DNA from: Euryarchaeota archaeon UBA19
GTDB taxonomy: Archaea; Thermoplasmatota; Poseidoniia; Poseidoniales; Thalassarchaeaceae
Assembly (NCBI GenBank): GCA_002502175.1
Contig: DAPQ01000060.1
Span: forward strand, 7,784-71,783
Reading direction: 5' to 3'
Length of the DNA: 64,000 nucleotides
Part shown: in pieces, positions 1-64,000 of the stretch
Layout of the letters: every line of letters begins with the position of its first letter
How positions within the stretch are numbered: position 1 is the stretch's first letter
Position numbers and translations under genes: made by a program
Notes under the pieces: generated by a model
What the model was told of the DNA's origin: nothing
Database searches by the model: none
The model's input: only the letters and a program-made list of their open reading frames with translations

Positions 1-59
1 ACATTGAACCTGATCCATTACATGCAGTCGCTAGAAAATTTATCGCCCCAACCGTAATT

Positions 60-821
60 TTGTTAATTTTCTCTCTATTTCTACACGCTATAGCTCCGGC
101 TTTAGGAGATGTGCCGCTACTATCATGGCTAACTCAAGGATCTTATCAAATCGGTCCACTTGATTATCCAAAATTATTATTCATCACATTTCCAATATTT
201 GTATTGCCAATAATCATCAGAATATACGCTAATTCTAGAGATATTAACAGGCAAAACACCTACATTAATTCCCCATTAGGTGACCCCGAATTAGAATTAT
301 CAATCGGCGATGGGTGGGTAGAAATCGCCGAAATGAAGTTACCTGAAGAGGTGCAATTTTCTGCAGCCAGAATACAAGCCGGTGTCGCGGTGCCTGAAAG
401 AAAAACCATGCTTAAGTCATCCAACCGGCCAGAAGGTACTCAACCCCCTCCAGGTATGTCAACCGCTTTACCAGAAAAAAGATTGACAGGGGGAGAAGAA
501 CATGGTACTGGGGTAGGAGAATCTACACCTCTAGCAGTTGATTATTCTCGAATCCTATTGTTGGAACCGATGAGGGTAAGGTCGAGAGGGACTTTGGAAA
601 CAAGTAATGAATTACCTATCAGATTGAATGGGCCCGAAGAAAGATGGCCGGGTACAGTTTATTCCTCGGTGATTGCATTACATTGGGAGATTCATTTGCA
701 CGTACTTTGGCAAGGCACGAGGTTAAGGTGGGTCAGTCCAATTATTATGCCTCAAACTGATAATAAAATATTGATTGATAATCTACCACTTAGGGCTGCT
801 AGGTCTGAAGATTCTAAGTAA
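60..821 (+). CDS. hypothetical protein with hydrophobic N-terminus and low-complexity C-terminal part
   Basis: 253-aa ORF. Two hydrophobic segments at the N-terminus and a Pro/Gly/Glu-rich remainder. No recognisable catalytic motifs. May begin upstream of the window. Confidence 0.25.
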   Translation: MLIFSLFLHAIAPALGDVPLLSWLTQGSYQIGPLDYPKLLFITFPIFVLPIIIRIYANSRDINRQNTYINSPLGDPELELSIGDGWVEIAEMKLPEEVQFSAARIQAGVAVPERKTMLKSSNRPEGTQPPPGMSTALPEKRLTGGEEHGTGVGESTPLAVDYSRILLLEPMRVRSRGTLETSNELPIRLNGPEERWPGTVYSSVIALHWEIHLHVLWQGTRLRWVSPIIMPQTDNKILIDNLPLRAARSEDSK

Positions 822-824
822 TAA

Positions 825-2015
825 TCACACAGGTTGTAAGGGTGGAGGGCAAGCTAGCTGATCCTCGGCAAATATTTCAGTTTCCAGATGGTTATAATCT
901 GAATCTCGTTTTTGTGGTATGAATCCTGCACGCGAAATTACCCTCTGTAATTCATCTTCTCCTGCTAGAGTCTTTGTGGTGCCGGAAGCAGAAACGACAT
1001 TTTCCTCCATCATTGTAGAGCCCGCGTCATCTGCTCCCGCAAATAGGGCTAGTTGGGCTATACCCATCCCCATTGTAGGCCAAGATGCTTGAATGTGGGT
1101 AATATTATCGAAAAACAAACGAGCAATAGCAACATGACGAAGATATTCATGAGCACCAGCTCCTAATTGAATTCTATTTTGACCCTTATTCCTTTTACCA
1201 AATGTATTGTTTTCTAATTGAACAGGCCATGCTATGAATGATGTAAATCCAATCAATCCGTCTGCTAAACTTCTGTCTTGTAGTCTTCGTATCCTATCCA
1301 TATGTTGAACACGGTGCGAATTATTCTCACCAAAACCAATGACATTCGTTGCAGATGTTGTTAGTCCAAGATGTTGTGCTTCTTCCATAACTCTTAGCCA
1401 ATTTTCCGAGCTACCTTTCTTTGGAGAGATGTCTAGGCGGACATCATCAACCAGCATTTCTGCTCCACCGCCTGGCAAGCCATGCATTCCTGCATCCTTC
1501 AATTGTTCTAGCACCTCTTTGGTAGAGGTTTGACAAACTTCTGCGATCCCTTCAATCTCGATAGGGGAAAAACAATCCAAAGCAATAGTCGGATGCCTTG
1601 CCCTTAATTGGCTAATCAAATTCGTGTACCACTCCATAGGTAGATCAGGGTTGACTCCGCCTTGCATTAACACGCGTGTGCCACCGATATTTTCTAACTC
1701 GGCAAATCTTGCACTAATTTGGTCTACGGATTGAGTGTAAGTCTCTTCATGCCCTGGGGGACGATAGAAAGAACAAAATTGACAATTTATTGTACACACA
1801 TTAGTGTAGTTGACATTTCGATCTACGAGATAAGTTACCTTATTTCCCGGAACTCTCTTTCTACGCATCAATAATCCAGCGTGCAATAATTCGTTTTGAT
1901 CGGCTTGATCGTAGAGAATTGTGGCTTCCTCAACAGAAAGTCGAGGAGGGTTATCACTTAATTGAGTTTCAAGAATTTCTTGCCAAGCGGCCAAACAATC
2001 ACAACCCTGAGCCAA
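825..2015 (-). CDS. radical SAM enzyme, MqnC/MqnE/CofH (ThiH-like) family
   Basis: Cys triad 'CTINCQFCSF' (CxxxCxxC) about 75 aa from the N-terminus. Length ~396 aa and overall pattern are typical of futalosine-pathway MqnC/MqnE or CofH/ThiH-like radical SAM enzymes. Confidence 0.55.
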   Translation of the reverse strand: MAQGCDCLAAWQEILETQLSDNPPRLSVEEATILYDQADQNELLHAGLLMRRKRVPGNKVTYLVDRNVNYTNVCTINCQFCSFYRPPGHEETYTQSVDQISARFAELENIGGTRVLMQGGVNPDLPMEWYTNLISQLRARHPTIALDCFSPIEIEGIAEVCQTSTKEVLEQLKDAGMHGLPGGGAEMLVDDVRLDISPKKGSSENWLRVMEEAQHLGLTTSATNVIGFGENNSHRVQHMDRIRRLQDRSLADGLIGFTSFIAWPVQLENNTFGKRNKGQNRIQLGAGAHEYLRHVAIARLFFDNITHIQASWPTMGMGIAQLALFAGADDAGSTMMEENVVSASGTTKTLAGEDELQRVISRAGFIPQKRDSDYNHLETEIFAEDQLACPPPLQPV

Positions 2016-3354
2016 CCAATGCTTCGATTTCTGTAATTTGTTTAGGGCAGCTTGAGGTTAAGACAACAGGTCCATCCTTAGTGATTAATACGTCGTCTTC
2101 GATACGAATTCCAATTCCGGAGTATTTCTCAGGGATTTCGACATCCTCCCTCCATGAGGCGAAATAAATACCTGGTTCGACAGTTAGAACCATACCTTCC
2201 TCTAGTAACCTACCATCGCCCTTTCCACGAGGTCTAGTTACTCCGACGTCATGAACATCCAGACCTAATGAATGACTAGTTCCATGCATGAAGAACTGAC
2301 GGGTTTTGCCATCTAAATCTTCACCCATGGCTTCTTCAAATGTACAATTCAGTATACCTAATTTAATCAGACCTCTGGAAATTACCTCCATAGTCGCTTT
2401 GTGAGATGCGTTCCATGGCGCACCCACCTGACAAGCTTCAATTCCTGCAATTTCAGCCTCTAGAACCAGATTGTATATCTCTCGTTGAGGCTCAGTAAAT
2501 TTACCATTAACAGGCCAGGTTCTAGTGATATCAGAAGCATAGCCCTCAACCTCGCAACCAGCGTCCACGAGAACTAGCTCTCCATCCGAAACGGATTTGT
2601 TGTTAGCATGGTAGTGTAGAATTGTGGCGTTGTCACCACCACCAACAATGGAGGGGTAACTCCATTGAGAACCATTCGATTGAAAACAACCCTCGATTAT
2701 GGCCTGAATTTCCCATTCTCCGATCCCGGTATGGCTCTTTTTCATTGCAATAGAATGTGCCATAGAGGCTAAATCAGCAGACTTTTGCATAATGGCGATC
2801 TCTTCCTGAGATTTACAAATTCGCATTTCATCTAAGATTGAGGAAGGATCTACTAGACTAATTGGACCCATCCCGTAGGTATTTCTTTGTCTACTCTTTG
2901 AGGTAAGAGAATCGTGGACAATTTGGTCAATATCTGCATTCAGATTTTGAATCAAATACACCCCATTTGATTTTTTCAACGAATCAGTAACAACTTCTTT
3001 CATCTCTAGTAGAGAATAGGCTTCATCAATCGGCCATCCTGATGATGCACCTTCTATGCCAATTCTTCGACCTTCCCAAATTTCTGCGGTTGTATCGTTT
3101 GGTTGGACAAATAATGAAACTAGCCAATTTTTCCCGTTATGTTTTGCCATTAATACGGACTCAGGTTCGGACCAACCACAAAGGTATAGCATGTAGGAAC
3201 TAGCTCGGAATGGATAGTGAACGTCATTAGAGCGAATAGAAGCTGGATTAGTTGGGATGAGAACTAAACTATCGTGAGGGATCTTGTCGAGGAATCTAGA
3301 CTGACGTCCTCTGTATTCTGACTCCGAGAAAGGTAGGCTAGCCATACTGTCCAC
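1999..3354 (-). CDS. Xaa-Pro aminopeptidase (M24B family, PepP-like)
   Basis: M24 signature region 'VLVDAGCEVEGYASDITRT' and 'HGTSHSLGLDVHDVG' (metal-binding His and Asp). Length of 451 aa fits PepP. Confidence 0.75.
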   Translation of the reverse strand: MDSMASLPFSESEYRGRQSRFLDKIPHDSLVLIPTNPASIRSNDVHYPFRASSYMLYLCGWSEPESVLMAKHNGKNWLVSLFVQPNDTTAEIWEGRRIGIEGASSGWPIDEAYSLLEMKEVVTDSLKKSNGVYLIQNLNADIDQIVHDSLTSKSRQRNTYGMGPISLVDPSSILDEMRICKSQEEIAIMQKSADLASMAHSIAMKKSHTGIGEWEIQAIIEGCFQSNGSQWSYPSIVGGGDNATILHYHANNKSVSDGELVLVDAGCEVEGYASDITRTWPVNGKFTEPQREIYNLVLEAEIAGIEACQVGAPWNASHKATMEVISRGLIKLGILNCTFEEAMGEDLDGKTRQFFMHGTSHSLGLDVHDVGVTRPRGKGDGRLLEEGMVLTVEPGIYFASWREDVEIPEKYSGIGIRIEDDVLITKDGPVVLTSSCPKQITEIEALVGSGL

Positions 3355-3421
3355 GCCTTGCCGAGAAGCAAGTTATTCTTAGGACTGTGGGATGAAAATA
3401 ATTTACAAAAAAAGTACAAAA

Positions 3422-4903
3422 TCAGGATTTCCATTTTGGTATTGTTCGTTCACTATTCCCTCGGAATCGGTTAACTAAGGCATATGTTAGGAACAATGCG
3501 CTAAATGCGAACGCCACCAGAGCGATTGGGAATGGCTTGACTTCGTCAGGATGAATTAAAATTACAGAAATCGTTGCGAACTCGCCATCATCGTCAATCA
3601 CTTCCAGAGTAAGTATGGCTCGATATTCTTCAACTTCAGTCCAAGAAAATTCTCTGTCACACCCCTCGTAAAGGGGAGAATTATCCAATAACCAAATACA
3701 TCTCAAACTGGAAGCATCATTTGCTGTGTCGGAACTTTCAGTGGCGTCTAATTTTATTTCAGAGGGATTTGAAATCCTAACTTCTTGACCGTCCGTAATA
3801 GCTTCGCCATCAATTATCAGCGATGCGGTAGGAACTGTATTCTTGATGTCTAAATTTACCATTTGCTCTGATGATAAGCCTCCTTTATCATAGACAGTTA
3901 AACTTAGAGTGTAGTTTCCAGATTGTGCCCCTGAGATAGAATATGTGTTGAGGTCTTCACCCATTTGTACATCGATTGGAAGATTGCCAGAGTGGGAAGG
4001 CCTTCTGAGAGTCCAAACATAGTACATTTCCGTTCTTCCCCAATACGGGTCCTCAGTTAGGGTTGCGTCGAATGTATGCCAAATATCATCCTCTACAGCA
4101 TAATCAATCCCCGATATTTTGATTACTGGTGGTTGGTTATTTACACGAATAGAAAATTCGTGGCTAGCCCCCACGGGAGCAGAATTACTCGATGGGCAGC
4201 CAATTAGTATTATTTCCATCCAACCGTCTAACTTGGCAGAAATATCCCAATTTATCTCGAATTCTCCAGATGGAAGTTCGTATACCTCATCAGTTATGGA
4301 TGCTTCATTGCAAACTGATGATTGAGGAATATGAGATGATTGAATTAGTCCCTGCGCCAAAGAACCTGAGATTTCTAGATTAACTCTCGCGTTTGGATAA
4401 GTACCAAGCCAACCACTAATTTGAAGAGAAGAATCTATCAAATCTCCGGATTGATCTGTATCTAACAAAAATCCAATCAAACCGGTTGAGTTTTCCTCAA
4501 CCATAAATACCACTCTAGTTTCTACAACTTCTAATCCATAATCATCTATTGAATGAACACTAACATAACATGCACACTCGCCTGAAGCTGAGAAAGTCAA
4601 CTCAAAGGACCAACCCCATTGTTCTCTACTACTTGTAGATGTTATATCAATCAAAGAACTCTGCAAATCTCCACCATCGAATTCTGTACCATCCTTAGAT
4701 ACCCGCCAAAATACATCTTGGGGTGGTTCATCATCTTCTATGATTCCTGAAAACGTGATCGACTCGGATGAATGGTATCCGTTTTCGACATCTATACTGA
4801 TTAAGGCAGGATCATCATCGTTGGAATTTTCTGCTTGAACACTATTGCACAGCAAAAGCAATGCTGAAAGTGATAGCAAGACTGCCCTCCAATGGCGCTT
4901 CAT
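3422..4903 (-). CDS. secreted cell-surface protein, N-terminal signal peptide and C-terminal TM anchor, Ig/PKD-like repeats
   Basis: N-terminal 'AVLLSLSALLLLCNSVQA' signal peptide. C-terminal hydrophobic helix 'IALVAFAFSALFLTYALV' followed by a basic tail. Ser/Thr/Asp-rich beta-type repeats. Confidence 0.4.
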   Translation of the reverse strand: MKRHWRAVLLSLSALLLLCNSVQAENSNDDDPALISIDVENGYHSSESITFSGIIEDDEPPQDVFWRVSKDGTEFDGGDLQSSLIDITSTSSREQWGWSFELTFSASGECACYVSVHSIDDYGLEVVETRVVFMVEENSTGLIGFLLDTDQSGDLIDSSLQISGWLGTYPNARVNLEISGSLAQGLIQSSHIPQSSVCNEASITDEVYELPSGEFEINWDISAKLDGWMEIILIGCPSSNSAPVGASHEFSIRVNNQPPVIKISGIDYAVEDDIWHTFDATLTEDPYWGRTEMYYVWTLRRPSHSGNLPIDVQMGEDLNTYSISGAQSGNYTLSLTVYDKGGLSSEQMVNLDIKNTVPTASLIIDGEAITDGQEVRISNPSEIKLDATESSDTANDASSLRCIWLLDNSPLYEGCDREFSWTEVEEYRAILTLEVIDDDGEFATISVILIHPDEVKPFPIALVAFAFSALFLTYALVNRFRGNSERTIPKWKS

Positions 4904-4955
4904 CAGCCCAAACGGCTAGACTATCTGTCTTGAACCTCATGCAAAAGTGTTCAAT

Positions 4956-6014
4956 TTATCTTTCTGAAATTTGCATTTGCCACACCAATTCATCAAGCCA
5001 CGTTCCTAGTGTATCAATATCTACGAATTCTTGACTGGCCTCAGCCGTTAGAATACAGTCACATGCGGCAGCGGCTAGTAGACCCGCATCTTCCATTGGC
5101 AAACCGTTTCCTAATGCTACTGCCAATGCTGTTGCCGCTGCGTCATGCAAACCTATCTGTTGTTTTGGAGTGGGGGCTGAACAATCGAAATGAATCACTT
5201 CTCCCTCCGATTGATAGAGAGTTACCCCATTAATCCCTCCCAAAACTACCAATGCATCCCAATCGTATGTAGAAATTAGTTCAGAGGCTGCGGAAGCAGA
5301 GTCGGAAGCCTCCAAACGTCGACGCATAAGTTCCATACCCCTCATCTCAACTAGAACAACCGTAGCACCTCGAGACCGTTCTAAACCGGTTAGTTTGGGG
5401 TCCATTATGACGGGTATGCCATTCTTGCTCGCAGCACCAATCAATTTTGAGGCGCTGGCTACAGTAACCGCACCATTATCATAATCTGAGATTACCAAAG
5501 CGCAACTATTCTCCAATTGCTTCATAGCATTATTAGCTAATTTATCAGACATTGAATTATCAATTTGATCAAGTGGTCCTCTGTCCGCCTGTAGTAAGAT
5601 TTGACTCTCTTCAAGCAGGCTTTCTCTGCTACCAAAAAACCGAATTTTTACGAGCGTATGCCTATCTGGAACTGATTCTATGCCCGTTACTGCAATTCCA
5701 TCTTCAGTTAACATATCGACAACTGCTTTACCTTCTCTATCATTTCCAACAAACGTGTGAAAATCAACATCTAGGCCTATTGAGTTTAGCCCCCTTGCAA
5801 TATGAGCCGCCGCCCCTGGGCTCTCATCAGTTTGGAAAATTTTCAACACAGGAACTGGTGCGATTGAGTTCAGATTATTCGCATATCCATGGTGATAACG
5901 GTCTAACATAACATCGCCCAACAATGTCACCTGAGAACCTTCCATATCATTGAGGCTGGAACGTAATCGCCTTAGAGATTCAATGCGGGAGACTGTTTCT
6001 TCGTCAATCGCCAT
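4956..6014 (-). CDS. PfkB-family sugar kinase with HldE/RfaE domain-I-like N-terminus
   Basis: N-terminal 'VTLLGDVMLDRYHHGYANN...APVPVL' matches the HldE/RfaE kinase-domain signature (VxVxGDxMLDRY...PEAPVPV). The C-terminal region is ribokinase-like. Confidence 0.55.
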   Translation of the reverse strand: MAIDEETVSRIESLRRLRSSLNDMEGSQVTLLGDVMLDRYHHGYANNLNSIAPVPVLKIFQTDESPGAAAHIARGLNSIGLDVDFHTFVGNDREGKAVVDMLTEDGIAVTGIESVPDRHTLVKIRFFGSRESLLEESQILLQADRGPLDQIDNSMSDKLANNAMKQLENSCALVISDYDNGAVTVASASKLIGAASKNGIPVIMDPKLTGLERSRGATVVLVEMRGMELMRRRLEASDSASAASELISTYDWDALVVLGGINGVTLYQSEGEVIHFDCSAPTPKQQIGLHDAAATALAVALGNGLPMEDAGLLAAAACDCILTAEASQEFVDIDTLGTWLDELVWQMQISER

Positions 6015-6038
6015 GAACCTTCCAAAGGTTGGGAGTGA

Positions 6039-7109
6039 ATGAGGTTTGGGGGAGCTAAATGGTCAAATCATGACCGACTAACTCAAGCGAGTAGGTTCTC
6101 TCCGCGAGGTATGGCTGACCACTCTGGGACTTGGGTCTACGAGGGGGCAGCCGCCGAAAGACTATGGCAAAAATCAGCGATTGGTAGACCAAATGGAGAG
6201 GGAAAACTAGAGTTATCTCCGGCTGAGACATTGTTCGTTCACTATCACAGGCACATAGACCTACCAACAAATGATTGGATGAATCACGCACTGAATCAAA
6301 ACCCGATGCTATTACAAGAATATTCTATCTTAGAGGCTCTTCGTGTACCGGGTAACAAGATTGTTTTATCTCAAAATATGGGGCTATTTTCTCAACAAAT
6401 TCACCCTAAGTCTTGGGCTACTCGATGGACTTCGAATACTCATCCAAGAAATAGTAAAGCGATTTCCGAAATACGATGGTTTCATGAATCCGATAAATTG
6501 GATGCAATAGAATTACACCAATGGACAATTGATGTAAGCAATTCCGGGAGAACGCCGGAGGTTTTGGTTGTAGATGAAGAGTTGAGTGTTGTAACATACC
6601 AACTATCCTCTCAAAACCCCCGTGGATCATTTCAAGATCAAGAGGCAATAGAATCTCTAACTAATTTATCTGGAGGAATTACCTCAGCCGACGGTTTGCT
6701 ATATCCATCCGATGATTGGAAAATCCAACAATTAGGAGTACCCACCGCAGGGGGTATTCATCTCGATTCAATCACATGTGAAATTATTCAAGGATTAAAT
6801 CCGCTATCGGAAGGCGCAATGATTCTTTCTGACTTGCTTAATAGGGGTCTCGTAATTCGACCCGGATTCAAGTACGGTACTAGATGGAGATGTTATGATA
6901 AGCCTCTAGGAGAGGATCATGCACCTTTCCTCGTAGTCTTGCCAGAGGATGCACCAAGAGATTGGGCCGGTGCTTGCCTCGCCTCCAGATTAGCATCTGG
7001 AGTAAACAAAATTTGGTTACACCCTGTCAATAATGGAGATTCATGGAGTTATCTAGCGATAACTAGACCACCTGCTGACTCACGATGGTCGAATCCAAGT
7101 AAACGCTGA
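6039..7109 (+). CDS. endA: tRNA-splicing endonuclease EndA, tandem two-unit form
   Basis: The C-terminal catalytic unit 'GFKYGTRWRCYDK...HAPFLVVL...RLASGVNKIW' matches the EndA catalytic domain (GxKYGxDFxxY ... H ... K). Length (~330 aa from the likely start at M25, 'MADHSG') indicates a duplicated-unit EndA as in Euryarchaeota/Thermoplasmatota. Confidence 0.55.
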   Translation: MRFGGAKWSNHDRLTQASRFSPRGMADHSGTWVYEGAAAERLWQKSAIGRPNGEGKLELSPAETLFVHYHRHIDLPTNDWMNHALNQNPMLLQEYSILEALRVPGNKIVLSQNMGLFSQQIHPKSWATRWTSNTHPRNSKAISEIRWFHESDKLDAIELHQWTIDVSNSGRTPEVLVVDEELSVVTYQLSSQNPRGSFQDQEAIESLTNLSGGITSADGLLYPSDDWKIQQLGVPTAGGIHLDSITCEIIQGLNPLSEGAMILSDLLNRGLVIRPGFKYGTRWRCYDKPLGEDHAPFLVVLPEDAPRDWAGACLASRLASGVNKIWLHPVNNGDSWSYLAITRPPADSRWSNPSKR

Positions 7110-7120
7110 TTTTTTTCACT
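7110..7120 (+). terminator. oligo-T tract directly after the endA stop (archaeal intrinsic terminator-like)
   Basis: The sequence 'tga ttttttt cac' lies immediately after the stop codon at 7107-7109. Confidence 0.3.
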
Positions 7121-7190
7121 TTTACTCGCTATAATATACCCCCCTGCCTACAAAAAGAAGGTTAGGCGATTTGATCCGCCAAGAAAGCCC

Positions 7191-7448
7191 ATGGGTCGAA
7201 CAGTTGCAACTTGGAGGATGAGAGGGGAAGAAAGAATAGAGGGGTGGAAGCAGTTTCGTAGAACTTTGAGACCGCAAGAACGTTCGGCTTACGATTCGAT
7301 GGTTAATGCCGCGAGAAACAGAGCGGCGGCTTGTGGAATGATACCCACGGTCGACCCTATGGAACCAATATTTCTAGCGATGTTAGTCGAAGCGTACGAG
7401 AGAATCTCAAAAATCGAAGACGAAATTGAGAGGTTGAGGAATGGATGA
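7191..7448 (+). CDS. small hypothetical protein; start of polB overlaps its end by 8 nt
   Basis: 85-aa ORF preceded by an AT-rich 'ctataatata' TATA-like element about 55 nt upstream. Charged helical C-terminus. No recognisable domain. Confidence 0.25.
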   Translation: MGRTVATWRMRGEERIEGWKQFRRTLRPQERSAYDSMVNAARNRAAACGMIPTVDPMEPIFLAMLVEAYERISKIEDEIERLRNG

Positions 7449-9828
7449 AGGATGGATCCTTGATTGTCATCTAGATATCAAAACCGAATGTATGAGTTTA
7501 TGGATAAAGAAAGACGATGGAGAAGTTCAACAAATCCTAATGCCATGGTCATTCACGATACATGTTCATGGAGAATCGCACAGATTAGATGAACTAGGTA
7601 GAGCCCTTTCTAGACCTGAATACCAACGTCCATTTGGAGCACTATCATTGAGAAGGGAAAGGCATCGTACCTCACATGAATCACAAAAACAGGTGGAAGT
7701 CCTGGCAGTTAATTTACAGAAGCCATCGAAGATAAGAAAAATTGCAGAGATGATTGATGCAAATGGTTCATGGCGAAATTTCGAGCTTTTTTCCGTTGAC
7801 CCAAAAATCACTCAGAAATTTTTGTTAGACCTCAAAACCCATCCATTTGGGAGAGTGAAGATAATTGGAAACCAAATTTTCCCCTTAGATACAAGAGACG
7901 AAGTTGATTGGCAACTTCCACCTCTTAGAATCATCGAACTCGATGTTTGTTGCCTAGATGTAAATGGTAAAAGAAAGGCTAGCGCACCAATTTCTAGTAT
8001 CACAATAGTTGACAAGGGAGTAATTAATTGTGAAAGCAAATCATTCAGTCAAACTTTGGTTGCCGACGCATATACTTGCTATGCCCATATGTTAGATGAT
8101 TTCCACAGAAAAATAGAGGAAATTGATCCCGACATTGTAATCACCCATGATGGAGACAGTGTCGACATTCCTGCATTGATTAGACTCGCCGAGAAGTCGG
8201 GAGTGAAGCTGAATATTAGTAGAAATGGTAGAGAAAGTAAACCTCGCTCTCAAGAACGTGTGGCTTGGAGCTACGGCCGACTTCTAAGAAAGGAAGCGTA
8301 CCATTCCTTAGAAGGGCGATTACACATTGATATGGGGCGCTCTTTCATAGGCAAAGAAGGTGGGATTGAGGGGTTAATGGAATTATCAAGAGCTTCGGGA
8401 TTACCAGCAGCGGACCTATCGAGATTATCACCAGGTTCAGCAATTTCAGCTATGCAAATTCGACAATCGATTGAAGATGGAGTATTGATTCCTTGGAAAA
8501 AGAATAGGCCAGAAGATATGAAAGATGCTGAACAAATAATGTTGGCTGATCGGGGTGGACTATACTTAGACCCAATTGTTGGTGTTCACCAAGGTGTTAT
8601 TGAACTAGATTTTGCGAGTTTATTCCCCAGCATAATTGCAACGAGGAACATTAGTCCTGAAACTATGAATTGTTTGTGCTGTAATCTAGATTCGGACCAT
8701 TCAAGAAAAGATGGGAGATTATCGTTGAATGTAAAAACAGCTGCTGCTGAAATTCAAAAAAGGCAAAAAAATAATGAAAATCTGAAATTAGTTGTACCCG
8801 AACTTGGATTACATGTCTGTACGAAAAGGCATGGATTCCTAGGTAGAGTGGTAGCACCTATAATTGAAAGACGGAATGTATTGAAAGAAAAAAGGCAGAA
8901 CAAAGGAGACGTTTGGGACAGAAGACAAAATGTTCTGAAGTGGATCTTGGTAACTTGTTTTGGCTATACTGGTTATCGAAATGCACGCTTTGGTAGAATA
9001 GAATGTCACGAGGCTATTTGCGCTTGGTCTCGTGAAATACTCCTGACCACTATTGAAGAAGCAAACAAAGAAGGATGGGATTGCATACACGCTATAGTAG
9101 ACGCTATTTGGATTAAAGATAGAAAGAATCGAAGCGAGGAAGAAAAACGAGATTCATACCAACGTTTGATGGTTAGAATTGAAGCATTGGTTGGCATACC
9201 TCTTGAACTAGAACATGAATATGATTGGATTGCATTCATCCCAAATAGAACTACAGGAGTTGGTGCACTCACCAAATACTATGCAAAGATAGGAGAAGAG
9301 TGGAAGGTTAGAGGGATTGAATTACGCCAGCATTCAACATGTGAATGGATAAGGCAATTACAAGAAGATATGATGGAAGATTTAGCGAATGACCCATTCG
9401 GAATTGGACCGAAAATCGCGGCTCAACGTGTTGAAGATGAAATATCTCGTATGAAGAGAGGGGAAGTACCATTGAGTCAATTGATAGTAGGTAGAAGAGT
9501 ACGATATGAAACTGGTAATCATCGTGTAATGAATCTGACAGCTGCGGCTCTTCTCCGTGCCCGAGCGCTAGAACAAATCACACCTCCTGGAAGGAAGGTT
9601 CGTTTTGCCGTAACAGGTTGGAAAAGAGAACAGCCTACCGACAGGGTGCGATTACAATCAGAAATAGACTCAGGAACGAATTCCATTTCAGGACAAAAAG
9701 GAGATGCTGAATTCTATACTCCACTAGCTGTTCGAGCCGCCACTTCGATACTATCTCCCTTCGGTTGGAATGAAGATGTTGTAACTGCAGGCTCGAAGAG
9801 GCAATCTAGTCTAGAGGTTTGGATGTGA
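7441..9828 (+). CDS. polB: family B DNA polymerase (PolB) paralog with degenerate catalytic motifs (likely inactivated)
   Basis: Motif A 'DFASLFPSII' is present. Exo II-like 'THDGDSVDIPAL' is present. Motif B reads 'KWILVTCFGYTGY' (the conserved N of KxxxNSxYG is V here). The motif C position reads 'HAIVDAIW' instead of YGDTDS. The KKRY position reads 'TKYYA'. The Exo I position reads 'IELDV'. Length of 795 aa is typical of archaeal PolB. Confidence 0.7.
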   Translation: MDEGWILDCHLDIKTECMSLWIKKDDGEVQQILMPWSFTIHVHGESHRLDELGRALSRPEYQRPFGALSLRRERHRTSHESQKQVEVLAVNLQKPSKIRKIAEMIDANGSWRNFELFSVDPKITQKFLLDLKTHPFGRVKIIGNQIFPLDTRDEVDWQLPPLRIIELDVCCLDVNGKRKASAPISSITIVDKGVINCESKSFSQTLVADAYTCYAHMLDDFHRKIEEIDPDIVITHDGDSVDIPALIRLAEKSGVKLNISRNGRESKPRSQERVAWSYGRLLRKEAYHSLEGRLHIDMGRSFIGKEGGIEGLMELSRASGLPAADLSRLSPGSAISAMQIRQSIEDGVLIPWKKNRPEDMKDAEQIMLADRGGLYLDPIVGVHQGVIELDFASLFPSIIATRNISPETMNCLCCNLDSDHSRKDGRLSLNVKTAAAEIQKRQKNNENLKLVVPELGLHVCTKRHGFLGRVVAPIIERRNVLKEKRQNKGDVWDRRQNVLKWILVTCFGYTGYRNARFGRIECHEAICAWSREILLTTIEEANKEGWDCIHAIVDAIWIKDRKNRSEEEKRDSYQRLMVRIEALVGIPLELEHEYDWIAFIPNRTTGVGALTKYYAKIGEEWKVRGIELRQHSTCEWIRQLQEDMMEDLANDPFGIGPKIAAQRVEDEISRMKRGEVPLSQLIVGRRVRYETGNHRVMNLTAAALLRARALEQITPPGRKVRFAVTGWKREQPTDRVRLQSEIDSGTNSISGQKGDAEFYTPLAVRAATSILSPFGWNEDVVTAGSKRQSSLEVWM

Positions 9829-10565
9829 CGGAATTCCAGAAGTGAGGTTTGACCAAACGGCAATTGTGCCCAAATCATTTCCCTATCAAGGGACAAAAGG
9901 TGTAATCTCTTTCTTGCCAAACCACCATTAGATTTTTTCGAGCGTGGTTCATCAATCCTAAGTATATCATCTGTAAATTGTCTCAGAATCTCGCGCATAT
10001 CCTTGCTTAACGGTGGTGATGAATTACGACTTGATGTGAGAACCACCAAGGAATTCGAATCTTTACTAATATCCCTACATCGTTGAAGTGTTGCCTTCAA
10101 CAAAGAGCGTCCCTCCGATTTCTTAAGTTGAGCATCCATAAACATCCTAGGTATTTGTGAAATCACGATTATTCTTCCCTCTATCAGTCTATTCGGTGAA
10201 TTTTTTGATCCGGCTTCATTAGACAGTCGTTGAATAATCGACGCTGTTTGGTGAGCTGTGAAACCACGACATATATGGAAATTCGACAATACTTCACGAT
10301 TTTTACAACCTCGTATTCGCAACAAAGGAAGAAGAGGGGAAGGGTCGAATGCCATCCCTCCATCAATCCAATGTACTGGTATAGATTCAGACAAATCGTT
10401 AGCAACCATTCGTAATAACGCACCTTGGAATTCCTTTCTATGTTGATCAATAAGAAGGACAGAGGGCACCTTTGGTTTTGGTAATACTAGATCTATTGCT
10501 GAATCACCCCAAGAAATACTCGTTGGCCGAGACATAGTCTGAAGGCAATACAAATCACCTATCAA
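9714..10565 (-). CDS. RadB/RecA-superfamily paralog lacking Walker A and the Walker B Asp (predicted ATPase-dead)
   Basis: Collinear with RadB: 'ISWGDSAIDLVL' (cf. TGxxxLDxLLGGG), 'VHWIDGGMAFDPSPLL' (cf. VAYVDTEGGFSPERL), 'IIVISQIPRMF' (cf. LVVVDSFTAHY), 'SLVVLTSS' (cf. VAVIVVNQ). At the P-loop position it has 'DQHRKEFQG' instead of GxxGxGKT. Confidence 0.45.
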   Translation of the reverse strand: MIGDLYCLQTMSRPTSISWGDSAIDLVLPKPKVPSVLLIDQHRKEFQGALLRMVANDLSESIPVHWIDGGMAFDPSPLLPLLRIRGCKNREVLSNFHICRGFTAHQTASIIQRLSNEAGSKNSPNRLIEGRIIVISQIPRMFMDAQLKKSEGRSLLKATLQRCRDISKDSNSLVVLTSSRNSSPPLSKDMREILRQFTDDILRIDEPRSKKSNGGLARKRLHLLSLDREMIWAQLPFGQTSLLEFRHIQTSRLDCLFEPAVTTSSFQPKGDSIEVAARTASGV

Positions 10566-10612
10566 TCAGCCAACGAGAGAGAGGTATTGAGTCGGTTAGT
10601 GAAAGTAATGCT

Positions 10613-12763
10613 TCACAATAATTGAGATTCGTCGTCTTCGTTTGTAGGTTGATTTTGGTTAATTGGTTTAGGATTGGATGTAGGCATCAATGAAATCGCG
10701 AGTAAAACGAAAATAACCATGATTGCATTGCTAGGTTGAACGAGCCAAGAAAGAGGGCTATCCCCGTTAAATGATGATTGTGCAGTAAGTGTAACAGGAA
10801 CTCTTTGTTCTAGTCCAAAGGAGTCGACGAAAACGATTTCACCTTCTGCAATCATACCTGGATTCAATAATCCATCAGGGACTATGTTTAGGACGATTTC
10901 AGGGCATGCTTGTAATTCACCAGCGGTTTGGACTGTGGCTATTCGAGAGAGTGCTCCCTCGACTGCGATAGAGTATGTTCGTGAACCTTCACCCAAGCAA
11001 GATGTGGATAGTTTGAGCTGGGAGTTTTCATCCCAAGGAATAACCGCAGTAAGGTGTTCCGAAGTGATTCTATGACCTATGGAATACCAGTCTAAGTCAA
11101 TTTGCCAATTCTCTTCCCCTTCACAACCAATTGTGCCTCGAAGATATCCTGAACCCTGAGCCATTTGGTTGGCGGTAGCAAGTTCTACTGTAGATTCCCC
11201 TTGCTCAATTGAAACGATTCTTGGAGCGAACCCTTCTGAATTGGTTGAAGTATAGACGTCAATTTCTAATTGACAAGGAGTTTCTGCAAATACTGTGGCA
11301 AAAATTGTTTCTTGTCCGAGAATTTCCAAAGGACCTCTAGGAGGCAATACATCGACAGTCGTAGGATTTTCAGGATAATCGAAATTAATTGTTGTCTCTT
11401 CAGAATTGATACTCTCAATTGTCGCTGTCCATTGTACCAAACGACCTCGACTATCTCGTATTTGCATGCCATTTGCTCCCAATTGATCTCCTTGGGTAAA
11501 AGCGTCCCCGGGTGCGCCACTATCTCGGCCTCGTTGCAAGGCCGCATCGCCATCCGCTTCGAGAATTTTCAGCCACGCCTTTTCCGGGTCCGTGTTGACA
11601 AGGTTGTTACCTTCATCGCCATTATTTTGATCTTGAATTTCGACAATGACTCCATGGCCAGGCAGGGCCGAATCGAATCCCGAATTGACTCTAAGTGTGA
11701 ATCGGACCCATTCATTTGGTGCAATTGGAATTTCAAGGTATGAACCTCCTTGAGATATTCCTTGGATAGTATAATTGGAAAAATTCGGATCTACCTGAAT
11801 ACCTCGCTTGACCCCAATTAGGTCAAGAGTAGAGGAGGAGGGCAGGGCAGGTATTGCACCATTGCCGTTCCAATTACCACTAGCCATTATCCCCCAGTCA
11901 CCAATGCCATTCCAATTACTGGTTGGCAAATCGCTGTGAACATCATACAAATCTAAAGCACCCATTTGGTGTAACATTTCATGCACAACTGTACCTACAC
12001 CAGAATGTACTGAAGCGATTGTGAAGTGTTCAATTCTCCAATCTCCAATTTCTAATGGTTCTTGCATTCCTGTGAAGTGGCTCCAAAGTGAATCAGTGCC
12101 ACCATTCATTTCCTGAGGTTGTGCAGAGTGCAGAATTAGTATTCTGTCGATTACTCCATCCGAGTTCGGGTCCCAATTGGAAAGGTCAATTCCTTGTAGT
12201 TGGTCTGAGGCAACATCACGAAGCAAAGTTTCAGCCCCATTCCCATCTGCACCATGATCTCTCTCTCCGGCAACATCTTCACCCCAATTTTTGACTCCAT
12301 ATGGTGCTTGCCAAACTTCGTCAAATAATGTCACTGATAATGACGAAGACCCAGCAGTCATTTGGTCAATGTATTCCTCAGCAGAACCATCTCCGATTAG
12401 AATATCTGAGGCGGTTGTAGTTGAAAATTGGTCATTCGGAAATTCAACTTGAAGGACTAACCATTGTTCATCAATCTGAACTCCCAATAATGGAAGCCCA
12501 CTATCGTCATCATTGGACACTCGATTGGAGGCCCAATTATCGACCATATCGGAATTAAAATGCACATATATGGCACCTAGCAACAACAAAGCCACTAGCC
12601 CTGCCCTAAGTCCCTTCATACCGATATCGAACATCTCCGTTCCCTTGAAGGGAACGGATTGTTGAATTGTCTTCGCTTCAATTTCAAGGCAATCTACGAT
12701 ATTCTGACGAGTAAAACTGCAAAGATTGTTTTCTCCAGTTTGGTAAATTAGAATTGTCTTCAT
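10613..12763 (-). CDS. secreted zincin metallopeptidase (HExxH) with C-terminal membrane anchor
   Basis: N-terminal signal/TM 'LVALLLLGAIYVHF'. 'VVHEMLHQMGALDLYD' is an HExxH zinc-binding motif. Gly/Asn-rich beta regions. C-terminal hydrophobic helix 'AIMVIFVLLAISLM' followed by an acidic tail. Confidence 0.55.
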   Translation of the reverse strand: MKTILIYQTGENNLCSFTRQNIVDCLEIEAKTIQQSVPFKGTEMFDIGMKGLRAGLVALLLLGAIYVHFNSDMVDNWASNRVSNDDDSGLPLLGVQIDEQWLVLQVEFPNDQFSTTTASDILIGDGSAEEYIDQMTAGSSSLSVTLFDEVWQAPYGVKNWGEDVAGERDHGADGNGAETLLRDVASDQLQGIDLSNWDPNSDGVIDRILILHSAQPQEMNGGTDSLWSHFTGMQEPLEIGDWRIEHFTIASVHSGVGTVVHEMLHQMGALDLYDVHSDLPTSNWNGIGDWGIMASGNWNGNGAIPALPSSSTLDLIGVKRGIQVDPNFSNYTIQGISQGGSYLEIPIAPNEWVRFTLRVNSGFDSALPGHGVIVEIQDQNNGDEGNNLVNTDPEKAWLKILEADGDAALQRGRDSGAPGDAFTQGDQLGANGMQIRDSRGRLVQWTATIESINSEETTINFDYPENPTTVDVLPPRGPLEILGQETIFATVFAETPCQLEIDVYTSTNSEGFAPRIVSIEQGESTVELATANQMAQGSGYLRGTIGCEGEENWQIDLDWYSIGHRITSEHLTAVIPWDENSQLKLSTSCLGEGSRTYSIAVEGALSRIATVQTAGELQACPEIVLNIVPDGLLNPGMIAEGEIVFVDSFGLEQRVPVTLTAQSSFNGDSPLSWLVQPSNAIMVIFVLLAISLMPTSNPKPINQNQPTNEDDESQLL

Positions 12764-13790
12764 CTAACCAATTTAGTCCGTCTAATTCAGTTTGATTGGA
12801 TTCAATGTAAGAGCGAATATCGATTGGTAAAGGATATCCATTACATCCAGTGATAGTCAAGCGAGTGAGTGAATTGCGTTGCACCATTTCTCTCAATGCC
12901 AATTGTTCATTTTCGTCCAAACATAGCGCACTTGGTCGTAGAATTGGTATTTTTTGGTGCAACCAATTTTCCTTAAATGACGGGCAAGCCCCATCACATG
13001 AACAGTCAACTAAAGCTATTTTTTGAATAGTACCATCTTTGTTGACAAACTGGGTAAATTCTGGATTACGCGGTCCCAATGGACCTTTTGGCACTGTTCT
13101 AGATATTACCTCAGCAGTTACCAATACTAATATTGCAATCAAAATTCTAAGTCCCTCGAAAATTTCTGGTAGGGTCAAAATTAGCAAACCACCGACAATA
13201 GCAAAGACTCGGTTTCTAAATCTACTCCGGCCTTCTTCAACCAAACCAAATAATCTTGAGAGGGAAAGGAATAGTGTAGAAGTAAATGTAAGAATTAAGA
13301 TCCAAGAAATACCACTAGCCAAAGAAAATAACTCTGATGCGTCATATCTCGGAGTGACTGAAGAAATAGAGTCTAGTTGAATACCTGCTTCGATGTAATA
13401 AGGAATCATACTAAACCATACCCAATACAAAATGCTCGGAACAATTATTGCATTCAAAATCAAGTATGTATCTAGCCACCTCTTCTCATTAGGTAGAAGT
13501 CCTGCATTGGCGAAAAATCTCAAATCGAGAGAAAAAAATGGAAGTGAAATGACAGATGCAATAATGATTACAGCCATGAATCTCATTTCTATCCAATCAT
13601 AAGGACCATAGACAGATAGAGCGCCTGAGGGTGACTGAGAAAGGCTCCAATTATTGAGGATTGTTTCGACCCAAATTGTTGTTACTGCAGAAGCAATAAG
13701 AAATACAAACGCACTCCTTCGGATTAAAGAGTGTAAATCTTCCAAATGGCTAGTGACCGGTTTACGGTCTACTAGACTACTGTTTGACAT
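12684..13790 (-). CDS. tatC: TatC-like Sec-independent translocase subunit with ~110-aa Cys-rich C-terminal extension
   Basis: N-terminal 'SHLEDLHSLIRRSAF' resembles the TatC start motif (HLxELRxRL). 'NAGLLPNEKRW' is the conserved TatC loop motif. There are six predicted TM helices. The C-terminal extension carries 'CSCDGACPSF' and 'TGCNGYP'. Confidence 0.45.
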   Translation of the reverse strand: MSNSSLVDRKPVTSHLEDLHSLIRRSAFVFLIASAVTTIWVETILNNWSLSQSPSGALSVYGPYDWIEMRFMAVIIIASVISLPFFSLDLRFFANAGLLPNEKRWLDTYLILNAIIVPSILYWVWFSMIPYYIEAGIQLDSISSVTPRYDASELFSLASGISWILILTFTSTLFLSLSRLFGLVEEGRSRFRNRVFAIVGGLLILTLPEIFEGLRILIAILVLVTAEVISRTVPKGPLGPRNPEFTQFVNKDGTIQKIALVDCSCDGACPSFKENWLHQKIPILRPSALCLDENEQLALREMVQRNSLTRLTITGCNGYPLPIDIRSYIESNQTELDGLNWLDEDNSNLPNWRKQSLQFYSSEYRRLP

Positions 13791-13791
13791 T

Positions 13792-14823
13792 TTACATCAC
13801 ATCGTGGACGGTTGGCTCTGCTTTAGCCGAACGTACAGTTCGATACACCCCATATGAGGCCCAAGCGGCTATGAACCAAGCACATCCAATAACGAAGTCA
13901 TGTTGACCGCCGTTGGCAGACCAGTCGACTGCAAAGAAGAAGGCAATGACTGCAACTAGTCCACGCCTGACACCTTGTGGATAGGCCAATTCCATGGCTA
14001 AGTATTCCGGACCTGGGCCATGGCGTCTTTCGAGGATTTCCCGTTGGAACACGGCGCCTACGATTAGGGCGGTAAGGGAAGTCCAGTAAAACAGGTTACC
14101 ACTTTCAAATACTCTATCGGAAAGGTTCTTTTGTCGTTCTTTTTCTTTTTCAGCCTCACTTTCTTCAAGGACGAAGAGTGTTTGGTAATCACCAACAGCA
14201 ATTGTTCGAGTTTGCAAGGTTGCATCACCATCTCCCGCTGCAATAGTACCTGGTGGATTAATCGAAAAAGTCAGAACATTCCAGTAATCATACTCATTTG
14301 GAATCCCGTCTCCATTAACTGAATTTCCGGCTATACTGAAGAGTATTGTATCTGAATCAGATGATGGTGCGGTCCAAGTGATGGTCCAAACTCCATCACT
14401 GGTTTCTGAATGTGATATAGCATTTTCATCTCCATCAGCTTCTCTAATCTCTTGTGAATCATCCCAAGAGAAAGTCCCAGCGCCATTATCTGTTAGGAGG
14501 AATCCAGCTTTGGTGTTACCGTCCGCTCCAGCCAGAGTTACAGAATCAGCCACTGTGATTACAAACTCGTACGACTGATCTGATTCGTACATAACTGGGA
14601 CTCCTGAGACCATAACAACGGCTCTGTCACCCGGACTGGAATAATGACAAGTACACCCGTATTTGGCAGTCTCTTGATTATCTGAATTAAGATATGGTGG
14701 GCCACCGCTGTTGGCGAATGCTGGGATTGCTAGTAATCCTACTAGGCATAGAGCAACAACGAGCTTTGTTGGACGCACCATCATCAAGACCTCCTGTTTT
14801 CGTTGCGACCTCGTCAAACACAT
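13792..14823 (-). CDS. exported protein of a 'GCTCH...GNSVNGDGIP' family (paralog of 62236-63054), C-terminal TM anchor
   Basis: Signal peptide 'LVVALCLVGLLAIPAFANS'. Shared blocks with the 62236 ORF: 'YGCTCHYSSPGD', 'WTITWTAP', 'GNSVNGDGIPNEYDYWN'. Hydrophobic helices near the C-terminus. Confidence 0.4.
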   Translation of the reverse strand: MCLTRSQRKQEVLMMVRPTKLVVALCLVGLLAIPAFANSGGPPYLNSDNQETAKYGCTCHYSSPGDRAVVMVSGVPVMYESDQSYEFVITVADSVTLAGADGNTKAGFLLTDNGAGTFSWDDSQEIREADGDENAISHSETSDGVWTITWTAPSSDSDTILFSIAGNSVNGDGIPNEYDYWNVLTFSINPPGTIAAGDGDATLQTRTIAVGDYQTLFVLEESEAEKEKERQKNLSDRVFESGNLFYWTSLTALIVGAVFQREILERRHGPGPEYLAMELAYPQGVRRGLVAVIAFFFAVDWSANGGQHDFVIGCAWFIAAWASYGVYRTVRSAKAEPTVHDVM

Positions 14824-14863
14824 AACCCTTGCTCGTTCGCCTCCCCTAGGGAGGCGGTGTAAT

Positions 14864-16294
14864 CTACAACTCCTTTACTGCGGCATTGAGTTCGTTCATC
14901 ATCTTCTTTCCATCACCGAATAGCATCATGGTTTTATCCATGTAAAATAAATCATTGTCTACTCCGGCATAGCCAACTGACAAACTTCTCTTGATGATTA
15001 CAACTGTTCGGGCCATGTCTGCGTCGATGATTGGCATTCCAGCGAGTGGACCTTCTTTTGTTCTAGCGGCAGGGTTACAGGTATCATTTGCTCCGATAAT
15101 TAGGGCTATATCTGCCTCTGGCATCTCAGGATTAATTTCATCCATTTCGATTAATTGATCGTAGGGGACATTAGCCTCGGCCAGTAGGACATTCATGTGG
15201 CCAGGCATTCTGCCTGCAACTGGATGGATTGCATACTTCACCTCGGTGTCAAATTTCTCTGATACTAAGTCTGCAAATTCCTTGACTTGGTGTTGACATT
15301 GGCTTACAGCCATACCATATCCAGGTACTATGATTACCTTCTGAGCACCATCAACCATCATCGCGACTTCGTCTGCGTCGCTTCCGACCTTTGTGCGAGT
15401 TAACTGTTCTTTATCAGACCCGCCAAACGCCTTGAAAAGAACATCAATTAGTTCTCTGTTCATGGCTTTACACATAATGAATGTTAGAATCAAACCACTG
15501 GCACCAACTAAGGAACCAGCGACTATCAAAACACTGTTAGAGATAATGAATCCAGTAAATGCTGCAGCAATACCAGATAGGGAATTTAGCAAGGATACGA
15601 CGACCGGCATATCCGCGCCACCGATAGGCAATACCAACAATATACCGAGTAGACATGAAATTCCAATTATCGCAAATAGGTAATTGGTCTCAGTAGGTTC
15701 TTGGATTGACATATAGATTAGAACTAATGTGCTGAGGAATAACAAAGCCTTGACGGGATTTAACCAAGACGGACCCCAGGTAGGTGTGCGAATCCATTTA
15801 CCAAATAATTCCACGCCACCCTTGAGTTTTAGCATAGCGAGTAAAGACCCGGTTAGCGTCATCCAACCAACCAATGCTGAAAGTCCGGCTGCGACTACCA
15901 TGACTTCTAGTTCGAGACCTGTAGGAATTTCTAGTGTATCATCCTCGATGTATTTCCAGGATTCTGACAGAGCCACCAAGGCTGATGCTGCACCACCAAA
16001 TCCATTGAACAAAGCGACCATTTCAGGCATCCCTGTCATCTCGACGCGGACAGCCATAACCCAACCGATTAAACCGCCTAGAAGTAATCCGCTTCCAATC
16101 AAAATCCAACCTTCAATACCATCTCCTAGTTCCATTTGTAGTACTGTTGTGAGAACCGCTACAAGCATCCCCATTGCGCCTAATTGATTTCCTCGAGGAG
16201 CTGTTCTAGGGTGGGATAATCTCTTCAAGCCGAAGATGAATAGAGTCGCCGAGAGCAGGTATCCAAGGCCAACCCATTGATCATCGATCATCAT
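14864..16294 (-). CDS. pntB: NAD(P) transhydrogenase subunit beta
   Basis: Multi-TM N-terminal half. C-terminal NADP(H)-binding domain 'VIIVPGYGMAVSQCQHQV...HPVAGRMPGHMNVLLAEANVPYD'. Confidence 0.8.
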   Translation of the reverse strand: MMIDDQWVGLGYLLSATLFIFGLKRLSHPRTAPRGNQLGAMGMLVAVLTTVLQMELGDGIEGWILIGSGLLLGGLIGWVMAVRVEMTGMPEMVALFNGFGGAASALVALSESWKYIEDDTLEIPTGLELEVMVVAAGLSALVGWMTLTGSLLAMLKLKGGVELFGKWIRTPTWGPSWLNPVKALLFLSTLVLIYMSIQEPTETNYLFAIIGISCLLGILLVLPIGGADMPVVVSLLNSLSGIAAAFTGFIISNSVLIVAGSLVGASGLILTFIMCKAMNRELIDVLFKAFGGSDKEQLTRTKVGSDADEVAMMVDGAQKVIIVPGYGMAVSQCQHQVKEFADLVSEKFDTEVKYAIHPVAGRMPGHMNVLLAEANVPYDQLIEMDEINPEMPEADIALIIGANDTCNPAARTKEGPLAGMPIIDADMARTVVIIKRSLSVGYAGVDNDLFYMDKTMMLFGDGKKMMNELNAAVKEL

Positions 16295-16602
16295 TGACCA
16301 CCCCTTTTCTTTCCAGCTATCATATTCAACATTCGATTAGTTACTGCGAATCCTCCAACTACGTTGATCATCGCGAGTACTAATGCTATGAAGGCAAGGA
16401 TTCCACTGACTACTGTGTCGCCACCTTCGTAGGCGACATTCGCCCCTAACAGAGCACCAACTATACTGATTCCAGAAATAGCATTAGCTCCACTCATTAG
16501 TGGGGTATGAAGAGTGGCGGGGACTTTGGTGATAAGTTCGAATCCTAAGAAAATAGACATTACAAAAAGCGTTACTGAACCAATTAAAACCGTAGGCTCC
16601 AT
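16291..16602 (-). CDS. pntAB: NAD(P) transhydrogenase alpha subunit, membrane part (PntAB)
   Basis: 103-aa three-TM protein. Its start and end overlap pntAA and pntB by 1 and 4 nt, the canonical pntAA-pntAB-pntB order. Confidence 0.7.
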   Translation of the reverse strand: MEPTVLIGSVTLFVMSIFLGFELITKVPATLHTPLMSGANAISGISIVGALLGANVAYEGGDTVVSGILAFIALVLAMINVVGGFAVTNRMLNMIAGKKRGGQ

Positions 16603-17798
16603 TACAACACACCTCCTAGTTTGCTCTGTTTAGGATGTATTTTTCCATCTGAACATATCAAAACCCCTCCCATTCCAGGGACGTAGAAATCATCTCCTTC
16701 AGGAGCACCTACTAATACATCGTCTTCATCTGAAATTACTAACTCGCCATCAATAAATATCGATGTAATGAAAGTGGTAAGGTTGTTTGAATACAACATG
16801 GAGGCTGTGTTTGCCAACGTGCCTGGGAGATTTCTCACTCCGATTATTGTTACACCGTTTTCTGTGACAACTGTTTCACCCGCAACTGTATCTTCACAAT
16901 TCCCTCCGACATCAGCATTCATGTCAACAATAACAGCACCGGACTTGAATGATTCAACAGCACTACTCGGTACTGTGATAGGTGCTGGCCTTCCAAAAAT
17001 TCTGGCAGTGGTTACAATGATGTCGGCATCGGAAGCGACTCCGCAAACTGTGTCATTGACTTTCTGAATGAACTCCGGAGTGAGTGGTTTTGCATAACCA
17101 GCTTCATCTTCGAAATCATCCATACCATCAACCTCAATGAATCTCCCCCCAACAGACTCTATCTGTTCTGCGGCTGACTTCCTCACATCGGAAGCATAGA
17201 CAATTGCGCCAAGTCTCTTTGCGGTTGCAATGGCTTGTAAACCAGCAACGCCACTACCCATAATCACAACTTTCGCTGGCCTCACAGTTCCTGCAGAAGT
17301 GGTCATCATCGGGATTCCCTTTGGTACTGAGGCGGCGCCCAAGAGTACCGCTTTGTATCCTGCCAGATTGTCTTGACTTGAATTTACATCCATGGATTGT
17401 GCTCTTGACAACCTTCGAGGAATCATATCCATCGACAGAAGGGTGATTCCTGCATCCAAGCAAGCCTGAACTTTTTCAGGATGACGAAACGGATCGGCCA
17501 CGCAAGCGATGACCTGACCCGCATGAAGTTCAGAGACATCTGGTAAGTGAACGGAAATAATTAGCGGAGATTTTAGGACTTCAAGTCTGTTTGAGATAAT
17601 TGCTCCGTTTTCTTCGTATTCGGAATCATAATGATTTGCGGAAATGCCAGCATTAGATTCCACCACTACTTCAAACCCAGACTTACTTAATTTACGAAGC
17701 GATTTCGGCACGATTGCAACCCTTGTTTCGCCTTCAGGTTCCTTCAACACACCTAGTCTCATACAAGTCCCTCGGTTCCTAATGAGCCATAGGCTCAT
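16602..17798 (-). CDS. pntAA: NAD(P) transhydrogenase alpha subunit, NAD(H)-binding part (PntAA)
   Basis: Alanine-dehydrogenase-like fold. 'MRLGVLKEPEGETRVAIVP' start; the likely true start is the internal Met. Rossmann motif 'KVVIMGSGVAGLQA'. Confidence 0.8.
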   Translation of the reverse strand: MSLWLIRNRGTCMRLGVLKEPEGETRVAIVPKSLRKLSKSGFEVVVESNAGISANHYDSEYEENGAIISNRLEVLKSPLIISVHLPDVSELHAGQVIACVADPFRHPEKVQACLDAGITLLSMDMIPRRLSRAQSMDVNSSQDNLAGYKAVLLGAASVPKGIPMMTTSAGTVRPAKVVIMGSGVAGLQAIATAKRLGAIVYASDVRKSAAEQIESVGGRFIEVDGMDDFEDEAGYAKPLTPEFIQKVNDTVCGVASDADIIVTTARIFGRPAPITVPSSAVESFKSGAVIVDMNADVGGNCEDTVAGETVVTENGVTIIGVRNLPGTLANTASMLYSNNLTTFITSIFIDGELVISDEDDVLVGAPEGDDFYVPGMGGVLICSDGKIHPKQSKLGGVL

Positions 17799-17876
17799 GT
17801 CAGGTAAGCATTGCGAGCGGAATTAGATTATTGAATGAAACGGAATAGTCGCCTCATCAAAAATATAGCAACCAAA

Positions 17877-18560
17877 TTAGAACAGAATAACATAAGCAAT
17901 TCCGAAGACCGCCACATCGGCAATAGCATGAGATATCCAGCAGAGGAAAAGTGAGCGGTGACGTAGCCACAATAATGACCAAATCGCTCCAGCAATAAAT
18001 ATACCAATACTGGAAATTACATTTTGCCAAGGCTCAAAATAATAGCCCAACAATACCGTGTGGTGTAAAGTAAAGATTGCCGCTGAAAGTAATACTGTAA
18101 CCGATTCTCGGCCTGTAAATTCAAGGATTCGATCTCCGATAAATTGTCGGAAGACAAATTCTTCCACTAGACTATTGATAGTTATCCAATAGAAAACCCC
18201 GAGGAAAAATATGTGAGGATTCAATAATCCAGTACCTCCGATTTCCTGCTTCATCAAATCCACGTCAAGCGTATCACCAAAGATTAGGAAAATAATCCCA
18301 ACAGCAAGAAAAATTAGGATTCCTGAAACTATTGATTGGTACATTCCTTTAGAATTGATTTCACCCAATGAAAACCGACTTTCTTCAATCCGATATATCC
18401 AATATATCGGTATCAGAATAATCCATAATTTCGCAAAAATAAAGAATATTTGAGACTGTAATTCGGATTCACTCCATGAAAAGGAGAATAGAACTGAAAC
18501 AGTAGGCATTATTGAGACAAGAAACAGGACAAATATTGACAGATGACCTTTCTGCATCAA
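17877..18560 (-). CDS. CPBP-family (CAAX/Abi) intramembrane metalloprotease
   Basis: Motifs 'SLVEEFVFRQF' (EExxxR) and 'FTLHH', 'HAIADVAVFG' within a 6-TM protein. Confidence 0.6.
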   Translation of the reverse strand: MMQKGHLSIFVLFLVSIMPTVSVLFSFSWSESELQSQIFFIFAKLWIILIPIYWIYRIEESRFSLGEINSKGMYQSIVSGILIFLAVGIIFLIFGDTLDVDLMKQEIGGTGLLNPHIFFLGVFYWITINSLVEEFVFRQFIGDRILEFTGRESVTVLLSAAIFTLHHTVLLGYYFEPWQNVISSIGIFIAGAIWSLLWLRHRSLFLCWISHAIADVAVFGIAYVILF

Positions 18561-18667
18561 CCCGTCTAATTCCCTGTATGTGATTAGTATTAGGGCGGCA
18601 TACGACGAACCTAACGCTCACTAAAGGCTAAGCGTGTAATTCTAATCCCGCATATTGAGGATAACAA

Positions 18668-19663
18668 ATGCAAACTACGCAAGAGGGAGAAAAAGCAGCA
18701 ATAAGGGTCGCCATTACTGGAGCTGCTGGTAACATCGGCTATGCTTTATTGTGGAGAATTGCTAGTGGTGATTGCTTTGGAAATAATCAACCCGTAATTT
18801 TACAGTTGCTAGAAATCCCACCAGGAATGCAACGACTTGATGGAGTAATCATGGAACTACGAGATTCTGCTTTCCCATTGGTACACGACATTATTGGCAC
18901 CGACGATCCAGAGGTTGCGTTTAGTGATGCAGATGCAATTTTCCTAGTCGGTTCGCGTCCACGGACCAAGGATATGGATCGTGCAGATCTCGTCGCTGCT
19001 AACGGGCCCATTTTCGTGGGCCAAGGAAAAGCAATAGATGCTGTTGCATCACCTAATGTCAAAGTCATCACCGTAGGTAATCCATGCAATACGAATGCAC
19101 TAATTGCATCGGCAAACGCTGCAAGTATCCCTAGTAGACAATTCACCGCCATGACTAGGCTTGATCAAAACCGTGCGGTTGGGCAAATCGCGGAACAGGC
19201 TCGCGTTCCAGCATCGAAGGTAGAAGACGTATTCATTTGGGGTAATCACTCAAACACTATGTATCCAGATCCAAGGTTTGCAAGGGTAGGCAATGAGTCC
19301 GTTACTGATTTATTCGATAATGAATGGTTACAAGGCGCCTTCCTAGATACTGTAGCAACCCGTGGTAAGGCAATTATCGTAGCACGTGGTGCTTCTTCCG
19401 CCGCATCAGCTGCTTCCGCTGCGGTAGACCACATGAGAGACTGGTGGCAAGGTTCCAATGGCCGGATTGTATCCATGGCACTACCATCAGAAGGATGGTA
19501 CGGAGTTCCAGAAGGCTTAGTGTTTAGTTTCCCTTGCCGATGCGAAGGTGGAGAAATTAACGTGGTTGAAGATTTACCTATTGATGAATTCGCCCAAACC
19601 AAGATAGATGAAAATGTCAAAGCTCTACTCGAGGAACGGGATGCGGTAAGTGAGTTGTTGTAA
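18668..19663 (+). CDS. mdh: malate dehydrogenase (LDH-like MDH, NAD-dependent)
   Basis: '[23 protein letters not shown]...[10 protein letters not shown]' matches the MDH N-terminal signature. The catalytic region is '[10 protein letters not shown]'. Confidence 0.8.
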
Positions 19664-19718
19664 TCAACGACTGTCAAATATCCATACTAAATCATTTGAG
19701 AGACCGAATGATTAGCCG

Positions 19719-20516
19719 TTGAGTTCATTTTCTAAATTAGTCTCGCCACCAAAGATGACCGAGCCTCGTCGTCATATCCATCTTGAACACGATGGTAAAT
19801 TACTCCTAGTAGATCTACAAGGAAAAGGACCCGCAATACCTCAAATGGGAAGAAAAGGAGATGGCGGATTCTCGATTCGCCTCCCAACTCCTGAAGAAGC
19901 GAAAGGAATGGGTTTGACCTGGAATACTAAGCGAACTAATCGATTTAGATTAGGACAAGAAATGCATGAGGTTATTGTCGCTACTCCTGAAATTACTTGG
20001 CCTGGAGAGTGGGCCTGGAAAGATGCTGTGATTAGCGACAGTGAGGTTGACCCTGTGGCTAGAGAATCTGTATATCGGACTCTACATAGAGTAGTCAGCA
20101 AAGTTGTAATTACTAATCCATCTAATCAGATACTTATGGCAAAAGTAACTCGAGGATTTTTCACAGGCTGTTGGACCTTACCGGGAGGTTTTGTCGACTA
20201 TGGCGAGCATCCTAGAGTGGGAGCTGAACGTGAAGCATTGGAAGAACTGGGAATCGACATTCGCATACCAGACCCTATTGGGGAGTCGAGTGAGGGGTAT
20301 GGCACAAACTCCGAGTCAATTGTCCGACAGGAGATTTTCACGCCTGATGGTATTTGTTGGCTTTCATTTACGTACAAATGTGAGGCGGATATTCCAGCAG
20401 AGAAAATAGTACCAAAAGATGATGAAATAGAGGAAGCAAAATGGTTTGATAAACAGGAAGCATTATCCGTAGCCGTTTCCCTTTTTGATATTGAAGCCAT
20501 AGAGAAATTCATTTGA
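19719..20516 (+). CDS. NUDIX hydrolase with ~130-aa N-terminal extra domain
   Basis: Nudix box 'GGFVDYGEHPRVGAEREALEELGI' (Gx5Ex7REUxEExGU). Confidence 0.65.
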   Translation: MSSFSKLVSPPKMTEPRRHIHLEHDGKLLLVDLQGKGPAIPQMGRKGDGGFSIRLPTPEEAKGMGLTWNTKRTNRFRLGQEMHEVIVATPEITWPGEWAWKDAVISDSEVDPVARESVYRTLHRVVSKVVITNPSNQILMAKVTRGFFTGCWTLPGGFVDYGEHPRVGAEREALEELGIDIRIPDPIGESSEGYGTNSESIVRQEIFTPDGICWLSFTYKCEADIPAEKIVPKDDEIEEAKWFDKQEALSVAVSLFDIEAIEKFI

Positions 20517-20549
20517 TAATTTTACCGCTTTCGCCGATTAGAGAAGAAG

Positions 20550-20627
20550 TGGTGGGCCTGCCTGGATTTGAACCAGGGTCAAATGGTCCCAAACCATCTA
20601 GCATAGGCCAGACTAACCCACAGGCCC
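20550..20627 (-). tRNA. tRNA-Pro (anticodon UGG), CCA encoded
   Basis: Minus-strand read: acceptor GGGCCTG/CAGGCCC. T-arm CCTGG-TTCAAAT-CCAGG. Anticodon arm GATGG-TTTGGGA-CCATT with UGG in the loop. Discriminator A, then CCA. The D-arm pairing is weak by hand. Confidence 0.6.
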
Positions 20628-20664
20628 GTGAGTAACATGGCCACCTAAGTCGACTTTATGGAGT

Positions 20665-21129
20665 TCACGCTAACCATTTCCACTCATCTTGAGCAGTTCT
20701 TTGGACCACTCCCTGTAATTCCGCCATACCAATAATTTGTTCAGGAGATGGTTCTGTAACTCCTTCTGTTTCTAGACTTACTCGCAATGATTTCAGAGTT
20801 AACACACCTCTTTCATCTGTAGATTGTTTCAGTATTCTGAGAATCATTCCAGCATTTGCCCTATCCCTTGTCTTCAATTGTTTACGCTTTTTTTCGTTTA
20901 ATTTTGCCTCTATCTCTTGACTAATTTCTGAAGGTAGGTTGGCGTTTGCGACCGCTTCGGTTAATTTAGCAGGATCTGTGAATACCGCAGTTGTTGTGAT
21001 TTGGCTAGATTCGCCACATCTACTGCAGGATGCTTGAGTTCCTTGTCTAGCCCCAAACGATTGGCCGCATTTGCATCGAAGTAGTAGCCAATTACTCGCC
21101 ATAGCCTTTGCTGAAAAGTGATGGTTCAA
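20665..21129 (-). CDS. zinc-ribbon protein, hypothetical
   Basis: 'CKCGQSFGARQGTQASCSRCGES' (CxC...CxxC) at the N-terminus, helical C-terminus. No identifiable family by eye. Confidence 0.35.
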   Translation of the reverse strand: MNHHFSAKAMASNWLLLRCKCGQSFGARQGTQASCSRCGESSQITTTAVFTDPAKLTEAVANANLPSEISQEIEAKLNEKKRKQLKTRDRANAGMILRILKQSTDERGVLTLKSLRVSLETEGVTEPSPEQIIGMAELQGVVQRTAQDEWKWLA

Positions 21130-21133
21130 TATA

Positions 21134-21499
21134 TTGTCTTGGGGCTATAGAAGCCGAATTAGGATTCTAATTGAAGAAATTAAGCGTATCCCTAATGATG
21201 CAGGACCATTGGGGGTTAACGTGCAAAACGCTCGAATTGTCTTCGGTTGGTTGGCATTTCTTATTCTAATCGTCTTTTCGATTTACTCATTTTTCGAATC
21301 CGGCTCTATAACTATCGAGGCATGGATTTCGTTACTTCTTTCTCCTGCGGCCCTTGCATTCGCACTTAATCGAAGCAAATGGTGGGAAAGAGATACTATT
21401 CACCCTACAACAATAATAGAGGAAGAAAGTGTAGAGACATCTTCAAAAAAAGAAGTCCCAAATCCGGAAGAGGATGGATTCGATATCCCTGTAATGTAA
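21134..21499 (+). CDS. small membrane protein (2 TM), hypothetical
   Basis: Two hydrophobic helices and an acidic C-terminal tail. Confidence 0.25.
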   Translation: MSWGYRSRIRILIEEIKRIPNDAGPLGVNVQNARIVFGWLAFLILIVFSIYSFFESGSITIEAWISLLLSPAALAFALNRSKWWERDTIHPTTIIEEESVETSSKKEVPNPEEDGFDIPVM

Positions 21500-21509
21500 G
21501 GGAAATCGG

Positions 21510-22727
21510 TCAATTGCCCCAATATGCTTCCCGCATGGCTTGATTGGCTTCCATACATGCAACAACATCTGCAGGACGCTGTGGCATAGAATCAATTCCT
21601 GCTAAGTGATTATACAAAGGTTGTATGTTGGATAAATTGACAACACCCCATCCAACTTGTGTACAAGGAGCAACAGGTGAAATTGGCAATGTGCCCGAAG
21701 TTGGATCCCATGTTGATGCACTAGGATACCACGCGGACAAATTTAGTGCATCACGGATATCGTCATTGGAGATGGAAAGATTTGTGCCGTTAACAAGTAA
21801 ACCACTTCTTTCTTCTGAAGCGCCACTCATTAGGTCTCCTGAATCTTCTCGTAACATAGTCAATACCATGCTAAGAATTCCTGCTGTCCTAGGTGTAGCA
21901 AAAGAGGTACCAGATGTTTGATGGTATCCATCTATGTCGTCATGATTAGGTAGCATCTGAGTCCAATCAGCGGCAATATCTGGATAAGAACCACTCATAG
22001 TTTCCTTTTGGTCATCTTCCTCTTCCGCATATCCAGATACACCAATTGACCAAGGAGGGCCGGCGGTGGGGTCTTGCACTGCGGGAGAAGGAGTATTGTC
22101 TGCAGCTCCAGTGTGGATTTTCTTATTTTCAACGACCGCAACTCTCGTTGAGTCCTCGATTCCAGGCACTGGAATTGAACCAATTGGGCCAAATGAAGTA
22201 GTGATTATGTCCACTAGGGGTTGGTTGGCGGCAGCTAATACTGCAGCGTCACTAAATCCTTCGACAAAGAAAATTATCGCGTCAGGGTTAGCATCCAATA
22301 CTGCGCCAGTAACTGCGGTTCCATGACCATCAGAAGGATCGTCTAGGATAGGGATGTCCGTCCCGTCATCTGGTGTTGTAGCAATTATTCTGGTGCCGGG
22401 AAAATACACTATATCCGAGGAAGTTATTACATCCCAACAAGTTTCCCTGTCGGCCTCGTATCGTTCTTCCCATGTGCCCTCCGTAGTGATATTACACCAC
22501 ATAGTTACGCCTAGCCCATCCAACATCCAGTCTGGTAGAGTCTCATTTAAGACGAAATGATTGTGATAAACATTGATTCCAGTATCAATTGGAGCAACTA
22601 TACTGTACGCATTGGTAGTTTGTTCGTCAATAATTTCTACTTCATCGGGGTCATTAGTATGTATACAACCCACAAGTGCTGAGGATAGCAGTACCAATGA
22701 GACAACGGCCCAGGGTGCAACCCTCAT
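21510..22727 (-). CDS. secreted subtilisin-like serine protease (S8 family)
   Basis: Catalytic triad motifs 'VAPIDTGIN' (Asp), 'HGTAVTGAVLD' (His) and 'GTSFATPRTAG' (Ser). N-terminal signal/lipobox-like 'LLSSALVGC'. Confidence 0.7.
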   Translation of the reverse strand: MRVAPWAVVSLVLLSSALVGCIHTNDPDEVEIIDEQTTNAYSIVAPIDTGINVYHNHFVLNETLPDWMLDGLGVTMWCNITTEGTWEERYEADRETCWDVITSSDIVYFPGTRIIATTPDDGTDIPILDDPSDGHGTAVTGAVLDANPDAIIFFVEGFSDAAVLAAANQPLVDIITTSFGPIGSIPVPGIEDSTRVAVVENKKIHTGAADNTPSPAVQDPTAGPPWSIGVSGYAEEEDDQKETMSGSYPDIAADWTQMLPNHDDIDGYHQTSGTSFATPRTAGILSMVLTMLREDSGDLMSGASEERSGLLVNGTNLSISNDDIRDALNLSAWYPSASTWDPTSGTLPISPVAPCTQVGWGVVNLSNIQPLYNHLAGIDSMPQRPADVVACMEANQAMREAYWGN

Positions 22728-22785
22728 GACTCATCGGCTAAGGCGAATATGTTTGAGGTTGATGTATAGTTGTCAAAGTCAAAAT

Positions 22786-24702
22786 TTACTTCAATCTAAG
22801 AGTTTCAAGGTTTGCCGGAGCATAGGTTTGAACCCTAAATTCATCTCTTAGACCTTGCCGGAATGCATTGCATGTTTTAGCGTCTCCATGATGGCAGATT
22901 ATTTTCCTAGGCGTAGGGTTCAATGCTTTCACATAATCCATTAATTGTCGCCTGTCAGAGTGCCCACTGAATCCATCAATTGTTACAACATTACAGGCAA
23001 CAGGGACCATGTGGGTTTGTCCCTTGTCCATTAGTGGAACCTCTGCATGGCCTTGTTGTAGTCTGCGTCCAAGAGTTCCAGAGGCTTGATATCCAACAAA
23101 ACATAATGTGTTATTTGTTTCAGGAGCCCAGTGCTTGAAATATTCGATTATGGGTCCTCCGGTCATCATTCCTGAAGTTGCCAAGACGATACATGGAGAT
23201 GGGTCGTAAAGTAATTTTTCTCTTTGTTCTCTACTATCTACCTGCTTGAACCAACTTGAATTGAATGGATTTTCTTCACCCCCCTTCAATACCTTACTAC
23301 GTAATTCACGATTGAGGAAATCCGGGTGGCTAGCGTGAATTGCGGTTGCCTCTGCAATCATTCCATCCAAATAAACTGTTACCGGTTTAATCTCGCCGGA
23401 TTTGAACAATTGATCTATTGCAATCATCACCTCTTGCGAACGTCCTACTGCGAATACTGGACAGAATATTTTACCTCCCCTCGAGAGAGCTAATTTTACC
23501 AAATCTTGCAATTCCTGTGTAGCGTCTGCTCGATTTGGTTGGAAATCTTGCGCGCCTCCGTATGTTGATTCGATAACTAAGGTCTCGACCTTTTGGAACC
23601 TTACTGTTGCAGCATCAAATAACCATGATCTTTCGTATTTGATGTCACCTGAGAAGAGCAATCTATGTTCAGAATTTCCTTCTCCAATCTGCATGTAAAC
23701 ACTAGATGAACCAAGGATATGTCCTGCGTTTTCGAGAGTGATTTTTACATCTGGAGCAATATCTGTCTTATCGCCCCAGCGAATGTCAACAACGTGTTTG
23801 ATACATTCTTGTATATCCGCCTTTGAATAAGGTGGATCTGCGCCTTCTGCTTGGGAGACTTTGATGTAATCCATCTGCAATAATGTCATCAAATCCCTAG
23901 TTGGTGGTGTGCAATATACCGGCCCTCGATATCCATACCGGAATAGAACTGGAAGCATGGCTATGTGGTCAACGTGAGCATGGGTTAGTACGATTGCATC
24001 GAGATTATCTAAAGGAAGTAATTCTGGTGCATTGAAGAATGGCTGAACTTCACTACGATTCATCGTTGGCTTAGCACCACAATCAACGAGAACTCGTGAT
24101 TCATTTGTTGTAACCAAATGCATTGCTCGGCCAACTTCTCGATATGAACCTAAAGCGGTCAGTCTAACCCATGGTTCCCCAGCTCTTTTTGGACGATAAA
24201 TTCGGGTACCAAATTTCCTCAATAGGGATTTTCTTTCATCGGCTAATTCTTTTCGATATCTTCGGATATCATGTTGAGTTCGGCTCTCAAAGGCCGGAGC
24301 GCGTTCTACCGATATTAACCAGCCAATTTCATCTCTGAGATTTTTGATATTGATTCCCTTAGGGCCTACAGCAGAAGCAGGATCGTCACATTCCAGAGTA
24401 ACTTCGGATAATGCAGGGTCGAGCCAAACATTCCTCACCTCAGCCTCAGGTGGAATAATTTCGTTTACCTTTTGCCGTACTGTATCTTCATCGGCGAGAA
24501 TATCAGAGTGCGGTCTTACGATTACCCTACGCTTGACATTTTTCGCAATTTTTACGGTCAATGATTGGCCAGCGCCCCCGAAGGCTTCTGGTTGCTTTGT
24601 AATAATTGCAATCGAACCTGCCTCTACATCTACATCATAGTCGATGTTTTCAGGTACTAACTTGGATACCCTTTGTTTTACTTCTGTCAATGTTAATCTC
24701 AT
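22786..24702 (-). CDS. archaeal CPSF1-type KH/beta-CASP ribonuclease (FttA transcription termination factor)
   Basis: N-terminal KH-like region. Metallo-beta-lactamase motif 'LTHAHVDHIAMLP'. beta-CASP region. Length 638 aa. Confidence 0.8.
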   Translation of the reverse strand: MRLTLTEVKQRVSKLVPENIDYDVDVEAGSIAIITKQPEAFGGAGQSLTVKIAKNVKRRVIVRPHSDILADEDTVRQKVNEIIPPEAEVRNVWLDPALSEVTLECDDPASAVGPKGINIKNLRDEIGWLISVERAPAFESRTQHDIRRYRKELADERKSLLRKFGTRIYRPKRAGEPWVRLTALGSYREVGRAMHLVTTNESRVLVDCGAKPTMNRSEVQPFFNAPELLPLDNLDAIVLTHAHVDHIAMLPVLFRYGYRGPVYCTPPTRDLMTLLQMDYIKVSQAEGADPPYSKADIQECIKHVVDIRWGDKTDIAPDVKITLENAGHILGSSSVYMQIGEGNSEHRLLFSGDIKYERSWLFDAATVRFQKVETLVIESTYGGAQDFQPNRADATQELQDLVKLALSRGGKIFCPVFAVGRSQEVMIAIDQLFKSGEIKPVTVYLDGMIAEATAIHASHPDFLNRELRSKVLKGGEENPFNSSWFKQVDSREQREKLLYDPSPCIVLATSGMMTGGPIIEYFKHWAPETNNTLCFVGYQASGTLGRRLQQGHAEVPLMDKGQTHMVPVACNVVTIDGFSGHSDRRQLMDYVKALNPTPRKIICHHGDAKTCNAFRQGLRDEFRVQTYAPANLETLRLK

Positions 24703-24784
24703 TATTCACACCTCAATTGAGGAACTCCACCCTCTACCAAAAACCTCGAAATGAGGTTGTAAGGCTAAATGCCGTGGAGTTTGT

Positions 24785-25411
24785 CTACAATTTGGAAAGC
24801 AGGTCTGAGACCTCTTTCTCTGTTAGCTGTTGGTAGCCTGCATCTTTTGTAATTACTGCAAGATCCATGCCATTTCCGCTTGCTGCATCTCTTTGTGCCG
24901 ATGCCAAGAGGGCCTTTGCGGCTACCTTTAGTGCTTGATTCTGATTCATACCATCCTTGTACTGGTCTTCTAGGACACCGTACATGAATGGGCTTCCTGA
25001 ACCGGTGGCGCAGTAAACGTCTGGAATTGAGCCACCTGCTGAGTCTATCGAATACACACTCGGACCATCTTCATCGGTTCCAACAATCAATAGTTGAACA
25101 TAGTGTGGTCTACCCACTAGTATGTTAGCAGTTAATGTAGCAGCACCTCGGACAGTCATTGGAGCGTTACGCTTCAGTTCGTATAGCCTCAATTCTGCTG
25201 CAAGGGTTCGTGAAAGTGATTGGGCATGTCCTACAAGACCTGCAGTAGTGAGGGCGACGTTATTTGAAATTTTGAACAACTTCTTGACGCTCTTGTTTGC
25301 AATAAAGTGTCCCATAGTTGCTCTATGGTCTGCTCCGACTACAACACCTCCGTCGAATGTTATGCCAACAGTGCTAGTTCCGGTCTTGACGGCGTCTGCT
25401 TCTGCGTTCAT
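24785..25411 (-). CDS. psmB: proteasome subunit beta
   Basis: 'GTSTVGITFDGGVVVGADHRATMG' with the catalytic Thr after the propeptide. Confidence 0.85.
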   Translation of the reverse strand: MNAEADAVKTGTSTVGITFDGGVVVGADHRATMGHFIANKSVKKLFKISNNVALTTAGLVGHAQSLSRTLAAELRLYELKRNAPMTVRGAATLTANILVGRPHYVQLLIVGTDEDGPSVYSIDSAGGSIPDVYCATGSGSPFMYGVLEDQYKDGMNQNQALKVAAKALLASAQRDAASGNGMDLAVITKDAGYQQLTEKEVSDLLSKL

Positions 25412-25616
25412 CTGATTTCACCGCACGGAGAGTTCCCTGCGGATTGCACTCAAATCCGGCCCCTTATCAATCCGACGGGGTGTTAGTGAGGGAATGTGCT
25501 CAAACTTGTAATTAGGCCTCGAGCGAAAATGTCTCTTTCAACATAGGTCATTAATTGGGTATTTCCATCCAACATTAACCGTATTACTGAAAGAGCCTAC
25601 CACTCCGGAATGAATT

Positions 25617-26024
25617 ATGGCGAAGCCTACTAGGTCCGAACCCAAATGGATCGAGATGCCTAGTTTACCTTCTCAGTCTCGCGACTTTTCGTTAGATCCA
25701 GGTCAAGATTACCATGACTTGGGTGAGCTATACGCAGATGCGCCAGTGGCTAGAGGAATGGGCGATGTTATTGTTCACAGAGCCATTTTAGATGATATTA
25801 CAGGAATTCCTAAACTACTAGATTGGTTATCCGATGGTGATATCGTAATATTAGAAATGTCGCGCTTAATCACAGTTGAAACCGAATTAAGAATTGCAGT
25901 AGATAGAATCCAATCTTTTGTAGAAACCGACTTATCAGGAGAAGTGATTAGATTGGGCACCTCAAGATTGTTACTCTTACCATCAACATTTGCTATATCC
26001 GAGGAGCAAAATACTGCTTACTGA
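25617..26024 (+). CDS. sepF: SepF-like cell-division protein
   Basis: C-terminal core 'VIVHRAILDDITGIPKLLDWLSDGDIVILEMSRL...IRLGTSRLLLLP' follows the SepF/DUF552 pattern (VxV..P.sfeD ... ViVNL ... FLLxP). Confidence 0.45.
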   Translation: MAKPTRSEPKWIEMPSLPSQSRDFSLDPGQDYHDLGELYADAPVARGMGDVIVHRAILDDITGIPKLLDWLSDGDIVILEMSRLITVETELRIAVDRIQSFVETDLSGEVIRLGTSRLLLLPSTFAISEEQNTAY

Positions 26025-26027
26025 GGT

Positions 26028-26639
26028 GTGAATTTGGAAAGCTCTCTTGATTATCCTTGTCCAATTTGTAATGCACAGAATGGATTAATTCTCAATGTTC
26101 ACACCTCAGAAATACCATACTTTGGCGAACACACAGAGATGACTATCATTTGCAATGAGTGCGGTTGGAGGCACACCGATTTCATACCCTCGGAAGGAAA
26201 AAAGCCAAGCGTCTGGTCACTGGTTATCGACAATTCAGAGTTAATGACTACCAGAGTGGTTAGATCCTCATCATGCACAGTGAGAATTGTCGAATTGGGC
26301 TTGGAAGTAGAACCAGGCGATAATGCAACAGGGTATATTTCCAATGTAGAAGGAGTGCTAAAGCGGTTTTCCGATGCTATCTCAATGATACAACGTGGTG
26401 CAATACGAGATGGTCAAGAAGGAAAAGAAAAAGTTGAATCCTGTCAAGAATTAATTGACAGAATATCTAGAGTCAAGAATGGGAAAGAGACTGTTGAACT
26501 ATTGTTACTAGATCCGAATGGGCATTCTCAAATCTTGCATGAATCGGCTACATCAACAGAGTTGTCCGAAGAAGAAATCGCAGCCTTAGCCACAGGCCCT
26601 CAGATACCCATTTTCGATTCAAGCGACTTTGAAGAATAG
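26028..26639 (+). CDS. ZPR1-type zinc-finger protein
   Basis: 'CPICNAQNGLILNVHTSEIPYFGEHTEMTIICNECGWRHTDF' is a ZPR1 zinc-finger domain (C-x2-C...IPYF...C-x2-CG). Length ~200 aa as in archaeal ZPR1. Confidence 0.65.
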   Translation: MNLESSLDYPCPICNAQNGLILNVHTSEIPYFGEHTEMTIICNECGWRHTDFIPSEGKKPSVWSLVIDNSELMTTRVVRSSSCTVRIVELGLEVEPGDNATGYISNVEGVLKRFSDAISMIQRGAIRDGQEGKEKVESCQELIDRISRVKNGKETVELLLLDPNGHSQILHESATSTELSEEEIAALATGPQIPIFDSSDFEE

Positions 26640-26643
26640 TCCC

Positions 26644-28044
26644 TTATTTTGCGTCGGGCGCTAGGAATTCCTCAAGGCGTCCTTCCCACATATCTCTCTT
26701 ATCGGCTAATTGAGAAAGCCATTCGCTTGCTCTATCGATACAAATCTGCTTCATTTCTCCAGCCAATAGTTTTCCAGATTCGTATTCTCTGGCAATCCTT
26801 GTTAATTCAGAGTCGTCCTCTTCAAAGAAGAATTGTAAATATTGGAATGCAACATCCTTGGAACAATCGCCACCGAGTCTTCTATGTTCCTCTACAGTTG
26901 GTTGACCCCCACTAAACGCCCGCTTTACCTTCTTGCTCATCTCATCGTGAGTATCGTCCATGAAAATTGTAGTTTGTGGCTTAGAGGATGACATCTTATC
27001 TCCAGTAAGCCCAATTGCAAATCTGTGGTAGGTAGAACTTGGAGGCATTAGGCCCATCCCACCCATCTGACGTTCGAGTCTAAGTACACACATTCGGACC
27101 TGAGCTATATCGGAGGTATTTGCGCCAGGAATGTCCAATGTTCCATGTTTTGGATTTGAAATTAAATCAGAGTAACCCATTGGGGCTAATGACCCCTTTA
27201 GTCTATCAAAAATTGACTCCCTTACCTGTCTATCCACCCGACCATTTGGCGAAACTCCGAAGGCTTCTGAGTTACTATCCTGAACGGATAGAGAAACTGT
27301 CAAACCTCCTGATTTTCTCGGTTTTACGTTAAACCAATGGGTTTTCCCTGCAATACCTCTAGTCAGCCGTAAATGAGGGTCTTGGTCAACTCCAACTGGC
27401 ACTACGATAGGTCGCAATCCTCCAAATTCTTCCAATTGCGGATGAATAATATCTCCAACCTGAACCAAAGGTGCTTGCACATGTGCTAAATTAGTGTCAC
27501 CTTTGAAGCCATAAATCGCTTCAAATTCAGAAAGATTTGTTCTTCGCCCCAAAGAAAACGCAAGTCTCTGAACTTCGGGTCGACCACTTTGAAAATACAC
27601 ATTGGTAGTTTTTGGGTCAAGACCGAGTGCAGCGTAATTGTGGACATATTCCTTTAGAGCTGTTTTTCTTCCTTCTTCAAGGCTGGTTCCTCTAGTAGCT
27701 AATGCTTCAAGGTCGGCTACTGTTACAGTGATATCAGCACCTTGTTCCTGAAACCATCTAACTTGCTCGATAACCATTGAATGACCTAGGTGCATCCTCC
27801 CGCTGGGCATGAGACCTGTCAATACACCAAATGGGTCCGAGCGCTCCATGCATCCAGTGACAACATCGAGATCTCTATGTGCGAAAATAATCCCCCTACG
27901 ATGTAGCATACTTGGATTAGGAACTTGAGTTAGATCTAGACTCTCTAAGCCGAATTGGTCACGTATCCGAGCATAATCTGTAGATTGCTCCGAGGACCAA
28001 GGATCGATGCGACCGGCGTTTCCCACACCCATACGAGAATACAC
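26644..28044 (-). CDS. trpS: tryptophan--tRNA ligase (archaeal/eukaryotic type)
   Basis: HIGH-type 'GRMHLGHSMV'. 'VPVGVDQDPHLRLTRGIA' matches the eukaryotic/archaeal TrpRS block (AIDQDPYFRMTRDVA). KMSKS-type 'KMSSSKP'. Confidence 0.75.
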   Translation of the reverse strand: MYSRMGVGNAGRIDPWSSEQSTDYARIRDQFGLESLDLTQVPNPSMLHRRGIIFAHRDLDVVTGCMERSDPFGVLTGLMPSGRMHLGHSMVIEQVRWFQEQGADITVTVADLEALATRGTSLEEGRKTALKEYVHNYAALGLDPKTTNVYFQSGRPEVQRLAFSLGRRTNLSEFEAIYGFKGDTNLAHVQAPLVQVGDIIHPQLEEFGGLRPIVVPVGVDQDPHLRLTRGIAGKTHWFNVKPRKSGGLTVSLSVQDSNSEAFGVSPNGRVDRQVRESIFDRLKGSLAPMGYSDLISNPKHGTLDIPGANTSDIAQVRMCVLRLERQMGGMGLMPPSSTYHRFAIGLTGDKMSSSKPQTTIFMDDTHDEMSKKVKRAFSGGQPTVEEHRRLGGDCSKDVAFQYLQFFFEEDDSELTRIAREYESGKLLAGEMKQICIDRASEWLSQLADKRDMWEGRLEEFLAPDAK

Positions 28045-28125
28045 TCCTCAATCAACTAATCGCCCATATAATGCGACAAATGCTCGACTGCAACTAATCA
28101 AGAACTAAACCGGCTTGGGGTAATT

Positions 28126-29187
28126 ATGGCGGTTGTACATTGTCTAGGGACTGGATTGGTCGGTGCGTGGGTTGCAAAGCGTCTAGCAACACTTGGACAC
28201 GAAGTTCACGCCTATGACCTTCAGCCGCATCGAGTCATGGGGATTGATGGAATTACGGTACATCAAGGAGATGTATTGGATAATTTGATGTCAATGAGCA
28301 ATAATGCTCAGGTTGACATGGTTGTGAATATGTTACCGGGCGATATTGGGCATATGGCAACGACAGATCTCGCTGAAAGTAGGTATCGCGTGGTGGATTT
28401 AAGTTTCAGTAAACATACACCCGATAGAGATAATCAAAAGGCTCAGGATTACGGAGCAAGAATCCTTTGGGATGTTGGTATAGCACCCGGTTTATCGAAT
28501 ATGTTGCTAGCCGTCGCGGATAGGAAAATTGGACCTTTGGAAAAAGCTGAAGTTTGGGTAGGTGGAAACCCAACCGGGCCATATGGTGAATGGAAGTATA
28601 TGGCACCATTTTCCCCCATAGATGTAATTGCAGAATACACTAGGCCGGCGAGGGTGATTCGAGAAGGAGAAGAAGTGATTCTTCCTGCGTTAACGCAACG
28701 TCATATGATAGATACCGGAGAACACGGTGAAATGGAGGCTTTTCTTACAGATGGTTTACGTTCCGTGCTGAAATCTATTCCTGCATTTGAGATGTCTGAA
28801 TTCACCGTACGATGGCCGGGTCATATCCAGAAATTTATAGACGAAAGGGAAACTGGAGAATTGAACGAAGAGGAATTAATTTGGGAGTGGAATTATGATC
28901 ATAAAATTCCTGAATTTACTTGGATGAAGGTTAGAACTCAGTCAAGAACCGGTGAAGTCATGGAATGGGAAGTTGAGGATCATGGGGGCGACGATGGTCA
29001 TTCTATGGCCCGAGCAACCGGAATGGTGACTGCATGTTGTGTAGAAGCATGGTTGAAAAATCCAGATATGTTACCTGTAGGTGTCCACGCACCAGAAGTA
29101 TTGGGAAACCATACAATTTCCCAAATAATACGAGCTATGAAACTCAATAACGTACGAATAGACGGCCCTGAAATATCGTTAGAATAG
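28126..29187 (+). CDS. saccharopine dehydrogenase-family NAD(P)-binding oxidoreductase
   Basis: N-terminal Rossmann 'VHCLGTGLVGAWVA'. ~350-aa two-domain layout typical of the saccharopine/carboxynorspermidine dehydrogenase family. Confidence 0.5.
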   Translation: MAVVHCLGTGLVGAWVAKRLATLGHEVHAYDLQPHRVMGIDGITVHQGDVLDNLMSMSNNAQVDMVVNMLPGDIGHMATTDLAESRYRVVDLSFSKHTPDRDNQKAQDYGARILWDVGIAPGLSNMLLAVADRKIGPLEKAEVWVGGNPTGPYGEWKYMAPFSPIDVIAEYTRPARVIREGEEVILPALTQRHMIDTGEHGEMEAFLTDGLRSVLKSIPAFEMSEFTVRWPGHIQKFIDERETGELNEEELIWEWNYDHKIPEFTWMKVRTQSRTGEVMEWEVEDHGGDDGHSMARATGMVTACCVEAWLKNPDMLPVGVHAPEVLGNHTISQIIRAMKLNNVRIDGPEISLE

Positions 29188-29255
29188 TTGGAATTAGTAT
29201 AACTTTATTTTTACGCGAACAAGATAATAAGTGTGAAGAAATACAGGTTGTTCTT

Positions 29256-29669
29256 ATGGTATCGAACGATGTCCACAAGGTGGATACTAATCGCTCCAGT
29301 CTTGGCAGGATAATGTGGTTTAGTTTGGGACTATTTTTCACTGCTTTAGGACTAATAGGTATCCCTGTACCTGGACTTCCAACCACTCCTTTTATGATTT
29401 TAGCCGCAGCTTGTTTTGCTAAATCAAGTCAGAAATTCTACGACTGGGTGATTAACAACAAAATATTTGGTACGCATGTGAAGAATTATCGTGAAACCGG
29501 AGGGATACCAAGAAAAACAAAAAGCATAATATTGACCACAATGTGGATTTTTGTATTATTTGCGATACTAATTGCAATTCCCGATTCTGCCCCTCAAATA
29601 TCACGAATTACAACATTTGTATTAGCCTTGATTGGTACGTTGTATATCGTTAAAATCCCTCCACTATAG
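29256..29669 (+). CDS. DUF454/YbaN-family small membrane protein
   Basis: 'IGIPVPGLPTTPFMILAAACFAKSSQKFYDWV' matches the YbaN/DUF454 pattern. Two to three TM helices. Confidence 0.5.
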   Translation: MVSNDVHKVDTNRSSLGRIMWFSLGLFFTALGLIGIPVPGLPTTPFMILAAACFAKSSQKFYDWVINNKIFGTHVKNYRETGGIPRKTKSIILTTMWIFVLFAILIAIPDSAPQISRITTFVLALIGTLYIVKIPPL

Positions 29670-30702
29670 GCAGCGATTGACTGGAAAATGCTTCATTAAT
29701 CAGATTAGTAAGTCCTGAAATCCATAATGGATCATCGTTCAGACATTTCACGACGACTAACTCTTCGCCTCCTTCTGAAAGAAATTCCTCCCTTATTTCT
29801 ATGTCAAGTTCTTCGAGGGTCTCTAATCCATCTGCTAAGAAAGCAGGGGATACAATAACTAACTTCTTGATTCCGTTCATAGCCAGGTTCTGAACTGTCT
29901 CTGTTGTAGATGGTTTCAGCCATTTAGCGGGTCCGAGCCTGCTTTGATAACTCATAGACCAATCAGACTTTGATAGTCCTAATTTTTTGGTAACCGCTTC
30001 AGTGGTAAGTGAGCAATGGTGAGAATAACACATTGAGTTAGCATCCAGAGAAAGTCCACAACAGTTTTCAACTTTCTGACAGTGTTTACCAGATTTATCT
30101 GATCGTTTTACATGAGATATGGGTAGACCATGATATGAGAATAAAAGATGAGAATCCTCTTGTAAATAAGGCCTTATTGATTCCACCAATGGGTCAATAA
30201 AATTAGGGTTATTTGGGAAATGACCTAGTTCCTTGGTCAGTGGATTCCAATTCATTTCGTTCATTTGCTTGTATGCAAACTTAAGAGAAGATTCTGTGGT
30301 AGCCTGCGCATGATGAGGAAATAAAGGGGCTAGTAATACCTCCTCAACTCCTGATTTCTTTAATCGTTCTAATCCATGACGAATACTTGGGTTTCCATAC
30401 CTCATTCCTACTTCACAAACTGTATCATCCATGTTTTGTTCCACAGCATCTGTCATCTTTTGAGTTAAAACACGGAGTGGTGAGCCTTCTTCCATCCATA
30501 TACTCTGATATCGGGGTGCTATTTTTTTCGGTCTAGTTTTCAGAATTATCCCCCTAACCAAAAGGTGTCTCAGGGGTGTAGGGATGTCAATTACGTCTGG
30601 ATCAAGTAGAAATTCACGCAGATAAGTTCTGACAGATTCCACATTTGGTTCATCTGGGGTCCCTATGTTCATCAACAGAACCCCGCGCTTCATATCGTTC
30701 AA
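29650..30702 (-). CDS. hemH: ferrochelatase
   Basis: 'LLMNIGTPDEPNVESVRTYLREFLLDPDVIDIP' (N-terminus) and 'YQSRLGPAKWLKPSTTETVQNL...VSPAFLADGLETLEELDIE' match HemH conserved blocks. Confidence 0.7.
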   Translation of the reverse strand: MNDMKRGVLLMNIGTPDEPNVESVRTYLREFLLDPDVIDIPTPLRHLLVRGIILKTRPKKIAPRYQSIWMEEGSPLRVLTQKMTDAVEQNMDDTVCEVGMRYGNPSIRHGLERLKKSGVEEVLLAPLFPHHAQATTESSLKFAYKQMNEMNWNPLTKELGHFPNNPNFIDPLVESIRPYLQEDSHLLFSYHGLPISHVKRSDKSGKHCQKVENCCGLSLDANSMCYSHHCSLTTEAVTKKLGLSKSDWSMSYQSRLGPAKWLKPSTTETVQNLAMNGIKKLVIVSPAFLADGLETLEELDIEIREEFLSEGGEELVVVKCLNDDPLWISGLTNLINEAFSSQSLPIVEGF

Positions 30703-30742
30703 TTACCCCCTCGTTGTTGTAATGTTTTGTTTTGAGGAATAG

Positions 30743-31861
30743 TTAATTCCACCAATTATCATTGTCTTTTTGATCGCGGGCTACCACCCATTTGATAGCG
30801 ATTGGAGTCGCGATTAATATCCCGATAGCCAACACAGGTAGCCTCCAATCCATTTGCAATGCTGCAGGCCTCTCAATTAACCAAGTGAATCGAAGTGGTG
30901 AATTATGAAAATCAGAAGTCCAATCGTGTAGGTTTGTTACGTGGTGGCCGACTATACTTACAGAATGGTGTAATCCATTGAAAGTGACCTGCGGAGTATG
31001 CGAAATTGAAACTTCTTCGGATTCAAAGAAGAATTCGACAAAGACTCCTGGTTCTGCTGTAACATACGCTCCTCCATCTACTGGCCGAATACCTGTTATC
31101 AGATGCTTTTGAGCCGCAGGTATAACTAACGCCTCTTCGCCATCAAATTGTATACTTGTGGGAGGTTCTGACCATTCGAATAAGGCCGTACCCGGGACTG
31201 CCCAAAAAGAATCGGACAATGTTGAAATTCTGTATGTCTTTACATGTGGATCTGAGGTCAAAATTCTGTCATATGACTCTCCAGATATTTTGTGCCCATG
31301 CCACTCCCCCCAAGTGGTAAACCAAACCTCTTGAGATTTGAGCAAGGAAATAGCATCTTTATCCTCTCTGATTTTCATATCGTGCCATCTAGCAATCCAA
31401 TAAATGCTGACTAGGCTGTCTCGTTCTGCGTTTTCTAAAGCAGACAAATTAGCTTGGCCTTTTTCAAGACTGGTTAATCGTTCTACAACATTTAGACCAT
31501 GACCATCGCCTTCAATCCTATCTCCAATAATTGAAAAACCAGCCTCAGAAATTGCACTAGCAATATCTTCAGTCACTATACCGTTTGGGTGACCGAAGGA
31601 AATCGGTTGAGAGCCCCAACGTGATGCGTTGGTGAATCGATTTAGGTAATCTCTACAATCTTCAATGACCCAAGACTCCTCTCTCACATCTACTCCTTCA
31701 AACCCATGACAGCCAAATTCATCTCCGAGTTCAAGCCTTTCTGGACCGATGATATTTCTGAGCCAATTATCATCTTCCCATTCAGCAACAACTGCGGGTG
31801 CGGTCATTGGTAGCAAAATAATACAACACATAGCTAGACAGAGTACTCTAGGTATGCCCAC
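30743..31861 (-). CDS. exported hypothetical protein with C-terminal TM anchor
   Basis: Signal peptide 'LAMCCIILLPMTAPAVVA'. C-terminal helix 'LPVLAIGILIATPIAIKWVV'. His-rich segments. Confidence 0.35.
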   Translation of the reverse strand: MGIPRVLCLAMCCIILLPMTAPAVVAEWEDDNWLRNIIGPERLELGDEFGCHGFEGVDVREESWVIEDCRDYLNRFTNASRWGSQPISFGHPNGIVTEDIASAISEAGFSIIGDRIEGDGHGLNVVERLTSLEKGQANLSALENAERDSLVSIYWIARWHDMKIREDKDAISLLKSQEVWFTTWGEWHGHKISGESYDRILTSDPHVKTYRISTLSDSFWAVPGTALFEWSEPPTSIQFDGEEALVIPAAQKHLITGIRPVDGGAYVTAEPGVFVEFFFESEEVSISHTPQVTFNGLHHSVSIVGHHVTNLHDWTSDFHNSPLRFTWLIERPAALQMDWRLPVLAIGILIATPIAIKWVVARDQKDNDNWWN

Positions 31862-31941
31862 AATAATGGGGGGCAGTATGTATCAGAAGAAGTCATCGCA
31901 CTTACGCAAAGCAATAATGCAGAGCAGTAGTCGGAGGAACG

Positions 31942-32718
31942 ATGCCCGGCTTGTCCGCTGATTCTTTGGAAACGGTGGCGAAATTGACCGGGCTTGAGGG
32001 CACTGGTATATCCCATTCAACCCCAATGTTTTACAAAGGTTTGATTGAATTATCACCATCATTAGTTAGAACGATAACTAATGTAAGTTACAATGGAGTA
32101 AATAGAATTCCAAAAAATGGACCCGCAATACTAGTTGGCAACCATACATCGCACATCGATCCAATTGTCAAAATAATGGGAGCAAAAAGACCTGTACATT
32201 ATCTTGCAAAAGCAGAACATTTCGAAGACAAAAAATTCCAGAAACTGATGACTTCCACTGGACAGATTGAAACATTTCGAGAATCGGGGGGTGTGGAAGC
32301 ATTAGCAAGTGCTGTGGACGTTCTTTCTGGAGGGAATGTCATGGGTATATTCCCCGAAGGAACTCGCTCCAGATCCGATAAACCACCTTACCTTTCTAGA
32401 GGAAAGACTGGTGTTGCTCGATTAGCTGCTAGGTTTCCTGAAGTACCAGTTGTACCAATGGCAATTATTGGTGCAAGAAAATTCATGGCACCAGGTTCTG
32501 CTGTGGTCAATCCATTGGCGAAAGTGCAAGTCAATGTCGATAACCCAATCACCTTTGGAGAGTGGTTAGGCGATGAATCCGGAGGGAATATGTCCGATGA
32601 AGACATTTCCAACATTGCTGATTTAGACGAGCATGGCCAAAGATCGATAATGAAATCACATTACAGAAGATTCACAGATCAATTAATTGAAAATTTGAGA
32701 GCTTTGGGGGCACCCTAA
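31942..32718 (+). CDS. plsC: 1-acyl-sn-glycerol-3-phosphate acyltransferase-like (PlsC family)
   Basis: 'VGNHTSHIDPIV' (HxxxxD acyltransferase motif) and 'FPEGTRS' motif. Confidence 0.7.
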   Translation: MPGLSADSLETVAKLTGLEGTGISHSTPMFYKGLIELSPSLVRTITNVSYNGVNRIPKNGPAILVGNHTSHIDPIVKIMGAKRPVHYLAKAEHFEDKKFQKLMTSTGQIETFRESGGVEALASAVDVLSGGNVMGIFPEGTRSRSDKPPYLSRGKTGVARLAARFPEVPVVPMAIIGARKFMAPGSAVVNPLAKVQVNVDNPITFGEWLGDESGGNMSDEDISNIADLDEHGQRSIMKSHYRRFTDQLIENLRALGAP

Positions 32719-32765
32719 TCCAAAGTTTTGATGCAAAAATTTGAGTCAAGATATCCGCATCCTTC

Positions 32766-33593
32766 ATGGACTTCGGCGGTTCTGTAGGTTTAGTTGACAT
32801 GGAGCAATACCTAGCATTCCTCGAACGAATCCTTGACGAAGGAATAGAGAAATCTGATCGTACAGGCACTGGAACAATTTCAGTTTTCGGCCACCAAATG
32901 CGATTTGACTTGTCTGAATCTTTTCCAGCCGTGACCACAAAAAAACTTCATTGGCCTAGTATAATCCATGAATTATTGTGGTTTTTATCTGGAGATACTA
33001 ACGTTGCCTATCTACAGGAAAATAACGTTCGGATATGGAACGAATGGGCTGACGAAGATGGCGACCTTGGACCTGTTTATGGAAAACAATGGAGAAAATG
33101 GGAGACTAATGATGGCAGGGTCGTGGACCAAATTGAAAACGCCATTGAAATGATCAAACAGAACCCAAATTCACGAAGGATTATTGTTTCAGCTTGGAAT
33201 GTTGGAGAATTGGAAGATATGGCGTTAATGCCTTGCCATGCTTTTTTCCAATTCTATGTCAACGAAGGAAAATTGTCCTGCCAATTATACCAAAGAAGCG
33301 CCGATGCTTTTCTTGGAGTCCCATTCAATATTTCATCATACAGTCTTCTAACCTGTATGATGGCTCAAGTATGCGGATTGCAGCCCGGTGAATTTGTCTG
33401 GACTGGGGGTGATTGTCATTTGTACCTAAACCACTTAGAACAAGCCAAGGAACAAATTTCTAGGAAACCACTTCCATTGCCTAAACTCAGGTTAGATGAG
33501 ACTATCTCCGAAATAGATGGATTTACTGCAGAGAGTATTGAAATTCTCAATTATGAGCATCACCCACATATTTCGGCACCAATATCTGTTTGA
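32766..33593 (+). CDS. thyA: thymidylate synthase (ThyA)
   Basis: '[38 protein letters not shown]', active-site '[10 protein letters not shown]'. Conserved throughout. Confidence 0.9.
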
Positions 33594-33602
33594 GGTAATA
33601 AT

Positions 33603-34112
33603 ATGCGTATGTCGATGATTGTTGCTATGGATGAAGAGGGCTGTATTGGAAGGGGAGAAGGACTTCCATGGCGTTTAGCTTCGGACATGGCTCGATTCAA
33701 ACAATTGACTGAAGGAGATGGGTTTAACGCCGTAATTATGGGAAGAAAAACTTGGGATTCACTTCCCGAAGCATATCGGCCATTACCCGAGCGATTAAAC
33801 ATCGTTATGTCAAGAGACACCGGATGGGAAGCGGATGGAGCAGAGACCGCTCTATACATCGGCCGGGCCATAGAAATCGCGTATGCGGATGGTTGCGATG
33901 AATGCTGGATAATTGGCGGGGCTCAGATTTACCAAATGTTTCTTGATCGAGTAGAAGAAATTCATCTTACAACGGTCCAAACCAATAATAGTGGCGACGT
34001 GAAATTCCCAGAATGGAATCGTACTGAATGGTCTGAGGAAGTTATTGAAAAATTGCAATCAGACTCCAATAACGAATACGACACTACATATTCCATCTGG
34101 ACTAGGCGATAA
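33603..34112 (+). CDS. folA: dihydrofolate reductase
   Basis: 'MIVAMDEEGCIGRGEGLPWRL...IMGRKTWDSLP', the typical DHFR N-terminus. Lies 9 nt after thyA. Confidence 0.85.
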   Translation: MRMSMIVAMDEEGCIGRGEGLPWRLASDMARFKQLTEGDGFNAVIMGRKTWDSLPEAYRPLPERLNIVMSRDTGWEADGAETALYIGRAIEIAYADGCDECWIIGGAQIYQMFLDRVEEIHLTTVQTNNSGDVKFPEWNRTEWSEEVIEKLQSDSNNEYDTTYSIWTRR

Positions 34113-34113
34113 C

Positions 34114-34515
34114 ATGAATTTTCGCGACTTGTTCGCAATCTTAGGCGGTTCATTTTTCGTTTATGTAGGAGTATTGCATTTCACAGATACTGAATGGTTC
34201 GAACCAATTGTTCCACCAATCCTTGGTTCAGCCGAATTTTGGGTAATTGCTAGTGGTGTAGTTGAAATTTTAGTTGGCGTTATGCTGATTATCCCCTCAA
34301 TTAGATGGATAGGAGGATTTGCAAGCGCTACTTTGTTGATTTGTCTATATCCAGCAAATCTGTACATGTGGGTTAATTCTGTCGAATTAGGAGATGGGGC
34401 GTCATTATCTCAGACTGGAAATCTGGTGAGGCTCGTATTGCAATTAGGTGGAATTTGGATTAGTCTCTGGATTGCAGAATATACAATGGAAAAGGGGACG
34501 GAAACTATTGATTAA
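34114..34515 (+). CDS. DoxX-like small membrane protein
   Basis: Start chosen at the ATG 1 nt after the folA stop; the upstream part of the tracked ORF overlaps folA. Four hydrophobic helices. Confidence 0.35.
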   Translation: MNFRDLFAILGGSFFVYVGVLHFTDTEWFEPIVPPILGSAEFWVIASGVVEILVGVMLIIPSIRWIGGFASATLLICLYPANLYMWVNSVELGDGASLSQTGNLVRLVLQLGGIWISLWIAEYTMEKGTETID

Positions 34516-34564
34516 GGATTTAATCGTGATTCATTTGACTGCGATTTCTAAATTATTAACCCAG

Positions 34565-34777
34565 TTATTTTATGTTAAATATTGCCGAAATATTTGACGT
34601 CATCCAAAATGAAGCAGCCCCCAATTGTAGCCAGTCACCAGGGCCTTCAATTCCGTATACGAATACACTGATAATCCAGCATAGACTTGCAAGGGTTTGT
34701 CCTAGCCATTCAATACTCAGAATTTTTCCTATTCGAGTTTCATTTCCCTTCAACACGTCAAACACTCCTGTCCACAA
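34565..34777 (-). CDS. small membrane protein, hypothetical
   Basis: 70 aa with two hydrophobic helices. Overlaps the end of the upstream oxidoreductase gene by 28 nt (operon-like). Confidence 0.25.
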   Translation of the reverse strand: MWTGVFDVLKGNETRIGKILSIEWLGQTLASLCWIISVFVYGIEGPGDWLQLGAASFWMTSNISAIFNIK

Positions 34778-35922
34778 CAGGATAAATCGTCTAAGTACAT
34801 CCCCCAGCCCCTGTAAGCCTCGACGAATTCATCAGTATCAATATCTAGGGACGATGCAATTGCTTGTGCGACGATTGCAAACCGTTGCCTGTATTTGAAA
34901 ATGAAACAAAAAATATGACCGTCATGACGAACTGATGGCCCACAAAGGTACATACCAGGAACTATAGTTGATTCGTCACTATCATTCAGCAGGGGGAATC
35001 CATCTTCTCTTTCATCGAATAAATGTGACACGAATTTGTGACTTCCGTCGAATCCGCCTGCAAATAGAGGCTTAGAATCAGAATTGAAGACTTGACCATC
35101 TTTAGTTCTGACTTCGTATTTTCCGTCAATTAGATTGACTGAATTTACAGGAGTCTCTGCGTTTAATCGGACATTATTTTCAAAATTTGCATTTCTCATT
35201 CGTTCGAATGAAAAAGTAGACAAAGTAATACTTGGATCTGAACTTTCTTCGTCCCATGGGCTGTTAATGTCGAATAATACCACCTTTTTACCATTATTAG
35301 CAAGATGATATGCAGCATCTATTCCACTTTCGTATCCGCCAATAATTAGAAAATTATCCCCTTCTAAATCTGCATATCTCGAAACTGTTGCCGTATGCCT
35401 GCAAAATTCAACGCCTTCAAATCCATCAATTAGTGGATATTGATATTCGCCTGCTGCCCAAATTACATTCTTCGCCAGCAAGTTACTGTCAGCAATTTTT
35501 AGATGAAATAAACCGTCGATTTTCTCTATAGAATCTACATTTGTATTTTCTAAAATTGGGAGCTCAAAATATTCAGCTATATCCTGTAAGTGTTCAGCGT
35601 ATTCCTTACCAGTAGGGTGCTCAACCTTCATACTAAATGCGGGAGATATTCCGATTGCAATTGAATTTAGATCTAGCATTCCAATGGAATTACTAGGAAA
35701 TGACGGCGTAATGAATCGAGTCTCTTCTGGCCATGAAGAAAAAGAGGAACCTACTGTATCTCTATCAACAATCAGGAAGTTCTCAATTCCTGCATGAGCA
35801 ATAGCAATTCCGACACCGATTCCCGCTGCACCTGCTCCGACGATAATTACATCATACGTTTCAGAGTCGACTTTTGGATTCGATTCTTCATCATCTTGAG
35901 CGACTTGCATGTCCAAGGCCAT
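34750..35922 (-). CDS. FAD/NAD(P)-binding oxidoreductase (flavin monooxygenase/CzcO-like), Cys-rich C-terminus
   Basis: 'YDVIIVGAGAAGIGVGIAIA' GxGxxG dinucleotide-binding motif. Second Rossmann 'FLIIGGYESGIDAA'. C-terminal 'CCGQECLTC'. Confidence 0.55.
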   Translation of the reverse strand: MALDMQVAQDDEESNPKVDSETYDVIIVGAGAAGIGVGIAIAHAGIENFLIVDRDTVGSSFSSWPEETRFITPSFPSNSIGMLDLNSIAIGISPAFSMKVEHPTGKEYAEHLQDIAEYFELPILENTNVDSIEKIDGLFHLKIADSNLLAKNVIWAAGEYQYPLIDGFEGVEFCRHTATVSRYADLEGDNFLIIGGYESGIDAAYHLANNGKKVVLFDINSPWDEESSDPSITLSTFSFERMRNANFENNVRLNAETPVNSVNLIDGKYEVRTKDGQVFNSDSKPLFAGGFDGSHKFVSHLFDEREDGFPLLNDSDESTIVPGMYLCGPSVRHDGHIFCFIFKYRQRFAIVAQAIASSLDIDTDEFVEAYRGWGMYLDDLSCCGQECLTC

Positions 35923-36010
35923 AGTTGGTCCGATATTATTAACAATTTAAAAAATACTAATAATATAGAGTACGAGATTTATTATGACAGTCGTAGAATT
36001 TTATCCAAAT

Positions 36011-36400
36011 TCATTCCCCATCATATTCTGTAACTCTAATGCCTAGGTTACCTCGTCGAGCCTTTCTTTGCATTATTTTATCCATTTTCGAGTGGAATTC
36101 GGATTCTAAATCAATGTGCATTGCAAGAGAGTGACCGAGTATCAAAATCAACAAATCCGCTAATTCTTCAGATGCTTCTTCCTTTGGCTTTCCTTTAGTA
36201 ATCGCCGCTGCAAACTCGCCTAATTCTTCAACGGTTAGAGCCACACGGTATCCCATATCATGTCCATTATTCTCAGGGTTAGCGAAGTCATGTTTACTAT
36301 GGAAAGCGGCAACCCTAGCCATCATGGTAGCCCAAGAATCATCGGGCTTAGAATTCCATTCAACTTCCTTCCAATCATCTACACTCAACAGTCGGGTCAT
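36011..36400 (-). CDS. MazG-like nucleotide pyrophosphohydrolase domain protein
   Basis: 'TVEELGEFAAAI...EELADLLILILG' is the characteristic MazG EExxE helix pair. Confidence 0.55.
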   Translation of the reverse strand: MTRLLSVDDWKEVEWNSKPDDSWATMMARVAAFHSKHDFANPENNGHDMGYRVALTVEELGEFAAAITKGKPKEEASEELADLLILILGHSLAMHIDLESEFHSKMDKIMQRKARRGNLGIRVTEYDGE

Positions 36401-36442
36401 ACATCGCCCAGTAATTGGAGAACCATCAAACTGTCTAATGTT

Positions 36443-36745
36443 CTAGAATCTACCACCTGGTGGATTTCTAGGATAATCAGAACCCGCAGGAAGAACATAC
36501 GATAAGCCAACAAGAGATATAATAATTGACGAGAATAATACGGCAGAAAATATTCTCATTCTTGAATTTGCTTCATTTTGAAGTTTGGCACATAATTCTG
36601 CATCGGGTTGAGGGTTGTTATTTGGCAGACATTCCCTCTCATACTCCTTGTCTTTTTGATCCCACCAATCCATTCTATCCAATGCTTCGATGAAGAGGAA
36701 AACAGAGACTAAAAGTAGGATTAATCCTAATCTCTGGCCTTGCAA
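36443..36745 (-). CDS. small membrane protein, hypothetical
   Basis: Two TM helices flank a Cys-containing loop. Confidence 0.25.
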   Translation of the reverse strand: MQGQRLGLILLLVSVFLFIEALDRMDWWDQKDKEYERECLPNNNPQPDAELCAKLQNEANSRMRIFSAVLFSSIIISLVGLSYVLPAGSDYPRNPPGGRF

Positions 36746-36754
36746 TTTTATCCC

Positions 36755-37510
36755 TCAATAATTAGCTTGCAAGGCTTCGATACAATCTCTCACACGAGCA
36801 CGTAGGGTTGCTGCCTTAGCATCAACTGCATGATGGTCGATTTCTGCTGAAGGGTCACCTGGAGTTCTACCCGCCGCCCAATTTGATGAACATGATATCG
36901 CCACATGAGGAATTCCTGTTTCCGCGATCAAACGTGACTCAGGACCAAGGGTCATTCCAACTACATCAGCACCCAAACGAACAAGCGCATCAATTTCAGA
37001 AGGCGATTCAAATTGAGGGCCGATACACTGCGCAACTACTAGACTGCTTGGAGTGTATTCTTGAGTCTCTGATAAGGTAGAGGAACAAATTTTACTGGCT
37101 TTTATATCAAACATTGAGGTTCTATCCGCATGGATAGCATCGTCATCATGGAAAGTCCATGGACGGATTGCTAAATCCAATACATCACCAGCCACACCAA
37201 TCATACCCGGAGGTAAATCTTCAATCATCGTCCCTACAGAATTAACACTGAGAATTAAATCTGGAGAGAAGGACTTGGCTGCATGAATATTCGCCCTGTG
37301 TTCTATTTCATGAGGTGGTGTTCTCGCATCCCCTTCTCGGTGATGTCTGTCGATTAGGAGAACTTCCCCTAATTCAGTTTCAACCAATATTGTCGGAACC
37401 TCTCCCCAGTTTGATTCTACTCGGATTTCAGTATTTTTTCTTGAACTATCGGACATCTCATGAGCAATATCAGACATTCCTGTTCCACTAATTACGGCTA
37501 TCCGCACCAA
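36755..37510 (-). CDS. purine nucleoside / 5'-methylthioadenosine phosphorylase (PNP/MTAP family)
   Basis: 'IAVISGTGMS' and 'CIGPQFESPSEIDALVRLGADVVGMTLGPE' match MTAP/PNP-II blocks (GPxFxTxAE...GADxVxMT). Confidence 0.7.
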   Translation of the reverse strand: MVRIAVISGTGMSDIAHEMSDSSRKNTEIRVESNWGEVPTILVETELGEVLLIDRHHREGDARTPPHEIEHRANIHAAKSFSPDLILSVNSVGTMIEDLPPGMIGVAGDVLDLAIRPWTFHDDDAIHADRTSMFDIKASKICSSTLSETQEYTPSSLVVAQCIGPQFESPSEIDALVRLGADVVGMTLGPESRLIAETGIPHVAISCSSNWAAGRTPGDPSAEIDHHAVDAKAATLRARVRDCIEALQANY

Positions 37511-37554
37511 ATTCTCACCTCGGTTTGGAATGGGCTTGGCCGCCCATATTTACC

Positions 37555-38508
37555 TCACTCTTGCAGACGGGAAATCAAATCTGCTTTCTTTCCTGAGACT
37601 GGTTTTCCAGCCTCCTTTAGAAGTCCCTTTAGTTCAGAAACCGTCATTGTTTCGTAATCAATCTCAGAGACATCGGATGATTCAGTATCCTCCTCTTGGG
37701 AATCTTCAGCGCCTTCCTCTTCCACTTCCTCAGATGCTTCTTCTGGCTCTTCATCTGAATCAGCCTCTCCAACCTCAGAAAGATCTGCAGATGCTTCTGC
37801 TGCTGCTAAAACATCGACTTCCTCTACTTCAGCGGCTGCAGCAGCGGCCTTCTCCTCAGCATGTATTTCATCCAAGGTAGGACCATCTTCTACGACTACT
37901 CCGCTTTGTAATAACTGACTGCGTCTAATCATAACGGTTCTGACGGGAGTGACCTTGGAAACCGATTCTTTGATTGCTGCTTCCATCGTACCATCGAGTA
38001 GCGCTTTTTGCAATTGAATCCAAGTTGAACTAGCACCCATAGTCAGGATTGTTTCTCTAGCACTAGCCCTCATTGCAGATTTTTGACTGGATTTTACACG
38101 AGATCTTGAAATTAGTAGAGGCTTGAATCTGACGTAATACCCATCATCGGTGACAACATCTACTGTGTCGTCAACCTTTCCACGATGACGGCGGATTTGG
38201 CGGCGAATGTGGTCTTTTAGCACGTTGTGTCCGACAAATTCAGTAAGCGCATCTCCACCGACAGATTCTGTTATTCGGAAAACTACCTGAACGTGCATCT
38301 TCGAAAAGTCGCCATCTAACTCATTTTGCATGATGTCGTATGTTCGACCAATTAGTTGTTCGGAGTCCTCTGCGAGGGTCTCTCCAATGACTCTGAATGA
38401 CCAAGGATTACGAGGTGCTCGAATTGTGAACCAGCGCTTTGCCTTCCACTTGTCTCTCTGCTTGCGTGCCGCTGCCCTTGCTTTTGCGCCCTTTGCCATG
38501 AGAAACAC
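37555..38508 (-). CDS. rps3ae: 30S ribosomal protein S3Ae (eS1) fused to acidic tract and C-terminal SAP domain
   Basis: N-terminus 'KQRDKWKAKRWFTIRAPRNPWSF...IGRT' is S3Ae. Then a ~75-aa Glu/Asp/Ala-rich tract. The terminal 'MTVSELKGLLKEAGKPVSGKKADLISRLQE' fits the SAP consensus. The likely true start is the 4th codon (MAKGAK). Confidence 0.75.
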   Translation of the reverse strand: MFLMAKGAKARAAARKQRDKWKAKRWFTIRAPRNPWSFRVIGETLAEDSEQLIGRTYDIMQNELDGDFSKMHVQVVFRITESVGGDALTEFVGHNVLKDHIRRQIRRHRGKVDDTVDVVTDDGYYVRFKPLLISRSRVKSSQKSAMRASARETILTMGASSTWIQLQKALLDGTMEAAIKESVSKVTPVRTVMIRRSQLLQSGVVVEDGPTLDEIHAEEKAAAAAAEVEEVDVLAAAEASADLSEVGEADSDEEPEEASEEVEEEGAEDSQEEDTESSDVSEIDYETMTVSELKGLLKEAGKPVSGKKADLISRLQE

Positions 38509-38621
38509 CTCGTATCGGGGGCTACCCCGTATGCGAGCCGTGCGACCTGCCTCCAGTATTTGAATGAAAGCCCTAGAGTACCATCAACAGACAAGGGCGC
38601 AGCGTGGTCTTCAAGGAGTGA

Positions 38622-39077
38622 TTGCTCCTGCCATTATCAATGAGTCTGCATAGCGTATACTGGAGAATACACTGTAGCGCTGTAGACGATCTTGAAATTA
38701 TTGAGGCGGCAATGAGTCAACTATCCCCGGTAAAGACAGAGATAACTAGAGAGAAATCCAAATCCTATCATGGTGCTCCACAAATAATCCTAGCAATGAA
38801 AATAAATAACAAAAAAGCAGCAAAACAAAGCCTTCAATCATTAGGCAAGGATGTATTGAATCAGTTAGTTAGTAATGGCCTCGATTCTCATATTGATGAT
38901 GACAAAATATTCCATGTTCGCGTCTCATTATCTTCCTTAGTGAATGGAGACATTCTATTAGCTGAGGGCTCGGAATGGAAATCTGCTGTAAAAGGTCGGT
39001 TCAAAATTGAATCGTATCCTGGACAAAATCCAGAAGAAGTTGTTAATCAGTTGATTGATGAAATAATATTGAAATGA
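38622..39077 (+). CDS. hypothetical protein (true start probably the internal Met at 38712)
   Basis: The first 30 codons run through a GC-rich, hairpin-containing intergenic stretch. A conserved-looking alpha/beta region follows 'MSQLSPVKTEI'. Confidence 0.3.
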   Translation: MLLPLSMSLHSVYWRIHCSAVDDLEIIEAAMSQLSPVKTEITREKSKSYHGAPQIILAMKINNKKAAKQSLQSLGKDVLNQLVSNGLDSHIDDDKIFHVRVSLSSLVNGDILLAEGSEWKSAVKGRFKIESYPGQNPEEVVNQLIDEIILK

Positions 39078-39144
39078 ATTAGGTTAACCTAAAATTTTTC
39101 GGACATAACAAGCAATTAAATGCCACCATTATACCCGGTTTTAC

Positions 39145-39420
39145 ATGACTCACGTGGTGACAAGCGCATGTGTTGCGCACAAGTATCAGGATTGTGTGGC
39201 AGTATGTCCAGTCGAGGCTTTCAGAGAAGCAGACTCATATTTGGTCATCGACCCTGATGAGTGCATCGATTGTGCTGCCTGTGTTTCCGAATGTCCTGTC
39301 GAAGCAATTTTCGCAGACACCGATGTACCAGATGAAGAAATGGAATGGATCGAGCGTAACGAGACTGAAAGTCTAGAATTAGAAATAGCAACTGGAGATT
39401 CACCAGTACTCGCAGACTGA
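39145..39420 (+). CDS. ferredoxin (7Fe-type, [3Fe-4S][4Fe-4S])
   Basis: '[18 protein letters not shown]' and '[17 protein letters not shown]' cluster motifs. Confidence 0.7.
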
Positions 39421-39474
39421 AGATTCACCTTCTAGTGAACTTAAACATAGATTCATGAATAGAAGCCGGGAGGC

Positions 39475-40470
39475 TTGAGTATGACTCAGAGGGTTGACTT
39501 GGGGCAAATGCGCCACGGTACGGAGTTGTTGAAGCGGGGCTTCGCCAAGATGCAAGAAGGCGGAGTCATCATGGATGTCGTCAACGCTGAAGAAGCACAC
39601 ATAGCAGAAGATGCTGGTGCTGTCTCAGTAATGGCCCTAGAGAGAGTTCCTGCAGATATCCGATCTAGTGGAGGAGTCGCACGAATGAGTCACCCCGATA
39701 TGATAAAGGAAATTATCGAAACCACCTCGATACCAGTAATGGCCAAGGCAAGAATTGGTCACGATGAGGAAGCAAGAGTGCTCGAAGCACTAGGCGCAGA
39801 TATGATCGATGAATCTGAGGTTTTAACTCCCGCAGATCCCTTCTTTCACATAGCAAAAAACAACTTTACCGTACCATTTGTTTGTGGTTGCACAAACCTA
39901 GGAGAAGCGGTAAGAAGAGTCGCAGAAGGGGCGGCGATGATGCGTACCAAAGGTGAAGCTGGAACTGGAAATGTAGTCAGCGCCGTGCAACATTCTAGAT
40001 TAGTAGAAAATGAAATCACCCACGCACAATCTATTGGAGAAGAAGGTCGCAGTGAAATGGTTGACATAATTATGCAAGGATTTCAAAGAATAAACAAGGT
40101 CTCCTCCTTTAATTTAGATCCAGATTCCACGCCATTTGGTTCAATTAAAGAGGTTCGAGCAGAAGTGTCCTCTGTACTAGAAGACGTGGCCAGACTTGGT
40201 AGATTACCTGTGGTAACATTCTCGGCCGGAGGAATATCAACCCCAGCAGATGCAGCCCTTATGATGAAGCATGGTATGGATGGAATATTTGTTGGTTCTG
40301 GAATCTTCAAGAGTTCCGACCCAATACAGACCGCTGAAGCCATAGTGCTTGCAACCCATCACTTCGAGGATCCTTCCGTAGTCGCTGAGGCTAGTGCAAT
40401 GATTGGCGAACCAATGCCGGGTTTGGAAATCGAAACACTAGATGTTCGGCTGGAAGAGAGAGGCTGGTAA
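39475..40470 (+). CDS. pdxS: pyridoxal 5'-phosphate synthase subunit PdxS
   Basis: '[42 protein letters not shown]...GGVARM' is near-canonical PdxS. Confidence 0.9.
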
Positions 40471-40472
40471 AC

Positions 40473-41492
40473 TCACAATTTTCCACGAGTTGTCCCTAAT
40501 TTTCGTTTCTTGGACTTTCTCGGCTTTGACGCCCGGGGTTCTGACTCTTCTTCAATTCCTGTACCGCCGAGAGTCAAAGAGCCACTTTCTAGTAACATCT
40601 CTTCTAATGACCCAGCTAGTTCTTCACTTTCGGATGGCGATCTAATAGCGTCTCTAACTGATTGATTGTGGTCTCGTATAGTCTTCTCACGTTCTTCTCG
40701 AGCGGCTTTTATTGAGTCACGGATTTCATTGACTTGGTCAAGCAGTGCTTTCATTTCAGTATGGACTTCATCAGCCGCTGCTTTTGCTTCAACAAATACG
40801 TTGTGAAGCCTATCACCCTCAGCCCTTAGGAAGTCTCTTTCCTCAAATAGTGGCTTAATTTCCTCCCATATTTCATCACCTTGCTTATGGCAATCTACCA
40901 TTGCTTGGTGTTCTGAATCAGCCTCTGCTTTTAGACGATTAATCGATTCATCCATGTCGCCAAGATCTATTGTAATAGACTCATGTTCCTTTACCGCGGG
41001 AAGTAATTCATTTCTCTTACCAATGAGTTTCTTTAGTTCCTTCAGGAGTTTATTTTCATCTTCCAATTTCAGTCTGCCATCAGTTTCTAAACGCCTCTCA
41101 ATCTTGTCAATTTGCCCTTCGGTTTCTGACAATTCAATAACTACTGATTTAGAACCTCTTTCGTCATCCCTACGACCACGTTTTTTCGAAATTATCTCTC
41201 TGATATGACCCTGGATTTCGTCTCTTCTAGCCTTGTGAATTCTTGCCTGGTCTCTAATTTCTTTTTGTTTAGCCTTCATTTCGTCAATAGATTCGCGTAA
41301 ACCTTTGGCTTGTTCTTGAACAGCATTCCGCGAATCGGCTGCTCTACGAGCGTTCTCATTGTGACTATTGCGATTATCTCGCATACGCCTTACTTTGGTC
41401 TCCATAGCGTGTAGGCGACTCCTGAGGTCATCGTCAGGGTTGGTAGTCTCGTCAGACACGGCCACGCCACGAGCGTTTGCCTCTTGAATCAA
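40473..41492 (-). CDS. charged coiled-coil protein (paralog family with 45628/46611/47643 ORFs), basic C-terminal tail
   Basis: Heptad-rich, KR/ED-rich. Shared central block 'IERRLETDGRLKLEDENKLLKELKKLIG' (cf. 'TSALDHKAEKKMIERRKKLI', 'GRFLGKKEKEFVAKMKKLHQEL'). C-terminus 'KPRKSKKRKLGTTRGKL'. Confidence 0.4.
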   Translation of the reverse strand: MIQEANARGVAVSDETTNPDDDLRSRLHAMETKVRRMRDNRNSHNENARRAADSRNAVQEQAKGLRESIDEMKAKQKEIRDQARIHKARRDEIQGHIREIISKKRGRRDDERGSKSVVIELSETEGQIDKIERRLETDGRLKLEDENKLLKELKKLIGKRNELLPAVKEHESITIDLGDMDESINRLKAEADSEHQAMVDCHKQGDEIWEEIKPLFEERDFLRAEGDRLHNVFVEAKAAADEVHTEMKALLDQVNEIRDSIKAAREEREKTIRDHNQSVRDAIRSPSESEELAGSLEEMLLESGSLTLGGTGIEEESEPRASKPRKSKKRKLGTTRGKL

Positions 41493-41504
41493 CCCGATGT
41501 ATGG

Positions 41505-43091
41505 TCAGAGGCCTAGAACTGAACCAATGAATGGTAGAAGCGGTGATAGAATTGCAATAATAGCACCAAGGATAAACAATGCTCCTGTTGTCATTCTAAG
41601 TCTAGTAAAGAGGTCGTTGCGAATCTGAACCGTTAGCACACGACCAGATATTAGATTGCCATCCAAATCCTCTAGACGAATTGTAACAGTAGACTCACCA
41701 GTGCTAGATGGTAACAAACTCTGCCAAATAATTCTAGTAGAGTTTAGGAGGTTTGGAAGTGTGTCGGTGATTTTCGGAGAAAGTATTCCATCGAAAGAAA
41801 TCGATTTATGAGGCTCCACCTTAAGTCGATATTCACAATCATTTGGTCTAAAATCAGGGGTTTGAACCCTTAGTATGAGGTCTTGTATTTCATCGGTTTG
41901 ATTGAGAATGAACGCGAATAAATTCGCAGGGCCAACAACTAAGTTTTCCATATCCACATCAAACCATACATCACCAGATTTTCCGTTCTGATGCCTCATG
42001 TGTAAACGATCGTGAAGGCGGAAAAATGGTGCGCAATCAAGCATTGCTCTCGATAATAATCGGTCCCAGGTTTCTTGACCTAATTCGGGATGCTCAAATA
42101 AGCCATCAATCGAATCGGAGTCAATCATTGATGCCAGTGCAAGTCTAAATTGATTCTCATCTATCACAGATCTCCTCCTAAGATGCAATAAATGTAGCAA
42201 TGTCTCTTGCAGTTCTGTCATAGATTTACCAGGTTTAATTTCAGATTCAACTGTACGCAAATATTCGGATATCCTAACAGCCAATAGTGGATCGATATGG
42301 GCTTTAATTACGTCAGAAAACGGATATCGGAGTAAAGCGGGATGGATAGGTGGGGAGAAGGCGCTCAACATCCCCCATGGCTCATTAGCATTGAAGCGTG
42401 ATTTATTTGATACCAAAAAGGTCCCATGACCAGCTAATAAAGTCCCTGTAGAAAGCGCAACTAACCTTGGAGAAAGGTCTCCGTCGGGTGCCAACCAAAG
42501 GGCGATTCCAAGAAATAGGATTGCTAGAAGAAGGAAACTTATCGTGGCCCCTAACTGCCTTCTTGAACCATTTATGGTCGCACGCATTTCTGCATATCCG
42601 TGGGAGCTTTTGAACGTCAATCCGGCAGTTGTCAAAGATTCAGCCTCATACTGAAAAATCCTCCTAGTTACTGTCAACAACCGGAATAATAAGAGTAAGA
42701 GAGCAATATTTGCAACTAAAATGAATAATGAAAGGAAATGGATTCCAAGGTGCATCTCAACAGGAGCGACTTCTTGCATATGGTCCACCCACCATTCTGG
42801 CGTGGTATTTCTGTAAGAATGAGCAAGGCCGAAATTCACCACTACAATCAATGGTAAGAAGAGGACAAATCGAACCCCCCCACTGATCAGAAGTCTGTCT
42901 ATTCGTAGTAGGGTTCTTTCTTGATTCCTTAAACTATCAACATTTGAAAACATTATTTTTTCAGAATTATCTCCCTCTACAACCTGAAATTGTTTCATAT
43001 TATCCTGCTGAGGCAATGACTCTTCCTCTAGAACTTTTGATGCTAATGAGCTCAGAGCATCTTCCAAATTTGGAATCTCTTCATCCTGCAA
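41505..43091 (-). CDS. large membrane protein, hypothetical (3 N-terminal TM + 1 C-terminal TM)
   Basis: Hydrophobic helices at residues ~70-230 and at the C-terminus 'ALFILGAIIAILSPLLPFIG'. ~250-aa soluble middle region. 3-nt gap to the upstream DtxR-like gene. Confidence 0.4.
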   Translation of the reverse strand: MQDEEIPNLEDALSSLASKVLEEESLPQQDNMKQFQVVEGDNSEKIMFSNVDSLRNQERTLLRIDRLLISGGVRFVLFLPLIVVVNFGLAHSYRNTTPEWWVDHMQEVAPVEMHLGIHFLSLFILVANIALLLLLFRLLTVTRRIFQYEAESLTTAGLTFKSSHGYAEMRATINGSRRQLGATISFLLLAILFLGIALWLAPDGDLSPRLVALSTGTLLAGHGTFLVSNKSRFNANEPWGMLSAFSPPIHPALLRYPFSDVIKAHIDPLLAVRISEYLRTVESEIKPGKSMTELQETLLHLLHLRRRSVIDENQFRLALASMIDSDSIDGLFEHPELGQETWDRLLSRAMLDCAPFFRLHDRLHMRHQNGKSGDVWFDVDMENLVVGPANLFAFILNQTDEIQDLILRVQTPDFRPNDCEYRLKVEPHKSISFDGILSPKITDTLPNLLNSTRIIWQSLLPSSTGESTVTIRLEDLDGNLISGRVLTVQIRNDLFTRLRMTTGALFILGAIIAILSPLLPFIGSVLGL

Positions 43092-43094
43092 GTT

Positions 43095-43745
43095 CTAGTC
43101 CTCCAATCTAACTAAAATACGCTTGGCCAAATCTTCGGAAAATAAGTATGGGGATCCTGAGACATATGTAGTGGAAAGTGTTTTGGTAACGTTGACGCCG
43201 ATGGAGATGTTTTGATTTTCTAGAGTTTTAATATCTTGGCCAGTTAGAGCGATTAATTCAACTACACCGCTACTGCCTTCCGGCATATTGGATATTGGCA
43301 ATAATGGGGATATTATGTCTGGTTCAAATTGCCTGGAAATTTGAGGGACTTTCTCACCCAGATGACTGTACTCTGGATAACCCAATAACTTGTCTAGAGA
43401 CGCCTCTAATTCATCATTAACCGCATGTTCCATTTCACACGCTATGGAATTAACATCTCCTTCAAATCCAATTACATCTGTTAGTAATAATTCAAGAAGT
43501 AATTGTCGTCGCTTAATCTTGCCAGCGATAGCAAACCCTTCTACTGTTAATCTTGAACCCTTGTAAGGAATATACGTCACCAAATCCCGGCCAGCAAGTC
43601 TTTGAATCATCTCCGTTGTTGAAGCATCACTGACTCCCATTATATCGGCTAACATTGAGGTTTTTACAATCGCAGCTGGTTGTTCAGAATGTATCTCAAA
43701 CATCTTCTTGAGATACATTTCCTCGAATTCGCTTAGTTCGTGCAT
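43095..43745 (-). CDS. DtxR/IdeR/MntR-family metal-dependent transcriptional regulator with C-terminal FeoA/SH3-like domain
   Basis: wHTH then 'IKRRQLLLELLLTDVIGF' (cf. RHRLAERLLTDVIGL) then 'ACEMEHAVNDELE' (C-x-x-E-H metal site as in DtxR 'ACRWEHV'). C-terminal 'GSSGVVELIALTGQDIKTLENQNISIGVNV' is SH3-like. Confidence 0.65.
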   Translation of the reverse strand: MHELSEFEEMYLKKMFEIHSEQPAAIVKTSMLADIMGVSDASTTEMIQRLAGRDLVTYIPYKGSRLTVEGFAIAGKIKRRQLLLELLLTDVIGFEGDVNSIACEMEHAVNDELEASLDKLLGYPEYSHLGEKVPQISRQFEPDIISPLLPISNMPEGSSGVVELIALTGQDIKTLENQNISIGVNVTKTLSTTYVSGSPYLFSEDLAKRILVRLED

Positions 43746-43758
43746 GAAAAAACCTCAG

Positions 43759-45651
43759 TTATGGTTCTCCAACCTCTGCTAGGAATTCACAGCGGCAGGC
43801 AGGACACCTAGCCTTTACTGGACGTCTGTTAATTGGGATTTTTAGAGTTTGATCGCAACTAGGGCAAGATAGCAAATCATCCACTGAGCGAGCGGATATC
43901 TCTTGAGGAGTTGAAGTGGAAGGTGAATCATTTTGGGTCGCAATGTTTTCTTCTTCTGAAATTTTGTCTTCATCTTCTGACTCGATCGATTCGACCATGA
44001 ATCGAGCGGTACAAGCAGGACATTTCACGGCACCAGAATGGCTGTTCGGAATGTGCAGACGTTGGTCGCATTCGGGACACGGTATCTCTCTTTTTTCTAC
44101 TGCTGCAGACTTTTTCTTTTCCCCTCTGGCTTCTCTTAGTCGATTAAATCTTGATTTTCCTGTGTCCTCTACGCTTTCCGATACTGTTCGATATAGAACT
44201 AAAATGAACATTACAAGAACTAAACCTGTGACCGTTCCATAAATTGCGGCGACCAAATCAAATGGCAATTCTGCCTCTGCATTATTGTCGGAAAATGTTT
44301 CTATCTCCAAAAGAAGGCTTTCGGTAAGTCCACTAGTTACCCATATTATATGCACATCAACAACTTTTGAATCGGGCCACTGTTCGATGGTGAATTCACT
44401 GCTAAATGATTCACTTGGATTAATTGAAAAAGTTGGAATTGTGTCGAGTATCATGTTATCTGAATTTCGCACTACTCTTACCTCTCCTGCTAAAGTCGGA
44501 GTATTACCATTATTGGTTAAGGAGAACGGGATTTTTACACTTTCACCCACCACAGGAGCTGTGCTTACACCTTCAGAAGTAACCACAAGATCTAGTATAG
44601 GAGGAGTGAGTGTAGTCTGAATTTCAATTTCCTCTTCGGCCGTCCAAGTAACTGTATTTACTCGAATAATTAGTGCGTCTGCTGAAGGATTTCCTAGATC
44701 GAGGTTTAGTTGCCTTCGACCAGGATCCATGGTAATTAGGAAAAATTGTAAATTAGACTCAATAGTTTGATCGATTATTGCAACTTCGATTTCAACTTCC
44801 CTAGATCGGCCATCACTAAGGTAAAGAGAGAGTTCTGAACTTAGGCCATCTTCAAGATTCCAGTCCAAAGAATCAACTACTAACTGGATTGATTGAGGCT
44901 CTAAAACTTCAATCACAGTGGTACCGTTGAGTTCTCTTGCGACACCTCCATTGCTGGAATGAACCTTCCAATCTAGTTTGATTGAGCCTGAAGAAGAGGG
45001 TGAAAATGATGCGGAAACCTCCCTACTCGAACCGGGATTAATCAGTATGGCTTGGCCTTGAATAGGGTCTGACCCCTCAGGTGATATAACCAAACTAACA
45101 GATTCAGGATTCTGACCTTGATTATGGACCAATATTGAAGCGGTAAGTGAATCCCCAACATGGGCAGGCTCGCCAATAAGTGCTATTTCGGAGGAGCTAG
45201 CAGCAGTCAAGTTCAGAGGATTGGGTTCTACTAGTAAAGTAAGACTTTCACTCTGACCCGAAGAATCAATTCCGAAAATCAGATTCAAAACTCCTTCAGG
45301 CAGTGGACCGAATGAAATGTTGACTATCACAGTCGAATCTGAACCCTCAAGGAAACCAGTGAGTTCAGGAGTGGTTTGACCGTCCAATTCCATCACAAAC
45401 CACCACTCATCATGTCCAGCAGTAGTATCACTATTTGATACCTCGATGGATAATTGAATTCGGTCGCCTGCAAAAGCAGATGAATTCTCCGAAGGAAGGG
45501 ATGTTGAACCATCGATGATTGTATTATCCCAATCTGCTGAATTTTCTATACTGAATCTATCCTGGGCACTAACATTTAGCGAAATTAGGGTTACAAATAC
45601 AACAGAGGCTGTTATCACAAGCAAGTTGTGAGGACGAACGCCTGTATTCAT
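43759..45651 (-). CDS. surface protein: signal peptide, large extracellular Ig/CARDB-like region, single TM, cytoplasmic tail with two zinc ribbons
   Basis: Signal 'LVITASVVFVTLISLNVSA'. TM 'LVAAIYGTVTGLVLVMFILVLY'. Cytoplasmic 'CPECDQRLHIP...VKCPACTARF' and 'CPSCDQTLKIP...ARCPACRCEF'. Acidic linker between them. Confidence 0.45.
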   Translation of the reverse strand: MNTGVRPHNLLVITASVVFVTLISLNVSAQDRFSIENSADWDNTIIDGSTSLPSENSSAFAGDRIQLSIEVSNSDTTAGHDEWWFVMELDGQTTPELTGFLEGSDSTVIVNISFGPLPEGVLNLIFGIDSSGQSESLTLLVEPNPLNLTAASSSEIALIGEPAHVGDSLTASILVHNQGQNPESVSLVISPEGSDPIQGQAILINPGSSREVSASFSPSSSGSIKLDWKVHSSNGGVARELNGTTVIEVLEPQSIQLVVDSLDWNLEDGLSSELSLYLSDGRSREVEIEVAIIDQTIESNLQFFLITMDPGRRQLNLDLGNPSADALIIRVNTVTWTAEEEIEIQTTLTPPILDLVVTSEGVSTAPVVGESVKIPFSLTNNGNTPTLAGEVRVVRNSDNMILDTIPTFSINPSESFSSEFTIEQWPDSKVVDVHIIWVTSGLTESLLLEIETFSDNNAEAELPFDLVAAIYGTVTGLVLVMFILVLYRTVSESVEDTGKSRFNRLREARGEKKKSAAVEKREIPCPECDQRLHIPNSHSGAVKCPACTARFMVESIESEDEDKISEEENIATQNDSPSTSTPQEISARSVDDLLSCPSCDQTLKIPINRRPVKARCPACRCEFLAEVGEP

Positions 45652-46614
45652 TGTCTGACCCTCGGAGCGGGTCAGTGTATCAAGGAAACCCTAATTCAAG
45701 GTCACGTAGTGACCTTTATGATGGGCCCTAATTTCCGCCGTTTGCATATGGAGTCTGAAGGCCTGCTAGCGGTGACGCCTGACGAATTGGCGCAGGCTTT
45801 GTTAGATAGGAGGGTTTTGCTGAAGGAGCAATTACCCACTGTTATTCGTACACTCGAGGCCGAGGAACAGAACCTTGCTCCAAAGCTATCTCGTTCAGCA
45901 GATAAACACAAACAGGCAAATGAAATTGTTGCTAAGTTGAAAGTGGAACGCGACCAAGCACAAATCGCAGCCCGAAATCTGCTCCCGAAGGTAAAGGAAT
46001 ATCGGGATAAATTGGTGGAATCTGGTGGGATGGTAAACCTTGACCCAGATTGGAAAAAAGAAAAATTGTTTGAAGAATTGGATGAAATCGAAGAAAATAT
46101 CCAGACTTCGGCGTTAGATCACAAAGCTGAGAAAAAGATGATTGAACGTAGAAAAAAGTTGATTCAACAAAACGAAAAATGGCTCAAGGAAAGAAGAGAT
46201 TCAAACCCGGAAATGGCAGATTACATCGATTCTAGAAGAGAGATGTCTTACCAATTTACAATTGCCAACAAGGCTCATAGAAATATGATCAAAGCCGTGG
46301 AAAAGGCGCAACCGTTGCATGAGAAAAAAGTAGCGATGGAGGCAGAAATAAGAGACGTCAGAAGACAATTGGACAGAGCCAAAGAATTACTGTCTCAATC
46401 TGACCAAGCAATAGAACATTGGCAACGCCGATTAAAGGATGGGTATGGAGAATTAGGACTAGGATTCCCTGACCTCCTTAAAGACATGATTCAAGTCCAG
46501 GAGGGAGGAGACTCTAGTTTCGCTAAGAGGCACAAGAAAAACAAACAGAATTCAAAGAAAAATAGTGTTGAGAATGGGCGAATAAACTCCGATTCGAGGG
46601 GTGAGGAAGAATGA
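45628..46614 (+). CDS. charged coiled-coil protein (paralog family); probable start at 45721 or 45748
   Basis: Heptad-rich. Central block 'DWKKEKLFEELDEIEENIQTSALDHKAEKKMIERRKKLIQQNEKW'. Basic C-terminus 'KRHKKNKQNSKK'. Confidence 0.4.
   Translation: MRTNACIHCLTLGAGQCIKETLIQGHVVTFMMGPNFRRLHMESEGLLAVTPDELAQALLDRRVLLKEQLPTVIRTLEAEEQNLAPKLSRSADKHKQANEIVAKLKVERDQAQIAARNLLPKVKEYRDKLVESGGMVNLDPDWKKEKLFEELDEIEENIQTSALDHKAEKKMIERRKKLIQQNEKWLKERRDSNPEMADYIDSRREMSYQFTIANKAHRNMIKAVEKAQPLHEKKVAMEAEIRDVRRQLDRAKELLSQSDQAIEHWQRRLKDGYGELGLGFPDLLKDMIQVQEGGDSSFAKRHKKNKQNSKKNSVENGRINSDSRGEEE
45698..45716. promoter_or_regulatory. perfect 19-bp palindrome AAGGTCAC-GTA-GTGACCTT in divergent intergenic region (candidate metalloregulator operator)
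   Basis: Exact 8-bp inverted repeat with a 3-bp spacer. Lies between the minus-strand operon that encodes the DtxR-like regulator and the plus-strand coiled-coil genes. Confidence 0.4.
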
Positions 46615-47576
46615 GCGATGGTTTGTTCGATGATCTTGAGGAGCTACCTCATGATGAAATCGAAGAGAAGGTCAAACAATTAGACCGTGAATTACGCTCA
46701 TTAGATGAAGAATTCAACTCACTGCGTCAAGAACGAAGAAACCAAGTGGAAATTGTAAAATCGTTGAGAGGAGCATTCGATGGAATTCAAGAGGTGAATT
46801 CTGAGAGGCGAATGCTGTTGAGAGAATTTCATGAAATAAAGAAAAAGGCAGACAAGCATAGAGCATTACGAGATAGAGTCAACCTATCTATTCCGCCACC
46901 TGCTTCTGTATTAGAAGAATGGATGGCAGACACACACTCTAAGTTAACCACCATAGATAACGACCTTACAGCAGTCCCCACCATAAATAGGGAATTGGAT
47001 TCATTTCGACGATTTTTCGAATTACAAGCAGCTGTGGTACGTAAGCGTGAGGCAGAAGATGCTCATGCACAGTATGTAGTTCAAATTGAGGATTTACGAA
47101 AAGTTACATCTAAATTAGACGCAACAAAGAAGGCTGGCAAGGATGCCGCAGATTCAGCAACAGAAAATAATGAAGTTAATCCTGACAACATAACTCGTAG
47201 TGAAATTAGGAAAATGAGCAAGCGAATCAGCAGCATAGATAAGCGGTTAGACACGATTAAATCACAACGTAAGAAATTACGAAGGGAATCAGGTAGAGTC
47301 CGGTCATATCAGAAAATAACTTCAGGAAGAGGGAGAAAAATCCGTCTAACTGATGTAAAAGAGAGAGCAAGTAAAGGAGGTTCACTAAACGCCAATGAAT
47401 TATCTGCTTTACTAGATTCAGGCAGTTTGACAGGTATCACAAATGAAGCAAGCAAACCGGAGTCTACGAAATCAAACGCACCTAGGAAAGGTAGAACGGG
47501 AAAGAAAGGAATGCGAAGACTAGGTGTCACTAGAGGTGGACCAAGGAAGGGTAACTCCGCTAGTCGGAGGGAATGA
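46611..47576 (+). CDS. charged coiled-coil protein (paralog family), Arg/Lys-rich C-terminal tail
   Basis: 4-nt overlap with the upstream paralog. Heptad-rich. C-terminus 'PRKGRTGKKGMRRLGVTRGGPRKG'. Confidence 0.4.
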   Translation: MSDGLFDDLEELPHDEIEEKVKQLDRELRSLDEEFNSLRQERRNQVEIVKSLRGAFDGIQEVNSERRMLLREFHEIKKKADKHRALRDRVNLSIPPPASVLEEWMADTHSKLTTIDNDLTAVPTINRELDSFRRFFELQAAVVRKREAEDAHAQYVVQIEDLRKVTSKLDATKKAGKDAADSATENNEVNPDNITRSEIRKMSKRISSIDKRLDTIKSQRKKLRRESGRVRSYQKITSGRGRKIRLTDVKERASKGGSLNANELSALLDSGSLTGITNEASKPESTKSNAPRKGRTGKKGMRRLGVTRGGPRKGNSASRRE

Positions 47577-47642
47577 GGAAAAAAACACCTCAAATGAACT
47601 TATATGGTAAACTTAGGACGTTAATTCAAGGGGCATGATTGT

Positions 47643-48524
47643 ATGAAGATGGAAAGCGGGGAAATTCGCGGGATTCTTCAACCACTCTGTGACGATATTC
47701 AAGAACAGATATCCTACAATCGGGAAGAAAGGGACCAATGGAATTCGAAAGTCCGTAAATTACTCGACGAACGCAACGAGTTAAATCGGCAAGTTAAGGA
47801 ATTAATCACAGAGGTGCAGAATCAAAAATCTCTACGAGATGATGCAAACCAAACCGTTAGAGAATTAAAAGAAATAAGGGCTGAAAGGACTGAGGTACTA
47901 AGAGTAATTAGGACCGATTTTAGGGAGAAAATAGCCGAAAATGGCTCTCAAGAAGAAAGACAGGAGAAACACGATAAAACTCGCTCACCAGGAAGAATTA
48001 GAACAGAAATAGACCGTTTGGAAAAGCAATACAACGAAGGTCGGTTCCTTGGTAAAAAGGAAAAAGAGTTCGTCGCTAAAATGAAAAAGTTACATCAAGA
48101 ACTTAGAGAAGCTAAGGAAAAGAAATCCGATGGTGGAATAAGAGAATTAAAGATTCAACTTAGAGATGCTGAAAAGAAACAAGAAGACGCCCACAAGAAG
48201 GTGAAGCGGGCAGTAATAGGCGCTCAAGAAGCCCATGACTTGATGGCTGAATTATCGGAAGAGGTCGATAGATTACGAGAGAAGGCAAATTCAGCTCAGT
48301 CAGGAGTTACTCGGGCTAAAAGAGAAGCAGATTCTCTCCATGGAAGATACATTGTATCGTTGAGGTGTATACATTCCATGCAAGATTTACTCAAGGCTCT
48401 GGAAACTAGAGAAGGCGGTGTTACAGAGGACGACGAGCAAGTCGAAGTCGCTGATCTAATGACACGACTAATGTCTGGAGACACATTATCTACTGACGAA
48501 ATCATGGCGCTTCAGAGGAATTGA
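47643..48524 (+). CDS. charged coiled-coil protein (paralog family)
   Basis: Central block 'GRFLGKKEKEFVAKMKKLHQELREAKEKK' and heptad-rich flanks. 293 aa. Confidence 0.4.
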   Translation: MKMESGEIRGILQPLCDDIQEQISYNREERDQWNSKVRKLLDERNELNRQVKELITEVQNQKSLRDDANQTVRELKEIRAERTEVLRVIRTDFREKIAENGSQEERQEKHDKTRSPGRIRTEIDRLEKQYNEGRFLGKKEKEFVAKMKKLHQELREAKEKKSDGGIRELKIQLRDAEKKQEDAHKKVKRAVIGAQEAHDLMAELSEEVDRLREKANSAQSGVTRAKREADSLHGRYIVSLRCIHSMQDLLKALETREGGVTEDDEQVEVADLMTRLMSGDTLSTDEIMALQRN

Positions 48525-49455
48525 TTTCGTAAGTTCGACCATTCCTAGAATGAAGAAGCTCAATTCCACCCTCATGGTCAAGTAGCCAGCCCGGAATAGC
48601 AGAAGGAATTTCTTCTAGTATCGCCCCATCTGAATCAAATGACCACCTTTCTAACATAGTGCTTCTGACCGAACTTCCTTCAATGGCTTCTTCTTGTTTT
48701 TGTCTTCGGGACTCTAAAATCCCTACTAACATAACTCTCAAATCGGTATCTGTCAACCATTTATTTTCTTTGGCAATAATTAACCGTAGGTTTGGAGGGG
48801 TATTCAGAACTTGATCTGAATCATGGGCCTCCAAACGATTAGCCCATGGGTCTTCTAATACACTCCAATTACCCTCTTCCCTCTCTCCATCAGGACTGAC
48901 TAATGCACCATTTATGTTCCATATACGAGATTGTAGAAGTATTGGTTTAGCATCAACATATTCCATTCCTCTTTGTATACACCATTCATCAAGGTCAATT
49001 ATTGGAGGCAAAATGACTAACTTATTCGGAAGTTTTTCTTCAATAATTTCTTCAGTGATTTCTTCATTAGGGGTTATTTGAGGAATTTTGGCTTCTAAAT
49101 CTCCGCGTAAAACTGCTTCTCCAATCCAACGGCTTAAGACATCAGGATTCCAAAGTTCAATTTTCAATTTTGAAGACAATATTTCCTTAGCCTGGTCTTC
49201 AAATTCTCTCTCACTCAAAATCCAATGAGGGCCACTAGGAGCATCTACAAGCCATCTTTCAGCTTCCGCGACACTTACTGGAATAATCGCTTTAGGCACA
49301 TGCCAAACATGCACTGAAGAACCTGTATCCTCTTCTAATTCAGGAATTTTCTCAGCTACTCCAAGGCACCGGAAACCAACAGTTTCGACTAGATTACTAG
49401 CCTCGGATAATCTAACTCCGCGAAGATTGAGTAAATCCCCCACGGTATTATCCAT
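48502..49455 (-). CDS. hypothetical acidic protein in the position normally occupied by nusA downstream of rpl30e
   Basis: 317 aa with no KH (GxxG) motifs. Follows rpl30e on the same strand after an 85-nt gap. Confidence 0.35.
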   Translation of the reverse strand: MDNTVGDLLNLRGVRLSEASNLVETVGFRCLGVAEKIPELEEDTGSSVHVWHVPKAIIPVSVAEAERWLVDAPSGPHWILSEREFEDQAKEILSSKLKIELWNPDVLSRWIGEAVLRGDLEAKIPQITPNEEITEEIIEEKLPNKLVILPPIIDLDEWCIQRGMEYVDAKPILLQSRIWNINGALVSPDGEREEGNWSVLEDPWANRLEAHDSDQVLNTPPNLRLIIAKENKWLTDTDLRVMLVGILESRRQKQEEAIEGSSVRSTMLERWSFDSDGAILEEIPSAIPGWLLDHEGGIELLHSRNGRTYEINSSEAP

Positions 49456-49540
49456 GTCTTCTGGTAGTCGTTTATCCCTTGAAGGGAATCCCTACAAAGT
49501 ATGATTTGGCAGCGAAAATGAAGGCTAATATTCTACGCCA

Positions 49541-49858
49541 TCAGAGGTTTGTACTCAGAGTTAGAAGGTCTGACTGACCTGGGTCTATAACACATAATGC
49601 ACTAACTGGGAATGGTTTGGCACAAGCCGCACCCAACTGCCTGTTTACCATCGTAACTCTATGAACTGGGATATCAGGATGGCTAGTTGTCAAACTGGAT
49701 ATGTAATCCTCCGGACAGTTTGCCGCCACCAATACCAATCTGGCATCTCCTTTATTGCATGCACTTGTCGTTTGGCGTTGGCCAAATAGTACATTTCCTG
49801 TGCTAATTCCTTGTTTTAGTTGTCTTGCTAGATCCATTAGAATTCCTCCTTCAAGCAT
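49541..49858 (-). CDS. rpl30e: 50S ribosomal protein L30e
   Basis: '[13 protein letters not shown]'-type motif ('[16 protein letters not shown]'). Position downstream of rpoA'' is canonical. Confidence 0.8.
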
Positions 49859-51431
49859 CTGCCTCTTCAGGTATGTAAAACAAATCTACACTACCTGTTC
49901 CAAGGGCTACTGGTTGACCAACGATAATATTCTCAGTTACACCTCTTAGGTGGTCTCTTTCACCAATTACACCAGCACGAAGTAAGTGGTTAACAGAGAC
50001 TTCGAACGCTGATCTTGCTAGAATACTGTGTTTCGTACCGCTAACTCCGTGTCGTCCAATCGCACGAACTTCACCTTCGCTAGTCATCACGTCAGCCACA
50101 GTGATTAGGTGCCTAGTGTCGACCTCCAAACCTGCCCCTTCAAGAGTATCTTTCATCTCATTGACGATTGCTTGCCTTGCCGCTTCAACTCCTAGATATT
50201 GGTAAATTTCATTGATATTGTTTGTGTAAGTTCTGCCTCTGTCTACACCTGCAAATTCACTGACCTTTGCTAGATTTGAGCCAATTGTGGCGATGTAATA
50301 CTCGCCGGTATCCTTGTTTGGACCCTGAACATTTGCTCGAATAATATCTGGCAATCCCTTTAATCTAAGTTTCTTGACTTTGTCCTCAAGTTGCAGTAAT
50401 GCGGTGTATGTTGGAGGATCATTTGCCAATGTTGCTAGATCATCTTCTTTGGTAACTCCAGGAATTACCTTGAGGACCTTAGGCTTGTCTTCATTATCAG
50501 CCTGAATGTATAGTCGAAGAGCTCTTTGCAGTTTATCTCTAACCTCAGCACCAGTCATTTTCTTCAAACGTAGGTTTGAGGCGTTTAAATCTAAATTAAG
50601 GTGCCTTTGAGCGACATCCACATCGATGGAAGCGATGTCTCTAGTCGTAGTTGTTTCAATTGAGGCCGCAATCGCTTGAACCTTCTTTTCATTGGTTCGC
50701 AGAGGCTTACCTTTGGAATCATTCTCATCGAGATAAACAAGCATTGTCGGTGTTTTTGGCACCTTCCTTGCATCAACAATTTCGATTACTCTCGGAAGAC
50801 CTTGGGTTACGTTAACCGTAGCTACACCAGCATAGTGGAAAGTACGCATTGTCATCTGAGTCCCAGGCTCTCCAATTGATTGAGCAGTGGTTATCCCTAC
50901 AGCCTCGTGTGGATCGACTCTTGACATTTCCATGCCGGATGCGGCACAAGTTACGACCTTGCGTGCTTCCGCTGCGGTAAGTTTCTTCTTTCCTCTAGAT
51001 AGCAAGCCATTGACTAAATCATTGATTGTCTTCGGTGTAATTCGAATGTTTTCCTTTGCGGCTGCGTCTGAAAGACTGGTGAACATTGGGTTCTCAATAT
51101 CTAAATCACGGTGGATTTGACGCATCTTGTCTTCCGAGTCATATTCTTGCAGAGGAAGAACGCTCTTCTTTCTGCGTCTTGTAGCAACACGGCGACGGAT
51201 CAAAGTCTTCTCCGCTGCCTTTTCCTTTTGAGCCGCTTTGGTAGAGCCTTGAATGACTTCAGATATATTCTGTGCCATTCCAGAATCGGTGGCGCAAATT
51301 TGTGCGATTTCTCCAGCGGTAAGCACCTTCACGTCATCCCACTTGCGGTCATCTGCAAGGCGATGTGCATATTCCTCTGCGATTCCAAGATCCATCAACT
51401 TCTTTTTGGTTGCACTCTTGACTACCATCAC
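49851..51431 (-). CDS. rpoA2: DNA-directed RNA polymerase subunit A'' with ~110-aa N-terminal (HhH)2-like extension plus Arg-rich linker
   Basis: A'' core blocks '[25 protein letters not shown]', '[10 protein letters not shown]'. The N-terminus '[26 protein letters not shown]...' is paralogous to the RpoH N-terminus. Linker '[14 protein letters not shown]'. Confidence 0.85.
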
Positions 51432-54400
51432 TCATCACCTCCTAGAGCATCATCGAGAACCTTGGTGATATCAAATGGCATACCCTTTCGACTTCTAGCT
51501 GGGTCAATTCCATCTTCACCATACTCGAATTGGATAATCCTATCGGCAGTATTTCTAACTGAGCCGTTTCCATCTTCAGACACCTTGAGGTCGTCCATTG
51601 CGTTGATTAGACGGCGTTGCATATATCCTGACTTAGAGGTACGAACCGCGGTATCGACTAGGGACTCTCGTCCAGATACTGATAGCATGAAGAACTCAGT
51701 TGGCTCAAGCCCTTGCTTAAACGAAGAAGAGACGAATCCCTTTTCTTCCGCTCCTTTTACTCCACGAGGGAAGTGGGAAAGTACTCTGTCTTGGTAACCT
51801 CGCTCTAGACGCTTTCCACGGACCTTTGGTTGTCCTATCGAACCTGCCATCATCGCTAGGTTATCCATTGAACCACGAGCTCCCGATGTTGCCATGATTA
51901 CAGCAGAGTTATCCTCTCCAAGGTATGACTTAGCAACATTACCAGATTCTGCTTTAGCGGAATCTAGAATTTGCAGTATGTTCTCTTCAAGCGTCTCGAT
52001 TGGAGTTCTTCCCGGTCGAGTCTCATATCCACGTCCATTTTTGCCAAACTTTGCCAATTCTGCGTCTACTTCGTCACTAGCTCGGACGTTGATTTCAGAG
52101 ATTTCCTTAATCGCCGCGAGGGGTAAGTCTTCGTCATCGATTCCAGTAGTGAATCCAAGAGATGTACAAATTGCGATTGTCATCTTTGTCATTCTGTTTA
52201 GGAATTCAGCGCCACGGTTAGTACCGTGAGTCTGAACTACCGCATCAAGTAATCTACCATCTTCTGCACCAATTCCTCGCTTGTCGATAGTACCACTGAC
52301 AATACCAGTAGAAGTAACATTGACTTCGTCTCCACTTCTACTCGTGTAGTTTAATTTGAATCCTGCAGGGACAATTAGGCTGAGGAGATCAGCACCTCTG
52401 TAACCTACCATACCATCCTTAGTTGTGACTTCTTCTGGCATCTCTCCATCCCAGCCTACTGAACCCAATACTTCCATAGCCAGTTCCTTAGGTAGAACTC
52501 TGTCACCATGAGTTAGAAGATAAGCTCCTGAAATATGGTCATGTATTCCTCCAATAACCGAACCACCGTATCTTGGAGTAATGATGTGTTCCTGAACTCT
52601 CATCAAAATCTTCGCTTCGGCCCTTGCCTCTTCAGATTGTATGACGTGTAGATTCATTTCATCTCCGTCGAAATCAGCATTGTAGGGTGTACAATCTGCT
52701 AGATTGAATCGGAATGTCTTGCCTTGCATAACACGAATTTCGTGAACCAGCATAGACATTCTGTGAAGTGAAGGCTGCCGATTGAAGATTGCTACGTCCC
52801 CGTCGATAAGATGTCTTTCAACAATTACACCAGGTCGCGGGTTACCGTCCCTATCGTAAGTTGAAAGTCTGTCTTCAACTTCAGTTCGGTATACATTACC
52901 GTGCTCGTCTTCCACCGCAGGACTGCCACAATGAGGGCAGTACACTTCAAGGTGCTCTGGGAAATATTCGTCAGGGTTGTTCTGCTCCCATACCCATCGA
53001 TTATGGATAATTGCTCGAGGGTCGTCCTCAGCTAGTTGACGACCATTTTCGTCTTCACCTCGTAGGTTGGAAATTGTTGTGTCAAGATCTACTGACCAAA
53101 CATCCTCGAGGTCACCCAGTTCATTCCTTCGCATCTGCTTCATTAGTTCAAGCCCAGGAAGGAAGTTTGGTGCAGGGAGTACTGTGTTGAGGTCTGGCCG
53201 ATATCCATCATAGGGCTCTTCGTCGCTTCCGCAATGACAATCTGGATTCAAACAACGGAATCCAGCCCAGATGAATTTTGTCCTATCAGTGATTCTTACT
53301 CTGAAACTATCTCCTCTGATAATGTAGTTAACACCAGGATGGACATCCGGCCCACGCATAATCATCCTTCGTAATTGTTCTCGGTTCCTGCTAGTTGCAC
53401 GGATTGGAACTGTCAATTCCTTGGCTGTTTGAACTGGAACACCAACCTCGTTAATTCCAAGATTTGGATCTGGGCTGATTACAGTACGAGCACAGAAGTT
53501 AACTCGCTTTCCGGAAAGATTGCTTCGGAATCTTCCTTCCTTACCCTTGAGGCGTTGTGAAAGAGTCTTCAGAGGCCTTCCAGAGCGGTGCCTTGCTGGT
53601 GGAATACCGCTGGTCTGATTATCGAAATATGTTGTAACGTGGTATTGCAATAATTCCCAGAGATCTTCAACAATTAATTGCGGTGCTCCAGCGTCACGGT
53701 TTTCTCGTAGTCGTTGGTTGATTCTGAGAACGTCGACCAATTTGTGAGTGAGGTCATCTTCGGAGCGATCTCCGCTATCCAAAGTAATTGATGGACGTAC
53801 TGTTATTGGCGGCACTGGAAGAACCTTCATTATTGACCACTCAGGTCTACTAGAATTGCTATCCATTCCAAGGAATATCAAATGTTGGTCTGGAATCTTT
53901 TCTAGCCATTCTCGGATATCTCTTGCATTCAACTTGTGTTCCCCTTTGTCGGCTTTCTTCTCCTTGAAAGTAGAAGGCTTGTCTAGGAGAATCTTACCTT
54001 GTTCCGCGCCACAGTGCATGCAAATAGCACGCTTGGCGCTGGAACATTCCTTCTCGATTTCCTTGATGATTTTCTTGAATTCAGTGGAACCTACACCATG
54101 CTTTCGCATTACATCATGAACACGGTCACGGTAGTAATCTTGTTCAGACTTTTCTGGATCTAGAGGGTGAGTGTCTGCTGCACTGTGCAGAAGAATTTGG
54201 CTACATTCATTGCAAGTGCACTTCAGAGCCGTTTTGATTAGAGCGGTGAATCCGATGTGCATAACAGGTAGTTCAAGCGCGATATGCCCGAAATGACTCG
54301 GGCACTCGTCATGCTTATTTCCACACGTCTCACAGCGAATTCCTGGGTCAATGACTCCCATTTTTGGATCCATCAATCCTTGCTTGAACGCGTGTCCATC

Positions 54401-54526
54401 ATCCTTGTAAGTGTCTGCTGTCTTTACTTCAACTGCCGACATCTTTCGAATCTCATTTGGATCCATTAGGCTGAACTTGATCGAATCTATCCTCTTTGGG
54501 ATTTTTGCTACTCCACGGGCACTCAT
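51428..54526 (-). CDS. rpoA1: DNA-directed RNA polymerase subunit A' (with lineage-specific zinc-ribbon insertion)
   Basis: Zn sites '[17 protein letters not shown]', 'CTCNEC...CMHCG'. '[12 protein letters not shown]' active site. '[11 protein letters not shown]'. 1032 aa versus ~880 typical. Confidence 0.9.
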
Positions 54527-57500
54527 CTTCGGTCCTCCAATTCAAGGCGCATAGCCACTCCAAGACTCTTCATTTCGTCCAGAAGTAGCTTGAAAGCGTA
54601 GGAGGTTTGTACCGAATGAACATCTGCTCGATCGCCACAGACCGGGCAAACCGGTGTCCTCCTCTTCCAATCATAATACGCGATATGTCCACAGCCACTG
54701 TTGTTACAAACCATCAGTGGCCAACCATCCGATTCATCGAGCAGTCTATCTTTGATTACCATCGAAGCACCGTGGGCAATTAGACAATCTCTCTCCATTT
54801 CTCCGAACCTGAGACCACCTTGTCGGGCTCGTCCCTCTGTTGGCTGTCGAGTCAAGATTTGTACTCGACCACGGCTTCGGGCGTGCAGTTTGCTGCTAAC
54901 TAAGTGGTGTAGGCGCTGATAGAAAATTACTCCAGTGAAAATTTCAGCTTGGAAGGCTTCTCCGGTTTCACCGCTAATCATCGGTTCTCTTCCTGTGTGC
55001 GCGAAACCATTTCTAAGTAGTCCAGAGCGAAGTGATTCTTCCTTTTCTCCGCTAAACGCAGTACCGTCAATCTGTCGACCTTCCATGGAACCAACCTTTC
55101 CACCAATCATCTCTAAAACGTGTGCTACTGTCATTCTAGATGGAATAGCGTGAGGATTGATAATTAGGTCGGGAACGATACCGTCAACAGTGAATGGCAT
55201 ATCCTTCTCATCTACGAGTCTGCCAATTACACCCTTCTGACCGTGTCGACTTGCGAATTTATCACCTAATTCAGGTACCTTTTCTGTCCTCAAAGTGATG
55301 CGGCACAGAAGTCCGGAATCGAGTGATTCTGTAACGAATACATTGTCTACCCATCCAGATTCACCATTACGAACCATCATTGATGATTCTCGGCGTTCTT
55401 GGGCTTGTAGGAAATGTCCATGTGATTCTTCAAGGAATCTTGGAGGGCTTGTTTTTCCTACTAAGACTCCGGTATCTGCACCAACACTTGACAAATGAGT
55501 CTCTGGAGTTGGAAGACCATCCCTTTCTAAGTGGACGTAGCTCTCCCAAGACTTGAGGCCCTTTACCTCGTCAAGTCCAGTTCCTGGAACTTCAATTTGC
55601 TCTTTTTGTCCACCAGGGAATTGTTTGTTCTCGGCATTGTATGTGCGAATGAATGATGAGCGGCCCAGCGATCTCTCGACTGCTGCTCTATTCATAACCA
55701 CGGCGTCTTGCATGTTGTATCCATGATGGCTCAATATAGCCACAACGAAATTTTGTCCGCCCGGTCTTTGGGCGAAATTAGTAGTCTTCATCGAGCGTGT
55801 TCCGACAATTGATTGCTGTGGATAATGCATTACGTGCATACGGGTATCTGGCCTTAGGCGGTAGTTTGCACTTGGAAGACCAAGGCTTTGCTTCACCATT
55901 GCTGTACCACCGGTAACTCTTGGAGTAGAGTTGTGCTCAGGATAAGGCACTAGTGATGCACATACACCTAGAATTAGTTGAGGGTCTATCTCGACGTGAG
56001 TGTAGGCGAGAACTGTGTTTTGCCTCTTCTGCTTTCGTAGAATAGCCTCAAGATCCTCTTGATAGTAGTTTAGTGGTACACTGAAATTCTCTATCTCCGA
56101 ATCCCCATTAGGCATCTTTACTTCTACGCGTAGTTTTGCTTTCTTAATTTGAGAAGCACCTAGGTTTACCCATTCCACGGAAGCTGGATTTATTGGACGA
56201 CCATGCTTTGGAGAAACCATAGGTAAATCGAACGGCCGAGGTGCAATAAGGAGGTCTTCCTCTTCTTCTGCATCCACCCATTCAACTACACCGTTTGATA
56301 CTAAATCAGCAAACGTCCATTCTCCTGATTTTATCAAGTCGAGATGGTCTTTGGAAAGTACCAAATCACCGTCTTCGAGGACCAAAAGAGGCCTCAGTAT
56401 TCGACCTCTGTCAGTGTTGATGAAAATATCTCTATTTGCCCCGTCATATCGTATACTTACCTCGGGACGGATTCTTCCCTGGCGCCTTCGACGCTTGAAT
56501 TGATTAACCAACTTAGTGGCGTTTTTGTGTAATCCGAAAATGTCTCCATTAACGTGTACACGGAATCCTTCAGCCCATCCGGCAGGTGAAGAATCAACTC
56601 CTGCTTCGCTTAGGAGTTGCTTTACCTCGTTCTCATGAACTTCTTCTGAGACGTCAATCATCTGAGATGCGTTCTTGACCAAGCCACAATTCTGCCCTTC
56701 GGGCGTCTCGTTTGGACAGAGCCTACCCCATTGAGTGGGGTGCAGATCTCGAGCTTCGAAGTGAGGTTGGCTGCGAACCAAGGGGCTCGTTACTCTACGC
56801 ATGTGTGACAGAGCCGCAAGATAGGTAGTCCTGTCCAGAAGTTGACTGACACCGCTACGTCCGCCAACCCAATTTCCGGTTGCCAAAGCGTGCATTATTT
56901 TCTGAGTTAGAACATCAGGTCGCAAGCAGGCGTTGATTCTTAATTCGCGCTTTCTGTTGTGATGGCGCTCTAATTGATACTTTAGATCACGTGCAAGTTG
57001 TTGAAGGCTTACTCGGAATAGATCTTCGACTAAGTCCCCTGCTAATCTAACTCTCTTGTTAGCGTAATGGTCCTTGTCATTAGGGTCTTGGTCTGTAATT
57101 GCCATTTCAAGGACTTGGCGTACAATTCGGCCGAGGAATATTGCTTTCTTCTCTCGGTGTTCGGGGCCTGAACCAAGGTGAGGTAGTAGTTCCTTGTCCA
57201 ACAAATTCTGAATTCTCGCTTCTCGATATTCCTTCTGCTGACCAGCGGCGAATTTCTTCTCTAGCCATTGAAGGGCTTCCTCGGAAGTCTCTACGTTATA
57301 TTCTTCGTTATCTTTGACATCGTTTAGATTAGCAACAGTATACTTCATCGCTTCAGCTGGACCTGCAATTGCAGTGAAAATTTCCTTATCATTCTCCATG
57401 CCGAGAGAACGCATTAGCAGAACCACTGGAATTGGAGTTGTTCCTGCACTTGGAATCTTAACCATAAGCATACCATCACGGCGCTTTTCTATGTTCAGTG

Positions 57501-58209
57501 GCTTTCTAACTCCATCTTTTTGTGAGAAAATCTTTGCAACTTCTGTTTCATGAGCATATTTCTTATTCTTCTCCACAGTGACTCGGTTTGGCGCTAGATC
57601 TTCCATCGAGATTAGTACTCTTTCTGTACCGTTGATAATGAAATAGCCACCAGGGTCTAGAGGGTCTTCTCCTGCTCTACGTAGTAACTCAGTTAATCTC
57701 TCAGCATCCTCTGTGGAAGTGTGAGGTGATAACTTTCTATCGTCATCAGCACATAGGTGAGAGATATGGTTAGCGTGTAGATTACACTGAGCAGAACGAA
57801 CCATAATTGGGAGGTTACCAATGTGCACCCTCTCTTCTATATCCGGAGTTGGTTTGTCATCTCGGATAATTTGGAAATCTAGGTGCACTGGTGAGAAATA
57901 AGTTAGTTTCCTTAGCCTGCACTCTAATGGGGTCGCAGGATGTTCTGCGCCATTTGCTTCCCGGATTGTAGGGCGGCCAAGATGAATATTCTTCATTCTG
58001 ATGACGATCTCTTTGTCTAGAACGTCCAGTTTGATTATTCCACCGTCATCGTCTTCTACTGGCTCATCAGTTCCAATGCGAATATTTCGAACGATTTTTT
58101 CCATTCGGCTTAATTTACCGTCGGTAGATGGAATACAATCATTGTAGGATGCTAATTGGTGGTTAACCAAGCTTCTTTGCTGAAAATAACTCTCTACGAT
58201 TTCCTTCAT
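54523..58209 (-). CDS. rpoB: DNA-directed RNA polymerase subunit B (unsplit)
   Basis: 1228 aa single ORF. 'GEMERDCLIAHGA', C-terminal Zn ribbon 'CNNSGCGHIAY...CPVCG'. 4-nt overlap with rpoA1. Confidence 0.9.
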   Translation of the reverse strand: MKEIVESYFQQRSLVNHQLASYNDCIPSTDGKLSRMEKIVRNIRIGTDEPVEDDDGGIIKLDVLDKEIVIRMKNIHLGRPTIREANGAEHPATPLECRLRKLTYFSPVHLDFQIIRDDKPTPDIEERVHIGNLPIMVRSAQCNLHANHISHLCADDDRKLSPHTSTEDAERLTELLRRAGEDPLDPGGYFIINGTERVLISMEDLAPNRVTVEKNKKYAHETEVAKIFSQKDGVRKPLNIEKRRDGMLMVKIPSAGTTPIPVVLLMRSLGMENDKEIFTAIAGPAEAMKYTVANLNDVKDNEEYNVETSEEALQWLEKKFAAGQQKEYREARIQNLLDKELLPHLGSGPEHREKKAIFLGRIVRQVLEMAITDQDPNDKDHYANKRVRLAGDLVEDLFRVSLQQLARDLKYQLERHHNRKRELRINACLRPDVLTQKIMHALATGNWVGGRSGVSQLLDRTTYLAALSHMRRVTSPLVRSQPHFEARDLHPTQWGRLCPNETPEGQNCGLVKNASQMIDVSEEVHENEVKQLLSEAGVDSSPAGWAEGFRVHVNGDIFGLHKNATKLVNQFKRRRRQGRIRPEVSIRYDGANRDIFINTDRGRILRPLLVLEDGDLVLSKDHLDLIKSGEWTFADLVSNGVVEWVDAEEEEDLLIAPRPFDLPMVSPKHGRPINPASVEWVNLGASQIKKAKLRVEVKMPNGDSEIENFSVPLNYYQEDLEAILRKQKRQNTVLAYTHVEIDPQLILGVCASLVPYPEHNSTPRVTGGTAMVKQSLGLPSANYRLRPDTRMHVMHYPQQSIVGTRSMKTTNFAQRPGGQNFVVAILSHHGYNMQDAVVMNRAAVERSLGRSSFIRTYNAENKQFPGGQKEQIEVPGTGLDEVKGLKSWESYVHLERDGLPTPETHLSSVGADTGVLVGKTSPPRFLEESHGHFLQAQERRESSMMVRNGESGWVDNVFVTESLDSGLLCRITLRTEKVPELGDKFASRHGQKGVIGRLVDEKDMPFTVDGIVPDLIINPHAIPSRMTVAHVLEMIGGKVGSMEGRQIDGTAFSGEKEESLRSGLLRNGFAHTGREPMISGETGEAFQAEIFTGVIFYQRLHHLVSSKLHARSRGRVQILTRQPTEGRARQGGLRFGEMERDCLIAHGASMVIKDRLLDESDGWPLMVCNNSGCGHIAYYDWKRRTPVCPVCGDRADVHSVQTSYAFKLLLDEMKSLGVAMRLELEDRR

Positions 58210-58221
58210 CTTCTCAACTCC

Positions 58222-58809
58222 TCAAGCACTCTCCACGATTAGTCTGAATGCGGTACTTGAACCGGCAACTCGGCTATATCGAACTACTCGCACTACTCTG
58301 TTTGCAAGCCATCCAGCAGGTAAATCATCTATCTCCGACTCTACCTTTTCTTTGATAGCTTGAACGGCAGGGTCGGTAATTAGAAGCTTAGGCAATAATT
58401 CCTTTGCAATCCTAATTCCGCCTTCATTGTCAGGAACTTCTAAACCCCAATGAGACAATACTGCGGACTCTTCTTCTTGTGAGACCAATTCATGGTGAGG
58501 AACTAATATGTGATTTAGGACATTAAAGCGATCGTCACCCTGAGGGATGTCGTCTAGTTCCAATGCCTTTCTTGAAATTGTAATTCTGCCGGAACGACTG
58601 CGTCGACGAGAGGTGTTGTGCTCTCTGATAATGGACATGATATTCTCGAGTGTTGCATCGCTCATCGCTACTCCAGTCTTTTCGGAAACTTCCTCAACCG
58701 TCATTCGCTTGATTGCATCCATGTTTGCGTCGTCAGCGAGTTTGTGGGCATGTTCTGCATCTATGCCCAACTCGATTAGACGCTTTTTTGTAGAACTCTT
58801 AACTGCCAT
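58222..58809 (-). CDS. rpoH: DNA-directed RNA polymerase subunit H with ~100-aa N-terminal (HhH)2-like extension
   Basis: C-terminal '[15 protein letters not shown]...[14 protein letters not shown]...[22 protein letters not shown]' is RpoH/Rpb5-C. The N-terminal '[26 protein letters not shown]...' is paralogous to the RpoA'' N-terminus. Confidence 0.8.
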
Positions 58810-58858
58810 TTACGCCGCCCCAAAACCCAGAAAACCGTGTGCCTGAGGCTTGGTCAGG

Positions 58859-58932
58859 CGGGCCTGGAGGGATTCGAACCCCCGGCCACCGGGTTAAAAG
58901 CCCGGCGCTCTACCTGACTAAGCTACAGGCCC
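58859..58932 (-). tRNA. tRNA-Lys (anticodon UUU), CCA not encoded
   Basis: Full cloverleaf by hand: acceptor GGGCCTG/CAGGCCC. D-arm GCTT-AGTCAGGTA-GAGC. Anticodon arm CCGGG-CTTTTAA-CCCGG. T-arm GGGGG-TTCGAAT-CCCTC. Discriminator G. Confidence 0.8.
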
Positions 58933-59094
58933 ATGGCTAGTGCTGGGCTGCCGGTCGTCCGAAGGGGTGTTTAAGAAAGTGACGGTCTATGCGTAGCATA
59001 GGCACGGCTGGACCATTCACCCTCTTGGGGGCCGAGAGAGCGGAAAGAAGTAAGGACTTCCATGAATAAAGGTTTGCGCAATTAAGGTGATAAA

Positions 59095-60465
59095 ATGGGC
59101 ACTAGTGAAATATCCAGAGAGGTCGAATACTCCTCTTCAGATCATTCCAAGGTTCATGATTTCAAGATAAACGATAAGAATTCTATCAAGTTGATTGTGC
59201 CGCCTACTGTTTACCCACCCAGAAGAGACACTAAACTGTTGCTTAAGGGGCTGGAACGCATTAATTTGCAACCAGGAAATTTGGTCGAGATTGGATGTGG
59301 TTCAGGGGCAATTTCAATTGCCAAGGCTCTGGAAGGCTGGAATGTAACCGCCTTTGATGTAAATCCACTGGCCGTAGTTGCAACAAAAGGAAACTCGGAA
59401 GTTGCAAAAGTGAACGATAGAGTCACAGTAGAAGAGGGAGGCGTTGGGGAAGAACATTGGAAGTTACCCGATAATGCGGACTTAGTCGTATGGAATTTAC
59501 CATACCTAACCCCGGATTTAGAAAATATACTTGGGCCAATGGAAGAAGCGGCTTTAACCGATGAGAGAATTACAGGTTGGTCTGAACAATTACTCGAGCT
59601 AGCAAATGAAGAAAGTCAAAATGGAACGATATTTGTGCTTCTAATAAACTCTGATTCGAATCCAAAAAATTCACCATTAACATGGATAAGGAAAGGCTGG
59701 TCAAAAAGGTCTTTGGCAGTCGAAAGAGTTGGAGACGATACCCTAGAAGTTATAGCATTCTGGAGACCTGGGTTTGGTTCAGAACCCATCTACCTAGAAA
59801 TGACAAATTCGACCATGGATGAGGCACGAAATTTACCTAATTTTGGGTGGCAGAGAATTCGTTCTGGAGAACAGATTAGCGGGAGAGGAAGGAAAGGGGC
59901 AATTTGGCATTCAAATCAAGGTGACATGATAGCCTCTTGGAGCGTTAAATTAGAGGAATTAAATCAATTGAATCCGGGGCTATTACAAGTATCAATAGGA
60001 GCATCAATTTGTGAAGCATTAGGAGTCCAAATGAAATGGCCAAATGACTTGATTTGGCAGGGTAGAAAATGCGGCGGAATTTTACTTGAATCTAGCACAT
60101 ATGATGGAACAATTAGGATCGGTGTTGGATTAAACAAGAATGGGGGAGAAATAGAAGGTTTTTCCTATTCTGGATGGACTGAATATTTCGGGGAGATTGA
60201 CTCTAACGAGATGTTTCAAATTATTGATGCCGCAATAGGATCAATTTTGGATTCTACACCGCCAATAGATTCTATTGAAAATACATTATGGCAACAGAAA
60301 TCTTGGGCCCAATTATGTGACATTCTATCCACAGGCGTGGTAGCCAAATTTGAGGGAAGGGAAGTAAATATTGTTGGCCTTTCTAATGCTGGCAGTTTGA
60401 GAGCATATTCAGATAGTTCGGAATACGAAATATCTGATATTGATGACTTTTCCATTACTTTCTAG
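59095..60465 (+). CDS. fusion protein: N-terminal HemK/PrmC-like class I methyltransferase + C-terminal biotin--protein ligase (BirA catalytic domain)
   Basis: MTase: 'VPPTVYPPRRDTKLL', motif I 'VEIGCGSGAISIA', motif IV 'VVWNLPYL' (NPPY variant). BPL: 'GRGRKGAIWHSNQGDMIASWSV' and 'KWPNDLIWQGRKCGGILLE'. GGTGA Shine-Dalgarno-like sequence 6 nt upstream. Confidence 0.65.
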   Translation: MGTSEISREVEYSSSDHSKVHDFKINDKNSIKLIVPPTVYPPRRDTKLLLKGLERINLQPGNLVEIGCGSGAISIAKALEGWNVTAFDVNPLAVVATKGNSEVAKVNDRVTVEEGGVGEEHWKLPDNADLVVWNLPYLTPDLENILGPMEEAALTDERITGWSEQLLELANEESQNGTIFVLLINSDSNPKNSPLTWIRKGWSKRSLAVERVGDDTLEVIAFWRPGFGSEPIYLEMTNSTMDEARNLPNFGWQRIRSGEQISGRGRKGAIWHSNQGDMIASWSVKLEELNQLNPGLLQVSIGASICEALGVQMKWPNDLIWQGRKCGGILLESSTYDGTIRIGVGLNKNGGEIEGFSYSGWTEYFGEIDSNEMFQIIDAAIGSILDSTPPIDSIENTLWQQKSWAQLCDILSTGVVAKFEGREVNIVGLSNAGSLRAYSDSSEYEISDIDDFSITF

Positions 60466-60847
60466 GTGGTCTTGGAAGCCCCATACGTTCTCTAACCAAC
60501 CTAATCTTTCCGGAAGTAGTCAAAGATTCTATTTCTGGGTTTGAATGCAATTTTCGCCTAGCGGATTCTTTGTTTTCAAGATTTAACCTAATTATCGCCA
60601 ATGTATCTGATTGGGACGACAAACAATCGAGTAATCGGAAATTAATGTCCGGTAAATTTTGTTCAATAATTTTGCCTACAGAATTTCGAGATAACTCACC
60701 TTTGTTTATTCGTAAACCCATCCAACGATGTTTGCCACGGGAGGCTTTGCTCTGCCGAGCCATGCTTCGGCGAGTAGGTCGATGCTTAACGAGTTCCCGC
60801 TTGATTGAACTTAGAAAATTACGTCGGTTACAATTACGAAAGGCCAC
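60455..60847 (-). CDS. basic hypothetical protein (weak Rpp29/Sm-fold-like resemblance)
   Basis: 130-aa, highly basic N-terminus. 'SGKIRLVRERMGLPRP' resembles the Rpp29 C-terminal 'GERLVGRPEMR'; the match is weak. Overlaps the upstream FtsZ-like gene start by 14 nt. Confidence 0.25.
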   Translation of the reverse strand: MAFRNCNRRNFLSSIKRELVKHRPTRRSMARQSKASRGKHRWMGLRINKGELSRNSVGKIIEQNLPDINFRLLDCLSSQSDTLAIIRLNLENKESARRKLHSNPEIESLTTSGKIRLVRERMGLPRPPRK

Positions 60848-61751
60848 TAACTACTGCAACTAATCGTAACCTACCCACCATTTCATCGCTAGCTCTTGCT
60901 CCTAAAATCACCTGACAATCAGGGTGTAGAGAACTGACTAATGATTCGCTTAATTGATTTAGATGATGCAAAGTCATGTCCGGTCCACCTTCAACTTGGA
61001 TCAAACAACCCTTTGCTCCTGACACATCTACTTCAGTTAGCGGAGAACGTCTAGCTAACTCTACAACCTGCAAAGGATCTACAACACTGCCTGTCCCCAC
61101 AATTAAAGTGGCTCCACCTTGGTGTTCTACTACTGTTCGAAGATCCATTAAGTCAAGATTGAGTTTTCCTACTTTGGCCAAAGTTGTAACAAGGCCTTCG
61201 ACTAAATCTTGGATCCAACCAGAGCCGGATTGCCAATCCTCATCTCTTGCCCTTGCATACCATGCAAGTCTTTCCATACTGACGCGTATACAGACATGGG
61301 ATTGCCCCTCTAGAGCAGGTAAAGCCGTGTTTGCGATAGAGCTTCGAAGAGGTTGCTCAGCAAATGGCAGACCAGCTATAGACATCACAATACAATTCCT
61401 TGCGCGTGCGATTCTTGCAAGTTCACTTGCGGCCCCAGAACCTGTACCCCCGCCTAAACCAGTCATTATGAACAATAATTCTGCTTTGTCCAATAATGAT
61501 TCGATAGCTCCGAGGCCCTCACTCAATCGATGTGCTGCAAGGTTAGGGAGAGCTGCCGCTCCACTTCCATCACCTATTGCGTCTAGGTGTAGGCAATGCG
61601 CTTGACCTGAGCCCCTAAACGAGGCTTCATCAGCATCTATCAATAGAAGATCGGATAGGTCAGCACACTGTTGGTGGGCTGCTACAGCCCAGGCACAACC
61701 AAGGCCACCGACTCCAGCGATGAGTATCGCGCCCTCGTGCATATATGCCAT
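60834..61751 (-). CDS. short FtsZ/tubulin-superfamily GTPase (no C-terminal linker/tail)
   Basis: T1 'ILIAGVGGLGCAWAV', T4 signature 'GGGTGSGAA', T7 'NLDLMDLRTV'. 305 aa. Confidence 0.6.
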   Translation of the reverse strand: MAYMHEGAILIAGVGGLGCAWAVAAHQQCADLSDLLLIDADEASFRGSGQAHCLHLDAIGDGSGAAALPNLAAHRLSEGLGAIESLLDKAELLFIMTGLGGGTGSGAASELARIARARNCIVMSIAGLPFAEQPLRSSIANTALPALEGQSHVCIRVSMERLAWYARARDEDWQSGSGWIQDLVEGLVTTLAKVGKLNLDLMDLRTVVEHQGGATLIVGTGSVVDPLQVVELARRSPLTEVDVSGAKGCLIQVEGGPDMTLHHLNQLSESLVSSLHPDCQVILGARASDEMVGRLRLVAVVSGLS

Positions 61752-61781
61752 TGGAGAACAGACGCGCCTTCAAACTGCGGG

Positions 61782-62087
61782 TCAATCGTAGGTAAGATAA
61801 CGACGATATCGTCTTCTTTCATCCCTTGCCCAAGCATTGTCTGGTTCTATCTCAAGAACCATGTCGTAGTATTCAACAGCCTTTTCAAACTCTGAAAGAT
61901 ACCTTCCATTCATGTGGGCTAGATTATTTAGGACTGGTACGCAGTTTGGTTCTTCTTCTAACATTCGAAGAAGAATCTTTTCTGCCTCCGAAATATCCAA
62001 CCTTTCCATCTTCTCTTCAGCCTCGTCTAGAGATGAAATTTGCTCATCGCTGAGGCGGTAAATATTCTTCCAAACAGGCCCCGCCAT
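61782..62087 (-). CDS. small TPR-repeat protein
   Basis: 'VPVLNNLAHMNGRYLSEFEKAVEYYDMVLEIEPDNAWA' is a TPR-like helix pair. Immediately upstream of the FtsZ-like gene on the same strand. Confidence 0.45.
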   Translation of the reverse strand: MAGPVWKNIYRLSDEQISSLDEAEEKMERLDISEAEKILLRMLEEEPNCVPVLNNLAHMNGRYLSEFEKAVEYYDMVLEIEPDNAWARDERRRYRRYLTYD

Positions 62088-62235
62088 AAACCGGACGAGA
62101 CGGTGATTTGGTTTGAGTTTTCTCCGTCAGAGATTGCTGCGAAATATTTCCCAAAAAATAAACGACCCCGAAGGGGTCAAACTGAAACCTTGATAGCCCT
62201 CAATCTGCTGGAATGAGATAGGTGTCAGAGGTCCA

Positions 62236-63054
62236 ATGATGAGAGTGCATCTACCGACCTTTCATCGGCTTGTAGTTCTAGGCTGTTTCGCCATATTATT
62301 GGCTGGTTCAACACAAGGATATTCAAATGGAATCGGTGGAGATGAAAATGGTGACGGGGATGTGGCTCTTGCAGGTTGTACTTGCCACAATGAATTACCT
62401 GACAACTCAGTGACTGTAATCTTAGATGGACTCCCATATCACTATTCAGCAGAGACAACTTACACACTTACCATTCAATTAATCGGAGGCCCTGATATTG
62501 ATTCTACTTCCAACACTGGTGGGTTCGCCATGAGAGTGAGCGGAGGTTTGCTAGCCGCAGCTGAAGGGTTTGAAACTCAAGTCCAAAATTGGGAAGAAGA
62601 TGGAGCAAGCTTAACCCATACTGGTTCCGGTGCTGCAACCTCAGATAGAACTTGGATGATAACTTGGACCGCCCCCCAAACAGGTGCTGGCCCTGTCACC
62701 ATTTGGTTGGTAGGAAACTCTGTCAATGGCGACGGAATCCCAAGTGAACTCGATAGATGGAATCGGCTTTCAGTGTCTCTAGAGGAAGGAGAAGATGCAG
62801 GAGATACAAGAACCGTTTTCAGTGGTAATGGTGAGATAGAGCCTCCGGCACCAGTAGAAACACATGTCGATCTTCACCACATGGGCGCTAAGCTACGAGC
62901 ACACTGGCTAGGTCTGCTTGGGTTTGCAGCCGTTATTCTAGTCATACTATTCTGCGGATTCTTCCTAAGATATGGATTCTCGAGACATTACGTCGGAAGA
63001 AGTAATTTGCTAAAGTTACGAATCAAGCACCTACGCCGAGGTGATCAACTATGA
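62236..63054 (+). CDS. exported protein of the 'GCTCH...GNSVNGDGIP' family (paralog of 13792-14823), C-terminal TM anchor
   Basis: Signal 'LVVLGCFAILLAGSTQG'. 'AGCTCHNELPDN', 'WMITWTAP', 'GNSVNGDGIPSELDRWN'. C-terminal helix 'LGLLGFAAVILVILFCGFFL'. Confidence 0.4.
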   Translation: MMRVHLPTFHRLVVLGCFAILLAGSTQGYSNGIGGDENGDGDVALAGCTCHNELPDNSVTVILDGLPYHYSAETTYTLTIQLIGGPDIDSTSNTGGFAMRVSGGLLAAAEGFETQVQNWEEDGASLTHTGSGAATSDRTWMITWTAPQTGAGPVTIWLVGNSVNGDGIPSELDRWNRLSVSLEEGEDAGDTRTVFSGNGEIEPPAPVETHVDLHHMGAKLRAHWLGLLGFAAVILVILFCGFFLRYGFSRHYVGRSNLLKLRIKHLRRGDQL

Positions 63055-63500
63055 GAGACGATGTTGTGATGAAACTTCTGCGTGAAGTTAAGGCAGGCAA
63101 AGTCAGTGTAGAGGACGCCCGCGATGCACTGTCTGAAGTTGAGTTAAGTGAGGATGCTTACCAGAACGCTGTAGACCAAGGGGTATTCAATGACCCAGAA
63201 CCAGGGACGATTATTCGTGCCAGTATTTCACCTTCTAGTGATTCTTGGCTTGTCATCATATTTGCTATGTGGGGAATTCTATGGACTCTATATTGGGCCG
63301 GAACGCTTTCCTATGGTCTCTACAATCATTGGGATCAGCAGCGACTATCCTTCCATCTTGCGATGACTCTACTCACAGTGATTTTGATGGGTATAGTTTA
63401 CTTGAGATTTGTAATGCCTGATGTAATTATTGTCAAGCATAGAAGAAACAAATACATTACTTCAAACGACTCGGATGGGTGGAAGCAATATGAGGTGTGA
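63051..63500 (+). CDS. membrane protein (2 TM), hypothetical; 4-nt overlap with upstream gene
   Basis: Helices 'WLVIIFAMWGILWTLYWAG' and 'LAMTLLTVILMGIVYL'. Confidence 0.35.
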   Translation: MRDDVVMKLLREVKAGKVSVEDARDALSEVELSEDAYQNAVDQGVFNDPEPGTIIRASISPSSDSWLVIIFAMWGILWTLYWAGTLSYGLYNHWDQQRLSFHLAMTLLTVILMGIVYLRFVMPDVIIVKHRRNKYITSNDSDGWKQYEV

Positions 63501-64000
63501 ATGATGGCGCGAAGATTTCGACTAAGGCCCCTTCCCAGTGACGATGAAAACTGGTGGGAAGATTCGAATCCTGCTATTGACCGAAGGGAGTTTATGCGCC
63601 ACTCATTCAATACAGCGGCCGGAGTCATCACCATGGCTAGCCTTGGTAGTATCGGGTTTGCTTCACTGCTAATGGGTACTGCCGATTCTTCCGGAGGAGA
63701 TTCCGCTGTCAGATTCTGGGTTCCTACCGGTGCAGAAGATTCTGCTTGGTATGGAGATAGGCATCTTGAACCTATGAACTACTCTGCTTTTGTTGATGCG
63801 GCTGCAAACAGTGGCACAGGTATGTCCGGAGCGCAAGGTGTATGGTCAGGGATGCCAGTGAACGTGGTTTACGTCCCGCACGAAGAAAATGTCTCCAAGG
63901 CCGCTACTACAAACGTTCCAAGGTTCCAATTCATGGATGGCTACAATGAGAGTGGGAAATATATTGGAAGTGGATATGAACTAGAAGAGAATCCAGATTA
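63501..64000 (+). CDS. Tat-signal-bearing exported protein (partial, runs off window end)
   Basis: Twin-arginine motif 'DRREFMRHSF' followed by the hydrophobic h-region 'TAAGVITMASLGSIGFASLLMG'. Confidence 0.4.
   Translation, partial: MMARRFRLRPLPSDDENWWEDSNPAIDRREFMRHSFNTAAGVITMASLGSIGFASLLMGTADSSGGDSAVRFWVPTGAEDSAWYGDRHLEPMNYSAFVDAAANSGTGMSGAQGVWSGMPVNVVYVPHEENVSKAATTNVPRFQFMDGYNESGKYIGSGYELEENPD

Follow-up and report, generated by a model that had tools for sequence, protein, structure and literature searches.

In the genome of a marine archaeon of Marine Group II (order Poseidoniales), a single open reading frame encodes a methyltransferase of the HemK2/Mtq2 type followed by a complete class I biotin-protein ligase. 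These protein-modifying enzymes, which are otherwise unrelated, come together in what the structure model depicts as one rigid polypeptide. A fusion of a methyltransferase with a biotin-protein ligase had been claimed by the original prediction for this DNA, a stretch of 64,000 nucleotides (the window, hereafter), and the claim has proved right: the fusion is genuine and conserved, with both halves in one ORF, and judging from the sequences compared it appears fixed across the whole order. The best reading of its product, which we consider probable, is that of a bifunctional housekeeping enzyme composed of an aRF1-GGQ methyltransferase and a carrier-domain ligase, probably working independently of each other.

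Architecture of the Fused Protein

The gene and the elements of its product are located as follows:

59081..59089, + strand: Shine-Dalgarno-like AAGGTGATA, including AGGTGA, 5 nt before the ATG (read from the sequence)
59095..60465, + strand: whole fused gene, one ORF of 456 aa plus stop with an ATG start (ORF listing)
59095..59175, + strand: residues 1-27, an N-terminal extension peculiar to the family, with a helix and then the first hairpin beta-strand
59176..59763, + strand: HemK2/Mtq2-type class I SAM-dependent N-methyltransferase, residues 28-223 (HMM, Foldseek, phmmer)
59206..59232, + strand: TVYPPRRDT, the Mtq2/HEMK2 N-terminal signature, residues 38-46 (VYEPAEDT in N6AMT1)
59287..59322, + strand: motif I, the SAM-binding loop E-I-G-C-G-S-G (E65, G67 and G69 invariant in 90 homologs)
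59353..59367, + strand: FDVNP, the motif II region, aligned with TDINP of N6AMT1 (D88, N90 and P91 invariant)
59494..59505, + strand: motif IV, with N-L-P-Y in place of the catalytic NPPY (alignment of homologs)
59764..59778, + strand: junction of five residues, PGFGS, linking the final strand of the methyltransferase to the initial strand of the ligase
59779..60213, + strand: biotin-protein ligase catalytic domain, residues 229-373 (Pfam BPL_LplA_LipB; TIGR00121 over 255-373)
59881..59928, + strand: biotin-binding loop GRGRKGAIW... (Q260, G263, G265 and W271 invariant; R264 and R266 at least 90% conserved)
60034..60051, + strand: KWPNDL with the catalytic lysine K314 (KWPND identical in 81/81 ORFs)
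60121..60135, + strand: GVGLN, the glycine-rich adenylate-binding motif GxGxN (G343, G345 and N347 invariant)
60214..60462, + strand: ligase C-terminal cap domain, residues 374-456 (Foldseek; beta-strands 416-455 of the model)

All the motifs quoted in the original prediction are there, namely PRRDTKLL (42-49), EIGCGSGAISIA (65-76), NLPY (134-137), GRGRKGAIWHSNQGDM (263-278) and KWPNDL (314-319). Its division into halves of ~200 and ~220 aa was correct as to the two halves and slightly off in the boundaries, which we place at 28-223 for the methyltransferase, 224-228 for the linker and 229-456 for the ligase. In the AF2 model of the full-length protein (pLDDT 88.6, pTM 0.90), strand 232-237 comes next after strand 215-223, no linker of low confidence separates them, and such a short junction combined with a two-domain pTM of that value suggests that the domains form one rigid body. 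The N-terminal extension is modelled as a helix (3-15) and two strands (19-24 and 30-35), with a pLDDT of only 59-73 for residues 1-20, and its motif 'I(E/S)RE(I/V)E' is conserved even in 35%-identical homologs. Standalone Mtq2-like proteins begin near VY(E/P)P and do not have this extension, which contains no cysteines and consequently is not a Zn-knuckle.

The Methyltransferase Half

The domain search proposed along with the original prediction matched the N-terminal half, well above chance, to methyltransferase profiles, and a fold search matched it to HEMK2. Pfam returned PrmA (E 8.6e-11) and MTS (E 2e-6, 27.9 bits, cutoff 23), and NCBIfam returned PRK14968 (archaeal HemK-related, 1.7e-15), RF_mod_PrmC (1.2e-14) and hemK_rel_arch (3e-11), the best methyltransferase models of the latter collection (PRK14968, RF_mod_PrmC and TIGR00537) being all protein-glutamine methyltransferases. 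A profile of 44 standalone Mtq2-like proteins was matched with 134.7 bits (E 7e-40, model positions 5-196 of 199). In a phmmer search of the PDB, the alignment with human N6AMT1/HEMK2 ran end to end (query residues 38-223, chain positions 10-201 of 203, E ~1e-5). With the N-domain modelled on its own (pLDDT 84.7), the top 9 PDB matches of Foldseek were structures of human N6AMT1/HEMK2/KMT9, HEMK2-TRMT112 structures leading, with target-length TM-scores of 0.64-0.74. The previous description as HemK/PrmC-like was right about the HemK family, with the qualification that the nearest relatives are of the Mtq2/HEMK2 type rather than bacterial PrmC.

Mtq2/HEMK2 (N6AMT1, KMT9) is the eukaryotic and archaeal N5-methyltransferase of the release-factor GGQ glutamine, which works with Trm112. 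It shares with the fused protein the class I fold and the motifs VYxPxxDT, ExGxGSG, D(I/V)NP and NxPY, whereas the fused protein differs in the NLPY form of motif IV in this lineage, in the N-terminal extension and in the covalently attached ligase, and departs from canonical Mtq2 in a motif III region reading 'EEGGxGE' and in the segment after motif IV. With bacterial PrmC/HemK it has in common the HemK-type catalytic core and an 'E..AL...G' segment after motif IV, but neither the helical N-terminal domain of PrmC nor the L11-binding domain of PrmA is present. Within the signature, V39, Y40, P41, P42 and D45 do not vary among 20 diverse homologs and reach at least 90% conservation among 90; the acidic residue D88 would bind the SAM ribose by analogy with class I methyltransferases. 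Other invariant residues of this half are family-specific (E114, G118, E150, R205 and W223). Altogether, these comparisons of sequences identify residues 28-223 as a divergent member of the HemK2/Mtq2 family with an intact SAM pocket and an N-x-P-Y motif.

The curated cutoffs were nevertheless missed in every case: TIGR00537 gave 43.4 bits against 87, PRK14968.1-3 gave 57 against 162 and RF_mod_PrmC/TIGR03534 gave 54.4 against 199, and even the best fused relative (the divergent member P0149) reached 74 bits over the whole TIGR00537 model, under its cutoff of 87. Falling below all the curated families, this half is a divergent offshoot, the substrate of which may have changed. PrmB and PrmA modify ribosomal proteins, and METTL5 and Trm11 act on nucleic-acid bases (m6A or m2G). 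The half could be an active N-methyltransferase with such another target, neither aRF1 nor a biotin enzyme (Gln or Lys of a ribosomal protein, or an m6A or m2G base), a paralog kept beside a canonical Mtq2, which we see as possible though unlikely. Apart from the scores under all curated HemK2 cutoffs, it agrees with a fold search that also gives METTL21 lysine methyltransferases, PrmA and METTL5 (E ~1e-9 to 1e-8), with PrmA as the best Pfam methyltransferase match, with the NCBI product name '50S ribosomal protein L11 methyltransferase', and with a gene that has the RNA polymerase operon and a tRNA beside it, an operon link not being evident. However, the PrmA match goes no further than the generic core for SAM binding (148-233 of the 296 profile positions), and TIGR00406 gave 42.6 bits against a cutoff of 183; as the L11-binding domain is missing and the TIGR00406 cutoff is not reached, the NCBI name is probably a misannotation. 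Both the signature VYPPxxDT and an alignment running end to end point specifically to Mtq2/HEMK2, the nine best structural matches are all HEMK2, and a fusion involving the only mtq2 of the lineage would be more parsimonious than a duplication followed by fusion.

Motif IV and Selection on Both Halves

Because motif IV reads NLPY, the question had been raised whether the methyltransferase half is active or serves as a binding module; comparison with relatives makes inactivation improbable. Among 90 homologs, W133, N134, P136 and Y137 never vary, L135 has a conservation of at least 90%, and the motif is NLPY in 77 and NIPY in 4 of the 81 ORFs that we compared. Across the fused clusters defined at 50% identity it may be NLPY, NMPY, NTPY, NAPY or NPPY, the canonical NPPY being carried by fused copies of Poseidoniaceae, and standalone Mtq2-like relatives show NPPY, NAPY, NSPY, NTPY or NLPY. 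Since the second position also varies in the standalone proteins, and Poseidoniaceae fused copies have NPPY, the NLPY variant is probably permissive. In Haloferax, Mtq2 methylates aRF1 at GGQ, and the tyrosine of NPPY is essential (PMC6144793).

Both halves are under purifying selection, stronger on the methyltransferase, as estimated from dN/dS values of 0.09-0.12 for this half and 0.15-0.25 for the ligase, with mean pairwise identities of 49.5% and 41.1%, respectively. The invariant catalytic residues, taken together with this selection, make both halves look catalytically active. It is very improbable, in our opinion, that the methyltransferase half has become a catalytically dead module for binding or scaffolding, comparable to the noncatalytic extensions of eukaryotic class III ligases. 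Such a module would fit the replacement by leucine of the proline after the N of NPPY, the scores under family cutoffs and the occurrence in class II and class III ligases of N-terminal domains that are noncatalytic for ligation (PMC3199775; PMC12582158). Against it, the SAM-binding and catalytic positions are all invariant down to ~35% identity, the variable position of N-x-P-Y changes freely in standalone Mtq2-like proteins and is the canonical proline in Poseidoniaceae, the methyltransferase dN/dS of ~0.1 lies below that of the ligase half, and one MAG keeps the methyltransferase intact despite an in-frame deletion in the ligase core.

The Ligase Half

The C-terminal half was recognised by Pfam BPL_LplA_LipB (E 9e-12, 45.5 bits, cutoff 21) and by NCBIfam birA_ligase (E 7.5e-18), with 65 bits on TIGR00121, under the cutoff of 83.1; relatives of the fused protein score 47-77 bits on this model. 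A sequence search of the PDB returned BirA/BPL chains down to E 1.3e-10. The best Foldseek match was the Pyrococcus horikoshii ligase (E 1.7e-13), aligned over 243 columns with the whole 231-235-aa protein at a TM-score of 0.78 (normalised by target length).

The original prediction had spoken of a BirA domain, a label that does not fit. No HTH domain was found in the fused protein with Pfam or NCBIfam, and the class II BirA models PRK11886 match the ligase core only (query 258-352, 51 bits against a cutoff of 293), so that the half belongs with class I ligases such as the P. horikoshii enzyme, not with the BirA repressor. Class I ligases (P. horikoshii PH0147, A. aeolicus, M. jannaschii) have the same catalytic domain and cap, the same motifs and no HTH, and differ in lacking the N-terminal methyltransferase module of ~228 residues; the P. 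horikoshii enzyme has been seen as a dimer. R266 aligns with R118 of E. coli BirA, and K314 is the equivalent of its K183. Ser or Ala stands in the fused family where E. coli has R121 (GRGRxGRxW). By these motif comparisons, the half is a complete class I biotin-protein ligase, with its predicted biotin loop, catalytic lysine and adenylate motif intact.

Distribution and Genomic Context

A frameshift or a stop between the halves in relatives had been named as what would speak against the fusion, and neither these nor a split was found: 81/81 ORFs, corresponding to the window and the best 80 GTDB loci, all from Poseidoniales, carry both halves in one shared reading frame. The syntenic position of the gene is the same across those 80 loci. 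In public protein sequences there are >115 full-length fused clusters with identities of 35-92%, and 57 further clusters (50% identity), some from Poseidoniaceae, are likewise fused; named carriers span both Thalassarchaeaceae and Poseidoniaceae. That the long ORF is an artefact, either of a chimeric assembly or of a frameshifted pair of adjacent genes, is hardly conceivable. This explanation was raised only as a refutation criterion of the original prediction, nothing was found in its favour, and it is contradicted by 80 independent GTDB species genomes, where the ORF runs uninterrupted, synteny is conserved and a split never occurs, and by the same ORF in metagenomic clusters that number in the hundreds and come from several sequencing projects.

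Viral copies of the fused gene were not found in IMG/VR. Adjacent mtq2 and ligase genes in other archaea, a possible origin of the fusion, were not seen in the three contexts examined. The apparently standalone proteins at the top of the representative search, 204 and 210 aa long, proved to be fragments of fused genes cut off at contig ends, and the true standalone relatives with names belong to DPANN (Diapherotrites, Aenigmarchaeota and Nanoarchaeota). A canonical Mtq2 of 187 aa (locus L081, on a marine contig of 1.6 Mb), considered as a Poseidoniales copy, comes with a GC content of 33-38% and a crenarchaeal-type SSB, and probably belongs to Nitrosopumilales instead of MGII.

The gene order is conserved as RNA polymerase operon, rpoH, tRNA-Lys, fused gene, 130-aa ORF and FtsZ-like gene. 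With a divergent tRNA on one side and a convergent ORF on the other, the fused gene is apparently monocistronic, and the Shine-Dalgarno-like hexamer, with a putative role in initiation, supports its annotated start. The idea that the neighbouring 130-aa ORF was the RNase P Pop5 subunit found no support on checking. No gene for aRF1, BCCP or a carboxylase was seen near the fused gene, and hence context offers no clue to function. The profile of 44 standalone proteins mentioned above detected no second Mtq2-like ORF in the 64-kb window or in the ~20-kb flanks of the 80 relatives. Neither BCCP nor biotin carboxylase was found in the window or in those flanks by phmmer with the E. coli AccB biotinyl domain, motif scans and Pfam on ~55 window ORFs.

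Proposed Function and Comparison with Other Fusions

As a bifunctional housekeeping enzyme, the protein would carry out two chemistries. The ligase half would make biotinyl-5'-AMP and then move the biotin onto the carrier-domain lysine of biotin-dependent carboxylases or decarboxylases. The methyltransferase half would methylate a protein nitrogen, of either an amide or an amine; by analogy with the job of Mtq2 in other archaea, the likeliest target is the GGQ glutamine of the release factor aRF1. Orthologs of Mtq2 have been reported from all archaeal phyla (PMC6144793; PMC5372719). Both reactions probably run independently, by analogy with ligase fusions such as BirA-CoaX. The union of the two genes may then stem from gene fusion in small marine genomes, and perhaps from each half stabilising the structure of the other, rather than from a shared pathway; Poseidoniia have been reported as enriched in gene fusions (PMC11237513).

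The ligase likewise tolerates extra domains in class II BirA (HTH plus ligase), in class III ligases and in fusions that include an unrelated enzyme, such as BirA-CoaX (NCBIfam model NF009862), where the ligase is joined to type III pantothenate kinase, and the PycA-ligase fusion of Methanocella (PMC11237513). Unlike in those cases, the partner here is a protein methyltransferase, N-terminal and, according to the model, rigidly attached, a partner that does not appear in the literature searched. Archaeal fusions of Trm112 with a methyltransferase, in which an enzyme of the Mtq2 or Trm9 type is covalently joined to its partner (PMC5372719), differ in that the partner of the present protein is a ligase located at the C-terminus.

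The tight packing of the model, with its five-residue junction and high pTM, could also mean functional coupling and would then argue against independence. The two halves might be coupled through methylation of BCCP, of a carboxylase subunit or of the ligase itself, or through SAM modulating the ligase, which would tie biotinylation to methyl-donor status, options that we hold to be unlikely. Lysine methylation has been reported as well for HEMK2/KMT9, and the client of the ligase presents a specific lysine. Coupling would also be compatible with the apparent single rigid body, with a fusion kept order-wide (fission in 0/81) and with the divergence from canonical Mtq2 in missed cutoffs and family-specific invariant residues, as expected if the substrate had changed. 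But BCCP and carboxylase genes are not linked to the fused gene, ligase fusions of the BirA-CoaX type (NF009862) can do without mechanistic coupling, conservation falls on the catalytic residues generic to HemK enzymes, and no biotin enzyme is known to require N-methylation. A related conception, also improbable, sees the protein as a single machine, where the methyltransferase would be retargeted to such a substrate or would sense SAM to gate biotinylation, or where the ligase body and the N-terminal extension would replace Trm112 as the obligatory stabiliser and activator of an enzyme of the Mtq2 type.

Previous Annotations and Significance

The original prediction had called this architecture previously unseen, which is too strong. 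No paper describing a methyltransferase-ligase fusion or this protein was found in the literature searched, and the examined supplements of an archaeal fusion survey do not list it. On the other hand, hundreds of fused homologs are already public and pipelines label them as bifunctional: the JGI pipeline gives 'biotin-(acetyl-CoA carboxylase) ligase/methylase of polypeptide subunit release factors' and the TARA pipeline gives 'COG2890 K03524'. Independently, some of the fused proteins bear the name 'release factor glutamine methyltransferase' in IMG.

If the fused half is indeed the only Mtq2 of the lineage, it would be the first release-factor methyltransferase carried on a metabolic enzyme, and one that possibly works without Trm112. 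If it is not the Mtq2 of the lineage, we would be facing an orphan enzyme of the HemK family with a new target, and should Poseidoniales encode a canonical standalone Mtq2, the fused domain would be a paralog. A single machine, if true, would tie methyl-donor status, translation termination and the activation of carboxylases together through a new regulatory link. As a natural ligase with a large N-terminal fusion, the protein may interest biotin-ligase engineers. Moreover, the fused gene is a clean lineage marker for a group that is among the most abundant archaea of the ocean.

A single reading frame for two enzymes

Profile searches revealed two unrelated enzyme domains in one reading frame, both members of well-known families, within the following setting:

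59095..60465, + strand: fused gene, single ORF of 456 aa with an ATG start
5 nt upstream of that ATG, + strand: AGGTGA, a Shine-Dalgarno-like hexamer read from the sequence
58222-58809, - strand: RpoH, 195 aa, Rpb5_C domain confined to residues 95-191
60455-60847, - strand: 130-aa basic ORF, convergent, with an 11-nt overlap with the 3' end of the fused gene
60834-61751, - strand: FtsZ/tubulin-family protein, 305 aa, 127.8 bits against an FtsZ equivalog cutoff of 295

The original prediction of a HemK/PrmC-like methyltransferase joined to a BirA ligase had relied on five motifs, all of which lie where it placed them: PRRDTKLL (residues 42-49), EIGCGSGAISIA (65-76), NLPY (134-137), GRGRKGAIWHSNQGDM (263-278) and KWPNDL (314-319). 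In Pfam, the ORF matched BPL_LplA_LipB (E 9e-12) and MTS (E 2e-6), both over their cutoffs, as well as PrmA (E 8.6e-11). Matches in NCBIfam to birA_ligase (E 7.5e-18), the archaeal HemK-related PRK14968 models (1.7e-15), RF_mod_PrmC (E 1.2e-14) and hemK_rel_arch/TIGR00537 (E 3e-11) all fell below the curated whole-protein cutoffs. A sequence search of the PDB related the C-terminal half to biotin-protein ligases, and aligned the N-terminal half with nearly all of the 203-residue chain of human N6AMT1/HEMK2.

The fusion is real. A search of 5.8 billion proteins recovered upwards of 115 clusters of full-length proteins at 35-92% identity, both Pfam domains being present in each. When only the N-terminal domain served as query, an exhaustive search of representatives added 57 more clusters at the 50% identity level, of 430-670 aa and with the ligase half included. 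The GTDB was scanned at one genome per species, retaining the best 80 of 333 tblastn matches, all from Poseidoniales; since the 333 may take in unfused methyltransferases, the count is restricted to these 80 loci. No frameshift or split was found in them or in the window, and both halves always occurred in one ORF (80/80 loci plus the window), as originally proposed. Named fused members come from both Thalassarchaeaceae and Poseidoniaceae, so the fusion is older than the split of these families. No copies were found on viral contigs in IMG/VR. A syntenic copy in a Thalassarchaeaceae MAG (GCA_030749595.1, locus L089, 7359-8510; protein P0383) carries an in-frame deletion of ~80 residues (window residues ~273-354), which removes the ligase catalytic core including KWPND and GxGxN and leaves the methyltransferase half intact. 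Seen in one MAG only, it could be a true ligase-dead variant or an assembly artefact.

Genomic context

The closest relatives place the window in the Thalassarchaeaceae, Marine Group II (MGII), order Poseidoniales. The tRNA-Lys(UUU) and the rpoH-rpoB-rpoA'-rpoA'' operon diverge from the fused gene, and the convergent 130-aa ORF is followed by the short FtsZ-like gene. Of the 80 loci, 70 have RpoH upstream, all have the 130-aa ORF downstream and 77 have the FtsZ-like gene, a neighbourhood unchanged even in very divergent members; the gene order gives no hint of an operon partner. The 130-aa ORF had no match in Pfam, NCBIfam or PDB and is apparently a small protein conserved within this lineage and specific to it, and the low FtsZ score marks its neighbour as a divergent paralog. 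RpoH bears an N-terminal extension of ~90 residues, unusual for archaeal RpoH.

Further features of the window are:

37555-38508, - strand: ribosomal protein S3Ae, 317 aa, with a SAP domain at its C-terminus and an acidic linker
62236-63054 (+) and 13792-14823 (-): pair of secreted/anchored paralogs, both with a 'CTCH' motif and with a transmembrane anchor at the C-terminus
40473-41492 (-), 45628-46614 (+), 46611-47576 (+) and 47643-48524 (+): four clustered genes for long coiled-coil proteins, of which two match DUF7121
14864-17798 (-): PntA/PntB NAD(P) transhydrogenase
32766-34112 (+): ThyA + DHFR pair

S3Ae-SAP is apparently a further domain fusion of the UBA19 genome, and the protein at 62236-63054 resembles a choice-of-anchor V domain (NF041895, E 7e-27). 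The PntA/PntB and ThyA + DHFR genes are bacterial-type metabolic genes in this archaeal genome.

The methyltransferase domain

An HMM trained on 44 Mtq2-like proteins of the standalone type matched residues 28-223 with 134.7 bits (E 7e-40, model positions 5-196 of 199), a partly circular test because those proteins were themselves found by similarity to the fused domain; the few that are named are labelled as methyltransferase or HemK2/MTQ2 family. The domain was modelled with AF2 (pLDDT 84.7), and the nine top PDB matches to the model were all human N6AMT1/HEMK2/KMT9 (TM-score 0.64-0.74 normalised to target length, 22-26% identity), followed by METTL21A, Thermotoga HemK, METTL5 and PrmA. The N6AMT1 motifs VY(E/P)PxxDT, E-x-G-x-G-S-G, D-(I/V)-N-P and N-x-P-Y are all matched, and its terminal 'TL.V..F' strand aligns too. 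Moreover, TIGR00537 scores higher in more divergent fused members, reaching 74 bits over the full model in protein P0149 against a cutoff of 87. Altogether, these HMM, structural, motif and TIGR00537 results place the domain as a divergent branch of the HemK2/Mtq2 family, short of certified membership.

PrmA, the name given by NCBI, was rejected: the Pfam match covers the generic SAM-binding core alone, and TIGR00406 scores 42.6 against a cutoff of 183. For comparison only, a canonical standalone Mtq2 (187 aa, NPPY) occurs at 10001-10564 of locus L081, on a 1.6-Mb marine contig (ENA ERZ28548090), where it adjoins a ribosomal-protein/SecY cluster; a GC content of 33-38% and a crenarchaeal-type SSB suggest a source in Nitrosopumilales, not MGII.

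The NLPY variant had raised the question of an inactive methyltransferase half, which the alignments make unlikely; the variant is probably permissive. Residues E65, G67, G69, D88, N90, P91, W133, N134, P136 and Y137 are invariant among 90 sequences. The 81 genomic copies read NLPY (77) or NIPY (4), the wider fused family NLPY, NMPY, NTPY, NAPY or NPPY (the latter in the P0143 cluster, from Poseidoniaceae), and standalone relatives NPPY, NAPY, NSPY, NTPY or NLPY, so that the true consensus is N-x-P-Y. The methyltransferase half is also the better conserved, with a mean pairwise identity of 49.5% versus 41.1% for the ligase half, and Nei-Gojobori dN/dS values against near relatives of 0.09-0.12 versus 0.15-0.25. 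At the sequence level, both active sites are conserved.

The ligase domain and the junction

[quoted passage not shown] The biotin loop residues Q260, G263, R264, G265, R266 and W271 are conserved, as is GxGxN, and KWPND, the catalytic lysine motif, is identical in 81/81 copies. No HTH was found in the fused protein, and its C-terminal half is a normal class I ligase and no BirA repressor.

The final strand of the methyltransferase (215-223) gives way five residues later to the first ligase strand (232-237), with no low-confidence linker between the halves. With the whole-chain pTM, this predicts one rigid body. In class I methyltransferases the C-terminal strands lie at the sheet edge opposite beta-3, the site where Trm112 binds Mtq2, and consequently a ligase replacing Trm112 is not obviously favoured. 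Another candidate for that role is the family-specific N-terminal extension, a helix and hairpin at residues 1-35.

Proposed function

Mtq2 orthologs are reported from all archaeal phyla, and Haloferax uses Mtq2-Trm112 to methylate aRF1 at the glutamine of GGQ, an activity killed by mutation of the NPPY tyrosine (PMC6144793; PMC5372719). Given this distribution, capture of the lineage's own mtq2 by fusion as the simplest history, and the IMG pipeline label 'release factor glutamine methyltransferase' on some fused proteins, we favour a bifunctional protein whose N-terminal half would methylate the GGQ of aRF1 and whose C-terminal half would act as a biotin-protein ligase, the substrates of both being inferred. 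The two activities are probably independent. Precedents for joining a ligase to an unrelated enzyme are the ligase/pantothenate kinase model NF009862 of NCBIfam and a PycA-ligase fusion in Methanocella, and gene fusions are reportedly enriched in Poseidoniia (PMC11237513). The domain has diverged from the curated Mtq2 models far enough that its substrate may well have changed or that it may be coupled to the ligase. The chance that the protein conceals a genuine functional link between methylation and biotinylation is modest. No second Mtq2-like gene, BCCP or carboxylase was found in the 64-kb window or within ~20 kb around the gene in the 80 relatives.

The architecture is not previously unseen, as first thought, since public databases already hold fused proteins under automatic names; our literature search found no paper describing it, and the accessible parts of the archaeal fusion survey, main text and supplements, do not mention it. 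The fusion extends across the order, an uncultured group of very high abundance, and it is cleanly testable.
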